A DNA stretch of 64,000 nt, from positions 202,900 through 266,899 of IMG/VR virus record IMGVR_UViG_3300010938_000951, one strand, 5' to 3'. The notes beneath the pieces are model-generated. The model did not search any database. It was not told where the DNA came from and was given only the letters and a program-made list of their open reading frames with translations. Below, piece by piece: positions 1 to 64,000 of the stretch. The translations under genes were made by a program, and so were the position numbers. Position 1 is the stretch's first letter, and each line of letters opens with the position of its first letter.

Positions 1-20
1 GTTGTGATTTTGTAGCTGAA

Positions 21-320
21 ATGGAACAGTGTACAAAAGTACAAGCAGCACAGAAAATACTACAACTGTATGAATCAGATGTAGATGAGGATAATGTGTA
101 TAACGCTCAAGATTTTGAGGCGCGCCTCAAAATAATGATGGATTTTTCTGACACCGTGCGTGATTTTTATCAGACTTATTCGACCGAAGAATCCAGGGTA
201 TATGTTGAGCAAGCGTGCAAAAAATTCGACACGCTGAACCATAAAAAGAAGCTTAATAATGAAGCGCTGAGTCGCATTGTTGAGCAACTTAAAGAATACA
301 TAAACCTATATAAACCATGA
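21..320 (+). CDS. hypothetical protein, probably 5'-truncated by the window edge
   Basis: Frame is open upstream of ATG 21 to the window start; TGA overlaps the ATG of the next gene (ATGA 317-320). Confidence 0.7.
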   Translation: MEQCTKVQAAQKILQLYESDVDEDNVYNAQDFEARLKIMMDFSDTVRDFYQTYSTEESRVYVEQACKKFDTLNHKKKLNNEALSRIVEQLKEYINLYKP

Positions 321-1510
321 CTAATGCCATAATTCTTGGCGATGTGCATCTGGGTAAAGGAACAAACATTGGCAAAGGCGGTGTTGGTTCTACTCTTAAT
401 AGCCGCATCGTTGATCAACTAAATTTATTAGACTGGACGTTAGATCGTGCAGTAGAGCATCATGCCGATCACATCATCATCACCGGAGACGTGTTTGAAG
501 AGCCTAGACCACATCCAGGTCTGATTACATTATTTATCGCATGGCTAAAGAAATGTCAAGTCCATGATGTTAGCGTTCACATCATTGTTGGAAATCACGA
601 TATTTTACGCAATGGGCTTGTATCAAATTCCCCGCTCGATATCGTTAGCGAAGTCGAACTAGAAGGGATTAGTGTCTATAAAGACATTAACACCATCATA
701 CTTGGCACAACAGCATTTACACTGGTGCCATTTCGTGATAGAAAATCATTTAGTGTCAATTCTAATGCGGAAGCAATTTCGCTTGTACGCGATAGCCTTG
801 TCTATGAACTAGCTAGTATCCCAACTACCTATCGAAAAGTGTTAGTGGGACATTTGGCTATTGAGGGATCAATTCCTATCGGCGATGAAATTGATGATTT
901 GACCAATGAGTTGTTTTGTCCTTTGGATATGTTTCAAGGATATGACTATGTTTGGATGGGCCATGTTCATAAGCCGCAAGTAATGAAAAAGAAAAATCCT
1001 TACATCGCCCATATTGGAAGTATGGATATTTCTAACTTTGGCGAAACTGATCATGCAAAGCATATTGTCATCTTCAATTGCGAAGAGGATAATTGGACAA
1101 GGGAATTTTTGCCCACTAGGCCCTTGCAAAAGATTGCCATCAGTGTTCCAAAAGATACAGAAGATACAACCTCCTATGTTTTAGATGAAATTAAGAAAGC
1201 GGGCGTTCAAGATAAAGCGATCGTTAAGGTCGAAGTGTCTCTAACTTCTCCAGACTTGAAATCAATCAATAAAGCCGCTATCGAGAAATATTTGACAGGT
1301 CATGGTGCCTTTAATGTAAATGCCATTTACGAATCTAAAAAAGTTAATCTTATTAAAAAGGATAATACCAATACAATCGATTCAAAAATGGATGTGGCCG
1401 CTGCTATTAAGACCTATGCACAAACATATATAGAAGATGCTCTGCGTCCAGGTTTTATTGAATTGGCTATGGAAATTCATAATACCTATAAATCCGAGGG
1501 CAAAGAATGA
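317..1510 (+). CDS. sbcD: SbcD/Mre11-like metallophosphoesterase nuclease
   Basis: GDVH, TGD, VGNHD, GH and GHVH phosphoesterase motifs; coupled to an SMC-like ATPase. Confidence 0.92.
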   Translation: MTNAIILGDVHLGKGTNIGKGGVGSTLNSRIVDQLNLLDWTLDRAVEHHADHIIITGDVFEEPRPHPGLITLFIAWLKKCQVHDVSVHIIVGNHDILRNGLVSNSPLDIVSEVELEGISVYKDINTIILGTTAFTLVPFRDRKSFSVNSNAEAISLVRDSLVYELASIPTTYRKVLVGHLAIEGSIPIGDEIDDLTNELFCPLDMFQGYDYVWMGHVHKPQVMKKKNPYIAHIGSMDISNFGETDHAKHIVIFNCEEDNWTREFLPTRPLQKIAISVPKDTEDTTSYVLDEIKKAGVQDKAIVKVEVSLTSPDLKSINKAAIEKYLTGHGAFNVNAIYESKKVNLIKKDNTNTIDSKMDVAAAIKTYAQTYIEDALRPGFIELAMEIHNTYKSEGKE

Positions 1511-3732
1511 GACCATCTAGATTATATGTAAAAGATTTTATGTGCTATGATGACGCGTATATTGATTTCTCACAATTCAATTCGGCTCTTATCATAGGCA
1601 AATCAGATAATCCAGATGTTTCCAATGGTGTTGGCAAGACTACGCTTTTTAGAGCAATTGAATATGTTCTTTTTAATTACTCGGATGTTAATCTGGAAGA
1701 TATTATTCGTGATGATGCTGATAAGTGCAGTGTAACTCTTGATTTTATTGTAGGTAACGAGGAATACAGAGTCACGCGCACACGCACGCGCAAGGGTACA
1801 ACCGATCTTACTCTTTACAAACGTACTGCGTTGGATGGCGAAGAAACAGAAGTATTGCATTCTATTAATGGAGATCGTTACATTCCCTTATTAGATGATG
1901 TAGAAAAATACTGGAAAGACATATCTGGACGTCGTGCCGCTGACACTGACAAAGAGTTAGCAAAACTAGTTAAGGTGAATTTGAAATCCTTTAGGATATT
2001 TATTCACTTCTTACAACGTGATTTTGGTGGGTTAACAACAGCTACACCTGAAACGCGTAAAAAGATTTTGAAAGATGCTTTGAATTTAATTGTGTATTCA
2101 AAATTAGAAAAGCTTGCTAAAGAGAAATCGTCCGCCCTTCAAAAAGAGTCGGACAAATTTCGCACACTCATCAACAGCTTAGGGGATCCTGATGCTACTA
2201 TGGCAGAAATCTCTAGCAAATTAATAGATGTGGAAAAAGAAATTTCTAGTCGTTCACTTAAAGTTGGAGATTTAGAAGTTCAGATAAACGCAGCTAATGA
2301 AAATGTCAATAGGCTTGTTAATGAGCACTCTAATTTAGAAAGTAAATTCTCTAATTTGGTCGAGAAAGAACAATCTCTTAACGTAGAGAAAACCAAAATA
2401 GAAACATCTATTAAAGAATATACTACTAAAAAATCTAATGTTATTAAGGTTGCCCATGAGGCCGTAGCTGAGCTTAAACAATTGGAAGAAACTCAAATCA
2501 AACTAGTTGATTTAGATTATAATCAAATAGATGTTCTTTCCGAAAAGATTGTTTCAAATAAAGAAAAAATAGCCCAACTAAGCCTTACTATTCAAAATGA
2601 TTTGGCAAGAGTCGATAAGTTAAGAAAACCTATTCCTGAAGATGGCGAATGTGAAGAATGTCGCCAACCAATTACGGCAGAACATAGAAAAATTTGCCAA
2701 CAGAAACTTGATCAGGAGTTGCGTGAGAAGCAGGTTAATATTCAGTCTTGTAAGAAGGATATTGCTGCATTGAATGCTGAAAATGCCGTTCATCAGCAAA
2801 CCATTAATACATTAACGCTTTCTAAACAGCACCTAGAAAGTATTAACAACAAAATCTCTGCCAAGAAAAAAGAAGTTACTGATAAGCGTGCCATTCATGA
2901 TGAGTATAAGGTATTATTGGATAAGTTTACCTCTGAATTAGAAGATAAAATTAAAGAGATGGATGCTATTACTGAGCAGCTTCAAAACTCTTCTGCGATT
3001 AAAGAGGCAAAAATTCTTGAAAAACAAATTCAAGAAGAGAGGCAAAAAGCAAAATCTATTGAATCACAGATTCTTATCAATAATAAAGAACTGAATCATT
3101 TTAATAGCACCAAAGCTGTTTTACAACATGATTTAAATCAAAGAATAGATGAAAAGCGCAAGAAAATAGAATATACAAAGTTGCTAAAAGAAATTGAAGA
3201 CAAGTTAGGTATGTACCCAGCAGTTGTTCAAGCTTTTTCTAGTACTGGTATTCCTAATTTGATTATACAAAATGTTCTTGATGATTTACAAATTGAGGCC
3301 AATACATTGCTAGCTCAATTAAAACCGGGTCTACAATTATCTTTCTCAGTTGAGAAAACCGTAGAAAAGACAGGCGATCAAGCAGATACATTAGATATTC
3401 ATTATACCGTTAATGGTAAGAAACGATATTATGAAAATATTTCTGGGGCCATGCAATTAGCAGTTAACTTTAGTTTAAAGTTAGGTCTATCTTTCTTGTT
3501 GCAAAAATTAAGTGGCGTAGATGTTCGCTTCTTGTTGTTAGATGAGATTGATCAATCTTTAGATAAAGCTAGTGTAGATTTCTTTGCTGATATAGTGAAG
3601 CTCTTTTCTAAAGACTATACTATATTGGTCATTACTCATAATGATCGTTTGAAAGATAAATTCTCACATGCAGTGTTAGTGGAACAAGATATAAATATGG
3701 TATCACGTGCGAAGGTTGTATCTTCGTGGTGA
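1507..3732 (+). CDS. sbcC: SbcC/Rad50-like SMC ATPase
   Basis: Walker A GVGKTT, long coiled coil with central CEEC Zn hook, signature ISGAM, Walker B LLLDEID, H-loop ITHN. Confidence 0.92.
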   Translation: MRPSRLYVKDFMCYDDAYIDFSQFNSALIIGKSDNPDVSNGVGKTTLFRAIEYVLFNYSDVNLEDIIRDDADKCSVTLDFIVGNEEYRVTRTRTRKGTTDLTLYKRTALDGEETEVLHSINGDRYIPLLDDVEKYWKDISGRRAADTDKELAKLVKVNLKSFRIFIHFLQRDFGGLTTATPETRKKILKDALNLIVYSKLEKLAKEKSSALQKESDKFRTLINSLGDPDATMAEISSKLIDVEKEISSRSLKVGDLEVQINAANENVNRLVNEHSNLESKFSNLVEKEQSLNVEKTKIETSIKEYTTKKSNVIKVAHEAVAELKQLEETQIKLVDLDYNQIDVLSEKIVSNKEKIAQLSLTIQNDLARVDKLRKPIPEDGECEECRQPITAEHRKICQQKLDQELREKQVNIQSCKKDIAALNAENAVHQQTINTLTLSKQHLESINNKISAKKKEVTDKRAIHDEYKVLLDKFTSELEDKIKEMDAITEQLQNSSAIKEAKILEKQIQEERQKAKSIESQILINNKELNHFNSTKAVLQHDLNQRIDEKRKKIEYTKLLKEIEDKLGMYPAVVQAFSSTGIPNLIIQNVLDDLQIEANTLLAQLKPGLQLSFSVEKTVEKTGDQADTLDIHYTVNGKKRYYENISGAMQLAVNFSLKLGLSFLLQKLSGVDVRFLLLDEIDQSLDKASVDFFADIVKLFSKDYTILVITHNDRLKDKFSHAVLVEQDINMVSRAKVVSSW

Positions 3733-3741
3733 GGAGGTTGG

Positions 3742-4368
3742 ATGTATAGAATTGCGATTTGCGGTAAAGCTAACACTGGCAAGAATACATTAGCTAACCT
3801 ACTTTATCAAGAAGCCTACGAAAAAGATAATGCGACATTGATATCCAATGGGGGACTAGGCTTGCAAGCTTATTCTGGGAAGTTTATGGCGTTTGCTGAT
3901 CCAATCAAAGAAATTGTGATGACTATGTTTCCTAGAGCTAACAAGGAATGTTTATATGGCCCATCTCATTTGCGCGCAGAAATTATTCCTGGCGCTTTTA
4001 AAGATGGTAAACCGTTAACATATAGACAGGCTTTAATTGATATTGGTACAGAAGTAGGACGCAAATATAGTGATAGAATTTGGTTAGATAATTTTGATCA
4101 TCGTTTTGAAGAAATATCTAAAAAGAAATTGAACATTGTTGTAGTGACTGACGTTCGTTTTCGCAATGAATTTGACCACCTTAAGGAAAAGGGGTTTTTC
4201 CAAATCCGATTGTATCGAGATACAGGCGCTCCTGAGATCCAACATATTAGTGAAACTGGTCAAAGCTCTATTAAGGACGAAGAGTTTGACTATGTATTAA
4301 TCAACAATAAATCTCTGGAAGAATTAAAAGAGGAGGTTCGTTGTCAGATCATACCCAGAATTTCTTAA
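3742..4368 (+). CDS. deoxynucleoside monophosphate kinase (T4 gp1-like)
   Basis: P-loop GKANTGKNT, FADPIKE, RQALIDIGTEVGR, VVTDVRFRNE and HISE motifs. Confidence 0.85.
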   Translation: MYRIAICGKANTGKNTLANLLYQEAYEKDNATLISNGGLGLQAYSGKFMAFADPIKEIVMTMFPRANKECLYGPSHLRAEIIPGAFKDGKPLTYRQALIDIGTEVGRKYSDRIWLDNFDHRFEEISKKKLNIVVVTDVRFRNEFDHLKEKGFFQIRLYRDTGAPEIQHISETGQSSIKDEEFDYVLINNKSLEELKEEVRCQIIPRIS

Positions 4369-4718
4369 TAGAAAAGGCTATTAATACTTTCGTATATGCT
4401 CAAATGAGCGTTGAAGCCCTGAAAAAGAATTTCGTACCTAAATACCTGGCGACAGGAGAGCAAAAATTCTATCGCTTTCTAATCCTCTACGCTCTAAATA
4501 AACTAATATATATTGAAAAAGGCTCCTTCAAGGGTAAATCACCCGAGTTGGAGTTTTTAGATTATTATGACCAATTCATAATTTTGTATAGAAGAGAAGG
4601 TGAGGATGTTTATCTTGAGCTAGCCCGAGTATTTAGAAAGGCAGCGCATAAAGTTTATCGAGTTATGTTAAAAAAGAATATGACCGAGAGAAACGCAAAA
4701 TTCCTCAATTTGGTATAA
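4341..4718 (+). CDS. hypothetical protein (more likely start ATG 4404)
   Basis: ORF fills the gap between flanking genes; no motif recognised. Confidence 0.65.
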   Translation: MSDHTQNFLIEKAINTFVYAQMSVEALKKNFVPKYLATGEQKFYRFLILYALNKLIYIEKGSFKGKSPELEFLDYYDQFIILYRREGEDVYLELARVFRKAAHKVYRVMLKKNMTERNAKFLNLV

Positions 4719-4719
4719 T

Positions 4720-5754
4720 ATGGCAGTTATCAGCGTTACAATTACACAATCATCAGAACAAATAGTCGCCGGAATTCCTAAAACAGTTTCTATAACTACT
4801 AACATTCCAGCTACTATTGTTTATACATTGGATGGAACTGATCCGACCTTGTTTTCTACTATTTATACTGGTCCAATCTTTTTACCATTTGATGAATTAT
4901 TAGTAACTCTCAAAGTACTAGCCACTAATGGTGTCGATTCTTCTCCAATAGTTGTTGAGCAGTATATGACTGATATAGTTAATAGTAATGCTCGTTTGCC
5001 ACATGCTAGTACTACCGCTCAAGCTGGAAGTGTAATTCCTGATGCATATCCTTTTGGTACTCCGCCTTTTCAACCTCGGCAAGGTTATTTGAATCCGGCT
5101 GATGCTGGACCATATGGCGGGGCGGTTTATAATCCGGCTTTACCGGCCACCCCTACAGGTTTTGATGGCCAGGGTAACCCAACAGGCTATACTAACCAAC
5201 CATACAATATTACAAATTATCAGGTTACATATACAAATAGAGACGCCTCAGGTAATCAGGGCGGTAATATTGGGAACATACCCGGTAAAACTACGTTACC
5301 ATATCCAAGCGATGTGCAGCCAGATAGGGGACAAACTTCTGGACAGGGACCAGAAGAAAGCAGTCAGTTTACATCATTGTTTGATCCTAGGGCAATGGTT
5401 ATTTTTCAAGATTTTAGCAAAGAAGACCCTAACGATCCGCCACAAATTAATAGACAGTTTTTTACACTGGAAAACCCAGAAAGAGCAAGAGACGGCACAT
5501 TTTATTTTAATACAGGACAAGATGCCTCTGCTCCAATTAGTGGTTCATTTGTAAGGGCACATTATAATCCACGCACAAATACTATTACGCACTATTATAG
5601 AGACTCTTGGTCGAATAAATGGATTATTTCAACGGCCCCATATCAACCTACGGGTACATTTGATGGGAACATGGCTCAAATGGCCATGGGAACCAAGAGT
5701 GGCGCTGGCGTTGTTTTTGAATGGCTTCCATTTGCAAGACGTGTTCTATTCTAA
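4720..5754 (+). CDS. protein with N-terminal chitobiase/beta-hexosaminidase C-terminal-like Ig/FN3 domain and G/P/N-rich linker
   Basis: TIVYTLDGTDPT...IYTGPI motif typical of CHB_HEX_C-like domains. Confidence 0.6.
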   Translation: MAVISVTITQSSEQIVAGIPKTVSITTNIPATIVYTLDGTDPTLFSTIYTGPIFLPFDELLVTLKVLATNGVDSSPIVVEQYMTDIVNSNARLPHASTTAQAGSVIPDAYPFGTPPFQPRQGYLNPADAGPYGGAVYNPALPATPTGFDGQGNPTGYTNQPYNITNYQVTYTNRDASGNQGGNIGNIPGKTTLPYPSDVQPDRGQTSGQGPEESSQFTSLFDPRAMVIFQDFSKEDPNDPPQINRQFFTLENPERARDGTFYFNTGQDASAPISGSFVRAHYNPRTNTITHYYRDSWSNKWIISTAPYQPTGTFDGNMAQMAMGTKSGAGVVFEWLPFARRVLF

Positions 5755-5795
5755 ATCGATATATAGATTATTATACATTAAACGAAAGAATATTA

Positions 5796-6581
5796 ATGAC
5801 AGAAGATTTACGTTTGTCGGTTAGCAAGACCAAGACCTTCTTGGATTGTAAAGCTAAGTATAAATTTTGCTACATTGAAAAGTTACCACGAAAAGATTGG
5901 GATTTTCATATTTTTGGTAAGTTTTGCCATAGTGTTTTAGAGTATTTTCATAAACAATATATTGAGGGGTGCTTGTTACCATATAATGTTACTATGAATG
6001 ATGCTTTTAAGCATGCACTTTCTGAATTTAAAGATAAGATGACTCCTGAAATGAAAAAGGAATGTTGGCAAATTATTGACCAATATCTGCGTTTAATTAC
6101 AAAAGATAAACAAAGTGGTATGCCAGCCAACGTAATTGCTGTGGAAAAAAGATTTGATTTTGCCATCGCAGAAAATCTTGTTTTAAACGGAGCAATTGAC
6201 AGGATTCAATTAGATGACGATAATGTTATCCACGTGGCGGACTACAAGACCACCAAACATAAAAAATATTTGAAAAATGATTTCTTCCAACTTTTAACGT
6301 ATGCTTATGTTATAGTGTCCCAAGACCCAACTATAGAAAAAGTTAGAGCATCGTATATTTTACTCAGACACAATTTTGAATATGTAACAACTGAGTTTAA
6401 CAAGGAAGAAATTTTGGCAGTAAAAGATAAATATGAAGAATACGCAAAACAGATGCTTGCAGAAAAGGAGTTCCCTCCTAATCCAACCAACCTCTGTAAT
6501 TACTGCGATTATTTACAAGAATGTCCTGCCGGCAAGAGTAAAGCTTTTGATCAACAAGTTTACGGTGAAGTTAACTGGTAA
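5796..6581 (+). CDS. PD-(D/E)XK RecB/Cas4-like exonuclease with probable Fe-S cluster
   Basis: LSVSK..FLDC, GKFCHSVLE, GAIDRI, DYKT and C-terminal CNYCDYLQEC; ATG 5796 chosen over the track start at 5721. Confidence 0.85.
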   Translation: MTEDLRLSVSKTKTFLDCKAKYKFCYIEKLPRKDWDFHIFGKFCHSVLEYFHKQYIEGCLLPYNVTMNDAFKHALSEFKDKMTPEMKKECWQIIDQYLRLITKDKQSGMPANVIAVEKRFDFAIAENLVLNGAIDRIQLDDDNVIHVADYKTTKHKKYLKNDFFQLLTYAYVIVSQDPTIEKVRASYILLRHNFEYVTTEFNKEEILAVKDKYEEYAKQMLAEKEFPPNPTNLCNYCDYLQECPAGKSKAFDQQVYGEVNW

Positions 6582-6590
6582 GAGGAAACA

Positions 6591-7838
6591 ATGCAAATTG
6601 AAGTAACTGAATTAGAACCATGCAGACTGTCTGTTCACTATGAGGCTAACTTCCTGGAAATCTCTGATAAGAGAGCAGAAGTTGAAAGTGCTTTTAAGAA
6701 AGCTCCTGTACCAGGATTTAGACCAGGTAAAGTACCACCTGAAGCTATTAGAGTTCATTATCGTCAACAGATTGACGACTCTCTAAAGCGCGCGCTTGCA
6801 GAAGATGCATTTCACAATACTCTTTTCGAAAAGAAAATTAGACCACATGGTGCCCCACGTTTTAATAGTTTACTATTAGACGGCGGTAAGTTTACTTGTG
6901 ACTTTGAAATTCTAACCAAGCCCGATTTTGAAGTGCCTGCTTGGAAAGATATGGAAGTCGCAAAGCCACACGGGGAAATGGAAGCGTCTGTTCTAGCCGA
7001 GAAAATGATGCAAGAGTTGCGTGTTCGTTTAGGTGAAGTATCTCCTTATACCGATACTGATTTCGTTCAATCTGGAGACAATGTCATCATTGATTATAAA
7101 GGCACCGTAGATGGTCAAGTTGTTGATAGTCTAGTGGCTGAAGGAGAGATGATTACTATTGGTAATAGCCCATTAGCCGCTTTTGATAACAACTTATTAG
7201 GTATGTCCTTAGATGAAGTCCGTGAATTTGATTTCGTGGCACCTCCACAAGGATTACCATCTTTAGCTGGTAAAACTGTTCACTTTACAGTCACATTGAA
7301 GATGGGCTCTAAGACCGTTCCATGTGCCCTAGATGATGAAATGGCAAAAAAGATGGGTAAAAATACGTTTGAAGAATTACAGGAAACTGTATCTCAAGCA
7401 GCTTTTGCTCGTGCAGCTAATATGAATAAGATGGCAGTTCAAGAAGCAGTAGCTAGAAAACTTATTACTAGTGTTGATATTAAAGTTCCAAATTGGATGT
7501 CTTTATCTGAAGCGCAATATCTAAGCCACCAATCCCAACTAGATTGGAATGCTATGCAAGATTCAGACAGAGAGAAAATGATTGAAATGGCCGAGCAAAA
7601 TGTTAAGTTATCTTTGATTCTAGATAAGATTAGAGAATCTGAGCCGGAAGCACAGCTAACTGACCAGGAAGTGTTTGAAATTATCAAACAAAATTTGGCC
7701 AATACCAAAGTGACGCAAAGTTTAGATGAGGTCATTCAGCAAATGAATAAGACAGGTTATCTACAAATTTTGTTCCAGCGCATTAAAGATGAAAATACTA
7801 TGGATTACATAGTAAAGTCAGTAAAGTTGATTGATTAA
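6591..7838 (+). CDS. tig: trigger factor (ribosome-associated chaperone/PPIase)
   Basis: MQIEVTELEPC start, PGFRPGKVP ribosome-binding signature, FKBP-like GDNVIIDYKGTVDG segment, C-terminal chaperone domain. Confidence 0.9.
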   Translation: MQIEVTELEPCRLSVHYEANFLEISDKRAEVESAFKKAPVPGFRPGKVPPEAIRVHYRQQIDDSLKRALAEDAFHNTLFEKKIRPHGAPRFNSLLLDGGKFTCDFEILTKPDFEVPAWKDMEVAKPHGEMEASVLAEKMMQELRVRLGEVSPYTDTDFVQSGDNVIIDYKGTVDGQVVDSLVAEGEMITIGNSPLAAFDNNLLGMSLDEVREFDFVAPPQGLPSLAGKTVHFTVTLKMGSKTVPCALDDEMAKKMGKNTFEELQETVSQAAFARAANMNKMAVQEAVARKLITSVDIKVPNWMSLSEAQYLSHQSQLDWNAMQDSDREKMIEMAEQNVKLSLILDKIRESEPEAQLTDQEVFEIIKQNLANTKVTQSLDEVIQQMNKTGYLQILFQRIKDENTMDYIVKSVKLID

Positions 7839-7854
7839 TATAGGAGAAAGTATA

Positions 7855-8175
7855 ATGGGAAAGAAAGATAATGGTCCGCTAACTTCATTACCAAAGAAGT
7901 GGGATGATCTCATTAAAAAGATGCCAGAGTTCAAAGACACCGCTGATGCTGCTAGTGTCGAAGAGCTAAAGAAAATTATTGTTGACTGTGAAGGAAATAT
8001 TTACACAGTTAGTAGAGAAGAAGAAGCTGATGATAAACTCACTGCTGCCAGAGAAATGGCCAAAGAATTATCAGCACCTTATCGCGATGCAAAGAAAGTA
8101 CAACAAGCAAAAATTCAATATGCTCTACTTTGCTTGGAGAGTAAGGGAGTAGACTTAGATAATAAAGGCGACTAA
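7855..8175 (+). CDS. hypothetical helical protein
   Basis: GGAG RBS before ATG 7855; stop overlaps next start. Confidence 0.7.
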   Translation: MGKKDNGPLTSLPKKWDDLIKKMPEFKDTADAASVEELKKIIVDCEGNIYTVSREEEADDKLTAAREMAKELSAPYRDAKKVQQAKIQYALLCLESKGVDLDNKGD

Positions 8176-8453
8176 TGAAGGTCGAAAGGTTCCTAATTCA
8201 AGCATGCTGTAATAAAAAGCAGATTGTCTTTAAATTAGACAAAACTGTTGATCAAAGTTTGCTTGAAGTTCTGAAAAGTAATGGGTTCACAGAAGCTGCC
8301 CACTTTACTAAAGCAGGAATGCTATATGCCGATAATCTGGACTTAATAGTGACGGGTCCATTTGGTGGCGATAAGCTCAATGCTAAGTGTAAAAAAGCAG
8401 ATTGTGACCAAATCCTCAATGATTTTGAGGCTTTACTTGTCAGAACGGGGTGA
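8175..8453 (+). CDS. small Cys-containing hypothetical protein
   Basis: TAATG coupling to the upstream gene. Confidence 0.7.
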   Translation: MKVERFLIQACCNKKQIVFKLDKTVDQSLLEVLKSNGFTEAAHFTKAGMLYADNLDLIVTGPFGGDKLNAKCKKADCDQILNDFEALLVRTG

Positions 8454-9121
8454 TAATGGCAAAGGGTAAAGGTTCTATCGCTGAAATCAGAAAGAAAGTT
8501 ACCAAAACCCACGAATTCATTTCGACTTCTTATCATGAGGCTGGACACACGGTTTTTGCGTTGTTGCACCTTATGAAAGTCAGCTCTGTGTCTGTTTTTG
8601 AAAATAAACATTTTAAAAGAGTTCATGGAATTTGTTATTATGATTATCCTAGTGATTTTGATGAAATTCAAGATCCTGATTTGTTAAATACTTTACTTAA
8701 AGCCGAAATTGGTGTTAGTTATGCTGGTTTAATTGCAGAAACTTCTTTGTTTAGAAGTATTTCTGGTTCTAAGCAGACGCCAACTTTTATCAGTTACGGT
8801 TCGGCCGATGATAATAAATCAGCCCGAGAGGTGATTAAAAAATATAATCTAGCACCTCCTGGGCCTAAAAGAACAGCTTATAAAAGAAAAATTATGAATG
8901 AAGTTCAATCTGAGCTTCATTCTCACTGGGACGCGGTAATGGTTATAGCTCATGCGCTATTTCGCCATCGCCGTTTGTCCTTTGTTGATCTTCAAGACTT
9001 GCTTACTAAAAAAACACATAATAAAAAGTTTTGGAAAGATCAATTCAAAAAGATTAGTTATTTTTACGATAATAGCCAAAACCTTGACGAAAAAGATTTA
9101 AAATCTATATTGTCAAGGTAA
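8450..9121 (+). CDS. stand-alone peptidase M41 (FtsH protease domain)-like protein
   Basis: SYHEAGH zincin motif plus downstream YAGLIAE helix; no AAA+ or transmembrane part. Confidence 0.7.
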   Translation: MIMAKGKGSIAEIRKKVTKTHEFISTSYHEAGHTVFALLHLMKVSSVSVFENKHFKRVHGICYYDYPSDFDEIQDPDLLNTLLKAEIGVSYAGLIAETSLFRSISGSKQTPTFISYGSADDNKSAREVIKKYNLAPPGPKRTAYKRKIMNEVQSELHSHWDAVMVIAHALFRHRRLSFVDLQDLLTKKTHNKKFWKDQFKKISYFYDNSQNLDEKDLKSILSR

Positions 9122-9243
9122 TGTAAGACCCACACCGTATTCCCTGGCACAGTACACGCAGTCTATCCTTAGATTGAAAATTCCCCTGAGATTGGGTAAG
9201 ATGTACACACGTGTTACAATACACAACCATATCAGGAGGTCAT

Positions 9244-12200
9244 ATGACCGACTTTGTTTCTCTGCATAATCAGACGCAGTTTTCTATTCTTGATTCAATT
9301 ATTACACCAAAGGCCCTTTTCAAACGAGCAAAAGAGTTAGGACAAACAGCGATTGCAGTTACTGATCATGGCTCTTTAGCTGGAGCCTGGGATGCCTGGA
9401 AAGCTTCAAAAGAAACTGGTGTCAAACTTATTATTGGATGCGAGTGTTATTTTCAAGATGATGCATCTAATGTTAATGAAAAGTTCCGCCATATTGTATT
9501 GTTGGCGAAGAATGCCGTTGGATATCGTAATCTTTTGACGTTAAATAAGAAAGGTTTCGATCAGAGTTCTTTTGTAGGTAAGCGCGTTTATTCTGTACTT
9601 GATTGGAAGTTGCTGGAGCAGCATGCTGAGGGTTTAATTTGTTTAACAGCATGTGGTAATGGTATCATCAGCCAACCTATTATGAAGGGTAAAATGGATG
9701 AAGCAGAGAAAACTCTATTGCGACTTAAAGATTTGTTCGGTGATAATTTAGGTATTGAAATTCAGCCTAACAATATGAAGCGCGGTTCAAATATTTTTAA
9801 TGATGAAATCGATCAAGATTTTTTGAACAGACAATTAGTGAAGCTTGGCAAGAAACACAATGTTCGTGTTGTGGCTGCCTGTAATGCTCATTATCTAACT
9901 AAAGAAGATGCGGATGTACATGATGCATTCCTTGCTATTGGTGCGCATCAACCAAAGCATTCTGGTTTTCGTTTAAAGTATCCTGTACCAGAATTTTATC
10001 TCAAAACTGGCGATGAAGTTAAAGAGTTTTTTGCCAGAGTGTATCGCGATGACGCACAAACATTCGTTGACAATTCTGTATATTTTGCTAATCTGTGTGA
10101 AAAGCCTGAGTGGATTGATCCAAAGTTTTCCAATCCATCTGGCAAAGAGCTTCCTGTATTTCCTGTTAAAGATGAACCAGATTATCTGGAATTCCGTGAC
10201 TGGGTTATTCAGCAATCAGAAAGCATTCAAAAATTAGAGGAAGACAAGCTTTTCTTACGTTATCGTTGTATTAAACGTTTTGATTCTCGTGTAAAGAACC
10301 TTACTCCAGAGCAGCGTGAACAATATAATAAACGCATAGAAGAAGAGTTAGATGTTTTAGAGTACCACGGATTCTCCAGCTATATGCTCATTGTAGCAGA
10401 TTTTATAGAATGGGCTAGAAAAAATGAAATTGCTGTTGGTGAAGGCCGCGGCTCTGTTGGTGGTTCACTAGTAGCGTATTTGCTAGGAATCCATCAAGCA
10501 GATCCGATTAAATATAATTTGATTTTTGCTAGATTCCACAACAAAGAGAAGTCCAGCTTCCCTGATATTGATACCGACTTTGCACCGTCTGGTCGTGAAA
10601 AAGTACAAAACTATCTACGCCAGAAATATGGTGAAGATCATGTGGCGCACGTTAGTAACGTAAATACTATTACACCAAAAGTGTATGTTAAAGACATTGC
10701 TCGTATTTTTGAATTTGGCGGCTCTAAAGAGGAGGCGTTTAAGATTGGTAATGAAATCGCTAATTGTATTCCGGCGGAAATTCATTCTATTGAGGATGCA
10801 TTGGCAAAAGTTCCGCTATTTGCGGAATACGCCAAGAAATATCCAGAGTTCGAAAGATACAAGGATATCTGTGGAAAGTACCGTGCTTGGTCCACTCACG
10901 CCGGTGGTATTATCATCTCCGCTCGTCCCCTGACTGGACTTGTTCCACTCAGAAAGGATAAGGATGGAGCACTAGCTATTGAGTATGATAAGGATAAGGC
11001 CGAAGAAAATGGTCTAGTCAAAATGGATACCTTGGGCCTTTCAACTTTAGATATTATTGGCCAAGCTATGAAGCTGATCAAAGAGTCTGGAAAGACTCTT
11101 CCGGAAGATATTAATTATGACGAGTACGATCAAAGTGCTTACGATGTAATTTCAAATGGCGACACTTTCTGTGTCTTTCAGCTTGGAACATCTGGTGGAA
11201 CTATTGATTTGTGCAAACAAATCAAGCCAAGGTCTATCAATGATATTAGTTATATTAACTCACTTGCTCGCCCATCTGCTCGCGATATGAGAAAAGATTT
11301 TATCTTAACCAAAGATGGCAAGAAACCATTCGCACTACTACATCCTACTTTGGGTCGAGCATTTAATAATACATTTGGATTTGGTCTCTACGAAGAGTCT
11401 CTAATGTATTTAGCTCAAGATGTAGCTGGTTGGAGTTTGCACTCTGCTGACCGTTTGCGAAAACTTACGAAGGAAAAAGGTAAGAATCCCAAGAAAGCTC
11501 AAGAATGGCGCGCGGAATTTATTAAAGATGCCATTGCCAACAATGTTAATGAAAATATTGCTAAACGCATTTGGGATGAGGTCGTAGATAAATTCCAGGG
11601 TTATGGTTTTAATATGTCTCACTCTATCTTGTATTCTATGACAAGTTACAAGACAGCATACTTAAAAGCACACTACCCAATTGAATTTTTAATGGCCAAC
11701 TTAATGGCTGAAGTTAAGTCTAATGCACCAGATGCAAAAGGCAATATTGAGAAAATCAAAAAGGAAATTCGTAAACGTAGAGTTAAAATTGTTCCGCCTG
11801 ATATCAATAAATCACAACTCGCTTATACTATCGAAGATGGTAACAAACTAATTACTGGGCTAGATGCTATTAAATTTGTTGGTATTGATGCCATTAAGGA
11901 TATTATTGAGAAACGACCATTTACTAGCTTCTTTGATTTTATGTCTAGAGTTAGTTCGAAAACAGTACGTGCGAATAGTATTCAGGCTTTGGCGGCATGT
12001 GGCGCGCTTGATTCCTTCGGAATTTCTCGTAAGCTAATGTATCTGTATTGTTCAGATTACCGCAAGAAACTACAAGTGTGGCTTAAAAAGCACGATCCAA
12101 CTAAAGAAGAGTTTATTTATCCTTGGCCAGCAGAACCCAATTGGTCTATGCCGGAAATATATGCTTTAGAGCATTATTACCTTGGTGAATCATTTACTTG

Positions 12201-12756
12201 TAAACCTGCGTTAGCGTATGGTAAATTTTTTGATGGTGATGCTGTGACTGTTCAAGAAATTAAACGCATGAAAGATAAGGCCAATGTATCATCAGTGAAA
12301 GGTATTATTCGCGATTTCTTTGAATTCCGTGTTAAAAAAGAGGGCAAGTATTATGGTCAAGCCATGATCAAGGCTGTCATTGAAGACAAGAATGGCGATC
12401 AATGTACTTTAACTATTTTCCCGGATCGTTGGAAAATCGTACAAGAACGAATTCAAGAACTTAACAAAAAAGCCGAATTCGATATAGGTATAGCATTGTT
12501 CTTCTCTGGTAACACGAATTCTTATGAAGACGACATGGGAATCATATTGGATCAATTATACCACATTGCATTACCGCCCTCTCTTCCGGCCGATCTAAAA
12601 GCTAAGAAAATAAACCTTAAAGAGGCAAAAGCTAAGCTTTTCGGAGAAGTACCCGAGGAAAAACCTAAGAGTCCTCAAGAGATACTTGATCAAATAGAGG
12701 ATACTTTATATGATGAGGGTCTTATCGACTTGGATGACGAATCTGAGGATGACTGA
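9244..12756 (+). CDS. dnaE: DNA polymerase III alpha subunit (family C)
   Basis: PHP domain (TDHG, GCECY, CNAHY), GRGSVGGSLVAY, catalytic PDIDTDF, HAGG, KMDTLGL, YGFNMSHS, C-terminal OB fold; GGAGG RBS before ATG 9244; no intein seen. Confidence 0.97.
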   Translation: MTDFVSLHNQTQFSILDSIITPKALFKRAKELGQTAIAVTDHGSLAGAWDAWKASKETGVKLIIGCECYFQDDASNVNEKFRHIVLLAKNAVGYRNLLTLNKKGFDQSSFVGKRVYSVLDWKLLEQHAEGLICLTACGNGIISQPIMKGKMDEAEKTLLRLKDLFGDNLGIEIQPNNMKRGSNIFNDEIDQDFLNRQLVKLGKKHNVRVVAACNAHYLTKEDADVHDAFLAIGAHQPKHSGFRLKYPVPEFYLKTGDEVKEFFARVYRDDAQTFVDNSVYFANLCEKPEWIDPKFSNPSGKELPVFPVKDEPDYLEFRDWVIQQSESIQKLEEDKLFLRYRCIKRFDSRVKNLTPEQREQYNKRIEEELDVLEYHGFSSYMLIVADFIEWARKNEIAVGEGRGSVGGSLVAYLLGIHQADPIKYNLIFARFHNKEKSSFPDIDTDFAPSGREKVQNYLRQKYGEDHVAHVSNVNTITPKVYVKDIARIFEFGGSKEEAFKIGNEIANCIPAEIHSIEDALAKVPLFAEYAKKYPEFERYKDICGKYRAWSTHAGGIIISARPLTGLVPLRKDKDGALAIEYDKDKAEENGLVKMDTLGLSTLDIIGQAMKLIKESGKTLPEDINYDEYDQSAYDVISNGDTFCVFQLGTSGGTIDLCKQIKPRSINDISYINSLARPSARDMRKDFILTKDGKKPFALLHPTLGRAFNNTFGFGLYEESLMYLAQDVAGWSLHSADRLRKLTKEKGKNPKKAQEWRAEFIKDAIANNVNENIAKRIWDEVVDKFQGYGFNMSHSILYSMTSYKTAYLKAHYPIEFLMANLMAEVKSNAPDAKGNIEKIKKEIRKRRVKIVPPDINKSQLAYTIEDGNKLITGLDAIKFVGIDAIKDIIEKRPFTSFFDFMSRVSSKTVRANSIQALAACGALDSFGISRKLMYLYCSDYRKKLQVWLKKHDPTKEEFIYPWPAEPNWSMPEIYALEHYYLGESFTCKPALAYGKFFDGDAVTVQEIKRMKDKANVSSVKGIIRDFFEFRVKKEGKYYGQAMIKAVIEDKNGDQCTLTIFPDRWKIVQERIQELNKKAEFDIGIALFFSGNTNSYEDDMGIILDQLYHIALPPSLPADLKAKKINLKEAKAKLFGEVPEEKPKSPQEILDQIEDTLYDEGLIDLDDESEDD

Positions 12757-12858
12757 TATATAAGACATTAGTTGATAATAAAATGCCCGACAAATCGGGA
12801 AAATGATATAGATGATATCATTTGTATACAAAATCTATGCATAGTAAGGAATGAAGTT

Positions 12859-13803
12859 ATGCCAAAGATAAAGCTAAAGGAATGGGCCGATAGACACAAT
12901 CTGTCTTACATTACCGCAAATAGACATTTCCACGCAGGATTAATTCCTGGGGCTAGTCAGCTTGACTCTGGCACAATTCTTGTAGAGGATGACTCACCGG
13001 AGCAAACTATGGCTGGAACTGCTAGCACAAATGATGCAATGTCTCTCTTTTTAAAGAAAACGGTTGAATTTAGTAAGAATAATTCTTCTGTAGAGGATTT
13101 TGCAGCTTATGTTATCTCGAATTTTAGACTACAATTGAATAATACCACTGAACATTCTCCTAGATATTCAAAAAATAGACCGAAATCAGAAGATGTACAA
13201 AAGCATTTCCAGCAATTTTTGCCAGATAAAGAGTCTCAAGAAAGATTAAAGGAAGTTAAAAACCTTATCAAGGAGGGCAAGCCTGCTGGTGAAGTTATCC
13301 CAGCCGGCCTGTCTCAACAGGCATCTGAACTATCTCAAGTATTAGGAAACGCTCCTCCATTTGAAAGAATTCATCCTGATCCAGATGGTTTAGGAGATGA
13401 ATTTAGACTTATGCTTTCTGAAGCAGCCGCAGGGATGGCTTCAGATGGAAGAACGCCTACTGAAGGTTTGGTATCACGAAGTGTTGATTTTAACACAACT
13501 CCACAACAAATCAACTATACCGGCTCTACAAGCCAAACCTTCAGTAGCACCTCTTCTATAATTGGTGGCATGTCTGTTAATGCTAGTCATTTAGCTGGGG
13601 GCGCCCCATTTGGAGAGGTTAGCACGAATGGAATATTTTTAGCAGCAACGCCAGCATCAGTTTCTGTTCCAGTTACTTTCCAGCCAACTCAAAAAGAATT
13701 ACTATCAGCCACTCAAGTTATAGAAACTGCCGAAGCTGATGATCTTAGTGAAACCAACGAATTCCCACGTAAGCGTGGCAGAAAACCATCCAAGAAGAGA
13801 TAA
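12859..13803 (+). CDS. MerR/IS607-like N-terminal HTH protein with C-terminal AT-hook-like motif
   Basis: KLKEWADRHNLSYITANRHFHAGLIP...SGTILV at the N-terminus and PRKRGRKP at the C-terminus; AAGGA RBS before ATG 12859. Confidence 0.6.
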   Translation: MPKIKLKEWADRHNLSYITANRHFHAGLIPGASQLDSGTILVEDDSPEQTMAGTASTNDAMSLFLKKTVEFSKNNSSVEDFAAYVISNFRLQLNNTTEHSPRYSKNRPKSEDVQKHFQQFLPDKESQERLKEVKNLIKEGKPAGEVIPAGLSQQASELSQVLGNAPPFERIHPDPDGLGDEFRLMLSEAAAGMASDGRTPTEGLVSRSVDFNTTPQQINYTGSTSQTFSSTSSIIGGMSVNASHLAGGAPFGEVSTNGIFLAATPASVSVPVTFQPTQKELLSATQVIETAEADDLSETNEFPRKRGRKPSKKR

Positions 13804-13805
13804 GA

Positions 13806-14825
13806 ATGCAATTACCTAATCGTTTATCTCAGTTGTTACAGAAACAAACTGATAGATTATTAAAAGACCTATTGTCTGAGAATCCTGATGTTCTTAAGAG
13901 TTATGTTAATGGTGGTCTTGCTGCCGTCGGTGCAGTATTAGCGCCAATTAATGTGTTTATGAGGCATTTATTAACAGTTCAGGGACTAGATCCTGATGCT
14001 GTGCCAGGAGAGAAACAAAGGGCATTGATACGGGCAGCTTTCAATAGTACATTTGAAAATAATCACGAAAAAGATTATGATGATGATTATGATGTTTCTT
14101 GGGTTCATAAAAAGTATAATTCTATAAAAGACAAATTCAATGTCACAGAAGATAAGTTTATGGCCCTAACTGATTTGTCAAAATTAGATAATGCCCCTCC
14201 AGTTTTGACAAAAGTAAAATTTGATGAGCTGGTTCAAGATATTAATCCAGTAGCTCCCGAGTCTGAGAAGCGCGAATTGCCTTTAGTTAAAACATATATG
14301 CAAGATGAAATTCAGGCGCTTAAAGAATTTGTGGAGACTATGGATAAACACAGCCAAAAGGCTGGAATTAAAACATCTACTAAAAAAGCCAATAAGGGTA
14401 AGAGGCCAGGCGCTAGAGTTCGTAGGGTAACCAGCTCTACAACCATCAAAGATGAACCAACAACATTAGAAGTGAAGTCTGATCGTGTTGTGCGACCATC
14501 ATCTAAGAAATTGCCAGCTCGTAATTTGAAAGATTTAACCGCACAAAAGAAAGAGAAAGTTAAAGCTATTAAAGAAGCAACCCCTGAATTTCAAGCAGAA
14601 TTAAAAGCAAAATTAGCAAAAGCAACAGAACTAACTAGTCTTATGATAGAAAAGGGACTTTGCAGAGCAGATGATCAATCTCGTAAAGATCAAATTGAAT
14701 CAATGTTGTCTTGGACAGATAATAATTTTGATGCACTAGAAAGAGTAATTAACAAATATTCTCCTACTAAAGATGCAGTGGCTGAGAATAAATTCAAGGG
14801 CTCTTTTAGAAGAGTTCAGAAATAA
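13806..14825 (+). CDS. hypothetical protein with basic central region
   Basis: 339-aa ORF in operon; ends FKGSFRRVQK. Confidence 0.75.
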   Translation: MQLPNRLSQLLQKQTDRLLKDLLSENPDVLKSYVNGGLAAVGAVLAPINVFMRHLLTVQGLDPDAVPGEKQRALIRAAFNSTFENNHEKDYDDDYDVSWVHKKYNSIKDKFNVTEDKFMALTDLSKLDNAPPVLTKVKFDELVQDINPVAPESEKRELPLVKTYMQDEIQALKEFVETMDKHSQKAGIKTSTKKANKGKRPGARVRRVTSSTTIKDEPTTLEVKSDRVVRPSSKKLPARNLKDLTAQKKEKVKAIKEATPEFQAELKAKLAKATELTSLMIEKGLCRADDQSRKDQIESMLSWTDNNFDALERVINKYSPTKDAVAENKFKGSFRRVQK

Positions 14826-14832
14826 GGTACAA

Positions 14833-15288
14833 ATGCCAATTAGACGTGTTCAACAACAATCAGACAGAGGAAGTATTCGTGATTTGCAAAATGGAGATGA
14901 CGAAAAGTATCCTCCAACTGACTACGAATTACGCGTAAAAGAATTGTATGAACACGCTTTGGTTACTAAAAATCAAGCCTTAGTTGACTCCCTGGGCTTG
15001 ATTCCAATTAATGGTTCTGCTAATGATCCAGTTTCTATTTTTAGACACCGTGAATATATAAAGTCTCTTAGTTCAGAACTGGCGGATAAAATACAACAGA
15101 CAGCTAAAGAGATTGAAGGTTGTTTACATGTGGATGAAACGTCTTTGCCACAAGAAGTTAAGTGGTCTAGATATAAACAGGCTCATTCTTTGGCGGCTAT
15201 TTGTGAGGATATTGATATAGTTAAAGTGGCAAGTGCTGATGGTGGTACTTATACTAGAGCGAAAAGAAGTTTTAGAAGGGTAATCTAA
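14833..15288 (+). CDS. hypothetical protein
   Basis: AAGGT RBS before ATG 14833; ends KRSFRRVI. Confidence 0.7.
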   Translation: MPIRRVQQQSDRGSIRDLQNGDDEKYPPTDYELRVKELYEHALVTKNQALVDSLGLIPINGSANDPVSIFRHREYIKSLSSELADKIQQTAKEIEGCLHVDETSLPQEVKWSRYKQAHSLAAICEDIDIVKVASADGGTYTRAKRSFRRVI

Positions 15289-16121
15289 TGAAGTGTGTAT
15301 CCTGCGAAACAGAAATTAATCCAAAATGGAAGCATGCGATAGACATAAATGTGTGTCCATTCTGTGGTAAACATATCATGGAAGAGCATCTTAAAAATTG
15401 TCTAACTACTTTGGCTGCTGCCATGGATGCTATGTTAAAATATCCTGAGCAGTTAGATGATTGGCTATTGTCAAATCATAATTATATCAAAACGGATTCT
15501 CCTAATCTGAAACAGTTTCTTCCCAAAGAGGCTTTTAAAGAAATTCGTAAAGAGCTTGATGAGCAAGAGTTTCAGGAAAAGAAAAAATCTATCGTCAAAA
15601 TTAAAGTACCTACTGACGACGGTGATATTGTGGAACAAGAAGTGGTTGTCGAGAAGATGGTTACTGATGACAGGACTCAAACATTCCATGATCGCGCAAA
15701 CAATATGTTGAAGCAAGAGAAAGCCGTGGATGGTGACCCTAAAAGTGTCGCCGCAAAAACTAGGGATCTTAAAGCGATGGCAGAAAAAATCAAGCGAGAA
15801 GTTGCCGCGCAAGCGGAAGGTGGTATGGCACCTATGATCAGCAAAGAGATGATGGCCGAAGCAGATCCAGAAGCTGTACGAGAATTTCAGTCCATGATTG
15901 CTTCTGGTGATATAGTGTCTTCAAGTTTGCCTGCTGCCGCTGATGGTGATGATGACGATATTCCAGATGTTGTATTGGCTATGGCTAATATGAAAAAATC
16001 TGGATCTAAAGATGGTGGGGCTAACGAAAAAGATTTACATGCATTAGCAAAAATGCAAGCTAAAGCGCAGGGAGCTTCTAAACGATTGGGTTCTGGTAAA
16101 GGAAGTTTTTCAAGGGGATAA
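15288..16121 (+). CDS. N-terminal Zn-ribbon protein
   Basis: CVSC...CPFC; ends GKGSFSRG. Confidence 0.7.
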   Translation: MKCVSCETEINPKWKHAIDINVCPFCGKHIMEEHLKNCLTTLAAAMDAMLKYPEQLDDWLLSNHNYIKTDSPNLKQFLPKEAFKEIRKELDEQEFQEKKKSIVKIKVPTDDGDIVEQEVVVEKMVTDDRTQTFHDRANNMLKQEKAVDGDPKSVAAKTRDLKAMAEKIKREVAAQAEGGMAPMISKEMMAEADPEAVREFQSMIASGDIVSSSLPAAADGDDDDIPDVVLAMANMKKSGSKDGGANEKDLHALAKMQAKAQGASKRLGSGKGSFSRG

Positions 16122-16124
16122 ACC

Positions 16125-16430
16125 ATGGCAGTCAGAGTCGTTGACAATAAGAAACTGGAAATGACAGATGATGAATGGGATATGTACCAAAAAATCTGCA
16201 AATCATATACAGATATGACGGGTAAGGGCGAAGACCTTTTCATGGATCTTTTTGAGACTAACGATGATGGAATTATTGTTTTTCTAAAGCCGCCCTCTAA
16301 AAGAAGAACGAGCTTAGAAGTATTTTTATTTTTGATGTCATTAATGCAACACCAACATTTACGATTAATGCACCAACAAATTGATGAAGCAGTGGCCGAA
16401 ATAAAGAAAAACAATAAGGCCACTAAATAA
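16125..16430 (+). CDS. hypothetical protein
   Basis: ORF in operon with RBS-like GGGG upstream. Confidence 0.7.
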   Translation: MAVRVVDNKKLEMTDDEWDMYQKICKSYTDMTGKGEDLFMDLFETNDDGIIVFLKPPSKRRTSLEVFLFLMSLMQHQHLRLMHQQIDEAVAEIKKNNKATK

Positions 16431-16484
16431 TTATTTGTCGAGAAAAAGTTCGCATAATTCAATTTAACAGGGAGAAAGACAAAC

Positions 16485-16994
16485 ATGAGCCAACCAGTAA
16501 GACTAGGCGATGTTTTAGGTTCTAACCTTGAGGAAGATTTCAAGAATTTCGACCTCACGGAAATTCAAAAAGTATTAGAACAGCTAAGGGATGCAGATGC
16601 TATTGATTTGGCACATGCAGAGCTTTTACAACAACAAGCATTAAGGGGAGCAGATATCTTAGCAGATTATCTAGCTAAGATGGTAAAGACAGTAGCGTAT
16701 CTAGAATCGAAAGTGAATAGTACGAAGAATAAAGTGTCCTTAGATTATGTTGCGCCAGATGGCTCAAGAACGACAGTGGACATGAAGAAATGGGCAGGAG
16801 AATCATCGCCCGAAGTCGAAGCAGTACAAATAAAATTAGCAGAAGCCAAGGGCGGTAAGATGGCCCTGGACCGAAAATACGAGATTTTAATCAAAGCTCA
16901 CCACCATTTTAAAGATATTGCGGGCGGGCTTCGAAAGACGATCCTCGGTTATAGTTCAGGGGCTGGCAACGCACCTGGCGAAGGCTACGAATAA
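16485..16994 (+). CDS. helical protein, possible UvsY-like recombination mediator
   Basis: Coiled-coil character, size and position immediately before recA; function is inference only. Confidence 0.4.
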   Translation: MSQPVRLGDVLGSNLEEDFKNFDLTEIQKVLEQLRDADAIDLAHAELLQQQALRGADILADYLAKMVKTVAYLESKVNSTKNKVSLDYVAPDGSRTTVDMKKWAGESSPEVEAVQIKLAEAKGGKMALDRKYEILIKAHHHFKDIAGGLRKTILGYSSGAGNAPGEGYE

Positions 16995-17005
16995 GAGGAG
17001 AAAAA

Positions 17006-18205
17006 ATGTCAGATGATAAGAAAAAGAAAGCCGATAAGCTAACCGCATTTTTCCGAAGTTTCGCAGATGCAGACGCTCAGCTAGACGTTAGACTTGCCCA
17101 TGAAACCGTGGGAGAAAAGTTGCCAGTCATTTCGACGGGCTCATTAGCTCTTGATGATGCACTTTCATCCGGTGGATTGCCAAAAGGTAGATTAATTCAA
17201 TATTATGGCGCTCCTGGTAGCGGTAAAACTTTGATGACCATGTTGGCAATCAAAGAAGCACAACTTCAAGATCCAACATCTCAACAAATGTTTATTGATG
17301 CTGAAGGTACTTTTGATGCCAAATGGGCAGAGACTTTAGGGTTAGATTCATCTAGAATTATTGTTGTTGACGGTGAAACGGCTGTTATTGGTCGTAACTG
17401 TTTTGAGATGATTCTTGGCGTTCCAAAAGAAGACAAAAAGACTCATGAGCTAGTCGGCAAATCGAAACAAGGCTTGCTCGATATGATTATGGCAGGAGAG
17501 TTTAATATCAATATGGTTGTATTAGACTCACTTGGTGCCATTATTCCACCAGGCGAAGATGTTTCGGTTGTTGGAAAGATGAATATGGCCTTATTGGCAA
17601 GGTTCTTAACTACTACTTTCCGTAAGCTTTCTCTTGATGCAAATAGAGCGCAAGTGCCATTTATTTTCATCAATCACAAGAAAGCTAATATGGATCCTTA
17701 TGGTGTGGACCATTCGTTCTCTGGCGGAAATACTTATGCTCACTTCTTGAGCGCTAACGTTTACTTTGAAGCGGTAGCACGTGCAGATGCACAAATCTTG
17801 GATGAAAAAGAGCAAAAGGTCGGACATACGATGCGTGCAACCATTGAAAAATCGAAGTTTGGCCCTTACCCACGTAAGTGCGAATTCAAAGTTAACTTCG
17901 GAATCGGCGTTATAGATAAGCACGAAGAAATCGCACAATTAGCTGTTGATTACAATGTAATTGTAAAGACCTCTACTGTAACCCATGAATATGGCGATCA
18001 GAAATGGGTCGGATTCAACAAAGTGTGTGAAGCTATTAAAGACAATCCTGCATTAGCTGAGGAGTTGGTTGTTAAAATTGGCCAAGCTCGTGAAGCAAAG
18101 TGGGATGCAGCCCGCAAGGAACAAGAGGCAAAAAAAGCCAGTGTAACTGCCAGTGATGATGCTGGTCTTGAAGTAGAATCAAAAAAGAGTAAGAAAGGTA
18201 AGTAA
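17006..18205 (+). CDS. recA: RecA/UvsX recombinase
   Basis: ISTGSLALDDALSSGGLPKGRLIQYYG, Walker A GAPGSGKT, FIDAEG, VVLDSL, FINH, GGN. Confidence 0.95.
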   Translation: MSDDKKKKADKLTAFFRSFADADAQLDVRLAHETVGEKLPVISTGSLALDDALSSGGLPKGRLIQYYGAPGSGKTLMTMLAIKEAQLQDPTSQQMFIDAEGTFDAKWAETLGLDSSRIIVVDGETAVIGRNCFEMILGVPKEDKKTHELVGKSKQGLLDMIMAGEFNINMVVLDSLGAIIPPGEDVSVVGKMNMALLARFLTTTFRKLSLDANRAQVPFIFINHKKANMDPYGVDHSFSGGNTYAHFLSANVYFEAVARADAQILDEKEQKVGHTMRATIEKSKFGPYPRKCEFKVNFGIGVIDKHEEIAQLAVDYNVIVKTSTVTHEYGDQKWVGFNKVCEAIKDNPALAEELVVKIGQAREAKWDAARKEQEAKKASVTASDDAGLEVESKKSKKGK

Positions 18206-18207
18206 TT

Positions 18208-18558
18208 ATGCCAATTGATTTGGGCCCTAATAGTCTTTTAGGTGCACAAGCACCTTCGCTCAAGAAACCTCCATTTCTAATTACATTAGAAGATGGTGTT
18301 TCAGGGAAGACTCGTAATTTTCAGAGATTTATTTCTTTGGATAAGCCTGAATCTGTAAACGGCTTTGTCCAAGTCAAAGGAATTTTCTGTGATAAAGACG
18401 AAGACGAAATAATCAAAAGCTTTGCGGACATCTTGACAAATACTTCTAAAGAATTAATTTTGGAGATGATGTTTCCGCTACACAGAATTCATAGCATTAG
18501 AAGTTTAGTATTTAATGCAGTGAAATCTGTAACAACCCCCAATAAAGAATCTAAGTAA
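18208..18558 (+). CDS. hypothetical protein
   Basis: ORF in operon. Confidence 0.7.
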   Translation: MPIDLGPNSLLGAQAPSLKKPPFLITLEDGVSGKTRNFQRFISLDKPESVNGFVQVKGIFCDKDEDEIIKSFADILTNTSKELILEMMFPLHRIHSIRSLVFNAVKSVTTPNKESK

Positions 18559-18587
18559 GATATTATGGTTATGAAAGCGAGTAATAG

Positions 18588-18908
18588 ATGAAAAGGAATG
18601 TTCGTAAAGTTTATCTAGGTACTGTTTGGCCAGACCCAGCAGACATAGATGAGTTGGTCTTTACAAAGATCAATACGGTATTAAGTGGCCAATCTGGTAG
18701 CAACTGGACTGGAACAATGTCAAAACTGATGACTGCTATTAACAGAGTTTCTAGCAGGCGTCAGAGAGATCAATTGCCCGGTTCCCCTGGTGCTCTCAGA
18801 GTGGTAATCAATAGAATAGCCAATAGGCTACGTAACAGAGGTATTGGAGTAAGATTTGGCCGTACCACTGACCACGCCCGCACTCGTTACGTAAGATTTA
18901 CACAATAA
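18588..18908 (+). CDS. small basic protein, possible winged-helix DNA-binding protein
   Basis: Arg-rich; helix-helix-beta hairpin pattern (WTGTMSKLM...ALRVVINRIANRLRNRGIGVRFGR). Confidence 0.5.
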   Translation: MKRNVRKVYLGTVWPDPADIDELVFTKINTVLSGQSGSNWTGTMSKLMTAINRVSSRRQRDQLPGSPGALRVVINRIANRLRNRGIGVRFGRTTDHARTRYVRFTQ

Positions 18909-18993
18909 TGTGATAGAGCTACGATCGATTGTTTTGTTAAGTAGATAAACGTACTAGAAAAGTACAAAGAAGAAATAACATTTGGAGATCAAA

Positions 18994-19713
18994 ATGAGTA
19001 CATTCGGTGAAGTATCTTGGAATGATGATGTGTTCCCAGGCGATAACAAGAAGCAAACAAACAGCAAAGACCTCTTTCTTCGTTTAGATGAGGGTCCGAA
19101 CGAAATCCGTATTCTGACCCAGCCACACCAGTACTTGGTACACAAGTACAAGAAAGAAGGTGACAACGGTTTCGGACAGAAAGTTCAGTGCTCCGCAATC
19201 CACGGAAGCTGCCCTCTCTGTGCGGATGGCGATAAGGCCAAGCCACGTTGGTTGTTAGGTGTCATTAGTCGTAAGACTAACACCTACAAGATTTTGGATA
19301 TCTCTTTCGCTGTGTTTTCACAGATTAGAAAGTATAACAAGAATCCAAGATTTGGTGATCCAACCAAATATGACATCAACATTGAAGTTGATAAGAACGG
19401 TGGTGCCACTGGATATTACAGTGTTCAAGCCTTACCAAAGGAACCACTATCAGCCGCTGACCAAGTAATTAAGGACAGCATTGATTTTGATGACCTGAAG
19501 CGCAGAGTCACTCCTCCTACCCCTGAAAAAGTTCAGGCTAGATTGGACAAGATCAATGGTGTAACGACCAACGGTGCACCAGCTCCTTCCGCATCGGCCC
19601 CAGCCGCTGCTAAGAAAAGCACCAAGGCTGCCGCTCCAGCCGTCAGCATGACTGATGATGAGGAACTAGATAAGTCCTTTCCTAACTATGAAGGTGACGA
19701 AGCTCAGTCCTAA
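18994..19713 (+). CDS. T4 gp32-like single-stranded DNA-binding protein
   Basis: FLRLDEGPNEIRIL, CSAIHGSCPLC Zn site, YKILD, GDPTKYDI, Ala-rich linker and acidic C-terminal tail; GGAG RBS. Confidence 0.8.
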   Translation: MSTFGEVSWNDDVFPGDNKKQTNSKDLFLRLDEGPNEIRILTQPHQYLVHKYKKEGDNGFGQKVQCSAIHGSCPLCADGDKAKPRWLLGVISRKTNTYKILDISFAVFSQIRKYNKNPRFGDPTKYDINIEVDKNGGATGYYSVQALPKEPLSAADQVIKDSIDFDDLKRRVTPPTPEKVQARLDKINGVTTNGAPAPSASAPAAAKKSTKAAAPAVSMTDDEELDKSFPNYEGDEAQS

Positions 19714-19738
19714 ATCTATCACTCCCTAGATAGTCAAA

Positions 19739-19780
19739 AGGCCCATAACCTATTTGGTTATGGGCCTTTCTGTTTTATTT
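19739..19780 (+). terminator. intrinsic terminator after SSB
   Basis: 12-bp stem AGGCCCATAACC/GGTTATGGGCCT followed by a T-rich tract. Confidence 0.85.
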
Positions 19781-19795
19781 GATATATTACCAGGT

Positions 19796-20368
19796 ATGGT
19801 TAAAACGGTCTTAGGATTCGACGCATCGAGTACGACTATTGGTTATTCTATATTAAGTTGGGACGAAACAACAAATAATATAGCCTTTGTCAAAGCCGGC
19901 TACATTAAACCAAAGAAGACAGGATCTATTATTGAAAGAATAGTAGATACTAGAAATCAGGTTCAAAAAGTTATTGTTGATGCTAAACCTGATTATATTT
20001 CAATTGAAGAGATTATTCAATTTATGAAAGGCAAAAGCACAGCAAAAACTATTATTATGTTGACTACATTTAATAGGATGATTTGTTTAACGGCTTATGA
20101 TTATCTTGGTAAAGAACCTACTCTTTATAGTGTTATGACTATTCGTCATGGATTAAAGACCACCAAAGATTTACCAAAAAAAGAAGATATGCCGGCCCTT
20201 GTCGCCCAACATTTAGGAATTACGTTTCCCTACGAGTATAATAAGAAGGGCGGCATTAAAATCGAAAGCTATGACAAAGCTGACGGTGTTGCAGTGGCCC
20301 TTTATCACGCATTGGCCTTATCGGGCAAGGTGAAATCTAAAGGAAAGTCTAAAGGCAAGAAGAAATGA
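19796..20368 (+). CDS. RuvC-like Holliday junction resolvase
   Basis: VLGFDASSTTIGY, ISIEE and DKADGVAVA acidic catalytic motifs of the RNase H/RuvC fold. Confidence 0.8.
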   Translation: MVKTVLGFDASSTTIGYSILSWDETTNNIAFVKAGYIKPKKTGSIIERIVDTRNQVQKVIVDAKPDYISIEEIIQFMKGKSTAKTIIMLTTFNRMICLTAYDYLGKEPTLYSVMTIRHGLKTTKDLPKKEDMPALVAQHLGITFPYEYNKKGGIKIESYDKADGVAVALYHALALSGKVKSKGKSKGKKK

Positions 20369-21294
20369 ATTTAAAGGAAGCCTACGCAATTTTAGAATTG
20401 TCTCCCGGTGCCACGCCAGAGGAAGTCAAGAAGAAGTACCGAGAACTTACTAAAAAATATCACCCTGACATAAATAAAGAGCCGGGAGCAGAAGAGAAGT
20501 TCAAGAAAATTAATGAAGCTCATGAAGTTGTCAAGACTGGTAAAAGTACTGATTTACAGGATCGTATGCCAAGACAGGGAGGGTTTCATCGTCAACAGCA
20601 ATTCATTCAATTAGAAAATGTTGAAATGTTTACAACTATTTCTTTCAAGGAATCTGTTTTAGGTTGTAAGAAAGAGATTAAATATGATCGTCAAACCAAA
20701 TGCCAAAATTGTAATGGTCAAGGTGAAATAAGACTCCATAATGGCTGCAAAAAATGTGGTGGGCGAGGGCAGATTACTACTCGGCAAGGAAATATGATAG
20801 TTATGACCACTTGTGATGAGTGTTATGGTCGTTCTAATGTATCAACCTGTGATGTATGTAGTGGTAATGGTACCGTCCAGGCGCACGCATCTGTGCACGT
20901 GTCTATACCTGCGGGTATTGTAAATGGCAATACATTGCGATTGCAGGGTATGGGAAATTTTGCCGGCTCTTTTATGGGTCTAGCTGATCAATATACAGAT
21001 GCATTTTTGCATGTAGCAGTTACTCCAGAGCCTGGATTATCTTTAGATGGGCAAAATGTAATAAGTACGCTTACTATTTCGTTATTAGATGCATTGCGTG
21101 GCTGTAAACGTATGGTGAAAACCATTCATGGTGAAAAAGAAATTCAAATTAAACCGCAATCCAGAAATCATGATGAGGTAATTATTCCTCATCATGGGGT
21201 AAATAATATGGGTAATCAAAAGGTTATTTTGGATGTAGAATACCCTAAGAATACTGATAAATTGATTAGTGTTCTATTAGATGAGGTAGTATAA
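20365..21294 (+). CDS. dnaJ: DnaJ (class A Hsp40) co-chaperone
   Basis: J domain with HPD, four CxxCxGxG-type Zn repeats, C-terminal substrate-binding domain. Confidence 0.93.
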   Translation: MNLKEAYAILELSPGATPEEVKKKYRELTKKYHPDINKEPGAEEKFKKINEAHEVVKTGKSTDLQDRMPRQGGFHRQQQFIQLENVEMFTTISFKESVLGCKKEIKYDRQTKCQNCNGQGEIRLHNGCKKCGGRGQITTRQGNMIVMTTCDECYGRSNVSTCDVCSGNGTVQAHASVHVSIPAGIVNGNTLRLQGMGNFAGSFMGLADQYTDAFLHVAVTPEPGLSLDGQNVISTLTISLLDALRGCKRMVKTIHGEKEIQIKPQSRNHDEVIIPHHGVNNMGNQKVILDVEYPKNTDKLISVLLDEVV

Positions 21295-21656
21295 TGCCAC
21301 TTGCATTACATTGTACGAATACGCACATAGATAAATTTGGAAAAAAGAAAACTTGCGGTCAAGTTGAGCCATATATGGATCCAAAGACTGAACAGGTATT
21401 TTGTCCGTTATGCGATAATGAAATGCCGAATGTGACGCATTTTACAAAAGTTACCTTAAAAAATCTTAAACAATTTCGTACTAAACCACAAATTCCATTT
21501 GGCGTTAAGTGCCAAAATTGCGGGAAAGAAGCACAACCACAAATTGTAGGCGACGATATAGTGTGTCCTGGGTGTGCAAAACCTCATTCTCATTTAAGCG
21601 AGCCTTTCAAGCTTATGTTGAAAGATAAGCTACGAACCGTAAATAAAGACGTATAA
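21294..21656 (+). CDS. double Zn-ribbon protein
   Basis: C...C, CPLC, CQNC and CPGC pairs; TAATG-coupled on both sides. Confidence 0.75.
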   Translation: MPLALHCTNTHIDKFGKKKTCGQVEPYMDPKTEQVFCPLCDNEMPNVTHFTKVTLKNLKQFRTKPQIPFGVKCQNCGKEAQPQIVGDDIVCPGCAKPHSHLSEPFKLMLKDKLRTVNKDV

Positions 21657-22420
21657 TGCTGGAAAAGATAGTTGAATCTTGCCGATTTTTGCTAAATAGC
21701 TATCCGGACGCGCGGCCTAGCAAGTCCTATCTTGATTCGCGCCTTAGTGATAAAAGCCAAGAGCTTTTTCAGTTTGGCTATTTTCCTGGCGTACAAAATA
21801 TGTCGGTGTTAACAGATTTAGTAGGTGAAGAGGCCCTTGCCAAAGAAAAGCTTCTATTTTCTAAGGAAATAGAAGATTCGTTATTTCCACGTAAAGTGCA
21901 GTATTGTTATTTTGAGGATTATCCCTTGGTAATGCCTTTTAAAGATCCTTATGGTAAGGTTGTTGGCCTAGTAGGTAGGACACTTTTGCCCGATAAGGAA
22001 CAAAAGGAAAAGGGAATTTCTAAATACAAAAATACTAAATTTGAAAAGGGTAATTTTCTTTTTGGTCTTTATGAAAACAAACAGTCTATTTTAGACCGGG
22101 GATTTGTTTATATTGTAGAGGGTCAAATAGATGTAATTAAGGCTTCAGAAGTAGGATTAAGAAATATTGTAGCTTTAGGAAATTCTAATATGACTTCCTA
22201 TCAATTTTCAGTCATTAGCAGATACTCTAATAACATATTTTTGCTATTAGATAATGACGAAGCGGGTCAAAAAGGGAGGAAACGGATCGTTAATAAGTTT
22301 GGGCAATTTGCCAATATTCGTAATTTTTACTTACCTGACGACTACAAAGATATAGATGAATACATCACTAAACGAGGAATTAGTGATCAGGGAGAGCTAT
22401 CTTTTGGTGTCAAAGATTGA
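21656..22420 (+). CDS. dnaG: DnaG-type primase catalytic core (no Zn-binding domain)
   Basis: MPFKDPYGKVVGLVGR, KYKNT, TOPRIM IVEGQIDV and LDNDEAG, KDIDEY. Confidence 0.88.
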   Translation: MLEKIVESCRFLLNSYPDARPSKSYLDSRLSDKSQELFQFGYFPGVQNMSVLTDLVGEEALAKEKLLFSKEIEDSLFPRKVQYCYFEDYPLVMPFKDPYGKVVGLVGRTLLPDKEQKEKGISKYKNTKFEKGNFLFGLYENKQSILDRGFVYIVEGQIDVIKASEVGLRNIVALGNSNMTSYQFSVISRYSNNIFLLLDNDEAGQKGRKRIVNKFGQFANIRNFYLPDDYKDIDEYITKRGISDQGELSFGVKD

Positions 22421-22494
22421 AATTTCTTAGAAATTTTCATCTTTCCTCTATTGATATATTGTGATTGTATCTTTTCTTTATCTAGGGGTCAAAG

Positions 22495-22935
22495 ATGGAA
22501 CGTAGAAAAAATCGCAGTGACAAATACCAGTGGGTTTTGCTTGAAACAGTTTGTTCAAATGATATGATGGAGGCGTTTTGCAATGAGGATAGTATCTCAG
22601 CAAGACTTAATCCGTTTGAATACAATGAGGACTTAATTGAATTAGAAGAGCAGCTCAAAAAAGAGTTTTGGAGGGTGGTTGATACTTTATTGACTCCAAG
22701 ACAAAGAGAAGTAATTAGACTTTATGCTGATGGCTATACCCAGATGGAGATAGCTAAAATGCTGAATGTAAATCAAAGCAGCATTACAAAAAGCCTTAAC
22801 GGAAACGTAGATTATAAGAATGGAAAGAAAATCTATGGCGGGGCTAGAAAGAAAATCCGTAAGATAATTGAAAATGATGAGAAAATCAAGGATATTCTCA
22901 GCAAAATGGCAGAGTGTCGTGATGAAAAGTGGTAA
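22495..22935 (+). CDS. sigma-70 region 4-like HTH transcription factor
   Basis: LTPRQREVIRLYADGYTQMEIAKMLNVNQSSITKSL; no recognisable region 2. Confidence 0.75.
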   Translation: MERRKNRSDKYQWVLLETVCSNDMMEAFCNEDSISARLNPFEYNEDLIELEEQLKKEFWRVVDTLLTPRQREVIRLYADGYTQMEIAKMLNVNQSSITKSLNGNVDYKNGKKIYGGARKKIRKIIENDEKIKDILSKMAECRDEKW

Positions 22936-23038
22936 TATTCTGAAATCTACGTAGTAGGTATATTGCCAATAAAGTACAGAATTAGTATCAATATTACTCT
23001 ATTTAAGATAGGGTACGTTCTGTTCAACGGGAGACATA

Positions 23039-23503
23039 ATGCCAAAATTTAATATAGATTACTCAGGTTTGGCCAATCAGATTACAAAGAGGGCTTATCG
23101 TCTTTCTGATGTAAAAGATCAGTTAGAAACTGTGGCTTTTGATGTGGTTAGATTTAAGGATGGCGACAAGGGTGCTGAACTTTGGCAAGTTCAAAGCGCA
23201 GATGATGGAGATTACATCGTTGCCTTATATGATGAAGAAGAGGTTGAAAAAACTGCTTCTGCTAATCCTTGGGGCGTTTACGTTTCTAAGAATGGACATG
23301 ATTTACAAGTTTCTTACAAGGGAGATCCTCTTGTAAGATTTGCTGCTTCCAAGCTTGGAATTCCAAGTTCAGAGCTACATAAGGCTGAACAGTACCTACC
23401 AGAAAAGCTTGCCACAAATAAGAAGCTCGTCAAAGCACTTTTGAGTGAGCTAAGTGAAACAGCTAGACTAGAGGTATCCAAGAGATACCCGGAACTGGTA
23501 TAA
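23039..23503 (+). CDS. hypothetical protein, first gene of the head module
   Basis: GGGAG RBS; contains VEKTAS motif. Confidence 0.75.
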   Translation: MPKFNIDYSGLANQITKRAYRLSDVKDQLETVAFDVVRFKDGDKGAELWQVQSADDGDYIVALYDEEEVEKTASANPWGVYVSKNGHDLQVSYKGDPLVRFAASKLGIPSSELHKAEQYLPEKLATNKKLVKALLSELSETARLEVSKRYPELV

Positions 23504-23518
23504 TAGAATAGGTGTTCA

Positions 23519-25117
23519 ATGAGCCTTGATAAAATACATCAACTAGTAGGTACCTTAGCTAAAGCAGTAGATGACAATCAGAAGATTGCCACTCCAATTT
23601 TAGCTGCCAAATTAGCAAGATATGTTGAAGCCTATCCTCAAGATAAAACCATCGGCGCAATGTCTCGTGTTATCGACAAGATGGCTAGCAACAATACAAA
23701 CTTTATTCGTAAAGCAGAACTAAAGTCCCTTTACGCAAAACTGTATCAGCATGGCACAAAATTTGCTGAGTTATTTACAGATGAGCTAGGCGAAACAGCC
23801 GAGCCAGAAATTACTACTTATCAACGTGATGAGGCTGTCAAAGCTGTTGATTACCGTGCAGGCGATCAGGTTTTGGCTAATGCATTGGAAAGCGTATTTG
23901 ATAAACATGCTCCGCTTAAGATGTATTCACAGCCGGTAGCTGAAAAAGCTATGAGATCCGTAGGTACTACCTTGGACGCTTGGAACTTGAAACCATCTCA
24001 TTTAACTGTTAGTGATGGTAATGACAAATTTATTGTTATTAAAGCTGATTATGAAACTCCAAAAGGAGTTACATCTTTCTACGTCCCAGTAGAAGTAAAT
24101 AAAAATGATGTGGTTGAACCTCAGGTTTTTATGGGCAATACTGGTCCAGAAGATTTGAATCATACAACTATTAAGGCTTATCTAAGACAACAAGCAGGCA
24201 CCAAAACTAAGATTGGAGCTACTGATATTCTAACTGCATTGACACATGCAACTAGCAGTAAGCGTGAAATTTCTGCGGCTGAATTAGCTGTTACCAGAAT
24301 GAATGCAGAGCGTGCTGGTCAATCAGAATTTTTCCAAGGACAAGTTGTTGGGTTGAAAGTAGAAGCCGCTCCAAAGAGCGATGTTTCTCTTCCTAAGTCT
24401 GATGAATTTGTGTCTTTTGAAGATAAGTTTACTACTCCACAAGGGCTTGCTTCTTGGAGATTTGGTGCTGAAAAAGTAGGTACTGCTAAGGCGCATATCT
24501 CTCGTGAACTACAATCCATGGGATTTGCAAATCACCAAGTAGTTATCACTGGCAATGATGAAAATACCATTTTCTGTGGCGTTTCTCTAGATACTGGTAA
24601 AGTTGCTTTTACTGTTCCAGTAAAAGTTGCTAATAACAAGCTACAAAAACCAACTATTATGTTATGTAATGGTTCTATTGCTACATTTGATAGAAAAGGT
24701 ATTAATAGCTTAGTTTCTGAAAATAAAACAGATGTTAAAGTTGCTGCTGTAGCTTCTAATATGGCATCTCTCAAGCCAAGCGAAGTTGTTAATAATTTAC
24801 GTCAGGCTTTGGCAGAAGAAAATTATGCAAAGGCAGAAGATGCTCTCAATGTATTAGCTAATGCTGGTGATGAGAAGGCATATGCACTTGCGTTCCAGTT
24901 ATATATGACAGGGTTAGCTGGTGTCAAAACTGCTGAAACTAAGTGCTCTAAGATGATTAAGAGCGCTAATAGTGAATATCCGATCTGTTCGCATACGGGG
25001 CTACCTGTCAACAAGGTATACCAAGATAAGAATGGATATTGTCGCCCATTATATCGTAAAGGTATGGACGAGACTTACGAGGGAGCTTCCTTTATTAACG
25101 CCAAGATTTTCGGGTGA
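23519..25117 (+). CDS. hypothetical putative virion protein
   Basis: 532-aa ORF with C-terminal Cys/His cluster and KxA motifs. Confidence 0.75.
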   Translation: MSLDKIHQLVGTLAKAVDDNQKIATPILAAKLARYVEAYPQDKTIGAMSRVIDKMASNNTNFIRKAELKSLYAKLYQHGTKFAELFTDELGETAEPEITTYQRDEAVKAVDYRAGDQVLANALESVFDKHAPLKMYSQPVAEKAMRSVGTTLDAWNLKPSHLTVSDGNDKFIVIKADYETPKGVTSFYVPVEVNKNDVVEPQVFMGNTGPEDLNHTTIKAYLRQQAGTKTKIGATDILTALTHATSSKREISAAELAVTRMNAERAGQSEFFQGQVVGLKVEAAPKSDVSLPKSDEFVSFEDKFTTPQGLASWRFGAEKVGTAKAHISRELQSMGFANHQVVITGNDENTIFCGVSLDTGKVAFTVPVKVANNKLQKPTIMLCNGSIATFDRKGINSLVSENKTDVKVAAVASNMASLKPSEVVNNLRQALAEENYAKAEDALNVLANAGDEKAYALAFQLYMTGLAGVKTAETKCSKMIKSANSEYPICSHTGLPVNKVYQDKNGYCRPLYRKGMDETYEGASFINAKIFG

Positions 25118-25120
25118 CCC

Positions 25121-25948
25121 ATGAGTGTAATTAGGTTGGCAGACCTCTTAGCGCATAAATATGAGCTGGCGTCTGAGGGAGCCGCCTCATTGCAGAGCGT
25201 CATGCGTGATGTTGAGACTAAGATAAAAGACGCTTACAGAAATTATATTGACCTTAAGACTATTACGTCTAAAGCGTACAATGCTATTCCTATTATGGCT
25301 CATCAGGGCGAGCCACATAGTCAAAAAATAGTAGGTCATATGCAGATTATTACTGCAAATATTAATGACCTTATCAAGCATCCCGCACGTTTATTTAAAG
25401 CTATTAATAAAGTTTTAGCTCTAATTTCTTCTTTAGACGAAGCCATTAAGAATACTAAAAAGAAGTCACCAGAGCATTTACCAACTCAACAAGTTCTTAA
25501 CGCTACATTAAGTGATTTAAGTAGACTAGAAAATTCATTAAAAAGGTTCTCTTCATTAATGGTAGGCGCTGCTAAATTACTTAAGCCATTTGTTCCGCCT
25601 GACGAAGAAGGTAAAGGCGCAGAACTTGAAGGTGATGTAGTTGTACCAGAAGCTTTACCATTAACTAAGAATGAAAGAAGACAATTCTTTTTAATGTATC
25701 CAAATGAAGCTGCAGCTTATGGATTTACTGGACCATCTTTGATCGACAATCTAGATATTGTTCTTCAGATTTTGGAAGAGCCCGGAATGTCTAAAGAATT
25801 TGATAAATTTGTTAGAGCAATCAAGCAACAAGAGATACCTAGAAATGGTGCTTTAATTAAGGGATTAGCTGATAAAATTAGACAATTAATAGAGCGCAGA
25901 CAGACTAATGTTTCTGCATTAGAGAACAAACCAACTTTTGAGGAATAA
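25121..25948 (+). CDS. hypothetical helical protein
   Basis: ORF in operon. Confidence 0.7.
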   Translation: MSVIRLADLLAHKYELASEGAASLQSVMRDVETKIKDAYRNYIDLKTITSKAYNAIPIMAHQGEPHSQKIVGHMQIITANINDLIKHPARLFKAINKVLALISSLDEAIKNTKKKSPEHLPTQQVLNATLSDLSRLENSLKRFSSLMVGAAKLLKPFVPPDEEGKGAELEGDVVVPEALPLTKNERRQFFLMYPNEAAAYGFTGPSLIDNLDIVLQILEEPGMSKEFDKFVRAIKQQEIPRNGALIKGLADKIRQLIERRQTNVSALENKPTFEE

Positions 25949-25959
25949 GAGGCTACACT

Positions 25960-26673
25960 ATGAGAATTTCTGAACTATTGAATGCAATGGCTTCTTGGCT
26001 AGAAAGCCCAAACAACGAAGCTCTGTTGCTTGCTGAAGCTGATGAAAAGTGCATGCAAGTAGTAGCAGAATCTTGTGTTCTAGCTGCTGCTCTGTTAAAG
26101 AAGGCGGCTGATGAAGTGGATGTTCTTGAGCCACCAAGCGCTTCTGCAATTACTCCAGAGTCAGTAGAAGAGACTGCTGCTTTAGCGCAAGCTTTAGATG
26201 AGTCCGGTGATCCACAACTTAAGAGAGTTGCGTCTGTATTAGATGAGCTTCTTTTAACTATTGCTGCCCCACCAAATGCTTACGCTGAGCGTAAAGATTT
26301 AGTCGATTCAAGAGCAGAAGAAATTAGAAAAAAGTATGAAGGGCCTCGCAAAGATTTGCACAAATATAACCAAATTGAGAAATCAGAAAAGGCCATTGAG
26401 AACAGTGGTTTTACCAAAGAATATAAAATTCTAGAAGCCCCTCTCAGTTCACGTTACTGCCCAGACCATCCAGGTGCGCAAATTGCACGTGTAGGCGAGC
26501 ACGTATGGCAATGTGAGCTTGATAAAAAAACTTACAATTTTGAAACTGGTTTTGAATTAGCTAATGGCTCAAAGGTTCCTGGTGGAGATGTATCACAACA
26601 AACTAATGGCTTAGATACTCCATTCCATGCAATCTTTGATACACGTGAGGGAAGACTGGGCTATAACAAGTGA
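25960..26673 (+). CDS. hypothetical protein with C-terminal Zn-ribbon-like motif
   Basis: CPDH...WQC; carries the shared ALDESG..ASVLD helix motif. Confidence 0.72.
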   Translation: MRISELLNAMASWLESPNNEALLLAEADEKCMQVVAESCVLAAALLKKAADEVDVLEPPSASAITPESVEETAALAQALDESGDPQLKRVASVLDELLLTIAAPPNAYAERKDLVDSRAEEIRKKYEGPRKDLHKYNQIEKSEKAIENSGFTKEYKILEAPLSSRYCPDHPGAQIARVGEHVWQCELDKKTYNFETGFELANGSKVPGGDVSQQTNGLDTPFHAIFDTREGRLGYNK

Positions 26674-26822
26674 TTGACCAAGAAATTGAAAACTTCACAA
26701 AGGTCATAAGAGAGGTTTTGTTACAGTTAGATCCGGAGGCGGCTCGGCTTTTCTTAGACCGTTTCACGGAGAAATTGAATGAACAAAAACGCACTCAAAA
26801 AAATTCTGGAACATCCAGATAA
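26670..26822 (+). CDS. 50-aa mini-protein paralogous to the C-terminus of 26779..27537 (not in ORF track)
   Basis: GTG overlaps upstream TGA (GTGA); translation VIDQEIENFTKVIREVLLQLDPEAARLFLDRFTEKLNEQKRTQKNSGTSR. Confidence 0.7.
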   Translation: MIDQEIENFTKVIREVLLQLDPEAARLFLDRFTEKLNEQKRTQKNSGTSR

Positions 26823-27537
26823 AGATGAGATTATTGCTAAATTAGTTTTGGATTATCCTCCAAAAGATATTCATGAATGGCTTGCTGGCAAATATACAAA
26901 TGTCAGTGAAGCTAAATTTGTTGTTGCTGAAAAATCAATTAAAGTATTCAAAGATAACTATCTAGACGTCTATTCCATGATCCGAGAAGACATGATGAAG
27001 ACGAAACAAGCTGTGGCTACCAGCACAGAAGAACAGCTTGAATTAGCTGTTAAAAACAACTCTACTTATAAGAGTAAGATGTTAGAATTAGCTGGTAAAG
27101 AAATAGATGTACGTCAAATGGTTGCCCATTTGTGCATTGCTATCGAAACGCGCTTAGGTCAAGTATTTGATGAAATTCAAGAGGACCCACGCAATATCAA
27201 TACAAAGATTGATCGTGTTTTGATTGAGTATGGTGAGTTATTAGGGGGCCTTTTGGAAAAATACTATAAATTCACAGAGAACCCGGCAGATATGGTTATC
27301 CAGCACAACGTGACTTTGCAGGCTGTGGATCAGCATATTTCGGTATTTCATGATGTAATCCGAGATGTTTTGTCTCAATTAGATTTGGAAAGCTCTATGT
27401 TATTTATGGAACTTTTTCAAGCTAAAATGGCTAAGCTAAAGGCTCCAACTCAGGAAAAACCTCTAAATACGGACATGAAATTAGCCGAAGCCAAGCTACT
27501 TAATGAAACAATTAACCAAAAGTTAAACAATCAATAA
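26779..27537 (+). CDS. helical protein with N-terminal HTH-like segment (possible terminase small subunit, unproven)
   Basis: GGAG RBS; N-terminal KILEHPDKDEIIAKL...DIHEWL, then coiled helices. Confidence 0.55.
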   Translation: MNKNALKKILEHPDKDEIIAKLVLDYPPKDIHEWLAGKYTNVSEAKFVVAEKSIKVFKDNYLDVYSMIREDMMKTKQAVATSTEEQLELAVKNNSTYKSKMLELAGKEIDVRQMVAHLCIAIETRLGQVFDEIQEDPRNINTKIDRVLIEYGELLGGLLEKYYKFTENPADMVIQHNVTLQAVDQHISVFHDVIRDVLSQLDLESSMLFMELFQAKMAKLKAPTQEKPLNTDMKLAEAKLLNETINQKLNNQ

Positions 27538-29375
27538 TGCCAGAAAATAAACCTTCTAAAACTCCAATTATCGATATGCCTTCCAAAAAGCAATTGGCAA
27601 AGGTTATTGGACCTTATTCTGATAAAGAATTAGAGCTTACTCCAGAAATGGAAGAGAAGATGAAGAAGCTTATGGAGTTTTTTGATTTCTATGGAATAGA
27701 TTATAGTAAATTCAAACCAGAGTTTCTGTCATTTATAACAGATAAGAAGGCTTATCCTAATTATGATCAGTATCAATATATTGCCGGCCAACATGATTTA
27801 AAAAAATGGATGTATGCTCTGAAAGATATCCACTACAAACAAAAAGCGGGATTCCCATATCGTGAGGCTATTAAACGAGCAACTCAAGGTTGGGCGAAGA
27901 TGGAAATTTATGATTTCCTAAATTGGCTAAGGTTTTACGAAGAAGGGGCTCACATGAAATATAAGTTTGCACAAGTCTGGTATGAAAATGGTCAGCCAGG
28001 TTACTTCTTACATATAAAGCCAGATGCTCCTAAGGAGCCAGCACCTCATTACGATGCTAATGCTGTCAATGACGCTCGTGAAGAGGCAGAGCGCAGAGAA
28101 GAAAAAAGACAGCTTATTGAAAAACAACGTTCTAAGATTATAGGACGTTTGGATTCTGCGGAAAAACTTTTGCGCTCTCAAGAGGGTCAAGAGTTTGCTG
28201 GTAAAGAGTTAGAAAATTTGATGGAAGCTATTTACACTCTTAAAAAGAAAGTGCAGCTTGTTAATAAACTTAGCGTCTCTACTCGTTTGTATGAAGACAT
28301 GATCGTTCGTGAAGGAAATGTTCTTAAGCGTAATGGTTTTACCAAAGCTGCTGAAGTTTTATATTCTTTGGCTCAAACTCCTGGTGCGTCTGGAGAATCT
28401 GCTCAAGGCACACCAGAGGCTGGTGCTGTTCCACCACCATCCCCACCAGCAGATCCATCAGGAGCAGGTAATCCTGGTGCTCCCGGAGGATTACCAATGC
28501 CACCTCCGCCAGGCGCCCCAAATATACAGACCCCTGTGGGTGGTGACCAAAATGATCCCCCTCAACCAAAAGGCATTAAAGAATTCATTGATAATATGAA
28601 TGAGGGCAATAAGACAGATGCTTCAGAATCTGATGATGAATTAGAAGTAGAAGATTCTGAAGATACATTAATGGTAACAGAAGCTCAAGCTGTTGCGCCT
28701 GTAACTCCACCGCCTCCCCCGGCCGCATTGGAAGATGTTCCAATGACAGACGCCCCTCCACCAGATAGAAATCCTCCCGCATTCGTCCCAGAGGCTACCC
28801 CTAAAGAACCAACCAAAACAGAAGAAGAGCCATTAGAAGTAACTGAAGAAGATTTGCCACCACCAGGCGGAGATACTCCTTCTGGCGGCGCTGGTGCCAG
28901 CATAGATAGTAAAATCGATAGTGCATTTCAAAATGTAACAATGGAAGAAATTGTATCTGAATTGGAAGATATCTCTACATATTTTAAAGTGCGTGAGATA
29001 CCAAGACGTTTAGCACGTTTAGATATGATGTTTGATGCTAAGGGAATTTCAGCTTATTTCCCAAGTTTAGCTGAAGCTCAAAACAGAGCTTTGGATGCTA
29101 ACAACTATATTGCTACTCGTATTGATGATATTCTAGCCAAAGTACGTGGAGCTATGGCTACATCTGATATCGCCACCAAATTAAAAACAGATCAAGAAAA
29201 AGAAAAACAGCGCAAACAGATGAGAAAAGAGCAAGAAAATGCTGAACTTGAGGGAGCAACTCCAACAGAAAAAGAAACGCCAACAGTAGAATTAGGTGAG
29301 CTAGGAACTCCTCCGGCTCCTCCAGCAGCCCCAGCAGCTCCTCCAGCGGCCCCACCAAGACCACCAGCAGTCTAA
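27537..29375 (+). CDS. Pro-rich putative head protein
   Basis: 612 aa; Pro/acidic linkers, KxA motifs and shared helix motif. Confidence 0.72.
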   Translation: MPENKPSKTPIIDMPSKKQLAKVIGPYSDKELELTPEMEEKMKKLMEFFDFYGIDYSKFKPEFLSFITDKKAYPNYDQYQYIAGQHDLKKWMYALKDIHYKQKAGFPYREAIKRATQGWAKMEIYDFLNWLRFYEEGAHMKYKFAQVWYENGQPGYFLHIKPDAPKEPAPHYDANAVNDAREEAERREEKRQLIEKQRSKIIGRLDSAEKLLRSQEGQEFAGKELENLMEAIYTLKKKVQLVNKLSVSTRLYEDMIVREGNVLKRNGFTKAAEVLYSLAQTPGASGESAQGTPEAGAVPPPSPPADPSGAGNPGAPGGLPMPPPPGAPNIQTPVGGDQNDPPQPKGIKEFIDNMNEGNKTDASESDDELEVEDSEDTLMVTEAQAVAPVTPPPPPAALEDVPMTDAPPPDRNPPAFVPEATPKEPTKTEEEPLEVTEEDLPPPGGDTPSGGAGASIDSKIDSAFQNVTMEEIVSELEDISTYFKVREIPRRLARLDMMFDAKGISAYFPSLAEAQNRALDANNYIATRIDDILAKVRGAMATSDIATKLKTDQEKEKQRKQMRKEQENAELEGATPTEKETPTVELGELGTPPAPPAAPAAPPAAPPRPPAV

Positions 29376-29383
29376 GGAGATAA

Positions 29384-30154
29384 ATGAAACTCCGTGAACT
29401 GCTTCAAGAAATGAAGAGAGTCCAGGTAAATATAGGCGCATCTACGCCGTATATTTGCGGAGGTACGCCCAGAGATAAATACATGGGCAAATTAGAAAAT
29501 ATTGCAGACATAGATATGACTACTGGAGATAAAACTGTAGACTATCTATCTCAAGAATTTTATTTAACATTACGTAAAAGGTATAACGTTACTAGAAAAA
29601 CTATGGATGATGGACATAGTACGATTTTCATTGGCAGTTTGAAAATTGATTTCTCTTCAAATTTTATTGTACCAAATATTGATCAAGAGCTGGCAAAATT
29701 AGGAATTACTAAACCAACAGATATGCAACGCGAAATGTTTAGTCGTGATTTTACTTGCAACTCATTATTGCTTACTACAGATTTAAAACAAGTTTTAGAC
29801 CCAACCAAAAGAGGATTCAAAGATATTAAAGATAAGAAAATACGTACTTGTTTATCACCAGAAATTACATTAACATCTAATAGAAATAGGGTGGTAAGGG
29901 CTATTTATTTAGCTTGTAAATTGGATTTCGATATAGACGATTCAATTATAGATTTTGTGCGCCAACATCCAGATTCTGTAAAAATCTCAACTGAGAAATC
30001 TATGAATGATAAGTTGAATGAAGCGTTCTCTAGAAATCCAGAGAAGGCTGCAGCACTTATTACACAAATGAATCTCTGGAGCTATATTCCAATTACAGAA
30101 AAAGTTTATCCATATTATATAAAACAAATTAAAGGTAAAACTAATGTCGGTTAA
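29384..30154 (+). CDS. class II (CCA/poly(A) polymerase family) nucleotidyltransferase, head/neck only, atypical templating motif
   Basis: GGTPRD, DIDMTT, SRDFTCNSL, DPTKRGFKDI, SNRNRVVRAIYL; AAGGAG RBS. Confidence 0.85.
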   Translation: MKLRELLQEMKRVQVNIGASTPYICGGTPRDKYMGKLENIADIDMTTGDKTVDYLSQEFYLTLRKRYNVTRKTMDDGHSTIFIGSLKIDFSSNFIVPNIDQELAKLGITKPTDMQREMFSRDFTCNSLLLTTDLKQVLDPTKRGFKDIKDKKIRTCLSPEITLTSNRNRVVRAIYLACKLDFDIDDSIIDFVRQHPDSVKISTEKSMNDKLNEAFSRNPEKAAALITQMNLWSYIPITEKVYPYYIKQIKGKTNVG

Positions 30155-30896
30155 TAAGCAAGCCTATTTTCAGGGTGGTGGCGGTGTAAATGAGCCAAAA
30201 CCAAAGAAGAAGAAATATAAATCTGATCCTGCTATTGTAGTTCAGCCAAGGTTCAAAGAGCCGTTTTATCGCAATTACGATTTATACAATGTTCCGGGCG
30301 AGCACGGCCCAGGCGCCGGTTGGCACGACATGAAAAAGTATAAATCGGTTTCAGAATTTCTAAAAGCCAAAAGAAAGAAGCTGAAGGACAAGTACAAAGC
30401 CGACGACTCTTGGATTTTGGATGATAATTCAAAAACGAAGAAAAATCCAAATATTGAAGCTCGTGCCGCCGTTTTTGAGGAAATTATTAAAAACGCTATC
30501 GATTTTCCAATTGATGATCAGATTGATGAGGGGTTGGGCGGACCATTTGAGACAGATACTGTTAATGATAATCCAGTAGGATATGCTAATTTAACAGGCG
30601 GAAAATTAGATGAATATTTGCCAAAAAATGATTTTGAAGGTAAATTACCAACTAATTTAGATTTTGGTAGGGACTATGTTGAGAGGCAAGAGCCTGGTCG
30701 TGGGCTATTAGATGATATTATTGAAAAACTTTTCAATAAGTATTTACCAGCATCGGAAACAGATTTATTTGGATTACCAGATGGTATTGAACCAAATTCT
30801 GATTTAGATGCAGAACAGACAATGGATGTAGAAGAGCCATTTACTGGAACATCCGATATTGGCACTGATATGTATAAGGATAATTGGATCGTCTAA
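30144..30896 (+). CDS. acidic hypothetical head-module protein
   Basis: N-terminal NKQAYFQGGGGVNEP motif shared with the scaffold. Confidence 0.75.
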   Translation: MSVNKQAYFQGGGGVNEPKPKKKKYKSDPAIVVQPRFKEPFYRNYDLYNVPGEHGPGAGWHDMKKYKSVSEFLKAKRKKLKDKYKADDSWILDDNSKTKKNPNIEARAAVFEEIIKNAIDFPIDDQIDEGLGGPFETDTVNDNPVGYANLTGGKLDEYLPKNDFEGKLPTNLDFGRDYVERQEPGRGLLDDIIEKLFNKYLPASETDLFGLPDGIEPNSDLDAEQTMDVEEPFTGTSDIGTDMYKDNWIV

Positions 30897-30914
30897 AACC
30901 AATCATTATCATTG

Positions 30915-30930
30915 CATACAACCGCATATT
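30915..30930 (+). promoter_or_regulatory. candidate late-promoter motif MATA-N6-YATWWY
   Basis: CATAcaaccgCATATT; similar elements at 37078, 53808, 55106, 55159, 58493, 60449 and 61603, all intergenic. Confidence 0.4.
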
Positions 30931-30963
30931 ATCATATAAAGAAAGCACTCTAGAGGTACCTAA

Positions 30964-32040
30964 ATGACTTTACAATCGACAGCACAACAGCTATACGTCA
31001 TAGACCCGGTTTCCCCAGCGTCACAACTACCAGCTCATGACGAACATTCAGTTATAGCTATACCTCCACACCTACACCATGGTGGCGAGGAAGAGCTTAT
31101 GAGTGGGCCTATTGAAGTGTCCGAGCCGGGGGAAATTGAAATTCTTATAGAAGACATTCCAGGCGCTCCTCCAGGAACTAAGGATCCAGAAATTGAAGTT
31201 GTTGATGAATCATTGCAAGTTGAAGATAACAATGAAGCAAAAAAGGAAACCGAAAAAGACGAAAAGGGTAGTAAATGGAATTGGTCAAAGCACGGTCCAC
31301 ATGGCTTTGTAGCTTGGGTCAAGGAAAGACTTGATTCTGTTCCAAAACACTCAGGATACGATTCTGCCGGACTAGAGCGCGCCATGGCTTACATGGAAAA
31401 ATTAGACAATGAAATTTCTAAGGCCATGAGAATGGATCTTGATTCTGAATTAGACGCCAATCAGGTCGAGAAGATTCGCTCTCAATTAGATGAAGGTTTA
31501 GCTCGTTTGCGTGATCGTCTTGATAAGGTTAAAGAATCCAAAAAGTCTTCTCGTAAAAAGAAGAAGACCGCTGCCGATTTGAAGTCTCAAATTGACAAAG
31601 TGCTTGAAAAATATGCAGATGAAGATTTACAAGCATGGGTAGAGGATACTGGTGTTCCAGGCGAAGAATGGAGCGCAGAAAAAGTAATTGTACAACTCGC
31701 TAATGAAGGCTTTGAACCTGGTTTTGAAGGCACTAACATCGTTAAAGAGGCTCAAAAAATTACTGGTGTGCAAGGTGTTTATGTAACCGTTCCTCTTTTA
31801 ATCTCTAGGGTGGCTCGTGTTTGCATTAATGGTACTGTATCTGCGGGACATGATATTGAAGATTTATACAGACGCCAAGTAGCTAAGTATAAATTAGATG
31901 ATCGTGAGCAGGCTGAAGTAAGACAATTACTATGGGATATGGGCTATCCACTTCGTGAAGACCGTGGATTCTTCCCAGAAGATGACCTAGAAGTATACGA
32001 TACTGATAACATGGATTGGGCAGCTAACTACAGGGCATAA
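30964..32040 (+). CDS. hypothetical head-module protein
   Basis: GAGG RBS; IVKEAQ and KKTAA motifs. Confidence 0.75.
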   Translation: MTLQSTAQQLYVIDPVSPASQLPAHDEHSVIAIPPHLHHGGEEELMSGPIEVSEPGEIEILIEDIPGAPPGTKDPEIEVVDESLQVEDNNEAKKETEKDEKGSKWNWSKHGPHGFVAWVKERLDSVPKHSGYDSAGLERAMAYMEKLDNEISKAMRMDLDSELDANQVEKIRSQLDEGLARLRDRLDKVKESKKSSRKKKKTAADLKSQIDKVLEKYADEDLQAWVEDTGVPGEEWSAEKVIVQLANEGFEPGFEGTNIVKEAQKITGVQGVYVTVPLLISRVARVCINGTVSAGHDIEDLYRRQVAKYKLDDREQAEVRQLLWDMGYPLREDRGFFPEDDLEVYDTDNMDWAANYRA

Positions 32041-32041
32041 T

Positions 32042-32674
32042 ATGGTTAAAAATTCTAGACACCAAGGTGTCATTAGTAGACAATCTGATGAATCTTATAG
32101 CGAAGATCATTGGTTGAAGGAGTTTGAAAACAAACTTCAAAAAACCAGCGTACAGCCTCGTGGTCATAGCCTATTTGATCAGATTAGCTCCATCATGAAT
32201 ACTAAATCCAAATATCCATCAGTACAAGCTGCAGTTGATGATATGATGCAGCGCAGTGGATTAACAGCTTATTTGGATAATGTTAAAACATCTACAGAAG
32301 AAACTTCAGGCAAACCAAAGAAAACCGCTCAATTAAAAGAAGACTCTAAAATTCCTGATGTAATTAAAGCTAAACCAAGCATCAAACACACTCTAGAGAA
32401 TATTATCAGGGAAACAAGAGGAAATATTCCAGTTCCAGCTATAATTAGTCGTTTGCGAGCCCTTCATGCGGCTGATATTAGTGATGAAAGTGCTTGGGAA
32501 GATGAGAAACTCATTCGTTTAGTTAGCAGTTGTAATCTACAAGCCAAGAAGGACAATCCTGGAAACTATGATCATTTTGATGATCTAGGTAGAGGAGACC
32601 ATTCTACTGCTGATTCTGATATTGATGCGTCCAATACTGATGCATTTAACGCTTTAATGCCTGCAAAAATTTAA
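32042..32674 (+). CDS. hypothetical head-module protein
   Basis: ORF in operon; KKTAQ motif. Confidence 0.75.
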   Translation: MVKNSRHQGVISRQSDESYSEDHWLKEFENKLQKTSVQPRGHSLFDQISSIMNTKSKYPSVQAAVDDMMQRSGLTAYLDNVKTSTEETSGKPKKTAQLKEDSKIPDVIKAKPSIKHTLENIIRETRGNIPVPAIISRLRALHAADISDESAWEDEKLIRLVSSCNLQAKKDNPGNYDHFDDLGRGDHSTADSDIDASNTDAFNALMPAKI

Positions 32675-32685
32675 GTGCTTTGCAC

Positions 32686-33192
32686 TTACCCAGCCTGTTT
32701 TTGAGTATTTCTAGTGGGCCTAATTACTATTTCAGGCTTATCATGTGGACAATATCCAAAAAATCCTTTAGCACAGTTGCAATTATAGCATAATAATTGA
32801 TATTCTTCTTTAGGAAAGTTATTTTTAATTAGCCAACGGTATAATTTACCACCAGATTTCTTACCATTTTGTCGTCGATCTTCTGCACCATCATTATTTA
32901 TGTGATCAATAGTTAGAAATTCTAAGGTAGTTTCCCCACAACAAGTGCATTTGCCACCATAGGCTTCTATAATTTTTTGTTTAACACTAAGATCATAAAC
33001 TCTTTGTTGTTCTCTTATTATTTCTTTTCTATTTGTATATCTTCTTTTGCTATATTCTTTACAACAAAAGATACACATATATTTAGCCTGTTTAATATCG
33101 GAAGGTCTAGTATTATCTTTAGTTAGGCTTTTGAAGCATACAGTGCAGCTTTTGCCTTCAAAACTATATTGTCGTTTTTTCTTATCTGTCAT
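32686..33192 (-). CDS. free-standing HNH (His-Me finger) endonuclease
   Basis: N-terminal CTVC/CIFC Zn finger; CTCCG...LTIDHINNDG...LLCYNCNCAK HNH core; antisense to its neighbours. Confidence 0.88.
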   Translation of the reverse strand: MTDKKKRQYSFEGKSCTVCFKSLTKDNTRPSDIKQAKYMCIFCCKEYSKRRYTNRKEIIREQQRVYDLSVKQKIIEAYGGKCTCCGETTLEFLTIDHINNDGAEDRRQNGKKSGGKLYRWLIKNNFPKEEYQLLCYNCNCAKGFFGYCPHDKPEIVIRPTRNTQKQAG

Positions 33193-33214
33193 GGGTATAT
33201 TTCAGAATATATCC

Positions 33215-35092
33215 ATGAACAATGATACTTATAAAGAAATGTTTTATAGGTTTAAGGATAAGCTAGCTAATCTTGATCCGGTAGAATTTTGCCAGAAACA
33301 TTTAACACTTGAAGGAGAGCCATTTTCTCTCGTAGGCAACGGGTATAAACCTTTCAGCGATATCTATAGATACATTGGAATTAAGGCATTAGAAAAAGAT
33401 TCTAAACCAGTTATTCTAGTAAAGGGACGTCAGGTAGGTGCTACTACCATGGCAAGCGCCCTTGAAATGTATTTCATGGGCTCTGGTTTATTTGGAGATG
33501 GATTCCGTCCACCAATTCGTGTTATTCATGCTTTTCCTCAATTAGAATTAGCGGCAGCTTATTCAAAAACTAAACTCAATCAAATGATTTCTCAGGCTAA
33601 AATCCCTGAGGGAGCCGTAGAAAATAAAGCATCTCGTCCAAAGTCTTTCATGCAGCAATTGCTTGATACTACGACTGCTACTAATGACTCTTTACATTTT
33701 AAACAATTCTTGGGCGGAAATCACTTGTGGATTGAATCTACTGGTGTAGATGCCGACAGAATCATGGGTCGTACCGCTGATATCATATTTTTTGACGAGG
33801 TACAGAAAACTACCAGTGTAGCTATTGGAAACGCGCTTAAAATTTTAACCAACGCCAAATATGGTAAGCCAACTAAAGGCGTACAAGTATTTTTTGGAAC
33901 GCCACGTCGTAAGGGATCTGATTATCATAAGATGTGGCAATCATCATCTCAGCAGTATTATTATCTTGGATGCGAAAAATGCGAAAAGCATTTTCCTCTT
34001 TATACTCCAGGTTCTGATGATTGGGAAAAAGTTTGGATTCACGGTATGATTGTTAAATGTACCCATTGTGGTCATGAACAAGATAAACTACAAGCACAAG
34101 AACGTGGTAAGTGGGTTCCGCTAAAAGATCCAAACGATCCAGATTGCGCAATGGTTGGGTTTCATATTAACCAACTTTACATGCCAAAATTTACACGAGA
34201 AGATATTGAAAAAGAAAAGCCTGGTAAACATCCGATCAACACAGAGCGCGTTTTTCAAAATGAGGTTCTTGGAGAGTTTTATCAAGGTGATGCTACCCCA
34301 ATGTCTCCAGAAGACATTCGTGTAAATTGTGCCGATTTCGAAAGAAAATTTAGCCCTCGTATTTTGCCAGCTAAAGGTGTAACGCAACAATTAACTGTAC
34401 TTGGAATCGACTACGGTGCACGTTCAGATTTGGAACAACTAGCAGACCCAGAAAGAGTAAGACCAGCAGGACAATCTTATAGTACAGCAGTTGTATTACA
34501 AACAAAAGGCCCAAGTATACTATCAATTGAGTTTGCTACCAAATTTAAACGAAATGACATAGAAAGCAAAAAAGGTATAATTGATCAGTTGATGAGACAG
34601 TACAGTATACAATTGGCTATTGGAGACATTGGTTATTCTAATGACTTCTCATCTCTATTGCATAATACATACGGAGATAGATACTTAGTGTCTCGTGCTC
34701 ATAATAAAGTTAATGAGCATGTTAAGTTCAATCATGAAGCTTTTCCAAAAGAAATTGTTTTTGAAAGAGATTTTTATATTAGTGAACTTTACGATCAAAT
34801 GAAAAAAGGATTAGTTAGGTTTCCATATGGCGATTATGAGAAAATCGCATGGCTTATTGATCATTGTTGTAGTATGGAATTAAAACCATCTATTTCTAAA
34901 TATGGAGATCATACAGTACATTATGTTAAAGGCGGCACTCCAAACGATGGATTTATGGCATTATTAAATGCTTATTTGGCCTATAAATTCCTGGTAAGTC
35001 GAGGGTTTACAAATAATAATCCAACATTACACAATACTAAAAACTTGACGAAACCTATGGTAATTACTGGCTATGTACCTAGGAAGTTCTAA
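33215..35092 (+). CDS. terL: terminase large subunit (GpA-like, with Zn finger)
   Basis: Walker A VKGRQVGATT, Walker B FFDEVQ, coupling GTP, CEKC...CTHC, nuclease GIDYG; start at ATG 33191 or 33215 rather than 33047. Confidence 0.9.
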   Translation: MNNDTYKEMFYRFKDKLANLDPVEFCQKHLTLEGEPFSLVGNGYKPFSDIYRYIGIKALEKDSKPVILVKGRQVGATTMASALEMYFMGSGLFGDGFRPPIRVIHAFPQLELAAAYSKTKLNQMISQAKIPEGAVENKASRPKSFMQQLLDTTTATNDSLHFKQFLGGNHLWIESTGVDADRIMGRTADIIFFDEVQKTTSVAIGNALKILTNAKYGKPTKGVQVFFGTPRRKGSDYHKMWQSSSQQYYYLGCEKCEKHFPLYTPGSDDWEKVWIHGMIVKCTHCGHEQDKLQAQERGKWVPLKDPNDPDCAMVGFHINQLYMPKFTREDIEKEKPGKHPINTERVFQNEVLGEFYQGDATPMSPEDIRVNCADFERKFSPRILPAKGVTQQLTVLGIDYGARSDLEQLADPERVRPAGQSYSTAVVLQTKGPSILSIEFATKFKRNDIESKKGIIDQLMRQYSIQLAIGDIGYSNDFSSLLHNTYGDRYLVSRAHNKVNEHVKFNHEAFPKEIVFERDFYISELYDQMKKGLVRFPYGDYEKIAWLIDHCCSMELKPSISKYGDHTVHYVKGGTPNDGFMALLNAYLAYKFLVSRGFTNNNPTLHNTKNLTKPMVITGYVPRKF

Positions 35093-35115
35093 AGCGCCTA
35101 AATACTGAGCTTTAC

Positions 35116-35124
35116 TGATATATC
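35116..35124 (+). promoter_or_regulatory. candidate YGATATAT promoter/operator motif
   Basis: TGATATATC; same motif intergenic at 5758, 12754, 19780 and 22452. Confidence 0.4.
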
Positions 35125-35169
35125 ATATTTTGTGTATTCTAGTAGAGGGTATAGTGGAACAGAGGTTAC

Positions 35170-37044
35170 ATGGCTGGTATTAAAAAATCGGGATTAGGAG
35201 ATCATCCGTCCTTTTCAGCAAAGTTCTTACAGGGCAGATCCACCACCCCTCAAGTAAGTGCTATTATGGCTCAGGGTGTTTCTGGAGAAAGAAGAGTTAT
35301 TCTTTCAGACGAAGTAGACCAAGGATATTTTAGAGACGGTTCTGGGCCAAGTTTAAATAAAATGGCACTAAATTCTCCCACAAGTGCTTCAAATGTAGTC
35401 TCTTCAGTGGGTTTCAAGAAAAATGCTCAAGTAGTTTCTTCAGTTGGAGGAATGTTTCGTGGTATTCATGGAGATTCCGTTAAGCAAACTCCTGAAGTAT
35501 ATTCCCCTCTTTGGCTTAATAGTAATCTAAACCTTCCCAGGGACCGTGCAACAATCAATGCATGGTGTCGTAGCTTTTTTGCTTTAAATCCATTTGTACA
35601 CAATGCTATTAGTTTACATAGCACTTATCCTATTAGCAAGCTTTCTATTAAATGTCCAAACAAAGATATTGAAAAATTCTTTGATGATATGATTGAAGAA
35701 ATTGATTTAATGAATATTTGCGTACAAATTGCCCAAGAATATTGGCTTTTAGGAGAAGCATTTGTTTATGCAGAATTAGATGAAGGTAAAGGCAAGTGGA
35801 GTCGCCTACACATTCAGAATCCAGATTTTATGCTTGTCAAACGTACGGTTGTAGCAAGCGAACCAATCATCATGCTTCGTCCTGATGAAAACCTCAAAAA
35901 AATTATTTTCTCAAATCGTCCAACTGATATTGAACAACGTAAACAATTAAATCAACACATCATTGATTCTGTTAGACGTGGTGAAAATATTCCACTAGAC
36001 AATTTCCACGTATCACATTTGGCTCGTCGTATTAGTCCATACGAAATCAGAGGCACAGGATTACCTGTTTGTATTTTCCGTCAGTTAATGTTATTCGACA
36101 AATTGCGTGAATCTAAATATGCACAGTCTGATAATATGATCAATCCATTGACTTTGGTTAAGATTGGTTCGGCTGATTATAAGCCAACTTTTGCTGACCT
36201 AGAAGCTTGGAGAAGTGTATTTGAAGAAGCGCAGTACGATAAAGACTTTAAGATATTTACCCATGAAGGAGTAGCGGTTGAAAGAGTAGGTTGGGGACAG
36301 GGAATCTATGATATCTCTGGAGATATTACTCAGCTACTTAAAGAAATTTTTATTGGGTTATTCGTACCACCTGTTATGATGGATGGTGGCGATACTACCA
36401 CTTATGCTAATGCTGGTGTAGCTTTGGACGTTCTTCGTCAGAGGTACATGCAGTTCCGTAACATGATGTCCATTTGGTTAAAGAATAAGATTTTTGCTCC
36501 AATCTCCAAAATTCAAGGGTTTTATGACTACTCTGGTGGAGAGAAACAACTTATTGTTCCTGAAATTGATTGGAATCACATGTCATTATTTGATGCTGGA
36601 GATTATATCAATAGTTTAATGACATTATCTCAAGGACAAGCGGATCAAAAGAGAGTATCTATTCATACTCTTTATCGTTCATTGGGTCTTGAGTACGAAG
36701 ATGAAGTACGTAAAATGCGTAAAGAAAATATTCAAAATGCAATTGCTAAGAAAGAAATTGCCGCGTTAGATCAAATGGATCTAAATGCTCTTCGTGCTTT
36801 GGATGATGAGGATGAAATTCCAGAACCAAAACAACCGGGTGCTGGACAAGAACAACCAGTACCAGGAGAGATGCCAGGAGGAGCACCGGGTGGATTACCA
36901 GATTTGGGTCTACCAGGCGGTGGCCCTCCACCACCTCCACCACCAGGTGGCGGTGGACCTCCACCACCACCTCCTCCGCCACCAGAAGGCGGTCCACCAG
37001 GCGGTGGACCTCCAGCAGGCGGAGCACCTCCACCAGCTCCATAA
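35170..37044 (+). CDS. portal protein with N-terminal extension and poly-Pro/Gly C-terminal tail
   Basis: Directly follows terminase; NAWCRSFFALNPFVHNAISLHSTYP, YWLLGEAFVY and HLARRISPYEIRG portal-like segments. Confidence 0.8.
   Translation: MAGIKKSGLGDHPSFSAKFLQGRSTTPQVSAIMAQGVSGERRVILSDEVDQGYFRDGSGPSLNKMALNSPTSASNVVSSVGFKKNAQVVSSVGGMFRGIHGDSVKQTPEVYSPLWLNSNLNLPRDRATINAWCRSFFALNPFVHNAISLHSTYPISKLSIKCPNKDIEKFFDDMIEEIDLMNICVQIAQEYWLLGEAFVYAELDEGKGKWSRLHIQNPDFMLVKRTVVASEPIIMLRPDENLKKIIFSNRPTDIEQRKQLNQHIIDSVRRGENIPLDNFHVSHLARRISPYEIRGTGLPVCIFRQLMLFDKLRESKYAQSDNMINPLTLVKIGSADYKPTFADLEAWRSVFEEAQYDKDFKIFTHEGVAVERVGWGQGIYDISGDITQLLKEIFIGLFVPPVMMDGGDTTTYANAGVALDVLRQRYMQFRNMMSIWLKNKIFAPISKIQGFYDYSGGEKQLIVPEIDWNHMSLFDAGDYINSLMTLSQGQADQKRVSIHTLYRSLGLEYEDEVRKMRKENIQNAIAKKEIAALDQMDLNALRALDDEDEIPEPKQPGAGQEQPVPGEMPGGAPGGLPDLGLPGGGPPPPPPPGGGGPPPPPPPPPEGGPPGGGPPAGGAPPPAP
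36901..37041 (+). repeat. poly-proline/glycine low-complexity tract
   Basis: CCA/CCT repeats encoding GGPPPPPPPGGGGPPPPPPPPPEGG. Confidence 0.9.
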
Positions 37045-37125
37045 TCTTTTAATTCAATTGAATAACCCTCTCTTGTGAATAATCCAGCATTGTTTTAGCT
37101 ATTACGCACAAGTAGAGGGTTTTCC

Positions 37126-38382
37126 ATGGATAAATTAGCTCAAAGTAAAAGACAAACGGGTCGTGGCTTTTTCAATAAATTGAGAGAGCAAGTTAATAGA
37201 CCAGGTGCCATTTTAGAAGGTATTTTCAAACCAGAGCTAGATAGAGTTATGAAATCTCTAGGCGAGCTAGATGACCGTGTTCGTTCTGAAATTACTGGTA
37301 CTAAAATTGGTAATGCTGAAGAGCCAGCTATTAAAATGTCTGGCAAAGACCTATTAAAGGAAGCTCGTAAAGCTTTTAATCGTCGAGAATATATGAGTGG
37401 AGTTTCTGATTTGGCTATGTTCCACAAGAAACTTCAAAATATGGCAAATGATATCGACAAGTTTTTTGTTGATGTTAATAAAATCCATCATAAATTTTTA
37501 TTCCAAGGAGTTGACGAAGAAAAGTTAAAGAGACTTCGTGAACATATGGAGCCAAAAGCGGCTTCTGTAATTGCAGACCAATTACTTAAAGAAGCTGGCC
37601 TTATTGATGAGATCGTTAATATTGTTTCTAGACGTGGTCGTGGTTTAGCTGCTTGGGAAAAGAAGTATCCAAAGGAAACTAAAGCATTACGTGAAGGTGG
37701 TTCTCGTTTGATTGATCAGGCAGAAGCTACTTTAGAGAGTGTTATTTCTGCTTTGAAAGAAATGGCTACAGCTCGCGCCATTCGCAGACCAGATGATTAT
37801 ATGGATGCAGCCGCTAAAATTAAAGCAGCTTTTAATAAGTTTGATTCCGGCGATAAAGGATTTAGATCGTTTTATCAAAATGCAGTAATGCCTTGGATGA
37901 AAATTAAAGATGAAATTGAAAAGCAACAACAAGCTCAACAGCCAACCGTACCAACTACCACCGGGCCAAAACCAGGACAAGTAGAATTGGGTGGGCAACC
38001 TCCAACACCACCAATGCCACCGCCTCCTCCAACCACTCCAGGCGGAACACCTGCTCCTGTGCCGGCACAATCTCCTCCAGCAACACCTCCATCCAAGCCA
38101 GTTTTACAATTAATGCCAGAAGAGGATGAAGCCGCTCCAGATACTGAAAAGACGCCACCACCTCCACCAGAACCTCCTGTTAAAGTTCGTGTTGCGCCTT
38201 CAGTTAATCCTCCAAAGGTTAGAGTTGCTCATTCTAGTTTTTATAAATCATTAGAGGCAATGAGTAATGAAGATCCTCGTATTGTCTGCGCATATGTTAC
38301 CAAGTATGCTAAATCTATTCAAGGAGATGATCCAGAAACAGCTATTAAATTGTTTTCTATTGTTAAGCAAATAAAGGGCTAA
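37126..38382 (+). CDS. helical, Pro-rich putative head protein
   Basis: GAGG RBS; MDKLAQ and LLKEAG motifs. Confidence 0.75.
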   Translation: MDKLAQSKRQTGRGFFNKLREQVNRPGAILEGIFKPELDRVMKSLGELDDRVRSEITGTKIGNAEEPAIKMSGKDLLKEARKAFNRREYMSGVSDLAMFHKKLQNMANDIDKFFVDVNKIHHKFLFQGVDEEKLKRLREHMEPKAASVIADQLLKEAGLIDEIVNIVSRRGRGLAAWEKKYPKETKALREGGSRLIDQAEATLESVISALKEMATARAIRRPDDYMDAAAKIKAAFNKFDSGDKGFRSFYQNAVMPWMKIKDEIEKQQQAQQPTVPTTTGPKPGQVELGGQPPTPPMPPPPPTTPGGTPAPVPAQSPPATPPSKPVLQLMPEEDEAAPDTEKTPPPPPEPPVKVRVAPSVNPPKVRVAHSSFYKSLEAMSNEDPRIVCAYVTKYAKSIQGDDPETAIKLFSIVKQIKG

Positions 38383-38386
38383 AAAT

Positions 38387-39406
38387 ATGGGAAAACAGGT
38401 GCCAAAGACAAATACACCAGTCTCAGACGCACAAATGGCACAGGCAATTGTAAATGTCTGGCAGCGTTTGTTTGGCACAGCTCCGTCTAAAGAGCAGGTG
38501 TATATGATTATGGCACAAAACGCTATTGAAACTGGTCGTGATAGAAAATCTATGCACAATTATAATGTTGGCAATATTATAGTTGGAACTACCGATCATG
38601 ATTATTTTCTTGGCGGAGATTGGATGTATGCCGACAAAGCGCAAACCGTAAAAAAACCAATCACTCAAAAATTTCGCGCCTACAATACCCTAGAGGAAGG
38701 TGTATCTGATTATCTTAATTTGTTAAGTAAAAGTAGAAGATATGCAACAGCTTGGCAGCATATTTTACATCCAGATATTCGTGCTTATTCTAAAGCACTT
38801 CATGATGCTGGATATTATGGAGCCAAGGAAGAAGATTACACAAAAGGACTGCTCGGACAATTTAAAAGTTTCGATAAAGGTAATTCTTACTCGGTTGCTA
38901 TGTCTGGTAGCCGTAATCAACCATCTACAATGGTTGCTAAACAGGAAACGCAAGATATGGGCGAGTTAAATCAAGTTATACAAAATCTAATGAATGAGTT
39001 TAGATTATCTGCCACCAATTATAATTTGAAAAAATTATATAAAGCAGCTTTACCTACTCATAATATACTGATTACAATCAAAGCTAGCGATCGTGTTAGT
39101 GCAATTGAATTCTCTCAAGTTCTTTGTGCCGCTTTGGATGAAGATTTACTTTCTACTTCATATCCTCATACTGATGGCAATGAAGTAGAAGTAGAATGTT
39201 CCATTTCTGGCCCTGAGCAAGAATGTTTTGCGGCCGTTAAACAAATGACAGAAGCTGTTGCTGAAACATTTAAAGATGCTACAACGAAAATTGGTGGAAT
39301 TACTGTTAAAACACAGTTAATTATGAATAAAAAATCATCTTATCAACCCATCAGTCCTAGAAGCGCTGATACTAACCACAGGAATTTCCTGCTTAAATTC
39401 ATTTGA
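38387..39406 (+). CDS. GH73/FlgJ-like peptidoglycan hydrolase fused to an unknown C-terminal domain
   Basis: AQNAIETG catalytic Glu, FRAYNTLEEGVSDY, ALHDAGYY...DY. Confidence 0.75.
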   Translation: MGKQVPKTNTPVSDAQMAQAIVNVWQRLFGTAPSKEQVYMIMAQNAIETGRDRKSMHNYNVGNIIVGTTDHDYFLGGDWMYADKAQTVKKPITQKFRAYNTLEEGVSDYLNLLSKSRRYATAWQHILHPDIRAYSKALHDAGYYGAKEEDYTKGLLGQFKSFDKGNSYSVAMSGSRNQPSTMVAKQETQDMGELNQVIQNLMNEFRLSATNYNLKKLYKAALPTHNILITIKASDRVSAIEFSQVLCAALDEDLLSTSYPHTDGNEVEVECSISGPEQECFAAVKQMTEAVAETFKDATTKIGGITVKTQLIMNKKSSYQPISPRSADTNHRNFLLKFI

Positions 39407-39415
39407 GGAAACACA

Positions 39416-39811
39416 ATGCCAACTGAACAACAAATTTTGGATGCGGTGCAGAATCATCAAGGTTCAGGAAAGACTTTTGCTGAATTTCTAGCTGAAGTAT
39501 TCAAGGACAAGTTCATTGAGATTTACGTTGGTGACTCTTATGAAGACGTCAGTACAGAACAAATTTCTACTACTTATCCTGCCGTATTTTGTGGAAAAGT
39601 AATAGCTGCTTATCGAGAGTGTTTAATTATTAATTGCGCTTTTGTGACTAGGAATAAAACTCTAGCTCTTGGAAATATAATGTTTATTAATGAAAGAGCA
39701 ATAAGAGCACTTAATGAAATTGATGGTAATGGCACATTAGAAGAAATGATGCTTAGAAGTAAAGAGTCTTTAGAGATTAGAGAAAGATTTATACTTAACA
39801 AAACGAAGTGA
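39416..39811 (+). CDS. small beta-rich protein, possible Sm/Hfq-like fold
   Basis: IEIYVG...VFCGKVIAAYRECLII...IMFINERAIRAL strand pattern; fold call is inference. Confidence 0.45.
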   Translation: MPTEQQILDAVQNHQGSGKTFAEFLAEVFKDKFIEIYVGDSYEDVSTEQISTTYPAVFCGKVIAAYRECLIINCAFVTRNKTLALGNIMFINERAIRALNEIDGNGTLEEMMLRSKESLEIRERFILNKTK

Positions 39812-39814
39812 GCA

Positions 39815-40567
39815 ATGAGAAACCTAGATGATATTTTACAGCTTGCTAGCACTTATGAAGAACAGTGCATACAAGATTTGGTAAAAGTGGCGAAGATTCG
39901 TCAATTACCAGATGGTAAGTATCGTGTGCTTTCTCAAAAGGGCAAAGATTTAGGTACATATAAATCTAGAAAAGCTGCCGAAAAGCGTCTTCGTCAGGTA
40001 GAGTTTTTTAAACACTTAGACAAGTCTAAAGCTGATGATCAGGGCAATGCAATTGCTCCAATTGATTTAACTAGTGCTGATGAATTTAGTTACTCTGCTC
40101 TTATGAGAAAACTACGTCAAGAAGCCTCTCCAGAACAAGTTAGAGTATTTCTTACTATTTTTAAATCACAATTTGATAAAGCTGTCAAAAGTAAAGTTCA
40201 TAAACCAGAGAGAATAGCTTTACAAAATGCTATTATCAAGTTTCATAAGATACATCCAGTAAAACTTGATAAAAAGATGGTTAAATGTGCTGCTGTGGCT
40301 GAATTAGGAGATCCTGACAGTGTTGGTAGATATTTAGCTGATATTGTTAAATTCATGTTAGCTAGATTGCCACCTCAAAAGCGCCCAAGAGCAGCACAAG
40401 TATTGAAACAAAAATTCACTGTAATGAGCGAGAATGCAATTGCAGGTAAAAACATGCCGCCAGCCGCTGTGTATGGTCAGGCAATTACTTTCGTTAAACA
40501 CGTTCTTTTCAACCAAGATGCCACATACATTAGAAATGTGTTGAATAGTTTGTCGAGGAACCTATGA
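39815..40567 (+). CDS. hypothetical head-module protein
   Basis: LVKVAK and MVKCAA motifs; small basic domain KIRQLPDGKYRVLSQKGKDLGTY. Confidence 0.72.
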   Translation: MRNLDDILQLASTYEEQCIQDLVKVAKIRQLPDGKYRVLSQKGKDLGTYKSRKAAEKRLRQVEFFKHLDKSKADDQGNAIAPIDLTSADEFSYSALMRKLRQEASPEQVRVFLTIFKSQFDKAVKSKVHKPERIALQNAIIKFHKIHPVKLDKKMVKCAAVAELGDPDSVGRYLADIVKFMLARLPPQKRPRAAQVLKQKFTVMSENAIAGKNMPPAAVYGQAITFVKHVLFNQDATYIRNVLNSLSRNL

Positions 40568-41334
40568 TCAAAAGATTTCGCCCAGTAATTCCTGGGGTTT
40601 TGTATCGTGGGTCAGCTCCAACTCCACAAGATGTGTTAGAGTTAAAAGATAAACTAGGAATCAAAAAAATTGTCAGTTTAGATAAAAAAGCTGGTGAAGC
40701 TATTTCTCGTGCTTGTAAAATGTTGGGTATTGATCAGGTAAAATTATATATTGAACATGATAGAAAAACACTTTACGATTTCCTGTCTCAAAATATGAGA
40801 AAATTATTTTTAGAAGACGGTCCTACATTTGTACATTGTCAAGAAGGAAAAGATCGAACAGGATTAGCTTGCGCAATGGTAAAGTGCAAATTTTTAGGAA
40901 TGAATCCAGAAAAAGCAATACAAGAAGCAAAATCACTAGGGTTTGGTATAGGTTTACCTCTTAATATAACGAATACTTACGAAAAGATAATACGTCATTG
41001 TAAGCCAGAGAAAGACACAAATAGTGCTGATATAGTGTCAAATGAAAGAGAATATAAGGGTGATAATCGCGACTCTTTTCTAGACGAAGCACATCAAGGA
41101 TCTTTTGCTCCTCACCTAGATCATACGCGCCAAAACCCAATGGACGCCGTCTACACTTATATAAATGATCAGTCGCCTACTCGTCAAAATTATCCAGATA
41201 CATCATTATTTCGGTATGATCCTGAGAAGGGTGATGTAATTCCTAATGTTGGCGAATTTGATAATGATGCTGGACAAAGGGGATTCGGTCCAACAGAAAA
41301 CTACAATGGTTTCTTTTCAGAGGTAGGGCACTGA
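40564..41334 (+). CDS. cysteine-dependent tyrosine/dual-specificity phosphatase family protein
   Basis: LYRGSAP, KKIVSL and catalytic HCQEGKDRTG (HCxxGxxR). Confidence 0.88.
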   Translation: MIKRFRPVIPGVLYRGSAPTPQDVLELKDKLGIKKIVSLDKKAGEAISRACKMLGIDQVKLYIEHDRKTLYDFLSQNMRKLFLEDGPTFVHCQEGKDRTGLACAMVKCKFLGMNPEKAIQEAKSLGFGIGLPLNITNTYEKIIRHCKPEKDTNSADIVSNEREYKGDNRDSFLDEAHQGSFAPHLDHTRQNPMDAVYTYINDQSPTRQNYPDTSLFRYDPEKGDVIPNVGEFDNDAGQRGFGPTENYNGFFSEVGH

Positions 41335-41997
41335 ATGATTAAAAAGTCTTATTCTGTACAAATGAGCTATGACGTGACTGATAGTGAAAGACATCAGGCA
41401 GAGAGAGCGCTTGTGTATTTTAAGGCCGCTGAAAAGTATTTGACACAAGCATCTGATCATTTGAACATTATGAAGACCCCTTTTAAAGATAATCCTGATA
41501 TGACACCAGATGATGTAATGAAAGCTCGTGCTGTTATTAGGCGTTTTCGTGATAAAGCCATTGAAAATTTTGATAGATTTAAGAAGGTCGCATTTGATTG
41601 TGTAAATTTAATGCAAACATTTTCTAGTGATACACAAACACTCAAATTGATGAAATCATTCATTTCATCAGTTGATGATTTAGAAGTTAGTGTTAATCAA
41701 TTTGCTGATTTATTTAATGATTTACAATCAAAGGATTTTGTCAAAGATGTAGTTTCTGCTATTGAATCTATTCAAAAACAGTGTGATGAGATTGATGAAA
41801 TCATTGATGAAAGAATAAAATCTCATATTCAAACAAATATCTTAGCTACTAGTTGGGTAGATTCAATTAGTAATGACTTGCAAATGAAAATAGAGAAGAA
41901 AACCCCATTAATTGTGGATCTTTATAATCAAAGGCAAGAACAATTAAATGAAGCGGTGGAGGAAAGAAGCACAGGTTCAAGCCAAGAAAAATGGTAA
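41335..41997 (+). CDS. hypothetical helical-bundle protein
   Basis: ORF abutting the phosphatase gene. Confidence 0.72.
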   Translation: MIKKSYSVQMSYDVTDSERHQAERALVYFKAAEKYLTQASDHLNIMKTPFKDNPDMTPDDVMKARAVIRRFRDKAIENFDRFKKVAFDCVNLMQTFSSDTQTLKLMKSFISSVDDLEVSVNQFADLFNDLQSKDFVKDVVSAIESIQKQCDEIDEIIDERIKSHIQTNILATSWVDSISNDLQMKIEKKTPLIVDLYNQRQEQLNEAVEERSTGSSQEKW

Positions 41998-42090
41998 TAT
42001 CTCTGTATAATAGATAAAGTTTTCGGTTTTAAACCGGAAATTTGTAGCAATATTACATTATACCTGTGTGGTCTCCCATTTGGAGAGTTT

Positions 42091-42246
42091 ATGTTTATTA
42101 AACACGGTGATGGAAAAATACTAAACGTTGTTGATAGCGAAGAATTAACTGAAGAACAAAAGAACGCTGTCAAGAAGGTTTCTAAAGAGTTCGTCAAGCA
42201 ATCTGACGAGTCAACTGATTCTTCTAAAAAGAAGTCAGGGAGCTAA
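42091..42246 (+). CDS. 51-aa small protein (not in ORF track)
   Basis: GGAG RBS at 42082; MFIKHGDGKILNVVDSEELTEEQKNAVKKVSKEFVKQSDESTDSSKKKSGS; stop 5 nt before the protease ATG. Confidence 0.7.
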   Translation: MFIKHGDGKILNVVDSEELTEEQKNAVKKVSKEFVKQSDESTDSSKKKSGS

Positions 42247-42251
42247 TATAC

Positions 42252-45200
42252 ATGACCATTATTAAATTAGGCGAAGCTCACGAGATTAAATTGGAAAGCA
42301 TGGAATCATGTCTTCCAGAATTGAGTGCTGATGTCTTAGAGAACTTTAGGAAATTTGCTGCTAATCTAAAGAAGATTGCACCTAAAGCAGAAGACTTTCT
42401 TTATTTTTCTGCTGTCATGATGCATGCCGCAGAAGCATCTGCATTAAACGAAGATGGTACACCAAAATTAACACTTAAAGGTGAGCCAGTACAAGTTGGA
42501 TGGGATACTAGCGGAGGCACATGGAAGTGGATTAGCAATGATCCAAGTATTCGACCATATAAAAATTCTAATGGCGATATATTTCCAGAAGCCGAATTAA
42601 CCAAAGCTTATAAAAAATGGAAGCACAAGCCTCTTTGCGTGGATCATAAATCAAGTTCAGTAGACCACGTTAGAGGCTTTATTGTTGATACTTATTATGA
42701 TCGCAATCTCAAGAGAGTAATTGCATTATGTGCCTTAGATAAGGCCGGATTCCCTCAATTAGCCAGACAAGTAGCTACTGGCGTTTCAACTTGCGTATCA
42801 ATGGGTACAGCAGTTGGTAGGGCAATTTGCTACGATTGTGGTAGAGTCGCTCGTGCAGAGCAGGACTTCTGCAATCATATGAAAAACAAGACTTGCTACG
42901 GCGAAATCAACGTAGACCTTAATCCAATTGAGTTGTCTATCGTTGTAAATGGTGCTGATCCTAGAGCCAACATCAAAAACATCATCGCCGCAGCTAACAC
43001 CATGAATACGTACCTTGAAAATCGTGCTAAGGAACTAGAAAAACTTGCCGATCTCAAGTTTCATGCTACTATTGGTGTAGATGACCCACAAGGTCATGAG
43101 GGTGGCGGTTCTGCAACTTTCAATGTTCAAGCAAATGACATTGACAAGTTCAAAACTGATTTAGATGAAGCATTTAGGAAAGTTCAAGAGTTTAAAAACG
43201 TAAAAATTTCTGAACTAGATACTAATTCTTCAGCATCTAATCAATCGTCGGGTTCGATTGCCATGGATGAAGGCGCACCCACGGATTCTGGATTGGCTCT
43301 CCAAACTCCGCAAACTAACAGGTTTGCATCCGCAGATGTAGAGGCGGAATCATTGGCTGAGCTTCAGCAAGTTACTGCATCAATTGAAGCAACGTTAAGT
43401 CAAATGAAAAAGAGCTTGGATAAGTTAGCTAAAACTACTTCTACAAAAACACAAGAGGAAAATATGTCTGGATCAAAAGAAATTAATAAGCAAGCTTATT
43501 TCCAGGGCGGCGGTGGCGTAAATGAGCCAACTCCAGGTCAAGTTAAGTATCCAAAAGACGGACTCAATGAGCAGCTTCGTGAGAACGAGGATAAGCACAT
43601 GGTGGGTCAGCCTCCTTTCCCTGAGGTAGGTCCAGTCGATGGTATGCACCCTTCACCAGCTTCGGCTGATCCTTCTGGGGAGTTAGAGCGTAAGAAGATG
43701 CTCGCTCGTGCAGAAGCAGAAGAGCGTGCTCTTAAGCGTAATGCCATTGTAAATATGGTTAAGGATACACTAAAGAACAAAGAAGCCTACTGGCAAGGTG
43801 GTGGCGGTGTTAACGAGCCAACTCCAGGTAAGGCAAAGTATCCAAAGGATAAACTAAACGAAGAACTTCGTGATTACGAAGATAAGCAGATGGTTGGTCA
43901 ACCACCATTCCCTGGCGTTGGTCCAGTTGATGGTTTGCATCCATCTCCATCTTCAGCAGATCCAAAAGACGAATTAAAGCGCAAGCAAATGCTCGCACGC
44001 GCACAACTACGTGCAAGATTCGTTAAGGCTGCAAATAATGATGGAACTCAAAACAAAGCAAAGAGCGCTTGGGAAGTATTCCTAGGTGATAAGCTATTGT
44101 TAACTGCTTCTGTTGATGAACTATCCGGAGGCAATACTGCAGTTCTATATGATTCAATTGCAACCAAAGAATTTGGTACTAAGTTAATTGAAAAAGTTAA
44201 GGTACAAGGCGCTGATGCTGTATCTAAACTAATCAAGAAGGCACAAGGCGCTCCTCCAGCTCCTCCTCCAGGTGACCCATCTAGCGCAGCTCCTCCAGCC
44301 GATCCAGGCGCAGGCGCTCCAGATGCTGGTCCTCCAGCAGAAGATACGGGTGGTTCTGGCGATCCAAAGCAAACTGCCGTCGAACTTTCTGAAAAAGTAA
44401 GAGACCTAAGCTCTGATCTAGTCGAAGCTGTTCGTGCTTTAACTGGCGAACAAGCTGAGATGGGTGGTCCAGAAGCTGGTGGTGTTGGTGGTCCTGCTGG
44501 TGGTCCAATGGCCGCTGATGACCAAGATGCTCGTAAGAAGAAGGATGACAAAGAATCTACCGCTTCTGATAGCTTCAGTGCTAATACTCTTAACACTTTA
44601 AGAAAAGAACTTAATGGCGCACTAACTCATGCCATGAAAGAATCTATTGCGGAACTTGCTGAGCACAAGCAAGAACTAGATATGATTGCTGGTATGTATG
44701 ACAAGGGTGCTGTAACTCCATCTAACCAGGAGTTTGTGGGTACTATCGTAGAAGATGCATTAAATGAAGCTAAAACTGCCGTAGCAGATGGTTTCAAACT
44801 AATGACAGCTTTTGTTAAGTATGCTCGTGGTACTAAGGCCATTGTCAAGCGTGCTGAAATTGAATCAGAATTGCAAGCACTAGCCGAAGGAGATACCGAA
44901 ATGAGCGACAAAGAAGATAGTCACTCCGCAGACGGCGGTGACTTGATGGGACTAATTAACGACACCAATGCAGATTTGGATGCCGTTCAAGAGATGATGG
45001 GTGATGACCAAAGCCACGAAGGCAGTTTAGATGAACTTCTAGACGAACCAGTAGGCGAAGAATCACTAGGAGGTCTTGAAGGAGAGGATCTACTAACAGG
45101 TTTGGCTGACGATAACGACCTTACTTTCGAACAAGGTGAGAAAGTTCCACCAGAGTTGGCCGGAAAGAAGTTAACTATGGCATCTTATGATGATAGAGCT

Positions 45201-45947
45201 GGTCGTGCAGCCCTCAGAGCCAAGTTGGCCGCTGATGCTCTCGGCAAGGAAGAGGATGGAGAAGTCCAAGATATGTCTAAACAAAAGTTTAGTGATATGT
45301 TAGACGCTTCTCAGAAGCACACTGATGGTCAAACTGAGTTGGATGTTAAACCATCTGATAGTCTTGGATTAGTTGAAACTGTTCAAGAAGTAAACAAGGC
45401 CATGATGGATGTTGCTAAGGCTCCACCAAAGGTTCGTAAAGAAGCAGAAGTTATTCAGAGACTTGTTTCTGAAGGTAAGCTTGATCCAAAGGACGTAGAT
45501 GCTCTAGCATCCTACGGATTAGATGGCGAAGCAGTTGCTTACTGGAAGAAGTATTATGGTGAAGTTGATGGCGGAAGTGAATTTGCTAGTGAATTGGTAA
45601 AGGAACACGTCAAGTCAGCAATGGAAGAAGAGCTTAACAAGTTCCGCGTCAAGTTAGCTCGCGCATACGAACTTACCTATGACATGGTTGATCGTGGACT
45701 ATGCCGTCATGACAGAGCAACTATCTCTGATCAAGTTGACCAAATTATGAAGTTTAATGATGATGCATTCGAATCTCTAAAGAAGGTTGTTGCCCGTCAT
45801 GAACCAGGTGCCCTCCGCAAGGCAGCAGGTACCATTCCACAAGTTGGTCTTAGAGTTGATGGAGAATTCTCTCCAGCTCAAGCAGTAGAGGATGACTCTT
45901 ACGCCCAGTTGTCAGCCCTCTTTGGTAACAAAAAGGGTGTGTTCTAA
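42252..45947 (+). CDS. prohead maturation protease fused to long scaffold
   Basis: PLCVDH, GFIVD, VSMG catalytic Ser, CYDC...CNHM insert, ELSIV..GADP; then about 950 aa of acidic/coiled-coil scaffold. Confidence 0.82.
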   Translation: MTIIKLGEAHEIKLESMESCLPELSADVLENFRKFAANLKKIAPKAEDFLYFSAVMMHAAEASALNEDGTPKLTLKGEPVQVGWDTSGGTWKWISNDPSIRPYKNSNGDIFPEAELTKAYKKWKHKPLCVDHKSSSVDHVRGFIVDTYYDRNLKRVIALCALDKAGFPQLARQVATGVSTCVSMGTAVGRAICYDCGRVARAEQDFCNHMKNKTCYGEINVDLNPIELSIVVNGADPRANIKNIIAAANTMNTYLENRAKELEKLADLKFHATIGVDDPQGHEGGGSATFNVQANDIDKFKTDLDEAFRKVQEFKNVKISELDTNSSASNQSSGSIAMDEGAPTDSGLALQTPQTNRFASADVEAESLAELQQVTASIEATLSQMKKSLDKLAKTTSTKTQEENMSGSKEINKQAYFQGGGGVNEPTPGQVKYPKDGLNEQLRENEDKHMVGQPPFPEVGPVDGMHPSPASADPSGELERKKMLARAEAEERALKRNAIVNMVKDTLKNKEAYWQGGGGVNEPTPGKAKYPKDKLNEELRDYEDKQMVGQPPFPGVGPVDGLHPSPSSADPKDELKRKQMLARAQLRARFVKAANNDGTQNKAKSAWEVFLGDKLLLTASVDELSGGNTAVLYDSIATKEFGTKLIEKVKVQGADAVSKLIKKAQGAPPAPPPGDPSSAAPPADPGAGAPDAGPPAEDTGGSGDPKQTAVELSEKVRDLSSDLVEAVRALTGEQAEMGGPEAGGVGGPAGGPMAADDQDARKKKDDKESTASDSFSANTLNTLRKELNGALTHAMKESIAELAEHKQELDMIAGMYDKGAVTPSNQEFVGTIVEDALNEAKTAVADGFKLMTAFVKYARGTKAIVKRAEIESELQALAEGDTEMSDKEDSHSADGGDLMGLINDTNADLDAVQEMMGDDQSHEGSLDELLDEPVGEESLGGLEGEDLLTGLADDNDLTFEQGEKVPPELAGKKLTMASYDDRAGRAALRAKLAADALGKEEDGEVQDMSKQKFSDMLDASQKHTDGQTELDVKPSDSLGLVETVQEVNKAMMDVAKAPPKVRKEAEVIQRLVSEGKLDPKDVDALASYGLDGEAVAYWKKYYGEVDGGSEFASELVKEHVKSAMEEELNKFRVKLARAYELTYDMVDRGLCRHDRATISDQVDQIMKFNDDAFESLKKVVARHEPGALRKAAGTIPQVGLRVDGEFSPAQAVEDDSYAQLSALFGNKKGVF
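43488..44003 (+). repeat. 75-aa internal duplication in the scaffold (43488-43712 and 43779-44003)
   Basis: KQAYFQGGGGVNEPTPG...MLARA versus KEAYWQGGGGVNEPTPG...MLARA, period 291 nt. Confidence 0.95.
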
Positions 45948-45973
45948 AGCTTAAACCTAGAACGAGGATACAA

Positions 45974-46660
45974 ATGAAAAACCAAAGCGTATCAGATTTT
46001 GTAGCTGCAACAATGAATGCAGTTCTAAACAGCAAAGAACACAAATCGCTGTTTGATGTCCAGTACAAGTATGCTCAAGACATGAATGATGCAAAGCATA
46101 AGAAAGATTCTATGTGCGCCGAGCACGGTAAGATGGATTCATGTGAGGCAGATGATAACGATGCTCGCAAGGCAAAGAAGGATTCTGACGAAGACGAATC
46201 TTCTGCATGGGATGATAATGATGCTCGCAAGAAGAAGGATCCTGATGATGACGATTCTTGCATGGCCGATGATGATAATGATGCACGCAAGAAGAAGGAT
46301 TCTGACGAAGACGACTCTTCTGCCGATGATGGTCTAGAGACTTCTGCCGCATTTGATGTTGCTATTGATAGTCTTCTAACTGCATCTGCCGCCCTTGATT
46401 CTGTTGGTCTTGGACGTGGTTCTGCTCTTACTTTGAAGATTGCCTCTCTAGTTGTTGAAGCTAAGAAGAAGGACAAGGATTCTAAGAAGAAGGATTCTAA
46501 GAAAGATTCTAAGAAGGACTCACAGTCTGCTAAAGACAAGAAGTCTGACAAGAAGGACTCCAAGAAGGATTCTAAGAAAGACTCACAGTCTGCCAAGGAT
46601 AAGAAGTCTTCTGATAAGAAAGACTCTAAGAAGGACGACAAGAAGTCTTCTAAGAAATAA
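45974..46660 (+). CDS. highly charged low-complexity protein (DDNDARKKKD and KKDS repeats)
   Basis: GAGG RBS; repeats visible at DNA and protein level. Confidence 0.8.
   Translation: MKNQSVSDFVAATMNAVLNSKEHKSLFDVQYKYAQDMNDAKHKKDSMCAEHGKMDSCEADDNDARKAKKDSDEDESSAWDDNDARKKKDPDDDDSCMADDDNDARKKKDSDEDDSSADDGLETSAAFDVAIDSLLTASAALDSVGLGRGSALTLKIASLVVEAKKKDKDSKKKDSKKDSKKDSQSAKDKKSDKKDSKKDSKKDSQSAKDKKSSDKKDSKKDDKKSSKK
46151..46330 (+). repeat. 3 x 60-nt tandem repeat
   Basis: GATGATAAYGATGCWCGCAAG starts at 46151, 46211 and 46271. Confidence 0.9.
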
Positions 46661-46674
46661 TTATCAGAGGAATA

Positions 46675-47160
46675 ATGTTCAAACAAGGCAGCTTTGAGGA
46701 CGAACTCTATCGTTCGATGGAGAAGACTTTAGTCAAAAACCAAACCGAAAATAGACACGGATTCAATAAGCTAGCCAAAGCTACTGATCTTTTGAATACT
46801 GCGGCCGATATTTTCGACCGTGCAGGCATGCGCAAAGAATCAGAAGAAGTTACAAAAGTCTTGCGATCAGTTGCTATTGATCAATTGATCAGCGAGGCTT
46901 TTTCTTTGTCTGATTTAATGAGTAAAATCGATGTTTTAGGCATCAATGAGCATGATTTGCATAATATGTTAGAAATGTCTACGCCAGCTCAATTGATTAC
47001 TTTGGCAAAGAAAATTGCTAGTGTTCTTAAAGGAGATAGCTCTCTATCCGAAGAGGCAGAGAAGTTAGCTAAAGAACATGATATTACTGATCCAGAAGTT
47101 AAAGATAAGTTGGTTGATAGAATCATGACCGCACTAAAGGTCGCTAAGTTTTTTGTATAA
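46675..47160 (+). CDS. hypothetical head protein, N-terminal paralog of 47168..48004
   Basis: SFEDELYRSMEKTL...ATDLLNTAADIFDRAGM versus LFEDELIAGMEKQL...AECLHAALEIFEEQGM. Confidence 0.78.
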   Translation: MFKQGSFEDELYRSMEKTLVKNQTENRHGFNKLAKATDLLNTAADIFDRAGMRKESEEVTKVLRSVAIDQLISEAFSLSDLMSKIDVLGINEHDLHNMLEMSTPAQLITLAKKIASVLKGDSSLSEEAEKLAKEHDITDPEVKDKLVDRIMTALKVAKFFV

Positions 47161-47167
47161 GGACACA

Positions 47168-48004
47168 ATGGCTAAATCTCTTTTTGAAGATGAACTAATT
47201 GCAGGAATGGAAAAGCAATTGCGCAAGCAAGCTTCGGCCGAGAGACCAAGCCTTGTTAAGGCCGCAGAGTGCCTTCACGCTGCTCTAGAAATTTTTGAAG
47301 AGCAAGGGATGACCGCTAGGGCCGATCAAGTTTTACAACTTCTACAAAAGCTTGGACAAAGCAATGAATCTCGTGATGTTCAACAAATGCCATCATTGCA
47401 TAAACTAATGGAAGCGGGCTTGACCCAACGTGATATGCATGAATTTGCAAAGGGTAATCCAATGGCTAAAGCTAAATTCAATTTAGTTTTACGTAGTTTG
47501 GGTTATTCAGATCATCAGATTGGAAATTTTATTGGTAAAACTAATGTAATGTCTGAAGAAGATGCTAAAGCAGTATTGGATCCAAATCGTTCTTTTAGTA
47601 AAATTTATGATTGGTTAAGCGATCCATCTAAACCAGTAGATCCAAAAAATCCACAACCTGGTGAATCTCTTTCTTTCAAGAGTATGGCTCAAAAGAAGCC
47701 AGGCAGACCAGACAGAATTAGCGATCGTCACACTAAAGGTTTATCTGCTGAAAAAATGGTTAAAAACCTAGAAGACCATGGTCACCCTATGAATTTAGCT
47801 GATGATGGTATTTTGGATGTTCCGCCACCTTTAGATATGAATAATTTAAAGGAATCTGATTTTGAGTCGGGATTTGGTGAATTTGCTAATTTATTATCTG
47901 ATATTGGAGATTCAGATAATTTATTAGAAGTGGATATTAATGACACTCTAGAAGTATCAGAAAATGATATTCCAATGGATGATTTCGAGGACGAAAGAGA
48001 TTAA
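47168..48004 (+). CDS. hypothetical head protein with acidic C-terminus
   Basis: AAGGA RBS before ATG 47168; N-terminus paralogous to the upstream gene. Confidence 0.78.
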   Translation: MAKSLFEDELIAGMEKQLRKQASAERPSLVKAAECLHAALEIFEEQGMTARADQVLQLLQKLGQSNESRDVQQMPSLHKLMEAGLTQRDMHEFAKGNPMAKAKFNLVLRSLGYSDHQIGNFIGKTNVMSEEDAKAVLDPNRSFSKIYDWLSDPSKPVDPKNPQPGESLSFKSMAQKKPGRPDRISDRHTKGLSAEKMVKNLEDHGHPMNLADDGILDVPPPLDMNNLKESDFESGFGEFANLLSDIGDSDNLLEVDINDTLEVSENDIPMDDFEDERD

Positions 48005-48054
48005 TCCGAGGGTTATATAGGTACTAGAGCGGTATAGGTGATAGAAGGACACTC

Positions 48055-48744
48055 ATGCTAAGACTAGTACAGGTTGGCAATACTTTGCCAGTAAGTTTCA
48101 TTGTTGATCCGTCTGCTGAATTTCAGCCAGGACAAATTGCCGAATTAACTGTTATCGGCAATCAAGTAATGGCTACAGTCAGCAATGGAACTGCACCTAT
48201 TGGTGTTATCGATGACATCAAAACCAAGGCATTTACTAATGTTTCTTGGAATGAAACTGTTATCGTTCCCGCTGTTGGTGTTCCTGGCCCTAATGGGACT
48301 TTGGTTACTCCAGTTGATATTAAAGCAGAATTAAGAAAACCAAACATAGTTCCATCCAGTTTTAATTCTACAGTTAATGTAGTTTTAAATCCTGTGAATG
48401 GAATTATTACTTTTGTAGCTGGTACGCCTTTGAATTTAGATTTAGCTGGTACTGGCCAGCCAAATGCTATTAAAGCAATTGTTAATTATACTTATCAAGT
48501 AGCCAATATTCCTGGAGATGATAGCACTGCTGGTTCTGGTAGAATGACTGTATGGTTTGAAAGAATGTTTTTTCAAACTGACCAATATGAAACTAATCAG
48601 CAATATCCTGTCCGAGCGAATTTATATGTTAGCGAAACTGGTTTCTTGACTACTCGCAGGCCAAGCCCAATTCATCCTGCTGTAGGTATGGTTACAGCCC
48701 CTCCTACACCGATGAACCCAATGATTGAAGTTCTTTGGTTCTGA
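48055..48744 (+). CDS. probable capsid decoration/cement-like protein
   Basis: Beta-rich; MLRLVQVG..P..F start and TAGSGRMTVW motif shared with 55248..56000. Confidence 0.55.
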   Translation: MLRLVQVGNTLPVSFIVDPSAEFQPGQIAELTVIGNQVMATVSNGTAPIGVIDDIKTKAFTNVSWNETVIVPAVGVPGPNGTLVTPVDIKAELRKPNIVPSSFNSTVNVVLNPVNGIITFVAGTPLNLDLAGTGQPNAIKAIVNYTYQVANIPGDDSTAGSGRMTVWFERMFFQTDQYETNQQYPVRANLYVSETGFLTTRRPSPIHPAVGMVTAPPTPMNPMIEVLWF

Positions 48745-48839
48745 GCTAAAGCCTCTGAAATAGCTGCATATTCTTTTATTTAGTATGAGCTTTCTATATT
48801 ACAGCATAATATAGACAATCTATTCATTTGAGGCCACCA

Positions 48840-49982
48840 ATGACTTTTAAACACACGAAATTTGAGGATTCTCCAACTATGCGAGCCTTAGAAAAAGTTG
48901 CCAAGGACAAGGGTTTAGTTAAACCGGAAACTCTTCAAAAGAAGGCTTCTGTTGCTAAAAAGGCTAATTATGCTCCTACTGATAATCTCATGGAGAATAT
49001 TCTTAAGCTTTGTGCTGGTTTGAGAGACGCTGGTCTTGTAAAAGAAGCTGCTGAAATTGAAACTAACTATCTTAATTATAAGCGCGCCCAAACTCTATAT
49101 GAAACTTCTAAAGAGAAGGGTGAAGATTTAGTACAATCCGCTCATCCAAAAGGAAGCCATAAATTGGAAGGCGTTGATGGTGAAGAGGCAACATTTGAAG
49201 ATATTATTGATCAACATCTTAAAATAATGAAGGCCATAGAAAAGAAGCCAACTGGAAAATTATCAGAAGCTAAAGCTAAAGACATTATTAAAGCAGTCAA
49301 AATGGCCTTGGCACAAGCTGCCACTATTGATGACGTTAAAAATATTACACGCCAAATCAAAGAAAAAGTTAATCAGATTAATGAACTAGCAAGCCCAGAA
49401 CTTACAATTGGTATGGGAATGTTTGTTAACAGCATAAATTCCAAAATGGATAATCCAACCGTTTACAATCTAACCGAGGCAAAGGGTGTATTGGCTCGTT
49501 TGTATAAGAGATTGGATCCAAGTTTTATTAGTGGCGCTACTTGGGGAGCTGGTGGCTTATCCGATTATACTTGGGGTAGAGTTAAGCCATTATTTTCTCT
49601 AATCAACAATTTACTATCTCAAGCCATAGATAAGCGTAGAAGCTTTGATGAATCTGAGCAAAGTAAATTAGAAGGTAGACCAGATCCAAATGCCCCTCCT
49701 CCACCACCAAAAGCAGATCCGGCCGCAGATATGGTAAGAAAAATTAATGGCCTTGCAGCGCAATTTGATGCTGTAGCAAATCAGATTGCATCGGATGATC
49801 CAAAAGATACAGAAGCTCTTGAAGGCACAAAGAAGTGGCTAAGAGACAAAGCCGGTGCTCTCAGAGGGCTCGCTAGTCAATTCCAAAACGAAACTGATAA
49901 GGAAGCAGTTACGAACGTATATCAAGCCACATTAAATAAGTATCAAGCTGCTCTTGCAAAAACTCAACAGGATTGGGCATAA
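48840..49982 (+). CDS. putative internal head/ejection protein
   Basis: Helical; multiple KxA motifs; LYET...AHP segment shared with 53852..55099. Confidence 0.6.
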   Translation: MTFKHTKFEDSPTMRALEKVAKDKGLVKPETLQKKASVAKKANYAPTDNLMENILKLCAGLRDAGLVKEAAEIETNYLNYKRAQTLYETSKEKGEDLVQSAHPKGSHKLEGVDGEEATFEDIIDQHLKIMKAIEKKPTGKLSEAKAKDIIKAVKMALAQAATIDDVKNITRQIKEKVNQINELASPELTIGMGMFVNSINSKMDNPTVYNLTEAKGVLARLYKRLDPSFISGATWGAGGLSDYTWGRVKPLFSLINNLLSQAIDKRRSFDESEQSKLEGRPDPNAPPPPPKADPAADMVRKINGLAAQFDAVANQIASDDPKDTEALEGTKKWLRDKAGALRGLASQFQNETDKEAVTNVYQATLNKYQAALAKTQQDWA

Positions 49983-51208
49983 TGTCAAAATACTTAAAGT
50001 ATTTTAAATCAGAATTTGAGAAGTATGCGCAAGATATTGGCGCACCTCCTCCTAGACCATCAAGAGGTGGTGGAGCTGCCGCTAAGCCAACTGCTGCCAA
50101 ACCGACCACCACTACTACTGGTCGTGGTGGTATTGGTGGACCACCAGCGCGTCCAAGTGCTGCCCCAGCACGTTCTGGTGGCGGTGGTTATGTTGATATT
50201 AAGCCAATTAGAAATATGCAACTTGCTATTCAAAATTTGGCAAAAACAATATCTGCAACGATTAATTATGATGCGCTTTTAAAATCTATGCAAACTCCAC
50301 CTGGTGCGCCTACTGATCAAGATAAAAGTTCTTTTCAAGCAGGTTACGGTAAAGATATGTTTAGTAACTTTATGATTAATAACTATCTACATCGTGGTGA
50401 CGTAAAAGGCGTTGAGTACGATACCGATCCGAAACGAACAAAAATGTTAGATAAGAAACCTTCTGATCTTAAAAGCATGTTTGTTATTTTAGATTCTTTA
50501 CAAAGAATTGGCCGTGAAAAATCAGAAGCATTTGCTGATGGTAATTGGGGTCCGCGTACCAATAATGCGCTAAAGAATGTTTCTGCCATTGCTACTGCCA
50601 TTAGTAGACTTGGCAGTGAATTAGGCATGCAATCTGAAACCTTTGATGTTAGCAAGATTGCTGAATTAGGATCTCTAATTCCAGCAAATGAAACAGATAT
50701 TTCTTTGCAAGAAAAAATTCAAACAGCCCCAAAAATTACCCAAATTTTGACTGGTGTTCGTGATTTATTTCTAGATTTTAAACAGCAAGTGTTTATGAAT
50801 CCTACATATCGTAATTTCATTGAAGGTAAAGCTCCAATGATGACATTTGGCCCACAAAAAGAAAAAGGCGTAGGTGAAACGGCTGGTGAGAAACCAATTT
50901 TAGCAGACCTACAAAAAAGTGGCCCACAAAGTAGATATGTTCAACACCCATCAGCAACTATGTCAGTTACTATAGATAAAAAACTAATTCCTGTACAATG
51001 GCAAAATATGGATGTTAGACCATTCTCTATTACCGCTGCAGATTTGTTAAGCCCACAAGCTTTTGATAATTGGGTTGCAAAAAGCAATATACTAATGACT
51101 CTTAAACAACAAAATCCAGAAAGTTGGAATAATGTGTTAAGATCCATTTTAACACAAGTAAAAGCACAAGTTGATCAAAAATTAGGATCAGCACAGCAAG
51201 GAGCATAA
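49982..51208 (+). CDS. putative internal head/ejection protein
   Basis: FEKYAQ motif at residues ~12-17 followed by a G/P/A linker. Confidence 0.6.
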   Translation: MSKYLKYFKSEFEKYAQDIGAPPPRPSRGGGAAAKPTAAKPTTTTTGRGGIGGPPARPSAAPARSGGGGYVDIKPIRNMQLAIQNLAKTISATINYDALLKSMQTPPGAPTDQDKSSFQAGYGKDMFSNFMINNYLHRGDVKGVEYDTDPKRTKMLDKKPSDLKSMFVILDSLQRIGREKSEAFADGNWGPRTNNALKNVSAIATAISRLGSELGMQSETFDVSKIAELGSLIPANETDISLQEKIQTAPKITQILTGVRDLFLDFKQQVFMNPTYRNFIEGKAPMMTFGPQKEKGVGETAGEKPILADLQKSGPQSRYVQHPSATMSVTIDKKLIPVQWQNMDVRPFSITAADLLSPQAFDNWVAKSNILMTLKQQNPESWNNVLRSILTQVKAQVDQKLGSAQQGA

Positions 51209-51209
51209 T

Positions 51210-52703
51210 ATGAGTTTCATTTATGATAAAAACTTACTGGCTGAGCTAATTAAAAGCGCTATAGATCATGAAGTAAAATTTAACAAACATGGTCAACTAG
51301 CAGCCGATCCAAATGTAAATTTAGAGTTTCGTAATTATCTAACTTTAACAAAAAAGTTGGCAGATCAGTTAGAGCAAAAATATTTTCCTTCTGGCCCAGG
51401 TGAAACTGTTGTAACTACTGGAACTGGTAAAGAAGCGCAATTAGGAGTTCCTGATTTATCCAGTTTGGGTAATTTTTTTGACTTTATGGTAAATAATCAA
51501 ATCATGGTTGACAATAAAAGAATTGTCTACAGTGCCAATGAGCAGCCACCAGATCCAAGATTATGGAAGCCAGTCACAGCTCAACAAATTAAGTTCATGA
51601 TGGAAACGCAAAATGAACAAAATGAGCGTACACAGTTTCAAGCTGACTATTATGTCAATCGTGATTTATTAGTTAAGTACGTAAATTCTATTTTACGAGA
51701 CTCCTCTAAAGAAGATGATGAAACTCAAAAATTTATAAAGACAATGCTTGGCGCTCGTCTTCAGGATATTAATCGTATCTTTAGAACCAAATTAACTACC
51801 GAATATAAAGAGCCAGAAAAAGTTCTACCAGATAATACAGTACTTGATAACACGCCAAAAGATATGGACCCACAAACATGGTTTAATCGTGGTAATATTC
51901 CATTAACCATTGGCGATCTTAAAGGCGGAACTGCATTTAATGCTTGGTTAAGCGGTAATAGTATTTCTATTAAGGTTGATAATCGTCAAATGATGATTAA
52001 TCATCCAGAATTTGATCGTTGTGCAATAATGAGAATTCTAAATTCTAGAGCAAAATACAATCTAGATAGAGCTACATCTGCACAAGCTCAACAAGTTGCT
52101 ACTATTTATGCGCAGAGAATACAAGCTCTTGCTGGTGAACTAAAGTGTGATTTGAGTGATAAATCAAGTCAACAGCAGCAACAACAGCAACAGGGTCAAG
52201 GACAAGGTTTGTCTGGTGCTTCTCCACAAATCTTGCAACAACTTTCCAGCTTGCGTCCATTTAATGCTCAATATATTAGCTTTCCAGAAATCAAGAAGTT
52301 TATTGAATTATATACTAAATATGCAAATGACGCAGATGTTACCAAGACCGCTGCAGATTTAAATGGATATATGGAAGCTTTCAAATCATATCTTGGAATG
52401 CGTGGAGACACTTTCCAGCTTACCAATATAGATAATAATAGATTTAAGAGTATGCTTAAGAATCCATCTGCTGCTCGCCAAGCTGCTGATCTTTTGTATG
52501 ATATCGTTGTATATGCTGGCCAGTTATATCAACGTCTAGTTGTTTCATTACAAACTGTTGCACAAGACGCCGAAAGAGCAAAGTATATTGATTATCGTGG
52601 TATGCAGCAACAGGTAACTCCTGGCGGCCCACAACAAACCAATGTTACTGATTTAAATGATTTGAGACAAAGTTTATCTAGAGAATGGATGGCTAGAAGA
52701 TGA
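51210..52703 (+). CDS. putative internal head/ejection protein
   Basis: 497-aa helical ORF with poly-Q tract; FNKHGQ motif variant. Confidence 0.6.
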   Translation: MSFIYDKNLLAELIKSAIDHEVKFNKHGQLAADPNVNLEFRNYLTLTKKLADQLEQKYFPSGPGETVVTTGTGKEAQLGVPDLSSLGNFFDFMVNNQIMVDNKRIVYSANEQPPDPRLWKPVTAQQIKFMMETQNEQNERTQFQADYYVNRDLLVKYVNSILRDSSKEDDETQKFIKTMLGARLQDINRIFRTKLTTEYKEPEKVLPDNTVLDNTPKDMDPQTWFNRGNIPLTIGDLKGGTAFNAWLSGNSISIKVDNRQMMINHPEFDRCAIMRILNSRAKYNLDRATSAQAQQVATIYAQRIQALAGELKCDLSDKSSQQQQQQQQGQGQGLSGASPQILQQLSSLRPFNAQYISFPEIKKFIELYTKYANDADVTKTAADLNGYMEAFKSYLGMRGDTFQLTNIDNNRFKSMLKNPSAARQAADLLYDIVVYAGQLYQRLVVSLQTVAQDAERAKYIDYRGMQQQVTPGGPQQTNVTDLNDLRQSLSREWMARR

Positions 52704-53800
52704 TATCTAATAGTGAAGTCAGTTTTTGTGTAGATACACTGCTTGTAGAGACAATTTTGGGAGATCCAAAACTTTACAAGAAGGCTGGCTTCGTCCAAGA
52801 TTTGCTTGGTAAAGTTAAAGAGTATTTTAGTCACCAAATTGATCCACAAAATCCAGTTAAAAGCGTAATAGATATTTTAGCCCCAGGTGCTTTGTGGTTA
52901 TTATTTCAATCTATTGGTATTGGTAAATGGGGTTTTCTATTAGGTTTATTAATGGATGTATTCCACGTTGATGTGAGTGGTATGCTTACTTCTCTATGGA
53001 ATAAAGTTAAAGAGATGGTAGGTAGTGGTAAAAAAACTTCTTCATCTGAGATTGATGCCGCAACACAATCTACTGTTCAAGAGTTTAATAAGCCGCCAAC
53101 ACCCGAAGAGGAACAAAGAGGGCTTGAAGCTCTTAAACAAAAACAGCAAGAGCAACAAACACAAAAGGCTGATGATCAAAAAGTTTATAGTTCACTTGAA
53201 CTATTAGAAGATGCCAGATTGTTTAGATTGGCTCTTATTGATTATGAAACTCAGGCACTTAGACTTACTAAAGAAGGGTTTAATAAAACGGCTGGATTTT
53301 TTGGCGATACTAAAGCTAAAGGCACCAGTTTATTAGGCAAAATTTTTGGTTGGATTATTAAGCTAGCATTAGCTTCTGCTGGTTTGATGGTTGCAGGCGA
53401 TGTTGCTAATGAAATGTTAGGTAGACCAAGTGCTTTGAGTGGAACTTATCAACGTGGCCAAGAGTCCTCTGAATCACAAGCTCCTGCTCCACCACAAGCC
53501 AAACAAACCAAGTTCCCACCAAAGGGAGATGGCCCATTACCAGCATCTATACCAATAGTTAATAATCCTCAGAATATTGAAAACTTCTTAGTTCAAATTA
53601 CTAAAGATGTATATTCTGGATTAGATAATAAAGAAAATCTTATCAGAAACTCACCAGCTTTTCAGGCTGTTAAAGATAATATTGTTTGGTACAATACTCA
53701 TAATGAGGGCTCGTCTGTTACATTTATTCCGGGCTTATTTAAAACGAAAAAGCAACTGGTAGACTACTATATTGATGATGTAGCTAAAAGTGCTCCATAA
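52700..53800 (+). CDS. putative membrane-inserting ejection protein
   Basis: Hydrophobic segments (ALWLLFQSIGIGKWGFLLGLLM; IFGWIIKLALASAGLMVAG) after LYKKAG and FNKTAG motifs. Confidence 0.6.
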   Translation: MISNSEVSFCVDTLLVETILGDPKLYKKAGFVQDLLGKVKEYFSHQIDPQNPVKSVIDILAPGALWLLFQSIGIGKWGFLLGLLMDVFHVDVSGMLTSLWNKVKEMVGSGKKTSSSEIDAATQSTVQEFNKPPTPEEEQRGLEALKQKQQEQQTQKADDQKVYSSLELLEDARLFRLALIDYETQALRLTKEGFNKTAGFFGDTKAKGTSLLGKIFGWIIKLALASAGLMVAGDVANEMLGRPSALSGTYQRGQESSESQAPAPPQAKQTKFPPKGDGPLPASIPIVNNPQNIENFLVQITKDVYSGLDNKENLIRNSPAFQAVKDNIVWYNTHNEGSSVTFIPGLFKTKKQLVDYYIDDVAKSAP

Positions 53801-53851
53801 AATCGGGCATAACAGAACATATCATTATAATTTCTTTTTAGGTGAAACCAC

Positions 53852-55099
53852 ATGAGAAAAAGCGAGATATTTGAAAGTTTTGTCAAGATTGCCCAAGAGA
53901 GGGGACTTGTGTCTCAAGCCGATCATGCTGAGCACACTGAGACATCTTTCTCTGAGACTAATCCAAGATTTGATTCGTTAACTATTGAGCAAATCAGCAA
54001 ACTTTACAATACCAAACCACAGCAACCAAAAGATATGGAATACAAGCGCAATATTATCGAAGATGCGCATCCAGAGTCGGTTGTTGTTTCACCTTCTTAT
54101 GATAAATTAAATGGTCTCGTTGAAAACGAAAATGAAGGCCAAGCTATTCGCGCCCGCATTGTTATGAAGGATCCGGATGGCCATTTGATCAATCGTAAAT
54201 ATGCCAAGAAGAACTTATTGCTTTCTTTGGTGCGCGTTGCTAATGAGCTAGACGCTCGCAACAACGATGAACTTCGTAAATTGGCTGATGTTTGTTTAGC
54301 GCAATCCAGCGGTCAAATGGAAAAGAAAGCTTATGCTATTGCTATTGTGGCAGCCGTTGCTGTAGTATTAGGTGCCATTTATGCAAAACAACATTTACGT
54401 TTTCATAGCGATGGTTGGGCAAGAGATTATGAAAAGACTATGTCTGAAATTGATGATTTGTTAAATTCTAACACAAATTGGGGTGTTGGTTATGCGTACA
54501 CCCCACAATTCATTCAAATTGTGAATAATCTTAAAGCAGAATTAGGAAAACTAAACGCTGTAGTTATGAAGGCAATTCCAATCTTAGAAAAGATGGAAAC
54601 ACCCCGCAATGCTGAAGAATTAAAGGCAATGATTGATAAGCCAGAAACTCAAGAAGCCGCTAAGGTATTACAAGAATTCCAAGATCAAATGAAGAGTTCT
54701 TATCCATTCATTAATACTGTTATTACTAATTTTGGCAATGAAGGATTTAAACAGCGCGCAATTGCTCAAAAAGGTTTTCTATCATCTCTTGTTGACTCCT
54801 CCGAAATTTTGCATGGCGGCAAGGGATTAGTAGCTGATGATTTTGATGATGTTAAACATGCTCTTCAGACTTTAAAAGTAGATTTGACTAATTTAGCCAA
54901 GACTTTGCAAGGCGCTGAAAGTGTTAAACAAAAAGCTCAACAGGATTTGTCTTCTGGCCAGGCAGAGGTTGCTTCTACATTTACGCAACCTGCGCAACAA
55001 TCTGGTGGTACACAAGCCCCAGGTGGAAAACCAAGTGAGCCAGGCAAAGATATCGAAGAAGAAGCAAAAGGCATATTAGGAGGTCTTTTCGGAGGATAA
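53852..55099 (+). CDS. putative membrane-inserting ejection protein
   Basis: MEKKA directly followed by hydrophobic YAIAIVAAVAVVLGAIYA. Confidence 0.6.
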   Translation: MRKSEIFESFVKIAQERGLVSQADHAEHTETSFSETNPRFDSLTIEQISKLYNTKPQQPKDMEYKRNIIEDAHPESVVVSPSYDKLNGLVENENEGQAIRARIVMKDPDGHLINRKYAKKNLLLSLVRVANELDARNNDELRKLADVCLAQSSGQMEKKAYAIAIVAAVAVVLGAIYAKQHLRFHSDGWARDYEKTMSEIDDLLNSNTNWGVGYAYTPQFIQIVNNLKAELGKLNAVVMKAIPILEKMETPRNAEELKAMIDKPETQEAAKVLQEFQDQMKSSYPFINTVITNFGNEGFKQRAIAQKGFLSSLVDSSEILHGGKGLVADDFDDVKHALQTLKVDLTNLAKTLQGAESVKQKAQQDLSSGQAEVASTFTQPAQQSGGTQAPGGKPSEPGKDIEEEAKGILGGLFGG

Positions 55100-55247
55100 T
55101 ATGGGCATAGCCCAATATCTTTTGTGACTCTTAAATATTTTTTTATTGAAAACATATCAATAAAGAAGTATCTTCGTAGATTTTGTAAGTAATAGGTGTA
55201 AGTAACCATGCCCCTTGAGGCATTTGAAGATTAAATAGGAAAATACA

Positions 55248-56000
55248 ATGGCTCTAAAACTTTTACAACCAGGCATTCAGCCACTAGGTCAGTTTGATGG
55301 TCTTGATGCAGATGTTCTACAAACCAAGGGTGGCGAAGTTGTTACTTTCACATACGTAACCACTTCTGGTCAACCAGGTGTTTTCACCGCAGGTCAAGAC
55401 CAAGCCGCTTATGACCAGTTTGACGGTTATGTCAACGCATCTGGTACTTTTAAGCGCCCAGCAGTAACCAAGACCCATGCCGGTCTTAACTTTGCCGCTC
55501 GTCCATTGATGCTATCTGACGATGGTATTCAGGGATACGGAACTCTCTTCGGAGCAGTTGTTGGTGGCGCTGTTGGTCAACAAGTAAACGGTCCAAACAG
55601 CTACACTGGTGCTGTACTTGGCCCTCACACTGCAACCGGCTCTGGTAAGACCACTTGCTGGGATAAGCCAGGTCTCTATGCAGTATCCTTGGACGCAACT
55701 CACTCCAGCTTGCAGCCAACCAACACCACCCTAACTGGCGGTGATGCTCTAGGCTTTACAACTGGCGGTCTTTTGACTCAGGCAACTAACGCTGCTTCTG
55801 TATCCTCCAACGGTTCTGCCGTAGGCTCTGGTGGTGTCGCTGTTGTTGTTGGTCGTCTAGTAGAGTTCAACACCAACCAGTCTTTGGTAACCACTCCAAA
55901 CTACTTGGTTGCTGCTTTGAACAGCCCATCTGGTAACGTCTCTTCTGTACAACCACGTGCATTTACATTCGCTACCATCTACTTTGCTCCACCAGCATAA
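55248..56000 (+). CDS. probable capsid decoration/minor capsid protein
   Basis: Directly upstream of MCP; G/T-rich beta protein; TATGSGKTTCW motif paralogous to 48055..48744. Confidence 0.6.
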   Translation: MALKLLQPGIQPLGQFDGLDADVLQTKGGEVVTFTYVTTSGQPGVFTAGQDQAAYDQFDGYVNASGTFKRPAVTKTHAGLNFAARPLMLSDDGIQGYGTLFGAVVGGAVGQQVNGPNSYTGAVLGPHTATGSGKTTCWDKPGLYAVSLDATHSSLQPTNTTLTGGDALGFTTGGLLTQATNAASVSSNGSAVGSGGVAVVVGRLVEFNTNQSLVTTPNYLVAALNSPSGNVSSVQPRAFTFATIYFAPPA

Positions 56001-56131
56001 GTAACTGAATAAACTTCTCTAGCCGAGAGGCTGGGGGAGACGTAAGTCTCAAAGTCCTTAACTGGGCACCTCTCACCCTTTTAACTGTAAGATAAAGCTG
56101 GTAAGACTGGCAAATTTTTCTAGGAGAACCT
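56001..56131 (+). other. structured intergenic leader upstream of major capsid gene
   Basis: Hairpins closed by GAGA (56025-56028) and GTAA (56042-56045) GNRA loops, plus a third GCTGGT/ACTGGC wobble stem. Confidence 0.5.
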
Positions 56132-57145
56132 ATGAATATGTTTAGTGGTAAAGGCGAAATTAACGCCTCATCTTTCAAAGATGCATTGCAGGCATTGGTA
56201 AAGTATGCAGCCATTCTCGAAGAGAATGTTCCTGCCAACCAAGGTCTCGCCGGCCAACCAGCATTGAGCGATGAGAAGCGCGATGAGTTGATCACTCGTG
56301 CTATCATGACTCAGGACGGAAAGATTGCTCTTGCTCAGGCAATGGCAAACCCAATCCGTAGAAACTTAGATTACCACGGCATTGCCCGTCGTGCTCTAGT
56401 AGTTGATCCACTACCACAGGGAGCAATCCCAACCTACGACCGTGATATTGACGTAGCTGCTGTTGTTATTTCTAGCAACGGTACTGGTCCAGAATCCCGT
56501 GTCTTCGGTGACCGTGTAGTAGTTCCTGAGTTTGAAATCTACGCCAACCCAACGGTTCGTATCGCTGAGGTAAAGCGTCGTAGATTCAACGTCATTGACA
56601 GAGCAGTTCAGAAGGCTCGCCAAGAAATCATGGCCCAGGAAGATGCAAACATCTTCGCAGCTCTTGATGCGGCAGCCTCCGTTGAGAACACTCTCACTGA
56701 CATCGCCGATGCAGGTTTGCTAAAGCGTGACTTAGTTGAAATTAAGCAACAGATTGACCGTTGGGACTTGGTAACCACCAAGTACTTTATGAACATCAAC
56801 GAGTTCACTGACATCCTCAAGTGGGGATCTGGTGGTGGACAAGGTGTTGGCGGAGGAGACTTCGATCCAGTAACCATGCGTGAAGTTCTACAAACTGGTC
56901 TATACGCCCACATCTGGGGCACTGACATTATGGTCAGCAAGATTGTTCCACCTGGAACCATCTACGGTGTAGCCGATCCTGAGTTCGTTGGTGTAATGCC
57001 AATCCGTCAGGACATCGAAGTTCTACCAGCAGACGAGCCAAAGCAATTGAAGCTCGGATGGGTAGTCTCTGAGATTATCGGTATCGCCATTGTAAATCCT
57101 CGCGGATGCGCAGCAGGCAGAAAGAGCGTTGTTATCGGAGCCTAA
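56132..57145 (+). CDS. major capsid protein (HK97 fold)
   Basis: 337 aa; position after protease/scaffold and decoration genes; biased codon usage; strong terminator follows; ARRALVVDPLPQGAIPTYDRD, PEFEIYANP, RQEIMAQEDANIF pattern. Confidence 0.82.
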   Translation: MNMFSGKGEINASSFKDALQALVKYAAILEENVPANQGLAGQPALSDEKRDELITRAIMTQDGKIALAQAMANPIRRNLDYHGIARRALVVDPLPQGAIPTYDRDIDVAAVVISSNGTGPESRVFGDRVVVPEFEIYANPTVRIAEVKRRRFNVIDRAVQKARQEIMAQEDANIFAALDAAASVENTLTDIADAGLLKRDLVEIKQQIDRWDLVTTKYFMNINEFTDILKWGSGGGQGVGGGDFDPVTMREVLQTGLYAHIWGTDIMVSKIVPPGTIYGVADPEFVGVMPIRQDIEVLPADEPKQLKLGWVVSEIIGIAIVNPRGCAAGRKSVVIGA

Positions 57146-57171
57146 TTAAGCTACTGATTAGCTAAAAGCGT

Positions 57172-57208
57172 AAAGCCTCCTAGAGAAATCTAGGAGGCTT
57201 TTTTATTT
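57172..57208. terminator. bidirectional intrinsic terminator between MCP and convergent CCA gene
   Basis: AAAGCCTCCTAGA-GAAA-TCTAGGAGGCTTT followed by TTTATTT. Confidence 0.9.
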
Positions 57209-58452
57209 CAGTATTGTCTAGCATGCTCTAACAAACGATACTTAGTGTTATTCTGCGGGTTACGAAGAATTTCCAAATAACATTCATCCAATGCTTTTTT
57301 GATTCGAGGGCCAGCGGGCATTCCGGCAGCTATCAAATCATCTCCATTGATTGCCATTTCCTTGCGGGTTAAGACAACTAATCCTTTGTATTCCTCTAAC
57401 AATGCTCCAGCAGCCAAGCCCATAGGCTCAGCCAAATGTAGAAATTGTTTGAGGGTCACTTCCCAAGGGTCAGGGCTATGATTCTTTACCACCGCCATAA
57501 AGCTTTTATAGGCAGATTCAGAATGCTTTTCTTCAAATATAAAAAACTTTTCCAAAAGCTGTAATAAGAAAATAACTCTTTTGATTTCTTTGTTGGAGAA
57601 TTTCAAGTTGATTAATTCCTGTTGAACTTGTTCTATTGGAAGTTTATTATATAGAAAAGCCAATCTGGTTTCTAAAGTACCAAGACATTGATCTTGATGC
57701 GGAAGTAGGGGTAATTGTCTACCAGCCAAAAGTGGACAAGCAATATCGAGAGCGCCTGAATCTCTTAGAATTTGTAATCCATAAGATGGATGTGCAGACA
57801 TTAAGGTTTTAGATAATTCATCGCTAATACGTTCTTTTGACACTTTTTTCAAAGTATCAAGGCTTTCTTTCATACCTTGGAAAGTATTTTCATCAACTGC
57901 ATATCCAAAACGAGCAGCAAAACGAGCAACTCTCATAATGCGTAATCCGTCTTCTTGAAAGCGAACTAAGGGGTTTCCAACAGCTTTAATTAACCTTCTC
58001 TTTAAATCTGTAGCTCCATCAAATGGATCTGCAAAACGATGGCTAATGGGATCATATGCGATTGCATTAATAGTTAAATCTCGTCGAGCCAAGTCTTGGT
58101 TGACATCCATGACGAAGAAGACTTCATCAGGTCTACGGCCGTCAGAATATTCTCCTTCTATACGGAAAGTAGTAACTTCGAAGTGGTTTTCAACACCTTC
58201 TCCCATACAAACTGTGACTGTACCATGTTGCAGGCCAGTTGGAATGGTTTTGGAGAAAAGTTCCATTACTTTTTTAGGACTAGCATCCGTAGTGATATCC
58301 CAATCCTTGGGCTTCTGCCCCAGGAGAAGGTCACGTACACAACCACCTACTATAAAAGCCTGATAATTATGCTCATAAAGTATTTTGCAAATCTCAATTG
58401 CTTGGGGATGGATTAGATGTGTAGAAATAGGTCGATGTTCCATGGCGAGCAC
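57208..58452 (-). CDS. cca: tRNA nucleotidyltransferase (CCA-adding family, class II, no HD domain)
   Basis: Strand confirmed by reading the reverse complement (CAT at 58441-58443, TCA at 57208-57210); GGCVRD, DWDITT, RIEGEYSDGRRP loop, RRDLTINA, EDGLRIMRVARF, ERI, INGDDL tail. Confidence 0.93.
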   Translation of the reverse strand: MLAMEHRPISTHLIHPQAIEICKILYEHNYQAFIVGGCVRDLLLGQKPKDWDITTDASPKKVMELFSKTIPTGLQHGTVTVCMGEGVENHFEVTTFRIEGEYSDGRRPDEVFFVMDVNQDLARRDLTINAIAYDPISHRFADPFDGATDLKRRLIKAVGNPLVRFQEDGLRIMRVARFAARFGYAVDENTFQGMKESLDTLKKVSKERISDELSKTLMSAHPSYGLQILRDSGALDIACPLLAGRQLPLLPHQDQCLGTLETRLAFLYNKLPIEQVQQELINLKFSNKEIKRVIFLLQLLEKFFIFEEKHSESAYKSFMAVVKNHSPDPWEVTLKQFLHLAEPMGLAAGALLEEYKGLVVLTRKEMAINGDDLIAAGMPAGPRIKKALDECYLEILRNPQNNTKYRLLEHARQY

Positions 58453-58538
58453 TTTAAAACTTAAAAATTACGTGTCAAGCGGTCGTGTGTGTAATAAGTA
58501 GGCATATTACTAGAGTTCTATCAAAAAGACAGAGGAAA

Positions 58539-59249
58539 ATGAGTTTGTTAGAGGTTACCGACTTTTACAATTTGATTTCCAGGGGTTCCCAGGATGTGGG
58601 GTCTAGGAAACAATCCAGAATGCTACGTAAAGTAGCATTGGAATCAGTAACGTCTGGTCAAGGGTTTACTAAATTAGCCTTTGATACTCGTCGTATTGAT
58701 CAAGAAACTGAATACAATCCTCGTAGGGGACTTCAAAATTATCAACGTAGTGAACAATTTATTTCTGAAGGCATTGCTCAGCGAGTAAAGAATTTTGCTA
58801 AACTTCGTAAAGTTCTTAATGGAATAAAAGAAGTATATGGAAAAGAATATGAATGGCAAGATAGTAATGCCCGTATTCTATTAACCGCTGTTGATAAAGG
58901 ATTGCGCACTGGTATTGATGATGGAGATTTTGGGGCTCAAAATCAGCCAGGCGTAGGCAGCTTTGACTATTTAGAAGAACTTATGAATGTTAGATATCGT
59001 TTAACTTATGACGATCTAACTAGAATGGGTGAAGCAGAACTAAAGAATGTTATATTAGCAAAGGATGAAGAGCTTGTTCGCAAGGATGTAAAACAAGCTT
59101 TAGAAATCACCAAAACCGATGTTGCTACTAAGGGTTATGACTCACTAATTGAAAAGCTTTTAGAAGGATGCAAAGCAAGTGCTGAGAATCCAGATGTTGA
59201 AAGAACTATCACCATAACCATTAGAGACAAATTTCATAAAGAGGGCTAA
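58539..59249 (+). CDS. hypothetical protein
   Basis: GAGGA RBS before ATG 58539; LRKVAL motif. Confidence 0.72.
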   Translation: MSLLEVTDFYNLISRGSQDVGSRKQSRMLRKVALESVTSGQGFTKLAFDTRRIDQETEYNPRRGLQNYQRSEQFISEGIAQRVKNFAKLRKVLNGIKEVYGKEYEWQDSNARILLTAVDKGLRTGIDDGDFGAQNQPGVGSFDYLEELMNVRYRLTYDDLTRMGEAELKNVILAKDEELVRKDVKQALEITKTDVATKGYDSLIEKLLEGCKASAENPDVERTITITIRDKFHKEG

Positions 59250-59252
59250 GTC

Positions 59253-59942
59253 ATGGGAATGAATGTTTTCGCCCCCAATCAGCCTCAATGTGGACAATTT
59301 GTAGTAAGAAATGTCTCGCCACAACGTAAGACAATTTTTATTTTCAATTATCCAATCAATCTAAACGAAACTAGAGATTTACTAAAAATACCAGGAATCT
59401 TTGAGGCTGAAATTAAATCATCTTTAATGAAAGGAACTTTAAGAAGAAAGTTCTTAAATAAAGATATTGAACTAGTAATTAGTAATATTGATTTATTACA
59501 ATTCACCGATTGTGGAATCCAGTATCTAGAAGGTTATGGATTTACTACTGGTGTTAGAGTGGGATTTGATCAATTAGATGGTTATGTACAAAACTTAATT
59601 ACAAGTGGTGGCGGTGGCGGTCTTACTCCTCAGCAACATCAAACATTAAGACATTTAATTCATTTTATTGATCAAGGTCCAGGTGATGGTTTTGCATCAG
59701 GAGCATTCAAAGAAATCCTACCAAATAATAGTGCATTTCCAACATCTGTTACTTGGTATTTAGATGTAGCAAAAACAAAAAAGCTAGTTGAAAAATTTAT
59801 CACTTACACTAACAATACTTTCCCAACCACCATTCATTGGAATATGTATGACACAGATGGTGTAACTATTATCCATACGGTTATCGATACTATCACATAT
59901 AATTCTGCCTTTGAAGCCACCAGAACAAGGACGATAATCTAA
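59253..59942 (+). CDS. hypothetical probable virion protein
   Basis: Two parts joined by a GGGGG linker. Confidence 0.7.
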   Translation: MGMNVFAPNQPQCGQFVVRNVSPQRKTIFIFNYPINLNETRDLLKIPGIFEAEIKSSLMKGTLRRKFLNKDIELVISNIDLLQFTDCGIQYLEGYGFTTGVRVGFDQLDGYVQNLITSGGGGGLTPQQHQTLRHLIHFIDQGPGDGFASGAFKEILPNNSAFPTSVTWYLDVAKTKKLVEKFITYTNNTFPTTIHWNMYDTDGVTIIHTVIDTITYNSAFEATRTRTII

Positions 59943-60442
59943 TGTCTACCGAGTCACCAGCAGCGATTCTGTTTAATGAGCTTGGGTTTCCAATTGGAGT
60001 CCTGTATGATGGCTACGTCTATCGTTTACAAACACAGACAACAATTGATGACTCTGCTGGCCATGGACCAGTTACAGTTAAGCCGGGTGGTCAAGCGGCC
60101 GTCTCGTCCGACCGCGCCCTGGTTGTTGCCATCTCTCCAAACAATTCTTTTACAGTTAGTCCTACAAAACCAGCTACTAGCACTACATCTAGTGTGGCTG
60201 CATCTTTAAGCAATACTGTATTGCTGCCATCTAATAGTGTTAGAATAGGGGCAACTATTTATAATGACTCTTCATCATCATTATTATATGTAAAATTAGG
60301 TTCCACTGCTAGTAATACCGATTTTACAGTTAAAATTTTTCCATTAGGATATTATGAAGTTCCTTATGGATATACTGGTGAAATAGATGCAATTTGGTCT
60401 GTAGCCAGTGGTTTTGCTAGGATAGATGAATTAACACCATAA
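59942..60442 (+). CDS. virion surface/fibre-like beta protein
   Basis: C-terminal domain paralogous to that of 60504..61535 (RIGATIYN..LYVKLG..YYEVP..YTG). Confidence 0.6.
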   Translation: MSTESPAAILFNELGFPIGVLYDGYVYRLQTQTTIDDSAGHGPVTVKPGGQAAVSSDRALVVAISPNNSFTVSPTKPATSTTSSVAASLSNTVLLPSNSVRIGATIYNDSSSSLLYVKLGSTASNTDFTVKIFPLGYYEVPYGYTGEIDAIWSVASGFARIDELTP

Positions 60443-60503
60443 ACTACGAATAAACTAATATAATATAAGTAAGTAAACCAATTTTAACTTACGTGAGGCT
60501 TAA

Positions 60504-61535
60504 ATGTCAGGAGTATCTCCATCTTCAGTTTTGTTCAGCTCTGACGGCTATGAATTAGCCGTAACTTCGGGTGCTGCGTTCATCCCAGGTACACGTAGTA
60601 TTCTGTTTGCAGGTAATGATGGCACAGATACTCGTACCGTTTTAGTTGACTCGCTTGGTCGTCCAATAATTGTTGGCGCTGGCACAGCCGGTTCACCTGC
60701 TGGCGGAGTTGTATCTGTTCAGGGTGTAGTAGGCGGTACCGCTCTACCAATTTCTGGTACAGTCGCAGTAAGCTCTGTTTCTGGTACAGTAGCTGTTACC
60801 CAATCAACTTCTCCATGGGTTGTAAGCGGTACAGTTACTTCTAATCAAGGTACGCCTAACTCTCTAGCAAATGCTTGGCCAATTACCATCACTGACGGTT
60901 ATGGTCAAATTCAAGGTTCTGCTGTAAACCCTATTTATGTAACAGGATCTATTACAGCAACTAACCCATCTGTAGGAACAGATGATGGTCCGGCACTTGG
61001 TTTCGATACACAAGTTGGTGGTATTGTAAGCACTGCTGCTCCAACTTACACTAACGGCGATCTAAAAGCATTATCTCTAACTACTCTTGGTGGTCTAAGA
61101 ATTGATGGCGTATATGCAACTGGTACAGCTAATGCTACTGCTGCTGATGCCATAGTTTCCGGTGGTTATGTAACTACTGCTGCTCCAACTTATACGACTG
61201 GCCAGCTAAATGCTCTATCACTTGATACGGCTGGTAGTTTGCGTGTAGTAACCAAGAAAGCATCCGCCTCTACTGTTACCGCTGTTGCCGCTGTAGCTAA
61301 CTCAAGCTATACTGCTCTAGCAGCTAACACTAGCAGACTTGGTGCATTTATCTTTAACAACACTGGTAAAACTTTGTACATCAAGCTTGGTGCAACTGCT
61401 AGCACAACTAGCTTTACAACTGTACTCTTTAACCAAGCTTACTGGGAAGCACCAGCAGATTACACCGGTATCATTGATGTATTCTCACCAACTGGTACCG
61501 CTGGAACAGTACTTGTAACTGAAATCACTCCATAA
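60504..61535 (+). CDS. G/T/A/S-rich virion surface/fibre-like protein
   Basis: N-terminal AGNDGTDTR...GAGTAG.PAGGV module shared with 61635..63734. Confidence 0.6.
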   Translation: MSGVSPSSVLFSSDGYELAVTSGAAFIPGTRSILFAGNDGTDTRTVLVDSLGRPIIVGAGTAGSPAGGVVSVQGVVGGTALPISGTVAVSSVSGTVAVTQSTSPWVVSGTVTSNQGTPNSLANAWPITITDGYGQIQGSAVNPIYVTGSITATNPSVGTDDGPALGFDTQVGGIVSTAAPTYTNGDLKALSLTTLGGLRIDGVYATGTANATAADAIVSGGYVTTAAPTYTTGQLNALSLDTAGSLRVVTKKASASTVTAVAAVANSSYTALAANTSRLGAFIFNNTGKTLYIKLGATASTTSFTTVLFNQAYWEAPADYTGIIDVFSPTGTAGTVLVTEITP

Positions 61536-61563
61536 TCTAATTGAATAAGTTAGTATGAATGTC

Positions 61564-61600
61564 AAAAAGCCCACTAGAATATAGTGGGCTTTTTATTTTG
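61564..61600 (+). terminator. intrinsic terminator
   Basis: AAAAAGCCCACTA-GAATA-TAGTGGGCTTTTT followed by ATTTT. Confidence 0.88.
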
Positions 61601-61634
61601 TTCATAATACAGCATTAAACTAGGAAGAGGAAAC

Positions 61635-63734
61635 ATGTCATCAGGCTCAGAAGCAGTATTATATGATATTTATGGCGATCCTATGGCCGTTGAAGTGGAC
61701 ACTGCCATACCAGCGGGAACAGCTACTCTGGTCATTGGTGGCTCTGATGGTACTAATGCTAGGTTTATTAGAGTAGATTCTGATGGCTATCAAATGGTAA
61801 TGGGCTCAGGAACGGCAGGTTTTCCTAGTTCTGGAGTTATTACTATTCAAGGAGTTGTTGGTGGCATAAATGTACCAATATCTGGAACTGTTACAGCTAA
61901 TGCGGGATCTGGAAATTTTGCGGTTGTTCAAGCTACTGCCTCTAATCTATTAGCTAGTGTTGGCGGTTTAGGAGCAGCGGGAGCTGCTCCAGTTGGCAAT
62001 CCAGTTTTAATTGGAGGCTCTGATGGTACAAATACTAGAACAATTAGAACTGCAACTGATGGAACTGTTAGAGTCGATCCAACAGGCACAACCACACAAC
62101 CAATTTCAGGAACTGTTACAGCAAATGCTGGATCTGGCACTTTCACTGTGGCTGGAACTGTTACAGCAAATATTGGAACTCCTGGTGCATTAGCTTTAGA
62201 TGCTACATTAGCCAAATTAACTATTGCGCCAAATACTGCTATTGGCTCAAATACTTTGGCTATGGTTGGTGGCCATGTTACTACAGTATCTCCTACGTAT
62301 ACTAATGGAAATATTAATCCGTTGTCACTTACCACAGCCGGGGCTTTAAGGGTTGATGGATCTAATGTAGTACAGCCAGTTTCAATAAATGCTGGCAATA
62401 ATAATATTGGAGATGTAGATGTAGCTACAATAGCCGGAGTAGCAGATTCAGGAAATTCTAGTACATCAACTTTAGGATCAGGAGCCACTTTTACCGGAAC
62501 TGCTTTTGATACGTTAAATTTTCCGACTGCTGTAGTTATTGTTAAATCAGATGTGGCTTCAGCTACTAACGGATTAAAATTTCAATGGTCAGGAGATGGA
62601 ACTAATTGGGATGTTGAGTCAGGATCTGAAGTTTTAGCAAATGGCGGTAGAGGTTTTCATGTATCTCATCGTGGAAGATATTTTAGAATTCAATATGTAA
62701 ATGGCGGTTCTGCTCAAACATTTTTCCGATTGAATGTTATTCATAGACCATCAACAGTAGGAATTATTACTAGACCGTTAGATGATAATATTGACGACAA
62801 AAATTTTGCCCAGATTACCAGATCGGTGTTAACGGCTAAAACTCCTGGCGGCTCTTATGTTAATATCAATGCTAACAATGGTGGTAATCTAAAAACCACA
62901 AATGATTCCGCTTATAATGAAGATACTGTTCATAATACTGGTGATATGGGAACATTTGTACTCGGTGTACGAAACGACTCAGCATCTTCATTAACCAATG
63001 CAAATGGAGATTATTCTCCATTTGCAACCGATTCGGCTGGGCGCTTGGGAGTATCAGACTTGGGCGGCTCTATTACTGTTGATGGAACCGTTATTACAGT
63101 AGGCGCCGCTGCTGATGGTGCTCCTCCATCTGGTAATCCTGTACTTATAGCAGGACAAGATGGCACAAATGTTCAAACGCTAAAAACTGATACTGTTGGT
63201 CGTATTGAAGTGGCAGTCACAGGCACCCAACCAAGTTTTTATGCTGTATTTGATCGCATTACATTAGCTACGAACAAATATCTTGCAACTTTATTTAACA
63301 CAAGTTCCACTAGAAAAGTAGTTATTCAGAGAATTTGGGTTTATAATTGGCAATCAGGCGCTGTTGTTGGCGCTAATGGAGACTCTGTATTATGGAGAAT
63401 TACTGCTCGTACAGCAGGAACTACAGTTACACCACGCGCAGAAGATTCTAATGATACATTGTCTGCAGGCATTTCAGCAGATACAAATAGTACAGTAGTT
63501 ACTCAAGATCATTTAATTATGAGAATAATTCATAGCGGTGATGAGACTAATTTAGCAAATGCTAACTGGGTAAACGCTCCTGTTTTTGCTAATCATGCTT
63601 TACGTTATGAAAGAAAAAGTGGAAATAGAGGAATTACTTTGCGACAAAATCAAGGTATTTCATTACAGTGGATAACTGGAGATGCCGATGGTACTTGGTC
63701 TATTGTTTATGAATTTACAGATGAGGCATCATGA
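61635..63734 (+). CDS. G/T-rich tail-fibre/surface-like protein with repeated GNPVLI.G.DGTN modules
   Basis: 699 aa; internal repeats; beta-sandwich-like C-terminal segment. Confidence 0.6.
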   Translation: MSSGSEAVLYDIYGDPMAVEVDTAIPAGTATLVIGGSDGTNARFIRVDSDGYQMVMGSGTAGFPSSGVITIQGVVGGINVPISGTVTANAGSGNFAVVQATASNLLASVGGLGAAGAAPVGNPVLIGGSDGTNTRTIRTATDGTVRVDPTGTTTQPISGTVTANAGSGTFTVAGTVTANIGTPGALALDATLAKLTIAPNTAIGSNTLAMVGGHVTTVSPTYTNGNINPLSLTTAGALRVDGSNVVQPVSINAGNNNIGDVDVATIAGVADSGNSSTSTLGSGATFTGTAFDTLNFPTAVVIVKSDVASATNGLKFQWSGDGTNWDVESGSEVLANGGRGFHVSHRGRYFRIQYVNGGSAQTFFRLNVIHRPSTVGIITRPLDDNIDDKNFAQITRSVLTAKTPGGSYVNINANNGGNLKTTNDSAYNEDTVHNTGDMGTFVLGVRNDSASSLTNANGDYSPFATDSAGRLGVSDLGGSITVDGTVITVGAAADGAPPSGNPVLIAGQDGTNVQTLKTDTVGRIEVAVTGTQPSFYAVFDRITLATNKYLATLFNTSSTRKVVIQRIWVYNWQSGAVVGANGDSVLWRITARTAGTTVTPRAEDSNDTLSAGISADTNSTVVTQDHLIMRIIHSGDETNLANANWVNAPVFANHALRYERKSGNRGITLRQNQGISLQWITGDADGTWSIVYEFTDEAS

Positions 63735-64000
63735 GTATAACTTTAGGTTCAGGGCTGATACAAATAAATCGTGATTGGGCCGGATTCAAATCTGTTGTTG
63801 CATCTAAATCATTATCTATGCAATATGAAGATACAGGCAGCCAGTATGAAATATTTGCCATTGATAGTATGATAGTATATACTACTATTATATATACTGG
63901 CACTGTTCCTACTGGTGCAGGAATAACACAAGTAGATAATGACAATAATAAATCTGATTTTGAAACAAATTTCAAGCCATTTGCTAACCAACCATTAACC
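63731..64000 (+). CDS. hypothetical protein, 3'-truncated by window
   Basis: ATGA overlap with the upstream stop; 90 open codons (MSITLGSGLIQINRDW...) to the window end. Confidence 0.7.
   Translation, partial: MSITLGSGLIQINRDWAGFKSVVASKSLSMQYEDTGSQYEIFAIDSMIVYTTIIYTGTVPTGAGITQVDNDNNKSDFETNFKPFANQPLT

What the first reader, a model, noticed from the sequence alone, without database searches (positions are those of the whole stretch)
48840..55099. Five-gene ejection-like block in which cleavage would unmask fusion-peptide-like N-termini
In 53852 the site MEKKA (54317-54331) is followed immediately by YAIAIVAAVAVVLGAIYA. In 52700, LYKKA is followed by GFVQDLLG and a hydrophobic hairpin, and FNKTA (53279-53293) by GFFG...LLGKIFGWIIKLALASAGLMVAG. 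48840 and 53852 also share an LY.T...AHP...K.P.G.L pro-region. Inference: membrane-active channel proteins are made as soluble, capsid-addressed zymogens and armed inside the head by the prohead protease, conceptually like cleavage-activated fusion proteins of eukaryotic viruses.
Basis: partly seen in the sequence, partly recalled or inferred. Interest (0 to 1): 0.72.

Follow-up and report, generated by a model that had tools for sequence, protein, structure and literature searches.

The report
Megaphage head proteins with cleavage-like motif
Five unannotated genes between the scaffold and capsid genes of a phage-G-like giant phage probably encode proteins packed inside the head; all carry a conserved short motif that looks like a head-protease cutting site, and in one of them it sits directly against a membrane-spanning helix, but neither cutting nor packaging has been shown.

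Summary
The sequence observations are real. The window is the end of a 267-kb contig of a roughly 490-kb phage-G-like megaphage. The five genes (48840-55099) lie between a 1231-aa protease-scaffold fusion and the major capsid gene. They are syntenic in more than 30 metagenomic relatives and match no Pfam, PHROG or NCBIfam family.

The motif [L/F]-x-K-x-[A/G] is 3.4 times denser in the head block than in the rest of the genome. It starts within residues 5-30 in 8 of 12 head-block proteins against 14 of 286 others, and it is kept in relatives even where its position shifts.

In gene 53852 it is invariant in 118 homologues and abuts a conserved transmembrane helix. The N-terminal domains of 48840 and 53852 are homologous (HHalign 95%). 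This N-domain is conserved, while the C-terminal part evolves fast.

My reading is that these are T4-IP or phiKZ-like internal head proteins with protease-removable addressing segments, two of them carrying membrane-active parts. Cleavage, virion location and ejection are inferred, not shown.

A positive-inside charge bias argues against a soluble precursor and supports a rival model of a membrane tether released by cleavage. Only 53852 would gain a truly hydrophobic N-terminus. I rate it a new variant of a known kind.

The parts
42252..45947 (+). Protease-scaffold fusion protein (1231 aa). The S78/HK97-like prohead protease domain is aa 1-250 (42252-43001), with invariant D131-H132, S183 and a CxxC...CxH insert. 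Two repeats of about 95 aa (43476-43745 and 43767-44036) each open with K-x-A followed by Y[FW]QGGGGVNEP. Conserved [LF]xKxA copies lie at block boundaries, e.g. LEKLA at 43035-43049 just after the protease domain.
   Evidence: PHROG 18299 (head maturation protease) E 1e-11 and phrog_2774; alignment with 19 relatives and phage G gp19; motif conservation 14-18 of 19; repeat HMM
48840..49982 (+). Gene 1 (380 aa from the ATG). The conserved N-domain is aa 1-156 (48840-49307), with LEKVA (48888-48902) and LQKKA. The fast-evolving C part is 49308-49979. The domain boundary reads V-[KR]-x-[AV]-L-[AG]-Q, which is not a canonical motif copy.
   Evidence: Alignments. The N-domain profile finds 1012 cluster representatives, always at the N-terminus. 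All pairs of N parts are similar, against only 15% of pairs of C parts. Homology to the 53852 N-domain. No canonical motif at the boundary
49982..51208 (+). Gene 2 (408 aa). An N-terminal helix ends in FEKYA (50015-50029), followed by a Pro/Gly-rich linker. The conserved core holds DG.WGPRTN.AL (50498-50584), which resembles a peptidoglycan-binding domain. There is no signal peptide or TM segment.
   Evidence: Alignment; motif present in 12 of 13 homologues; PG_binding_3 below threshold, E 0.1; ESM Atlas feature hits to PG_binding_3/1 clusters at score 0.74, a lead only
51210..52703 (+). Gene 3 (497 aa). The N-terminal segment ends in FNKHG (51279-51293), followed by Q and a variable linker. 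The rest is helical, with no hydrophobic segment.
   Evidence: Alignment; motif present in 16 of 16 homologues, shuffles give 3.5
52700..53800 (+). Gene 4 (366 aa). Features in order: LYKKA (52772-52786); amphipathic helix; moderately hydrophobic hairpin aa 52-88 (52853-52963); LTKEG and FNKTA (53264-53293); third hydrophobic segment aa 211-233 (53330-53398); confidently modelled small alpha/beta C-domain (53492-53797).
   Evidence: K27 and A29 are at least 90% conserved. Flank charges of the third segment are +2.05 (N side) against -0.21 (C side)
53852..55099 (+). Gene 5 (415 aa). Features in order: FVKIA (53879-53893); conserved N-domain paralogous to that of gene 1 (53852-54241); invariant DxCLxQ; MEKKA (54317-54331); TM helix aa 161-181 (54332-54394); helical-bundle C-domain aa 186-378 (54407-54985); Gly-rich tail GILGGLFGG.
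   Evidence: Deep alignment of 118 sequences; AF2 model with pLDDT below 50 at aa 157-161, a helix at 161-181 and a confident C-bundle; segment identities and hydrophobicity; flank charges
56132..57145 (+). Major capsid protein (337 aa). It has an N-terminal extension of about 42 aa that phage G gp27 lacks, carrying FKDA (56174-56185) and LVKYA (56195-56209).
   Evidence: phrog_2522 E 3e-81; 54% identity to phage G gp27 from residue 45; K-[DE]-A is conserved in the extensions of PaBG and Rctr197k; the PaBG capsid protein loses about 20% of its mass on maturation (PMC7412058)
45974..48744 (+). Four further head-block genes. 45974 is acidic/basic, with three DDNDARKKK repeats also found in the scaffold. 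46675 and 47153 are paralogous helical proteins with N-terminal FNKLA and LRKQA. 48055 is very conserved (79-98% identity).
38387..41334 (+). Context between the portal and protease genes. A glucosaminidase-domain protein (38387-39406) has no signal peptide and no adjacent TM protein. Gene 39815-40567 has a conserved N-terminal LVKVA. Gene 40564-41334 encodes a DSP/tyrosine-phosphatase-like protein.
   Evidence: Pfam PF01832 E 4e-9 and PF13350 E 1.3e-8; alignments; TM scan

Best explanation
The five genes encode internal proteins of the prohead of a phage-G-like megaphage. [quoted passage not shown]

Each starts with a short helix ending in [L/F]-x-K-x-[A/G]. Genes 48840 and 53852 also carry a paralogous, conserved N-domain of 130-155 aa that is poorly modelled as a monomer. 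These N-terminal parts would address the proteins to the assembling core or shell.

The S78-like protease fused to the scaffold would then cut after the small residue of the motif. The same motif is repeated at block boundaries of the scaffold and in the N-terminal extension of the capsid protein.

The expected products are as follows. Gene 53852 gives a fragment of aa 161-415 whose first 18-21 residues are an Ala/Val/Ile/Gly-rich membrane helix ahead of a helical bundle. Gene 52700 gives one or two fragments carrying marginally hydrophobic helices and a small C-terminal domain. On infection these would leave through the tail and act at the envelope, together with a possible peptidoglycan-binding protein (49982).

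Shown: gene order, homology, motif statistics and conservation, and hydrophobic segments. Inferred: addressing, cleavage at the motif, retention in the virion, ejection and membrane insertion.
For: - Head-module position between the protease-scaffold gene and the capsid gene, with conserved synteny in more than 30 loci. The capsid protein is 87-100% identical across them while the five genes are 21-80% identical.
- Motif density is 5.4 against 1.6 per 1000 aa (Poisson 2e-7). Shuffles give 7.3 against 26 observed.
- N-terminal occurrence in 8 of 12 head-block proteins against 14 of 286 others (Fisher 9.5e-8). All five genes have it. The motif ranks first of 60 permutations of the pattern.
- Motif presence is retained where its position shifts: 18 of 19, 18 of 19, 12 of 13 and 16 of 16 homologues, against 3.5-6.2 expected from shuffles.
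- Scaffold copies lie at block boundaries, including directly after the protease domain and directly before each YFQGGGG repeat.
- K158 and [AGS]160 are invariant next to the TM helix in 118 sequences, in a segment with pLDDT below 50.
- The N-domains of 48840 and 53852 are homologous. The N-domain is conserved while the C part diverges fast.
- Precedents: T4 capsid-targeting sequences, and 100-130-aa propeptides of SPN3US/phiKZ ejection proteins that are removed by the prohead protease (PMC5694885). The capsid protein of relative PaBG is processed.
- A head-module peptidoglycan hydrolase is present here, and its positional analogue gp22 was detected in phage G particles (PMC12484599).
Against: - There is no experimental datum for this clade; every close relative is a metagenomic contig.
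- The motif was defined on the same proteins that were then tested.
- The position that aligns with the mature start of phage G's capsid protein (about residue 43) has no K-x-A, so the motif may not be the only site, or may not be the site at all.
- The motif could be a binding element rather than a cutting site.
- The 53852 helix (KD 2.4) would be recognised as a signal anchor during translation, and its flanks obey the positive-inside rule. That fits a resident membrane protein better than a soluble precursor packed into a head.
- The protease-substrate complex prediction gave no answer.
- Phage G has no homologue of the five genes.
- Fold searches found nothing.
Confidence: 0.45

Rival explanations
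1. Membrane tether and release. Proteins 53852 (and 52700) insert into the inner membrane of the infected cell with the N-terminus in the cytoplasm and the C-terminus outside. The conserved N-domain binds the nascent prohead, much as T4 proheads assemble on the membrane through gp20/gp40. The protease cut at MEKKA, exactly at the cytoplasmic face of the helix, then releases the matured prohead. The helix and C-domain stay behind in the membrane and are never packaged.
For: - Positive-inside bias: N flank +2.25 against C flank -0.58 for 53852, and +2.05 against -0.21 for the third segment of 52700.
- The TM helix is strongly hydrophobic.
- The N-domain is the most conserved part, at 67-76% identity against 49% for the C-domain, alongside a nearly invariant capsid protein.
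- The invariant motif lies exactly at the helix boundary.
- T4 proheads are membrane-bound and leave the membrane after proteolysis (PMC5694885).
Against: - Gene 48840 has the same N-domain but no membrane segment.
- The three other genes are soluble yet carry the same N-terminal motif.
- Part of the N-flank charge comes from the motif's own lysines.
- There is no homology to T4 gp40.
- The model does not explain the first motif and hairpin of 52700.
Confidence: 0.2
2. Core or scaffold components only. The five proteins build the very large internal core needed for a giant capsid. The protease degrades them and they are expelled before DNA packaging. The hydrophobic stretches serve oligomerisation, and there is no role in the next infection.
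For: - Position next to the scaffold gene.
- Helical, low-complexity architecture.
- Multiple motif copies, like the scaffold.
- T4 gp22, gp67 and gp68 are handled this way.
Against: - The C-domains of 53852 and 52700 are folded and well modelled.
- A bona fide 18-21-residue apolar helix is conserved as hydrophobic but not in sequence.
- The fast divergence of the C part of 48840 is unlike structural scaffolds.
- There is a possible peptidoglycan-binding motif in 49982.
Confidence: 0.15
3. The motif is a docking element rather than a cutting site. [L/F]-x-K-x-A would be a short linear motif that binds the capsid interior, portal or scaffold, and the proteins would be incorporated uncleaved.
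For: The enrichment, conservation and N-terminal position would equally fit a binding motif. The mature capsid start inferred from phage G has no such motif.
Against: - More than nine copies lie at block boundaries of a protease-scaffold polyprotein, which must be separated from its protease.
- One copy lies directly after the protease domain.
- A small P1 residue with a hydrophobic P5 fits the substrate style of assemblin-fold proteases. This point is from my own knowledge and was not tested.
Confidence: 0.12
4. Proteins 52700 and 53852 are lysis or superinfection-exclusion membrane proteins that merely sit in the head module, as the lysis genes of phage G do.
For: In phage G an endolysin (gp22/23) and two small proteins with N-terminal TM segments (gp24, gp25) lie between the scaffold and capsid genes.
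Against: - There is no homology to those proteins.
- They are large (366 and 415 aa).
- There is no adjacent lysin; the glucosaminidase is 13 kb upstream with no TM neighbour.
- Many small TM ORFs elsewhere in the genome could be the holins.
- They share the N-domain and motif with soluble head-block proteins.
Confidence: 0.05

Closest known systems
T4 internal proteins (IPI, IPII, IPIII, Alt) with capsid-targeting sequences cut by gp21
   Same: A short N-terminal addressing peptide ends in the prohead protease's own motif. The addressing part is conserved while the cargo varies strongly. The genes lie in or near the head module. The proteins are packed in the head and injected with the DNA (PMC5694885; the polymorphism of the T-even IP loci is from my own knowledge).
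   Different: There is no sequence homology. The motif is [L/F]-x-K-x-[A/G] rather than L/I-x-E. The protease is S78-like and fused to the scaffold, not S77. Two members have 130-155-aa N-domains. Two carry hydrophobic membrane segments. Nothing has been shown experimentally.
phiKZ / 201phi2-1 / SPN3US inner-head ejection proteins with long propeptides (protease gp175/gp245, MEROPS S80)
   Same: Giant myoviruses with several paralogous inner-head proteins. Their N-terminal propeptides of 100-130 aa are removed by the prohead protease and are thought to address the protein to the prohead.
   Different: There is no homology. The cleavage motif there is S/A/G-x-E. Those phages have a different capsid lineage and protease family. 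No membrane helix at the new N-terminus is reported in the paper I read.
T7 gp14/gp15/gp16 and P22 gp7/gp16/gp20 ejection proteins
   Same: Head-internal proteins that leave with the DNA and build or assist a conduit across the envelope. T7 gp16 includes a peptidoglycan-cleaving activity. All of this is from my own knowledge.
   Different: Those are podoviruses. T7 has no prohead protease. There is no homology, and the genes here belong to a myovirus-type capsid lineage (phage G, PaBG).
Adenovirus protein VI and cleavage-primed fusion or lytic peptides of eukaryotic viruses
   Same: The concept only: a virion protease cuts inside the particle and frees a membrane-active N-terminus. For 53852 the predicted P1' residue starts an apolar Ala/Gly-rich helix (35% A+G).
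   Different: Unrelated proteins and hosts. No trimeric coiled-coil signature was tested. For 52700 the new ends would be amphipathic, not apolar.
T4 gp20/gp40 membrane-bound prohead initiation
   Same: A membrane-anchored step of head assembly that ends when the protease acts. This fits the positive-inside topology found here.
   Different: There is no homology. T4 gp40 is not known to be a protease substrate (own knowledge). This is the rival model, not the favoured one.

Membership tests
HK97-type (MEROPS S78-like) prohead protease, for aa 1-250 of 42252-45947 | Sequence match to a prohead protease family | tested here: met
   phrog_18299 (head maturation protease) E 1e-11, phrog_2774 E 1.6e-13; homologous to phage G gp19, E 4e-36. 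There was no Pfam hit at E<=0.01.
HK97-type (MEROPS S78-like) prohead protease | Conserved catalytic His and Ser | tested here: inconclusive
   D131-H132 and V182-S183-M184-G185 are invariant in 13 sequences including phage G gp19. Their assignment as the catalytic pair is inferred, not aligned to a solved protease.
Capsid-targeting-sequence internal proteins (T4 IP type) | N-terminal peptide ending in the protease recognition motif | tested here: met
   All five genes have a conserved [LF]xKx[AG] starting within residues 6-30. That this motif is the protease site is itself an inference.
Capsid-targeting-sequence internal proteins (T4 IP type) | Cleavage by the prohead protease and presence of the mature form in virions | not testable with these tools
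   No cultured relative and no proteome. The complex prediction gave no answer.
Capsid-targeting-sequence internal proteins (T4 IP type) | Sequence homology to T4 IPs or phiKZ inner-body proteins | tested here: not met
   No PHROG, Pfam or NCBIfam family. tblastn of the 52700 protein against 50,697 phage records found no match; blastn of 48800-56100 also found none.
T7/P22-type ejection proteins | Homology or a shared fold | tested here: not met
   No family hits. Foldseek against PDB and BFVD gave only generic helical matches and one uncharacterised homologue.
Peptidoglycan-binding domain (PG_binding_1/3), for 49982-51208 | Pfam score above the gathering threshold | tested here: not met
   PG_binding_3 scores 13.2 bits against a cut-off of 24.6, E 0.1, at aa 173-201, in 1 of 13 members. 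Atlas feature hits to PG_binding clusters score 0.74, which is a lead only.
Holin / lysis cassette | Small TM protein adjacent to an endolysin | tested here: not met
   The proteins are 366 and 415 aa. The nearest lysin-like gene is 13 kb upstream. There is no homology to phage G gp24/gp25.
Cleavage-primed fusion-peptide proteins (class I style) | Protease site immediately N-terminal to an apolar peptide | tested here: inconclusive
   At the sequence level this holds for 53852 but not for 52700. Cleavage itself is unproven.
Cleavage-primed fusion-peptide proteins (class I style) | Soluble metastable precursor, with oligomeric coiled-coil refolding | not testable with these tools
   The positive-inside bias argues against a soluble precursor. 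Oligomeric state was not examined.

The most novel reading that the evidence does not exclude
A bacteriophage uses its prohead protease to arm membrane-inserting proteins inside the capsid. The cut at an invariant K-x-A would create a free, apolar, Ala/Gly-rich N-terminus on 53852, and would release the membrane-active halves of 52700. These are then delivered through a contractile tail to open or stabilise the passage across the host inner membrane. This would be a prokaryotic counterpart of adenovirus protein VI or of cleavage-primed fusion proteins. The conserved paralogous N-domain would act as a transferable capsid-addressing module for fast-evolving cargo in a widespread clade of roughly 490-kb megaphages.
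Probability: 0.25. Interest if true: 0.75.

Novelty: new variant of a known kind. Interest (0 to 1): 0.55.

Why it matters
Megaphages of the phage G type are widespread, but only phage G itself is cultured, and their head-internal proteins are unknown. This analysis gives four things:
- a candidate cleavage or addressing motif for their protease;
- a conserved N-terminal addressing domain found in more than 1000 protein clusters;
- a short list of candidate injected proteins, including two membrane-active ones;
- specific, cheap tests, namely co-expression with the protease domain and N-terminal mapping.

If the motif is the protease site, mature virion proteins could be predicted across this whole clade, and the N-domain could be tried as a tag for packing foreign proteins into heads, as the T4 CTS has been used. 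If the tether-release rival is right instead, it would explain how giant proheads leave the membrane.

Tried and rejected
1. I tested whether the two roughly 95-aa scaffold repeats (YFQGGGG...HPSP) are related to the 'AHP' N-domains of 48840 and 53852. HHalign gave probability 0.1%, so this is rejected.
2. I considered an alternative cleavage motif [A/G]-Q, because Q follows the motif in several proteins and Q151 of 53852 is invariant. It is not separable from K-x-[AG] in most cases, is not conserved in 52700, and is only half conserved in 49982. I kept it as a caveat only.
3. The V-[KR]-x-[AV] boundary of the 48840 N-domain and LVRVA of 53852 lack the P5 hydrophobic residue or the P3 Lys. None of 13 homologues matches the pattern at the 48840 boundary, so I do not count them.
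4. I tested 'diverse unrelated cargo' behind the 48840 N-domain. The C parts are mostly linked by weak similarity (134 of 147 in one single-linkage component), so this is one fast-evolving domain rather than swapped cargo. There was no Pfam domain in 10 representatives.
I re-sent it with window sequences only, which the rule allows, and the verdict was 'no answer'.
6. Fold searches of both AF2 models (PDB, BFVD) and three ESM Atlas searches gave nothing usable except the weak PG-binding lead.
7. Family HMMs found no homologues of the five genes in the head region of phage G.
8. I looked for papers on cleavage sites of related proteases (phage G, PaBG, mycobacteriophage cluster C). The only finding was that the PaBG capsid protein loses about 20% of its mass.
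9. I did not use read mapping or sequencing-run searches, because they would not bear on cleavage.

Full report
**What the window is.** The window is the last 64 kb of a single 266,899-bp contig. Almost all genes are on the + strand. The head module reads as follows:
- large terminase, 33047-35092;
- portal, 35170-37044;
- a glucosaminidase-domain protein, 38387-39406;
- a tyrosine-phosphatase-like protein, 40564-41334;
- a 1231-aa protein (42252-45947) whose first 250 residues are an HK97-type prohead protease and whose remainder is scaffold-like;
- a 250-aa protein, 55248-56000;
- the major capsid protein, 56132-57145.

The capsid protein is 54% identical to gp27 of Bacillus phage G and more distantly related to those of PaBG, Lu11 and the cluster C mycobacteriophages. 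The exact 53852 protein also occurs on a 490,849-bp contig, and many relatives lie on contigs of 340-506 kb. The contig is therefore probably half of a phage-G-sized megaphage. All close relatives are metagenomic, and none is annotated.

**The observation.** The peptides are at the stated coordinates. Gene 53852 has one strongly hydrophobic stretch, aa 160-178, with a Kyte-Doolittle mean of 2.39. Gene 52700 has a moderately hydrophobic hairpin (aa 52-88) and a third segment (aa 211-233, 1.80). The other three genes have none. None of the five genes hits Pfam, PHROGs or NCBIfam, and the nucleotide and protein searches I ran against 50,697 phage records found no match.

**Relatives.** Thirty-two IMG/VR loci carry the same block in the same order. 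The capsid protein is 87-100% identical across them, while the five genes are only 21-80% identical. In phage G, gp19 is the protease homologue and gp21 is scaffold-like, but the five genes have no counterpart there.

**The motif.** In a 118-sequence alignment of the 53852 family:
- K158 is invariant;
- position 160 is A, G or S in every sequence;
- position 156 is hydrophobic in 117;
- the following 18 columns are always hydrophobic (KD median 2.0) although only 34% identical.

The AF2 model places residues 157-161 in a low-confidence break between a helix (139-153) and the membrane helix (161-181).

All five genes have a conserved copy starting within residues 6-30: LEKVA, FEKYA, FNKHG, LYKKA and FVKIA. 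So do the capsid protein (FKDA, LVKYA), 46675, 47153 and 39815. The statistics are:
- 26 copies in the 12 head-block proteins, against 7.3 +/- 2.6 in composition-preserving shuffles;
- 5.4 copies per 1000 aa, against 1.6 in the rest of the genome;
- N-terminal copies in 8 of 12 head-block proteins, against 14 of 286 others (Fisher 9.5e-8);
- first rank among 60 permutations of the pattern classes.

Where the exact position is not conserved, the motif is still kept. In the linker before the third hydrophobic segment of 52700, 18 of 19 homologues have at least one copy, against 5.8 expected.

In the protease-scaffold protein, conserved copies lie directly after the protease domain (LEKLA, 262-266), directly before each YFQGGGGVNEP repeat, after the second repeat, and before two low-complexity linkers. 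This is what one expects of the site at which a prohead protease frees itself and dismantles its scaffold.

The motif was refined on these same proteins, so the p-values are optimistic. Conservation and turnover with retention are the more independent arguments.

**A caveat on the site.** Phage G's capsid protein starts at the position that aligns with residue 43 of the window protein. The related PaBG capsid protein loses about 20% of its mass on maturation. The window sequence around residue 43 has no K-x-A. The motif copies at residues 15-26 could be additional cuts within a propeptide, as happens in T4, or the motif might be a docking element rather than a cutting site.

**The shared 'pro-region'.** With deep alignments the N-terminal regions of 48840 (aa 10-156) and 53852 (aa 3-130) align at 94.9% probability, E 4e-8, over 119 columns. 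Shallow alignments had given 64.5%. A profile of the 48840 N-domain finds 1012 cluster representatives, 417 of them at E<=1e-30, and the domain is always at the N-terminus. All pairs of N parts are similar (median 57% identity), but only 15% of pairs of C parts are detectably similar. In 53852 the N-domain is 67-76% identical to relatives against 49% for the C-domain. Despite this conservation the N-domain is poorly modelled as a monomer (pLDDT 43-77), which fits a region that folds on a conserved partner.

**What cleavage would expose.** Only MEKKA abuts an apolar helix. That helix is 35% Ala plus Gly. After LYKKA the new end would be amphipathic (KD -0.10), with the hairpin 22 residues further on. 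After FNKTA the new end has KD 0.18, with the hydrophobic segment 16 residues further on. The hydrophobic segments of 52700 are marginal and contain charged residues.

**Against a soluble zymogen.** Across the 53852 family the 15 residues before the helix carry a net charge of +2.25, and the 15 after it carry -0.58. For the third segment of 52700 the values are +2.05 and -0.21. This is the positive-inside pattern of proteins inserted from the cytoplasm with the N-terminus inside. Together with the high hydrophobicity of the 53852 helix, it gives real weight to the rival in which these proteins are inner-membrane proteins of the infected cell and cleavage at the membrane face releases the prohead. 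T4 proheads are membrane-bound until proteolysis. Part of the N-side charge, however, comes from the motif's own lysines.

**Context that favours packaged, injected proteins.**
- Gene 49982 has no signal peptide or membrane segment, yet contains DG.WGPRTN.AL. This gives a sub-threshold PG_binding_3 match (E 0.1) and Atlas feature hits to PG-binding clusters (score 0.74, a lead only). Such a domain would be useful only outside the cytoplasm.
- A glucosaminidase without signal peptide, and without a neighbouring membrane protein, lies in the same module, along with a phosphatase-like protein.
- In phage G the head-module peptidoglycan hydrolase gp22 was detected in purified particles.
- Conserved addressing parts with polymorphic cargo are the hallmark of T4 internal proteins. 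Long propeptides removed by the protease are documented for SPN3US and phiKZ ejection proteins.

**What failed.**
- The protease-substrate complex prediction gave no answer.
- Fold searches and Atlas searches were uninformative.
- The scaffold repeats are not related to the N-domains.

**Verdict.**
A head-module-specific, conserved motif that is best read as the prohead protease site, together with a shared addressing domain, makes these genes a new, unannotated family set of internal head proteins of the T4-IP / phiKZ kind.
- The specific claim that cleavage arms soluble precursors into membrane-active channel proteins is plausible for 53852, weaker for 52700, and contradicted in part by the topology signal.
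- I put 0.45 on the internal, processed head-protein model. Within that, the arming reading gets about 0.25 overall.
- The rivals get 0.20 (tether and release), 0.15 (pure core proteins), 0.12 (docking motif without cleavage) and 0.05 (lysis or exclusion proteins).

Noticed in passing
window 30144-30896 (+): A 250-aa protein starts MSVNKQAYFQGGGGVNEP. This is the module that opens each of the two scaffold repeats, and the repeat HMM hits it at E 2.8e-8. It lies upstream of the terminase gene and may be another head protein that uses the same module and motif.
   Followed up: partly
whole contig; window 53852-55099: The exact 53852 protein is also on a 490,849-bp contig, and relatives sit on contigs of 340-506 kb. 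The 266,899-bp 'genome' is probably a partial assembly of a phage-G-sized megaphage.
   Followed up: partly
window 40564-41334 (+): A dual-specificity/tyrosine-phosphatase-like protein (Y_phosphatase3 E 1.3e-8, PTP-SAK E 1.5e-7) is encoded between the portal and protease genes and is conserved in relatives. It is a candidate packaged enzyme.
   Followed up: no
window 38387-39406 (+): A glucosaminidase-domain protein (PF01832, E 4e-9) lies in the head module, with no signal peptide and no neighbouring TM protein. Phage G also has a peptidoglycan hydrolase (gp22/23) in its head module, and gp22 was detected in particles.
   Followed up: partly
window 46154-46297 and 44520-44543: The motif D[NQ]DARK(A)KK occurs three times in the acidic/basic protein 45974-46660 and once in the scaffold protein. 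Its meaning is unknown.
   Followed up: no
window 56001-56131 and 57146-58484; loci L016, L018-L020, L023, L031, L033: The spacing around the capsid gene varies among relatives. The gap from the 55248 homologue to the capsid gene is 70-150 bp in most but 1.0-2.7 kb in seven loci. The gap from the capsid gene to the next conserved gene ranges from 0.8 to 4.0 kb. In the window this second slot holds a CCA-adding tRNA nucleotidyltransferase on the minus strand (57208-58452, phrog_2244 E 5e-67). In L033 the capsid match is only 171 aa, which may indicate an interrupted gene.
   Followed up: no
window 54998-55096 (C-terminus of 53852) and 53294-53305: The Gly-aromatic strings GILGGLFGG (GLFGGLFGK in relatives) and GFFG recur at the C-terminus of 53852 and after FNKTA in 52700. 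They resemble glycine-zipper or fusion-peptide-like strings. I did not test this.
   Followed up: no
locus L001 (phage G) 10468-10956 and 9543-10445: Phage G gp20 starts MSKKISRLKKTA, and the protease gp19 has LVKTA at residues 41-45. The same motif may therefore be used in phage G. This would be a possible independent test set, given the published particle proteomics.
   Followed up: no
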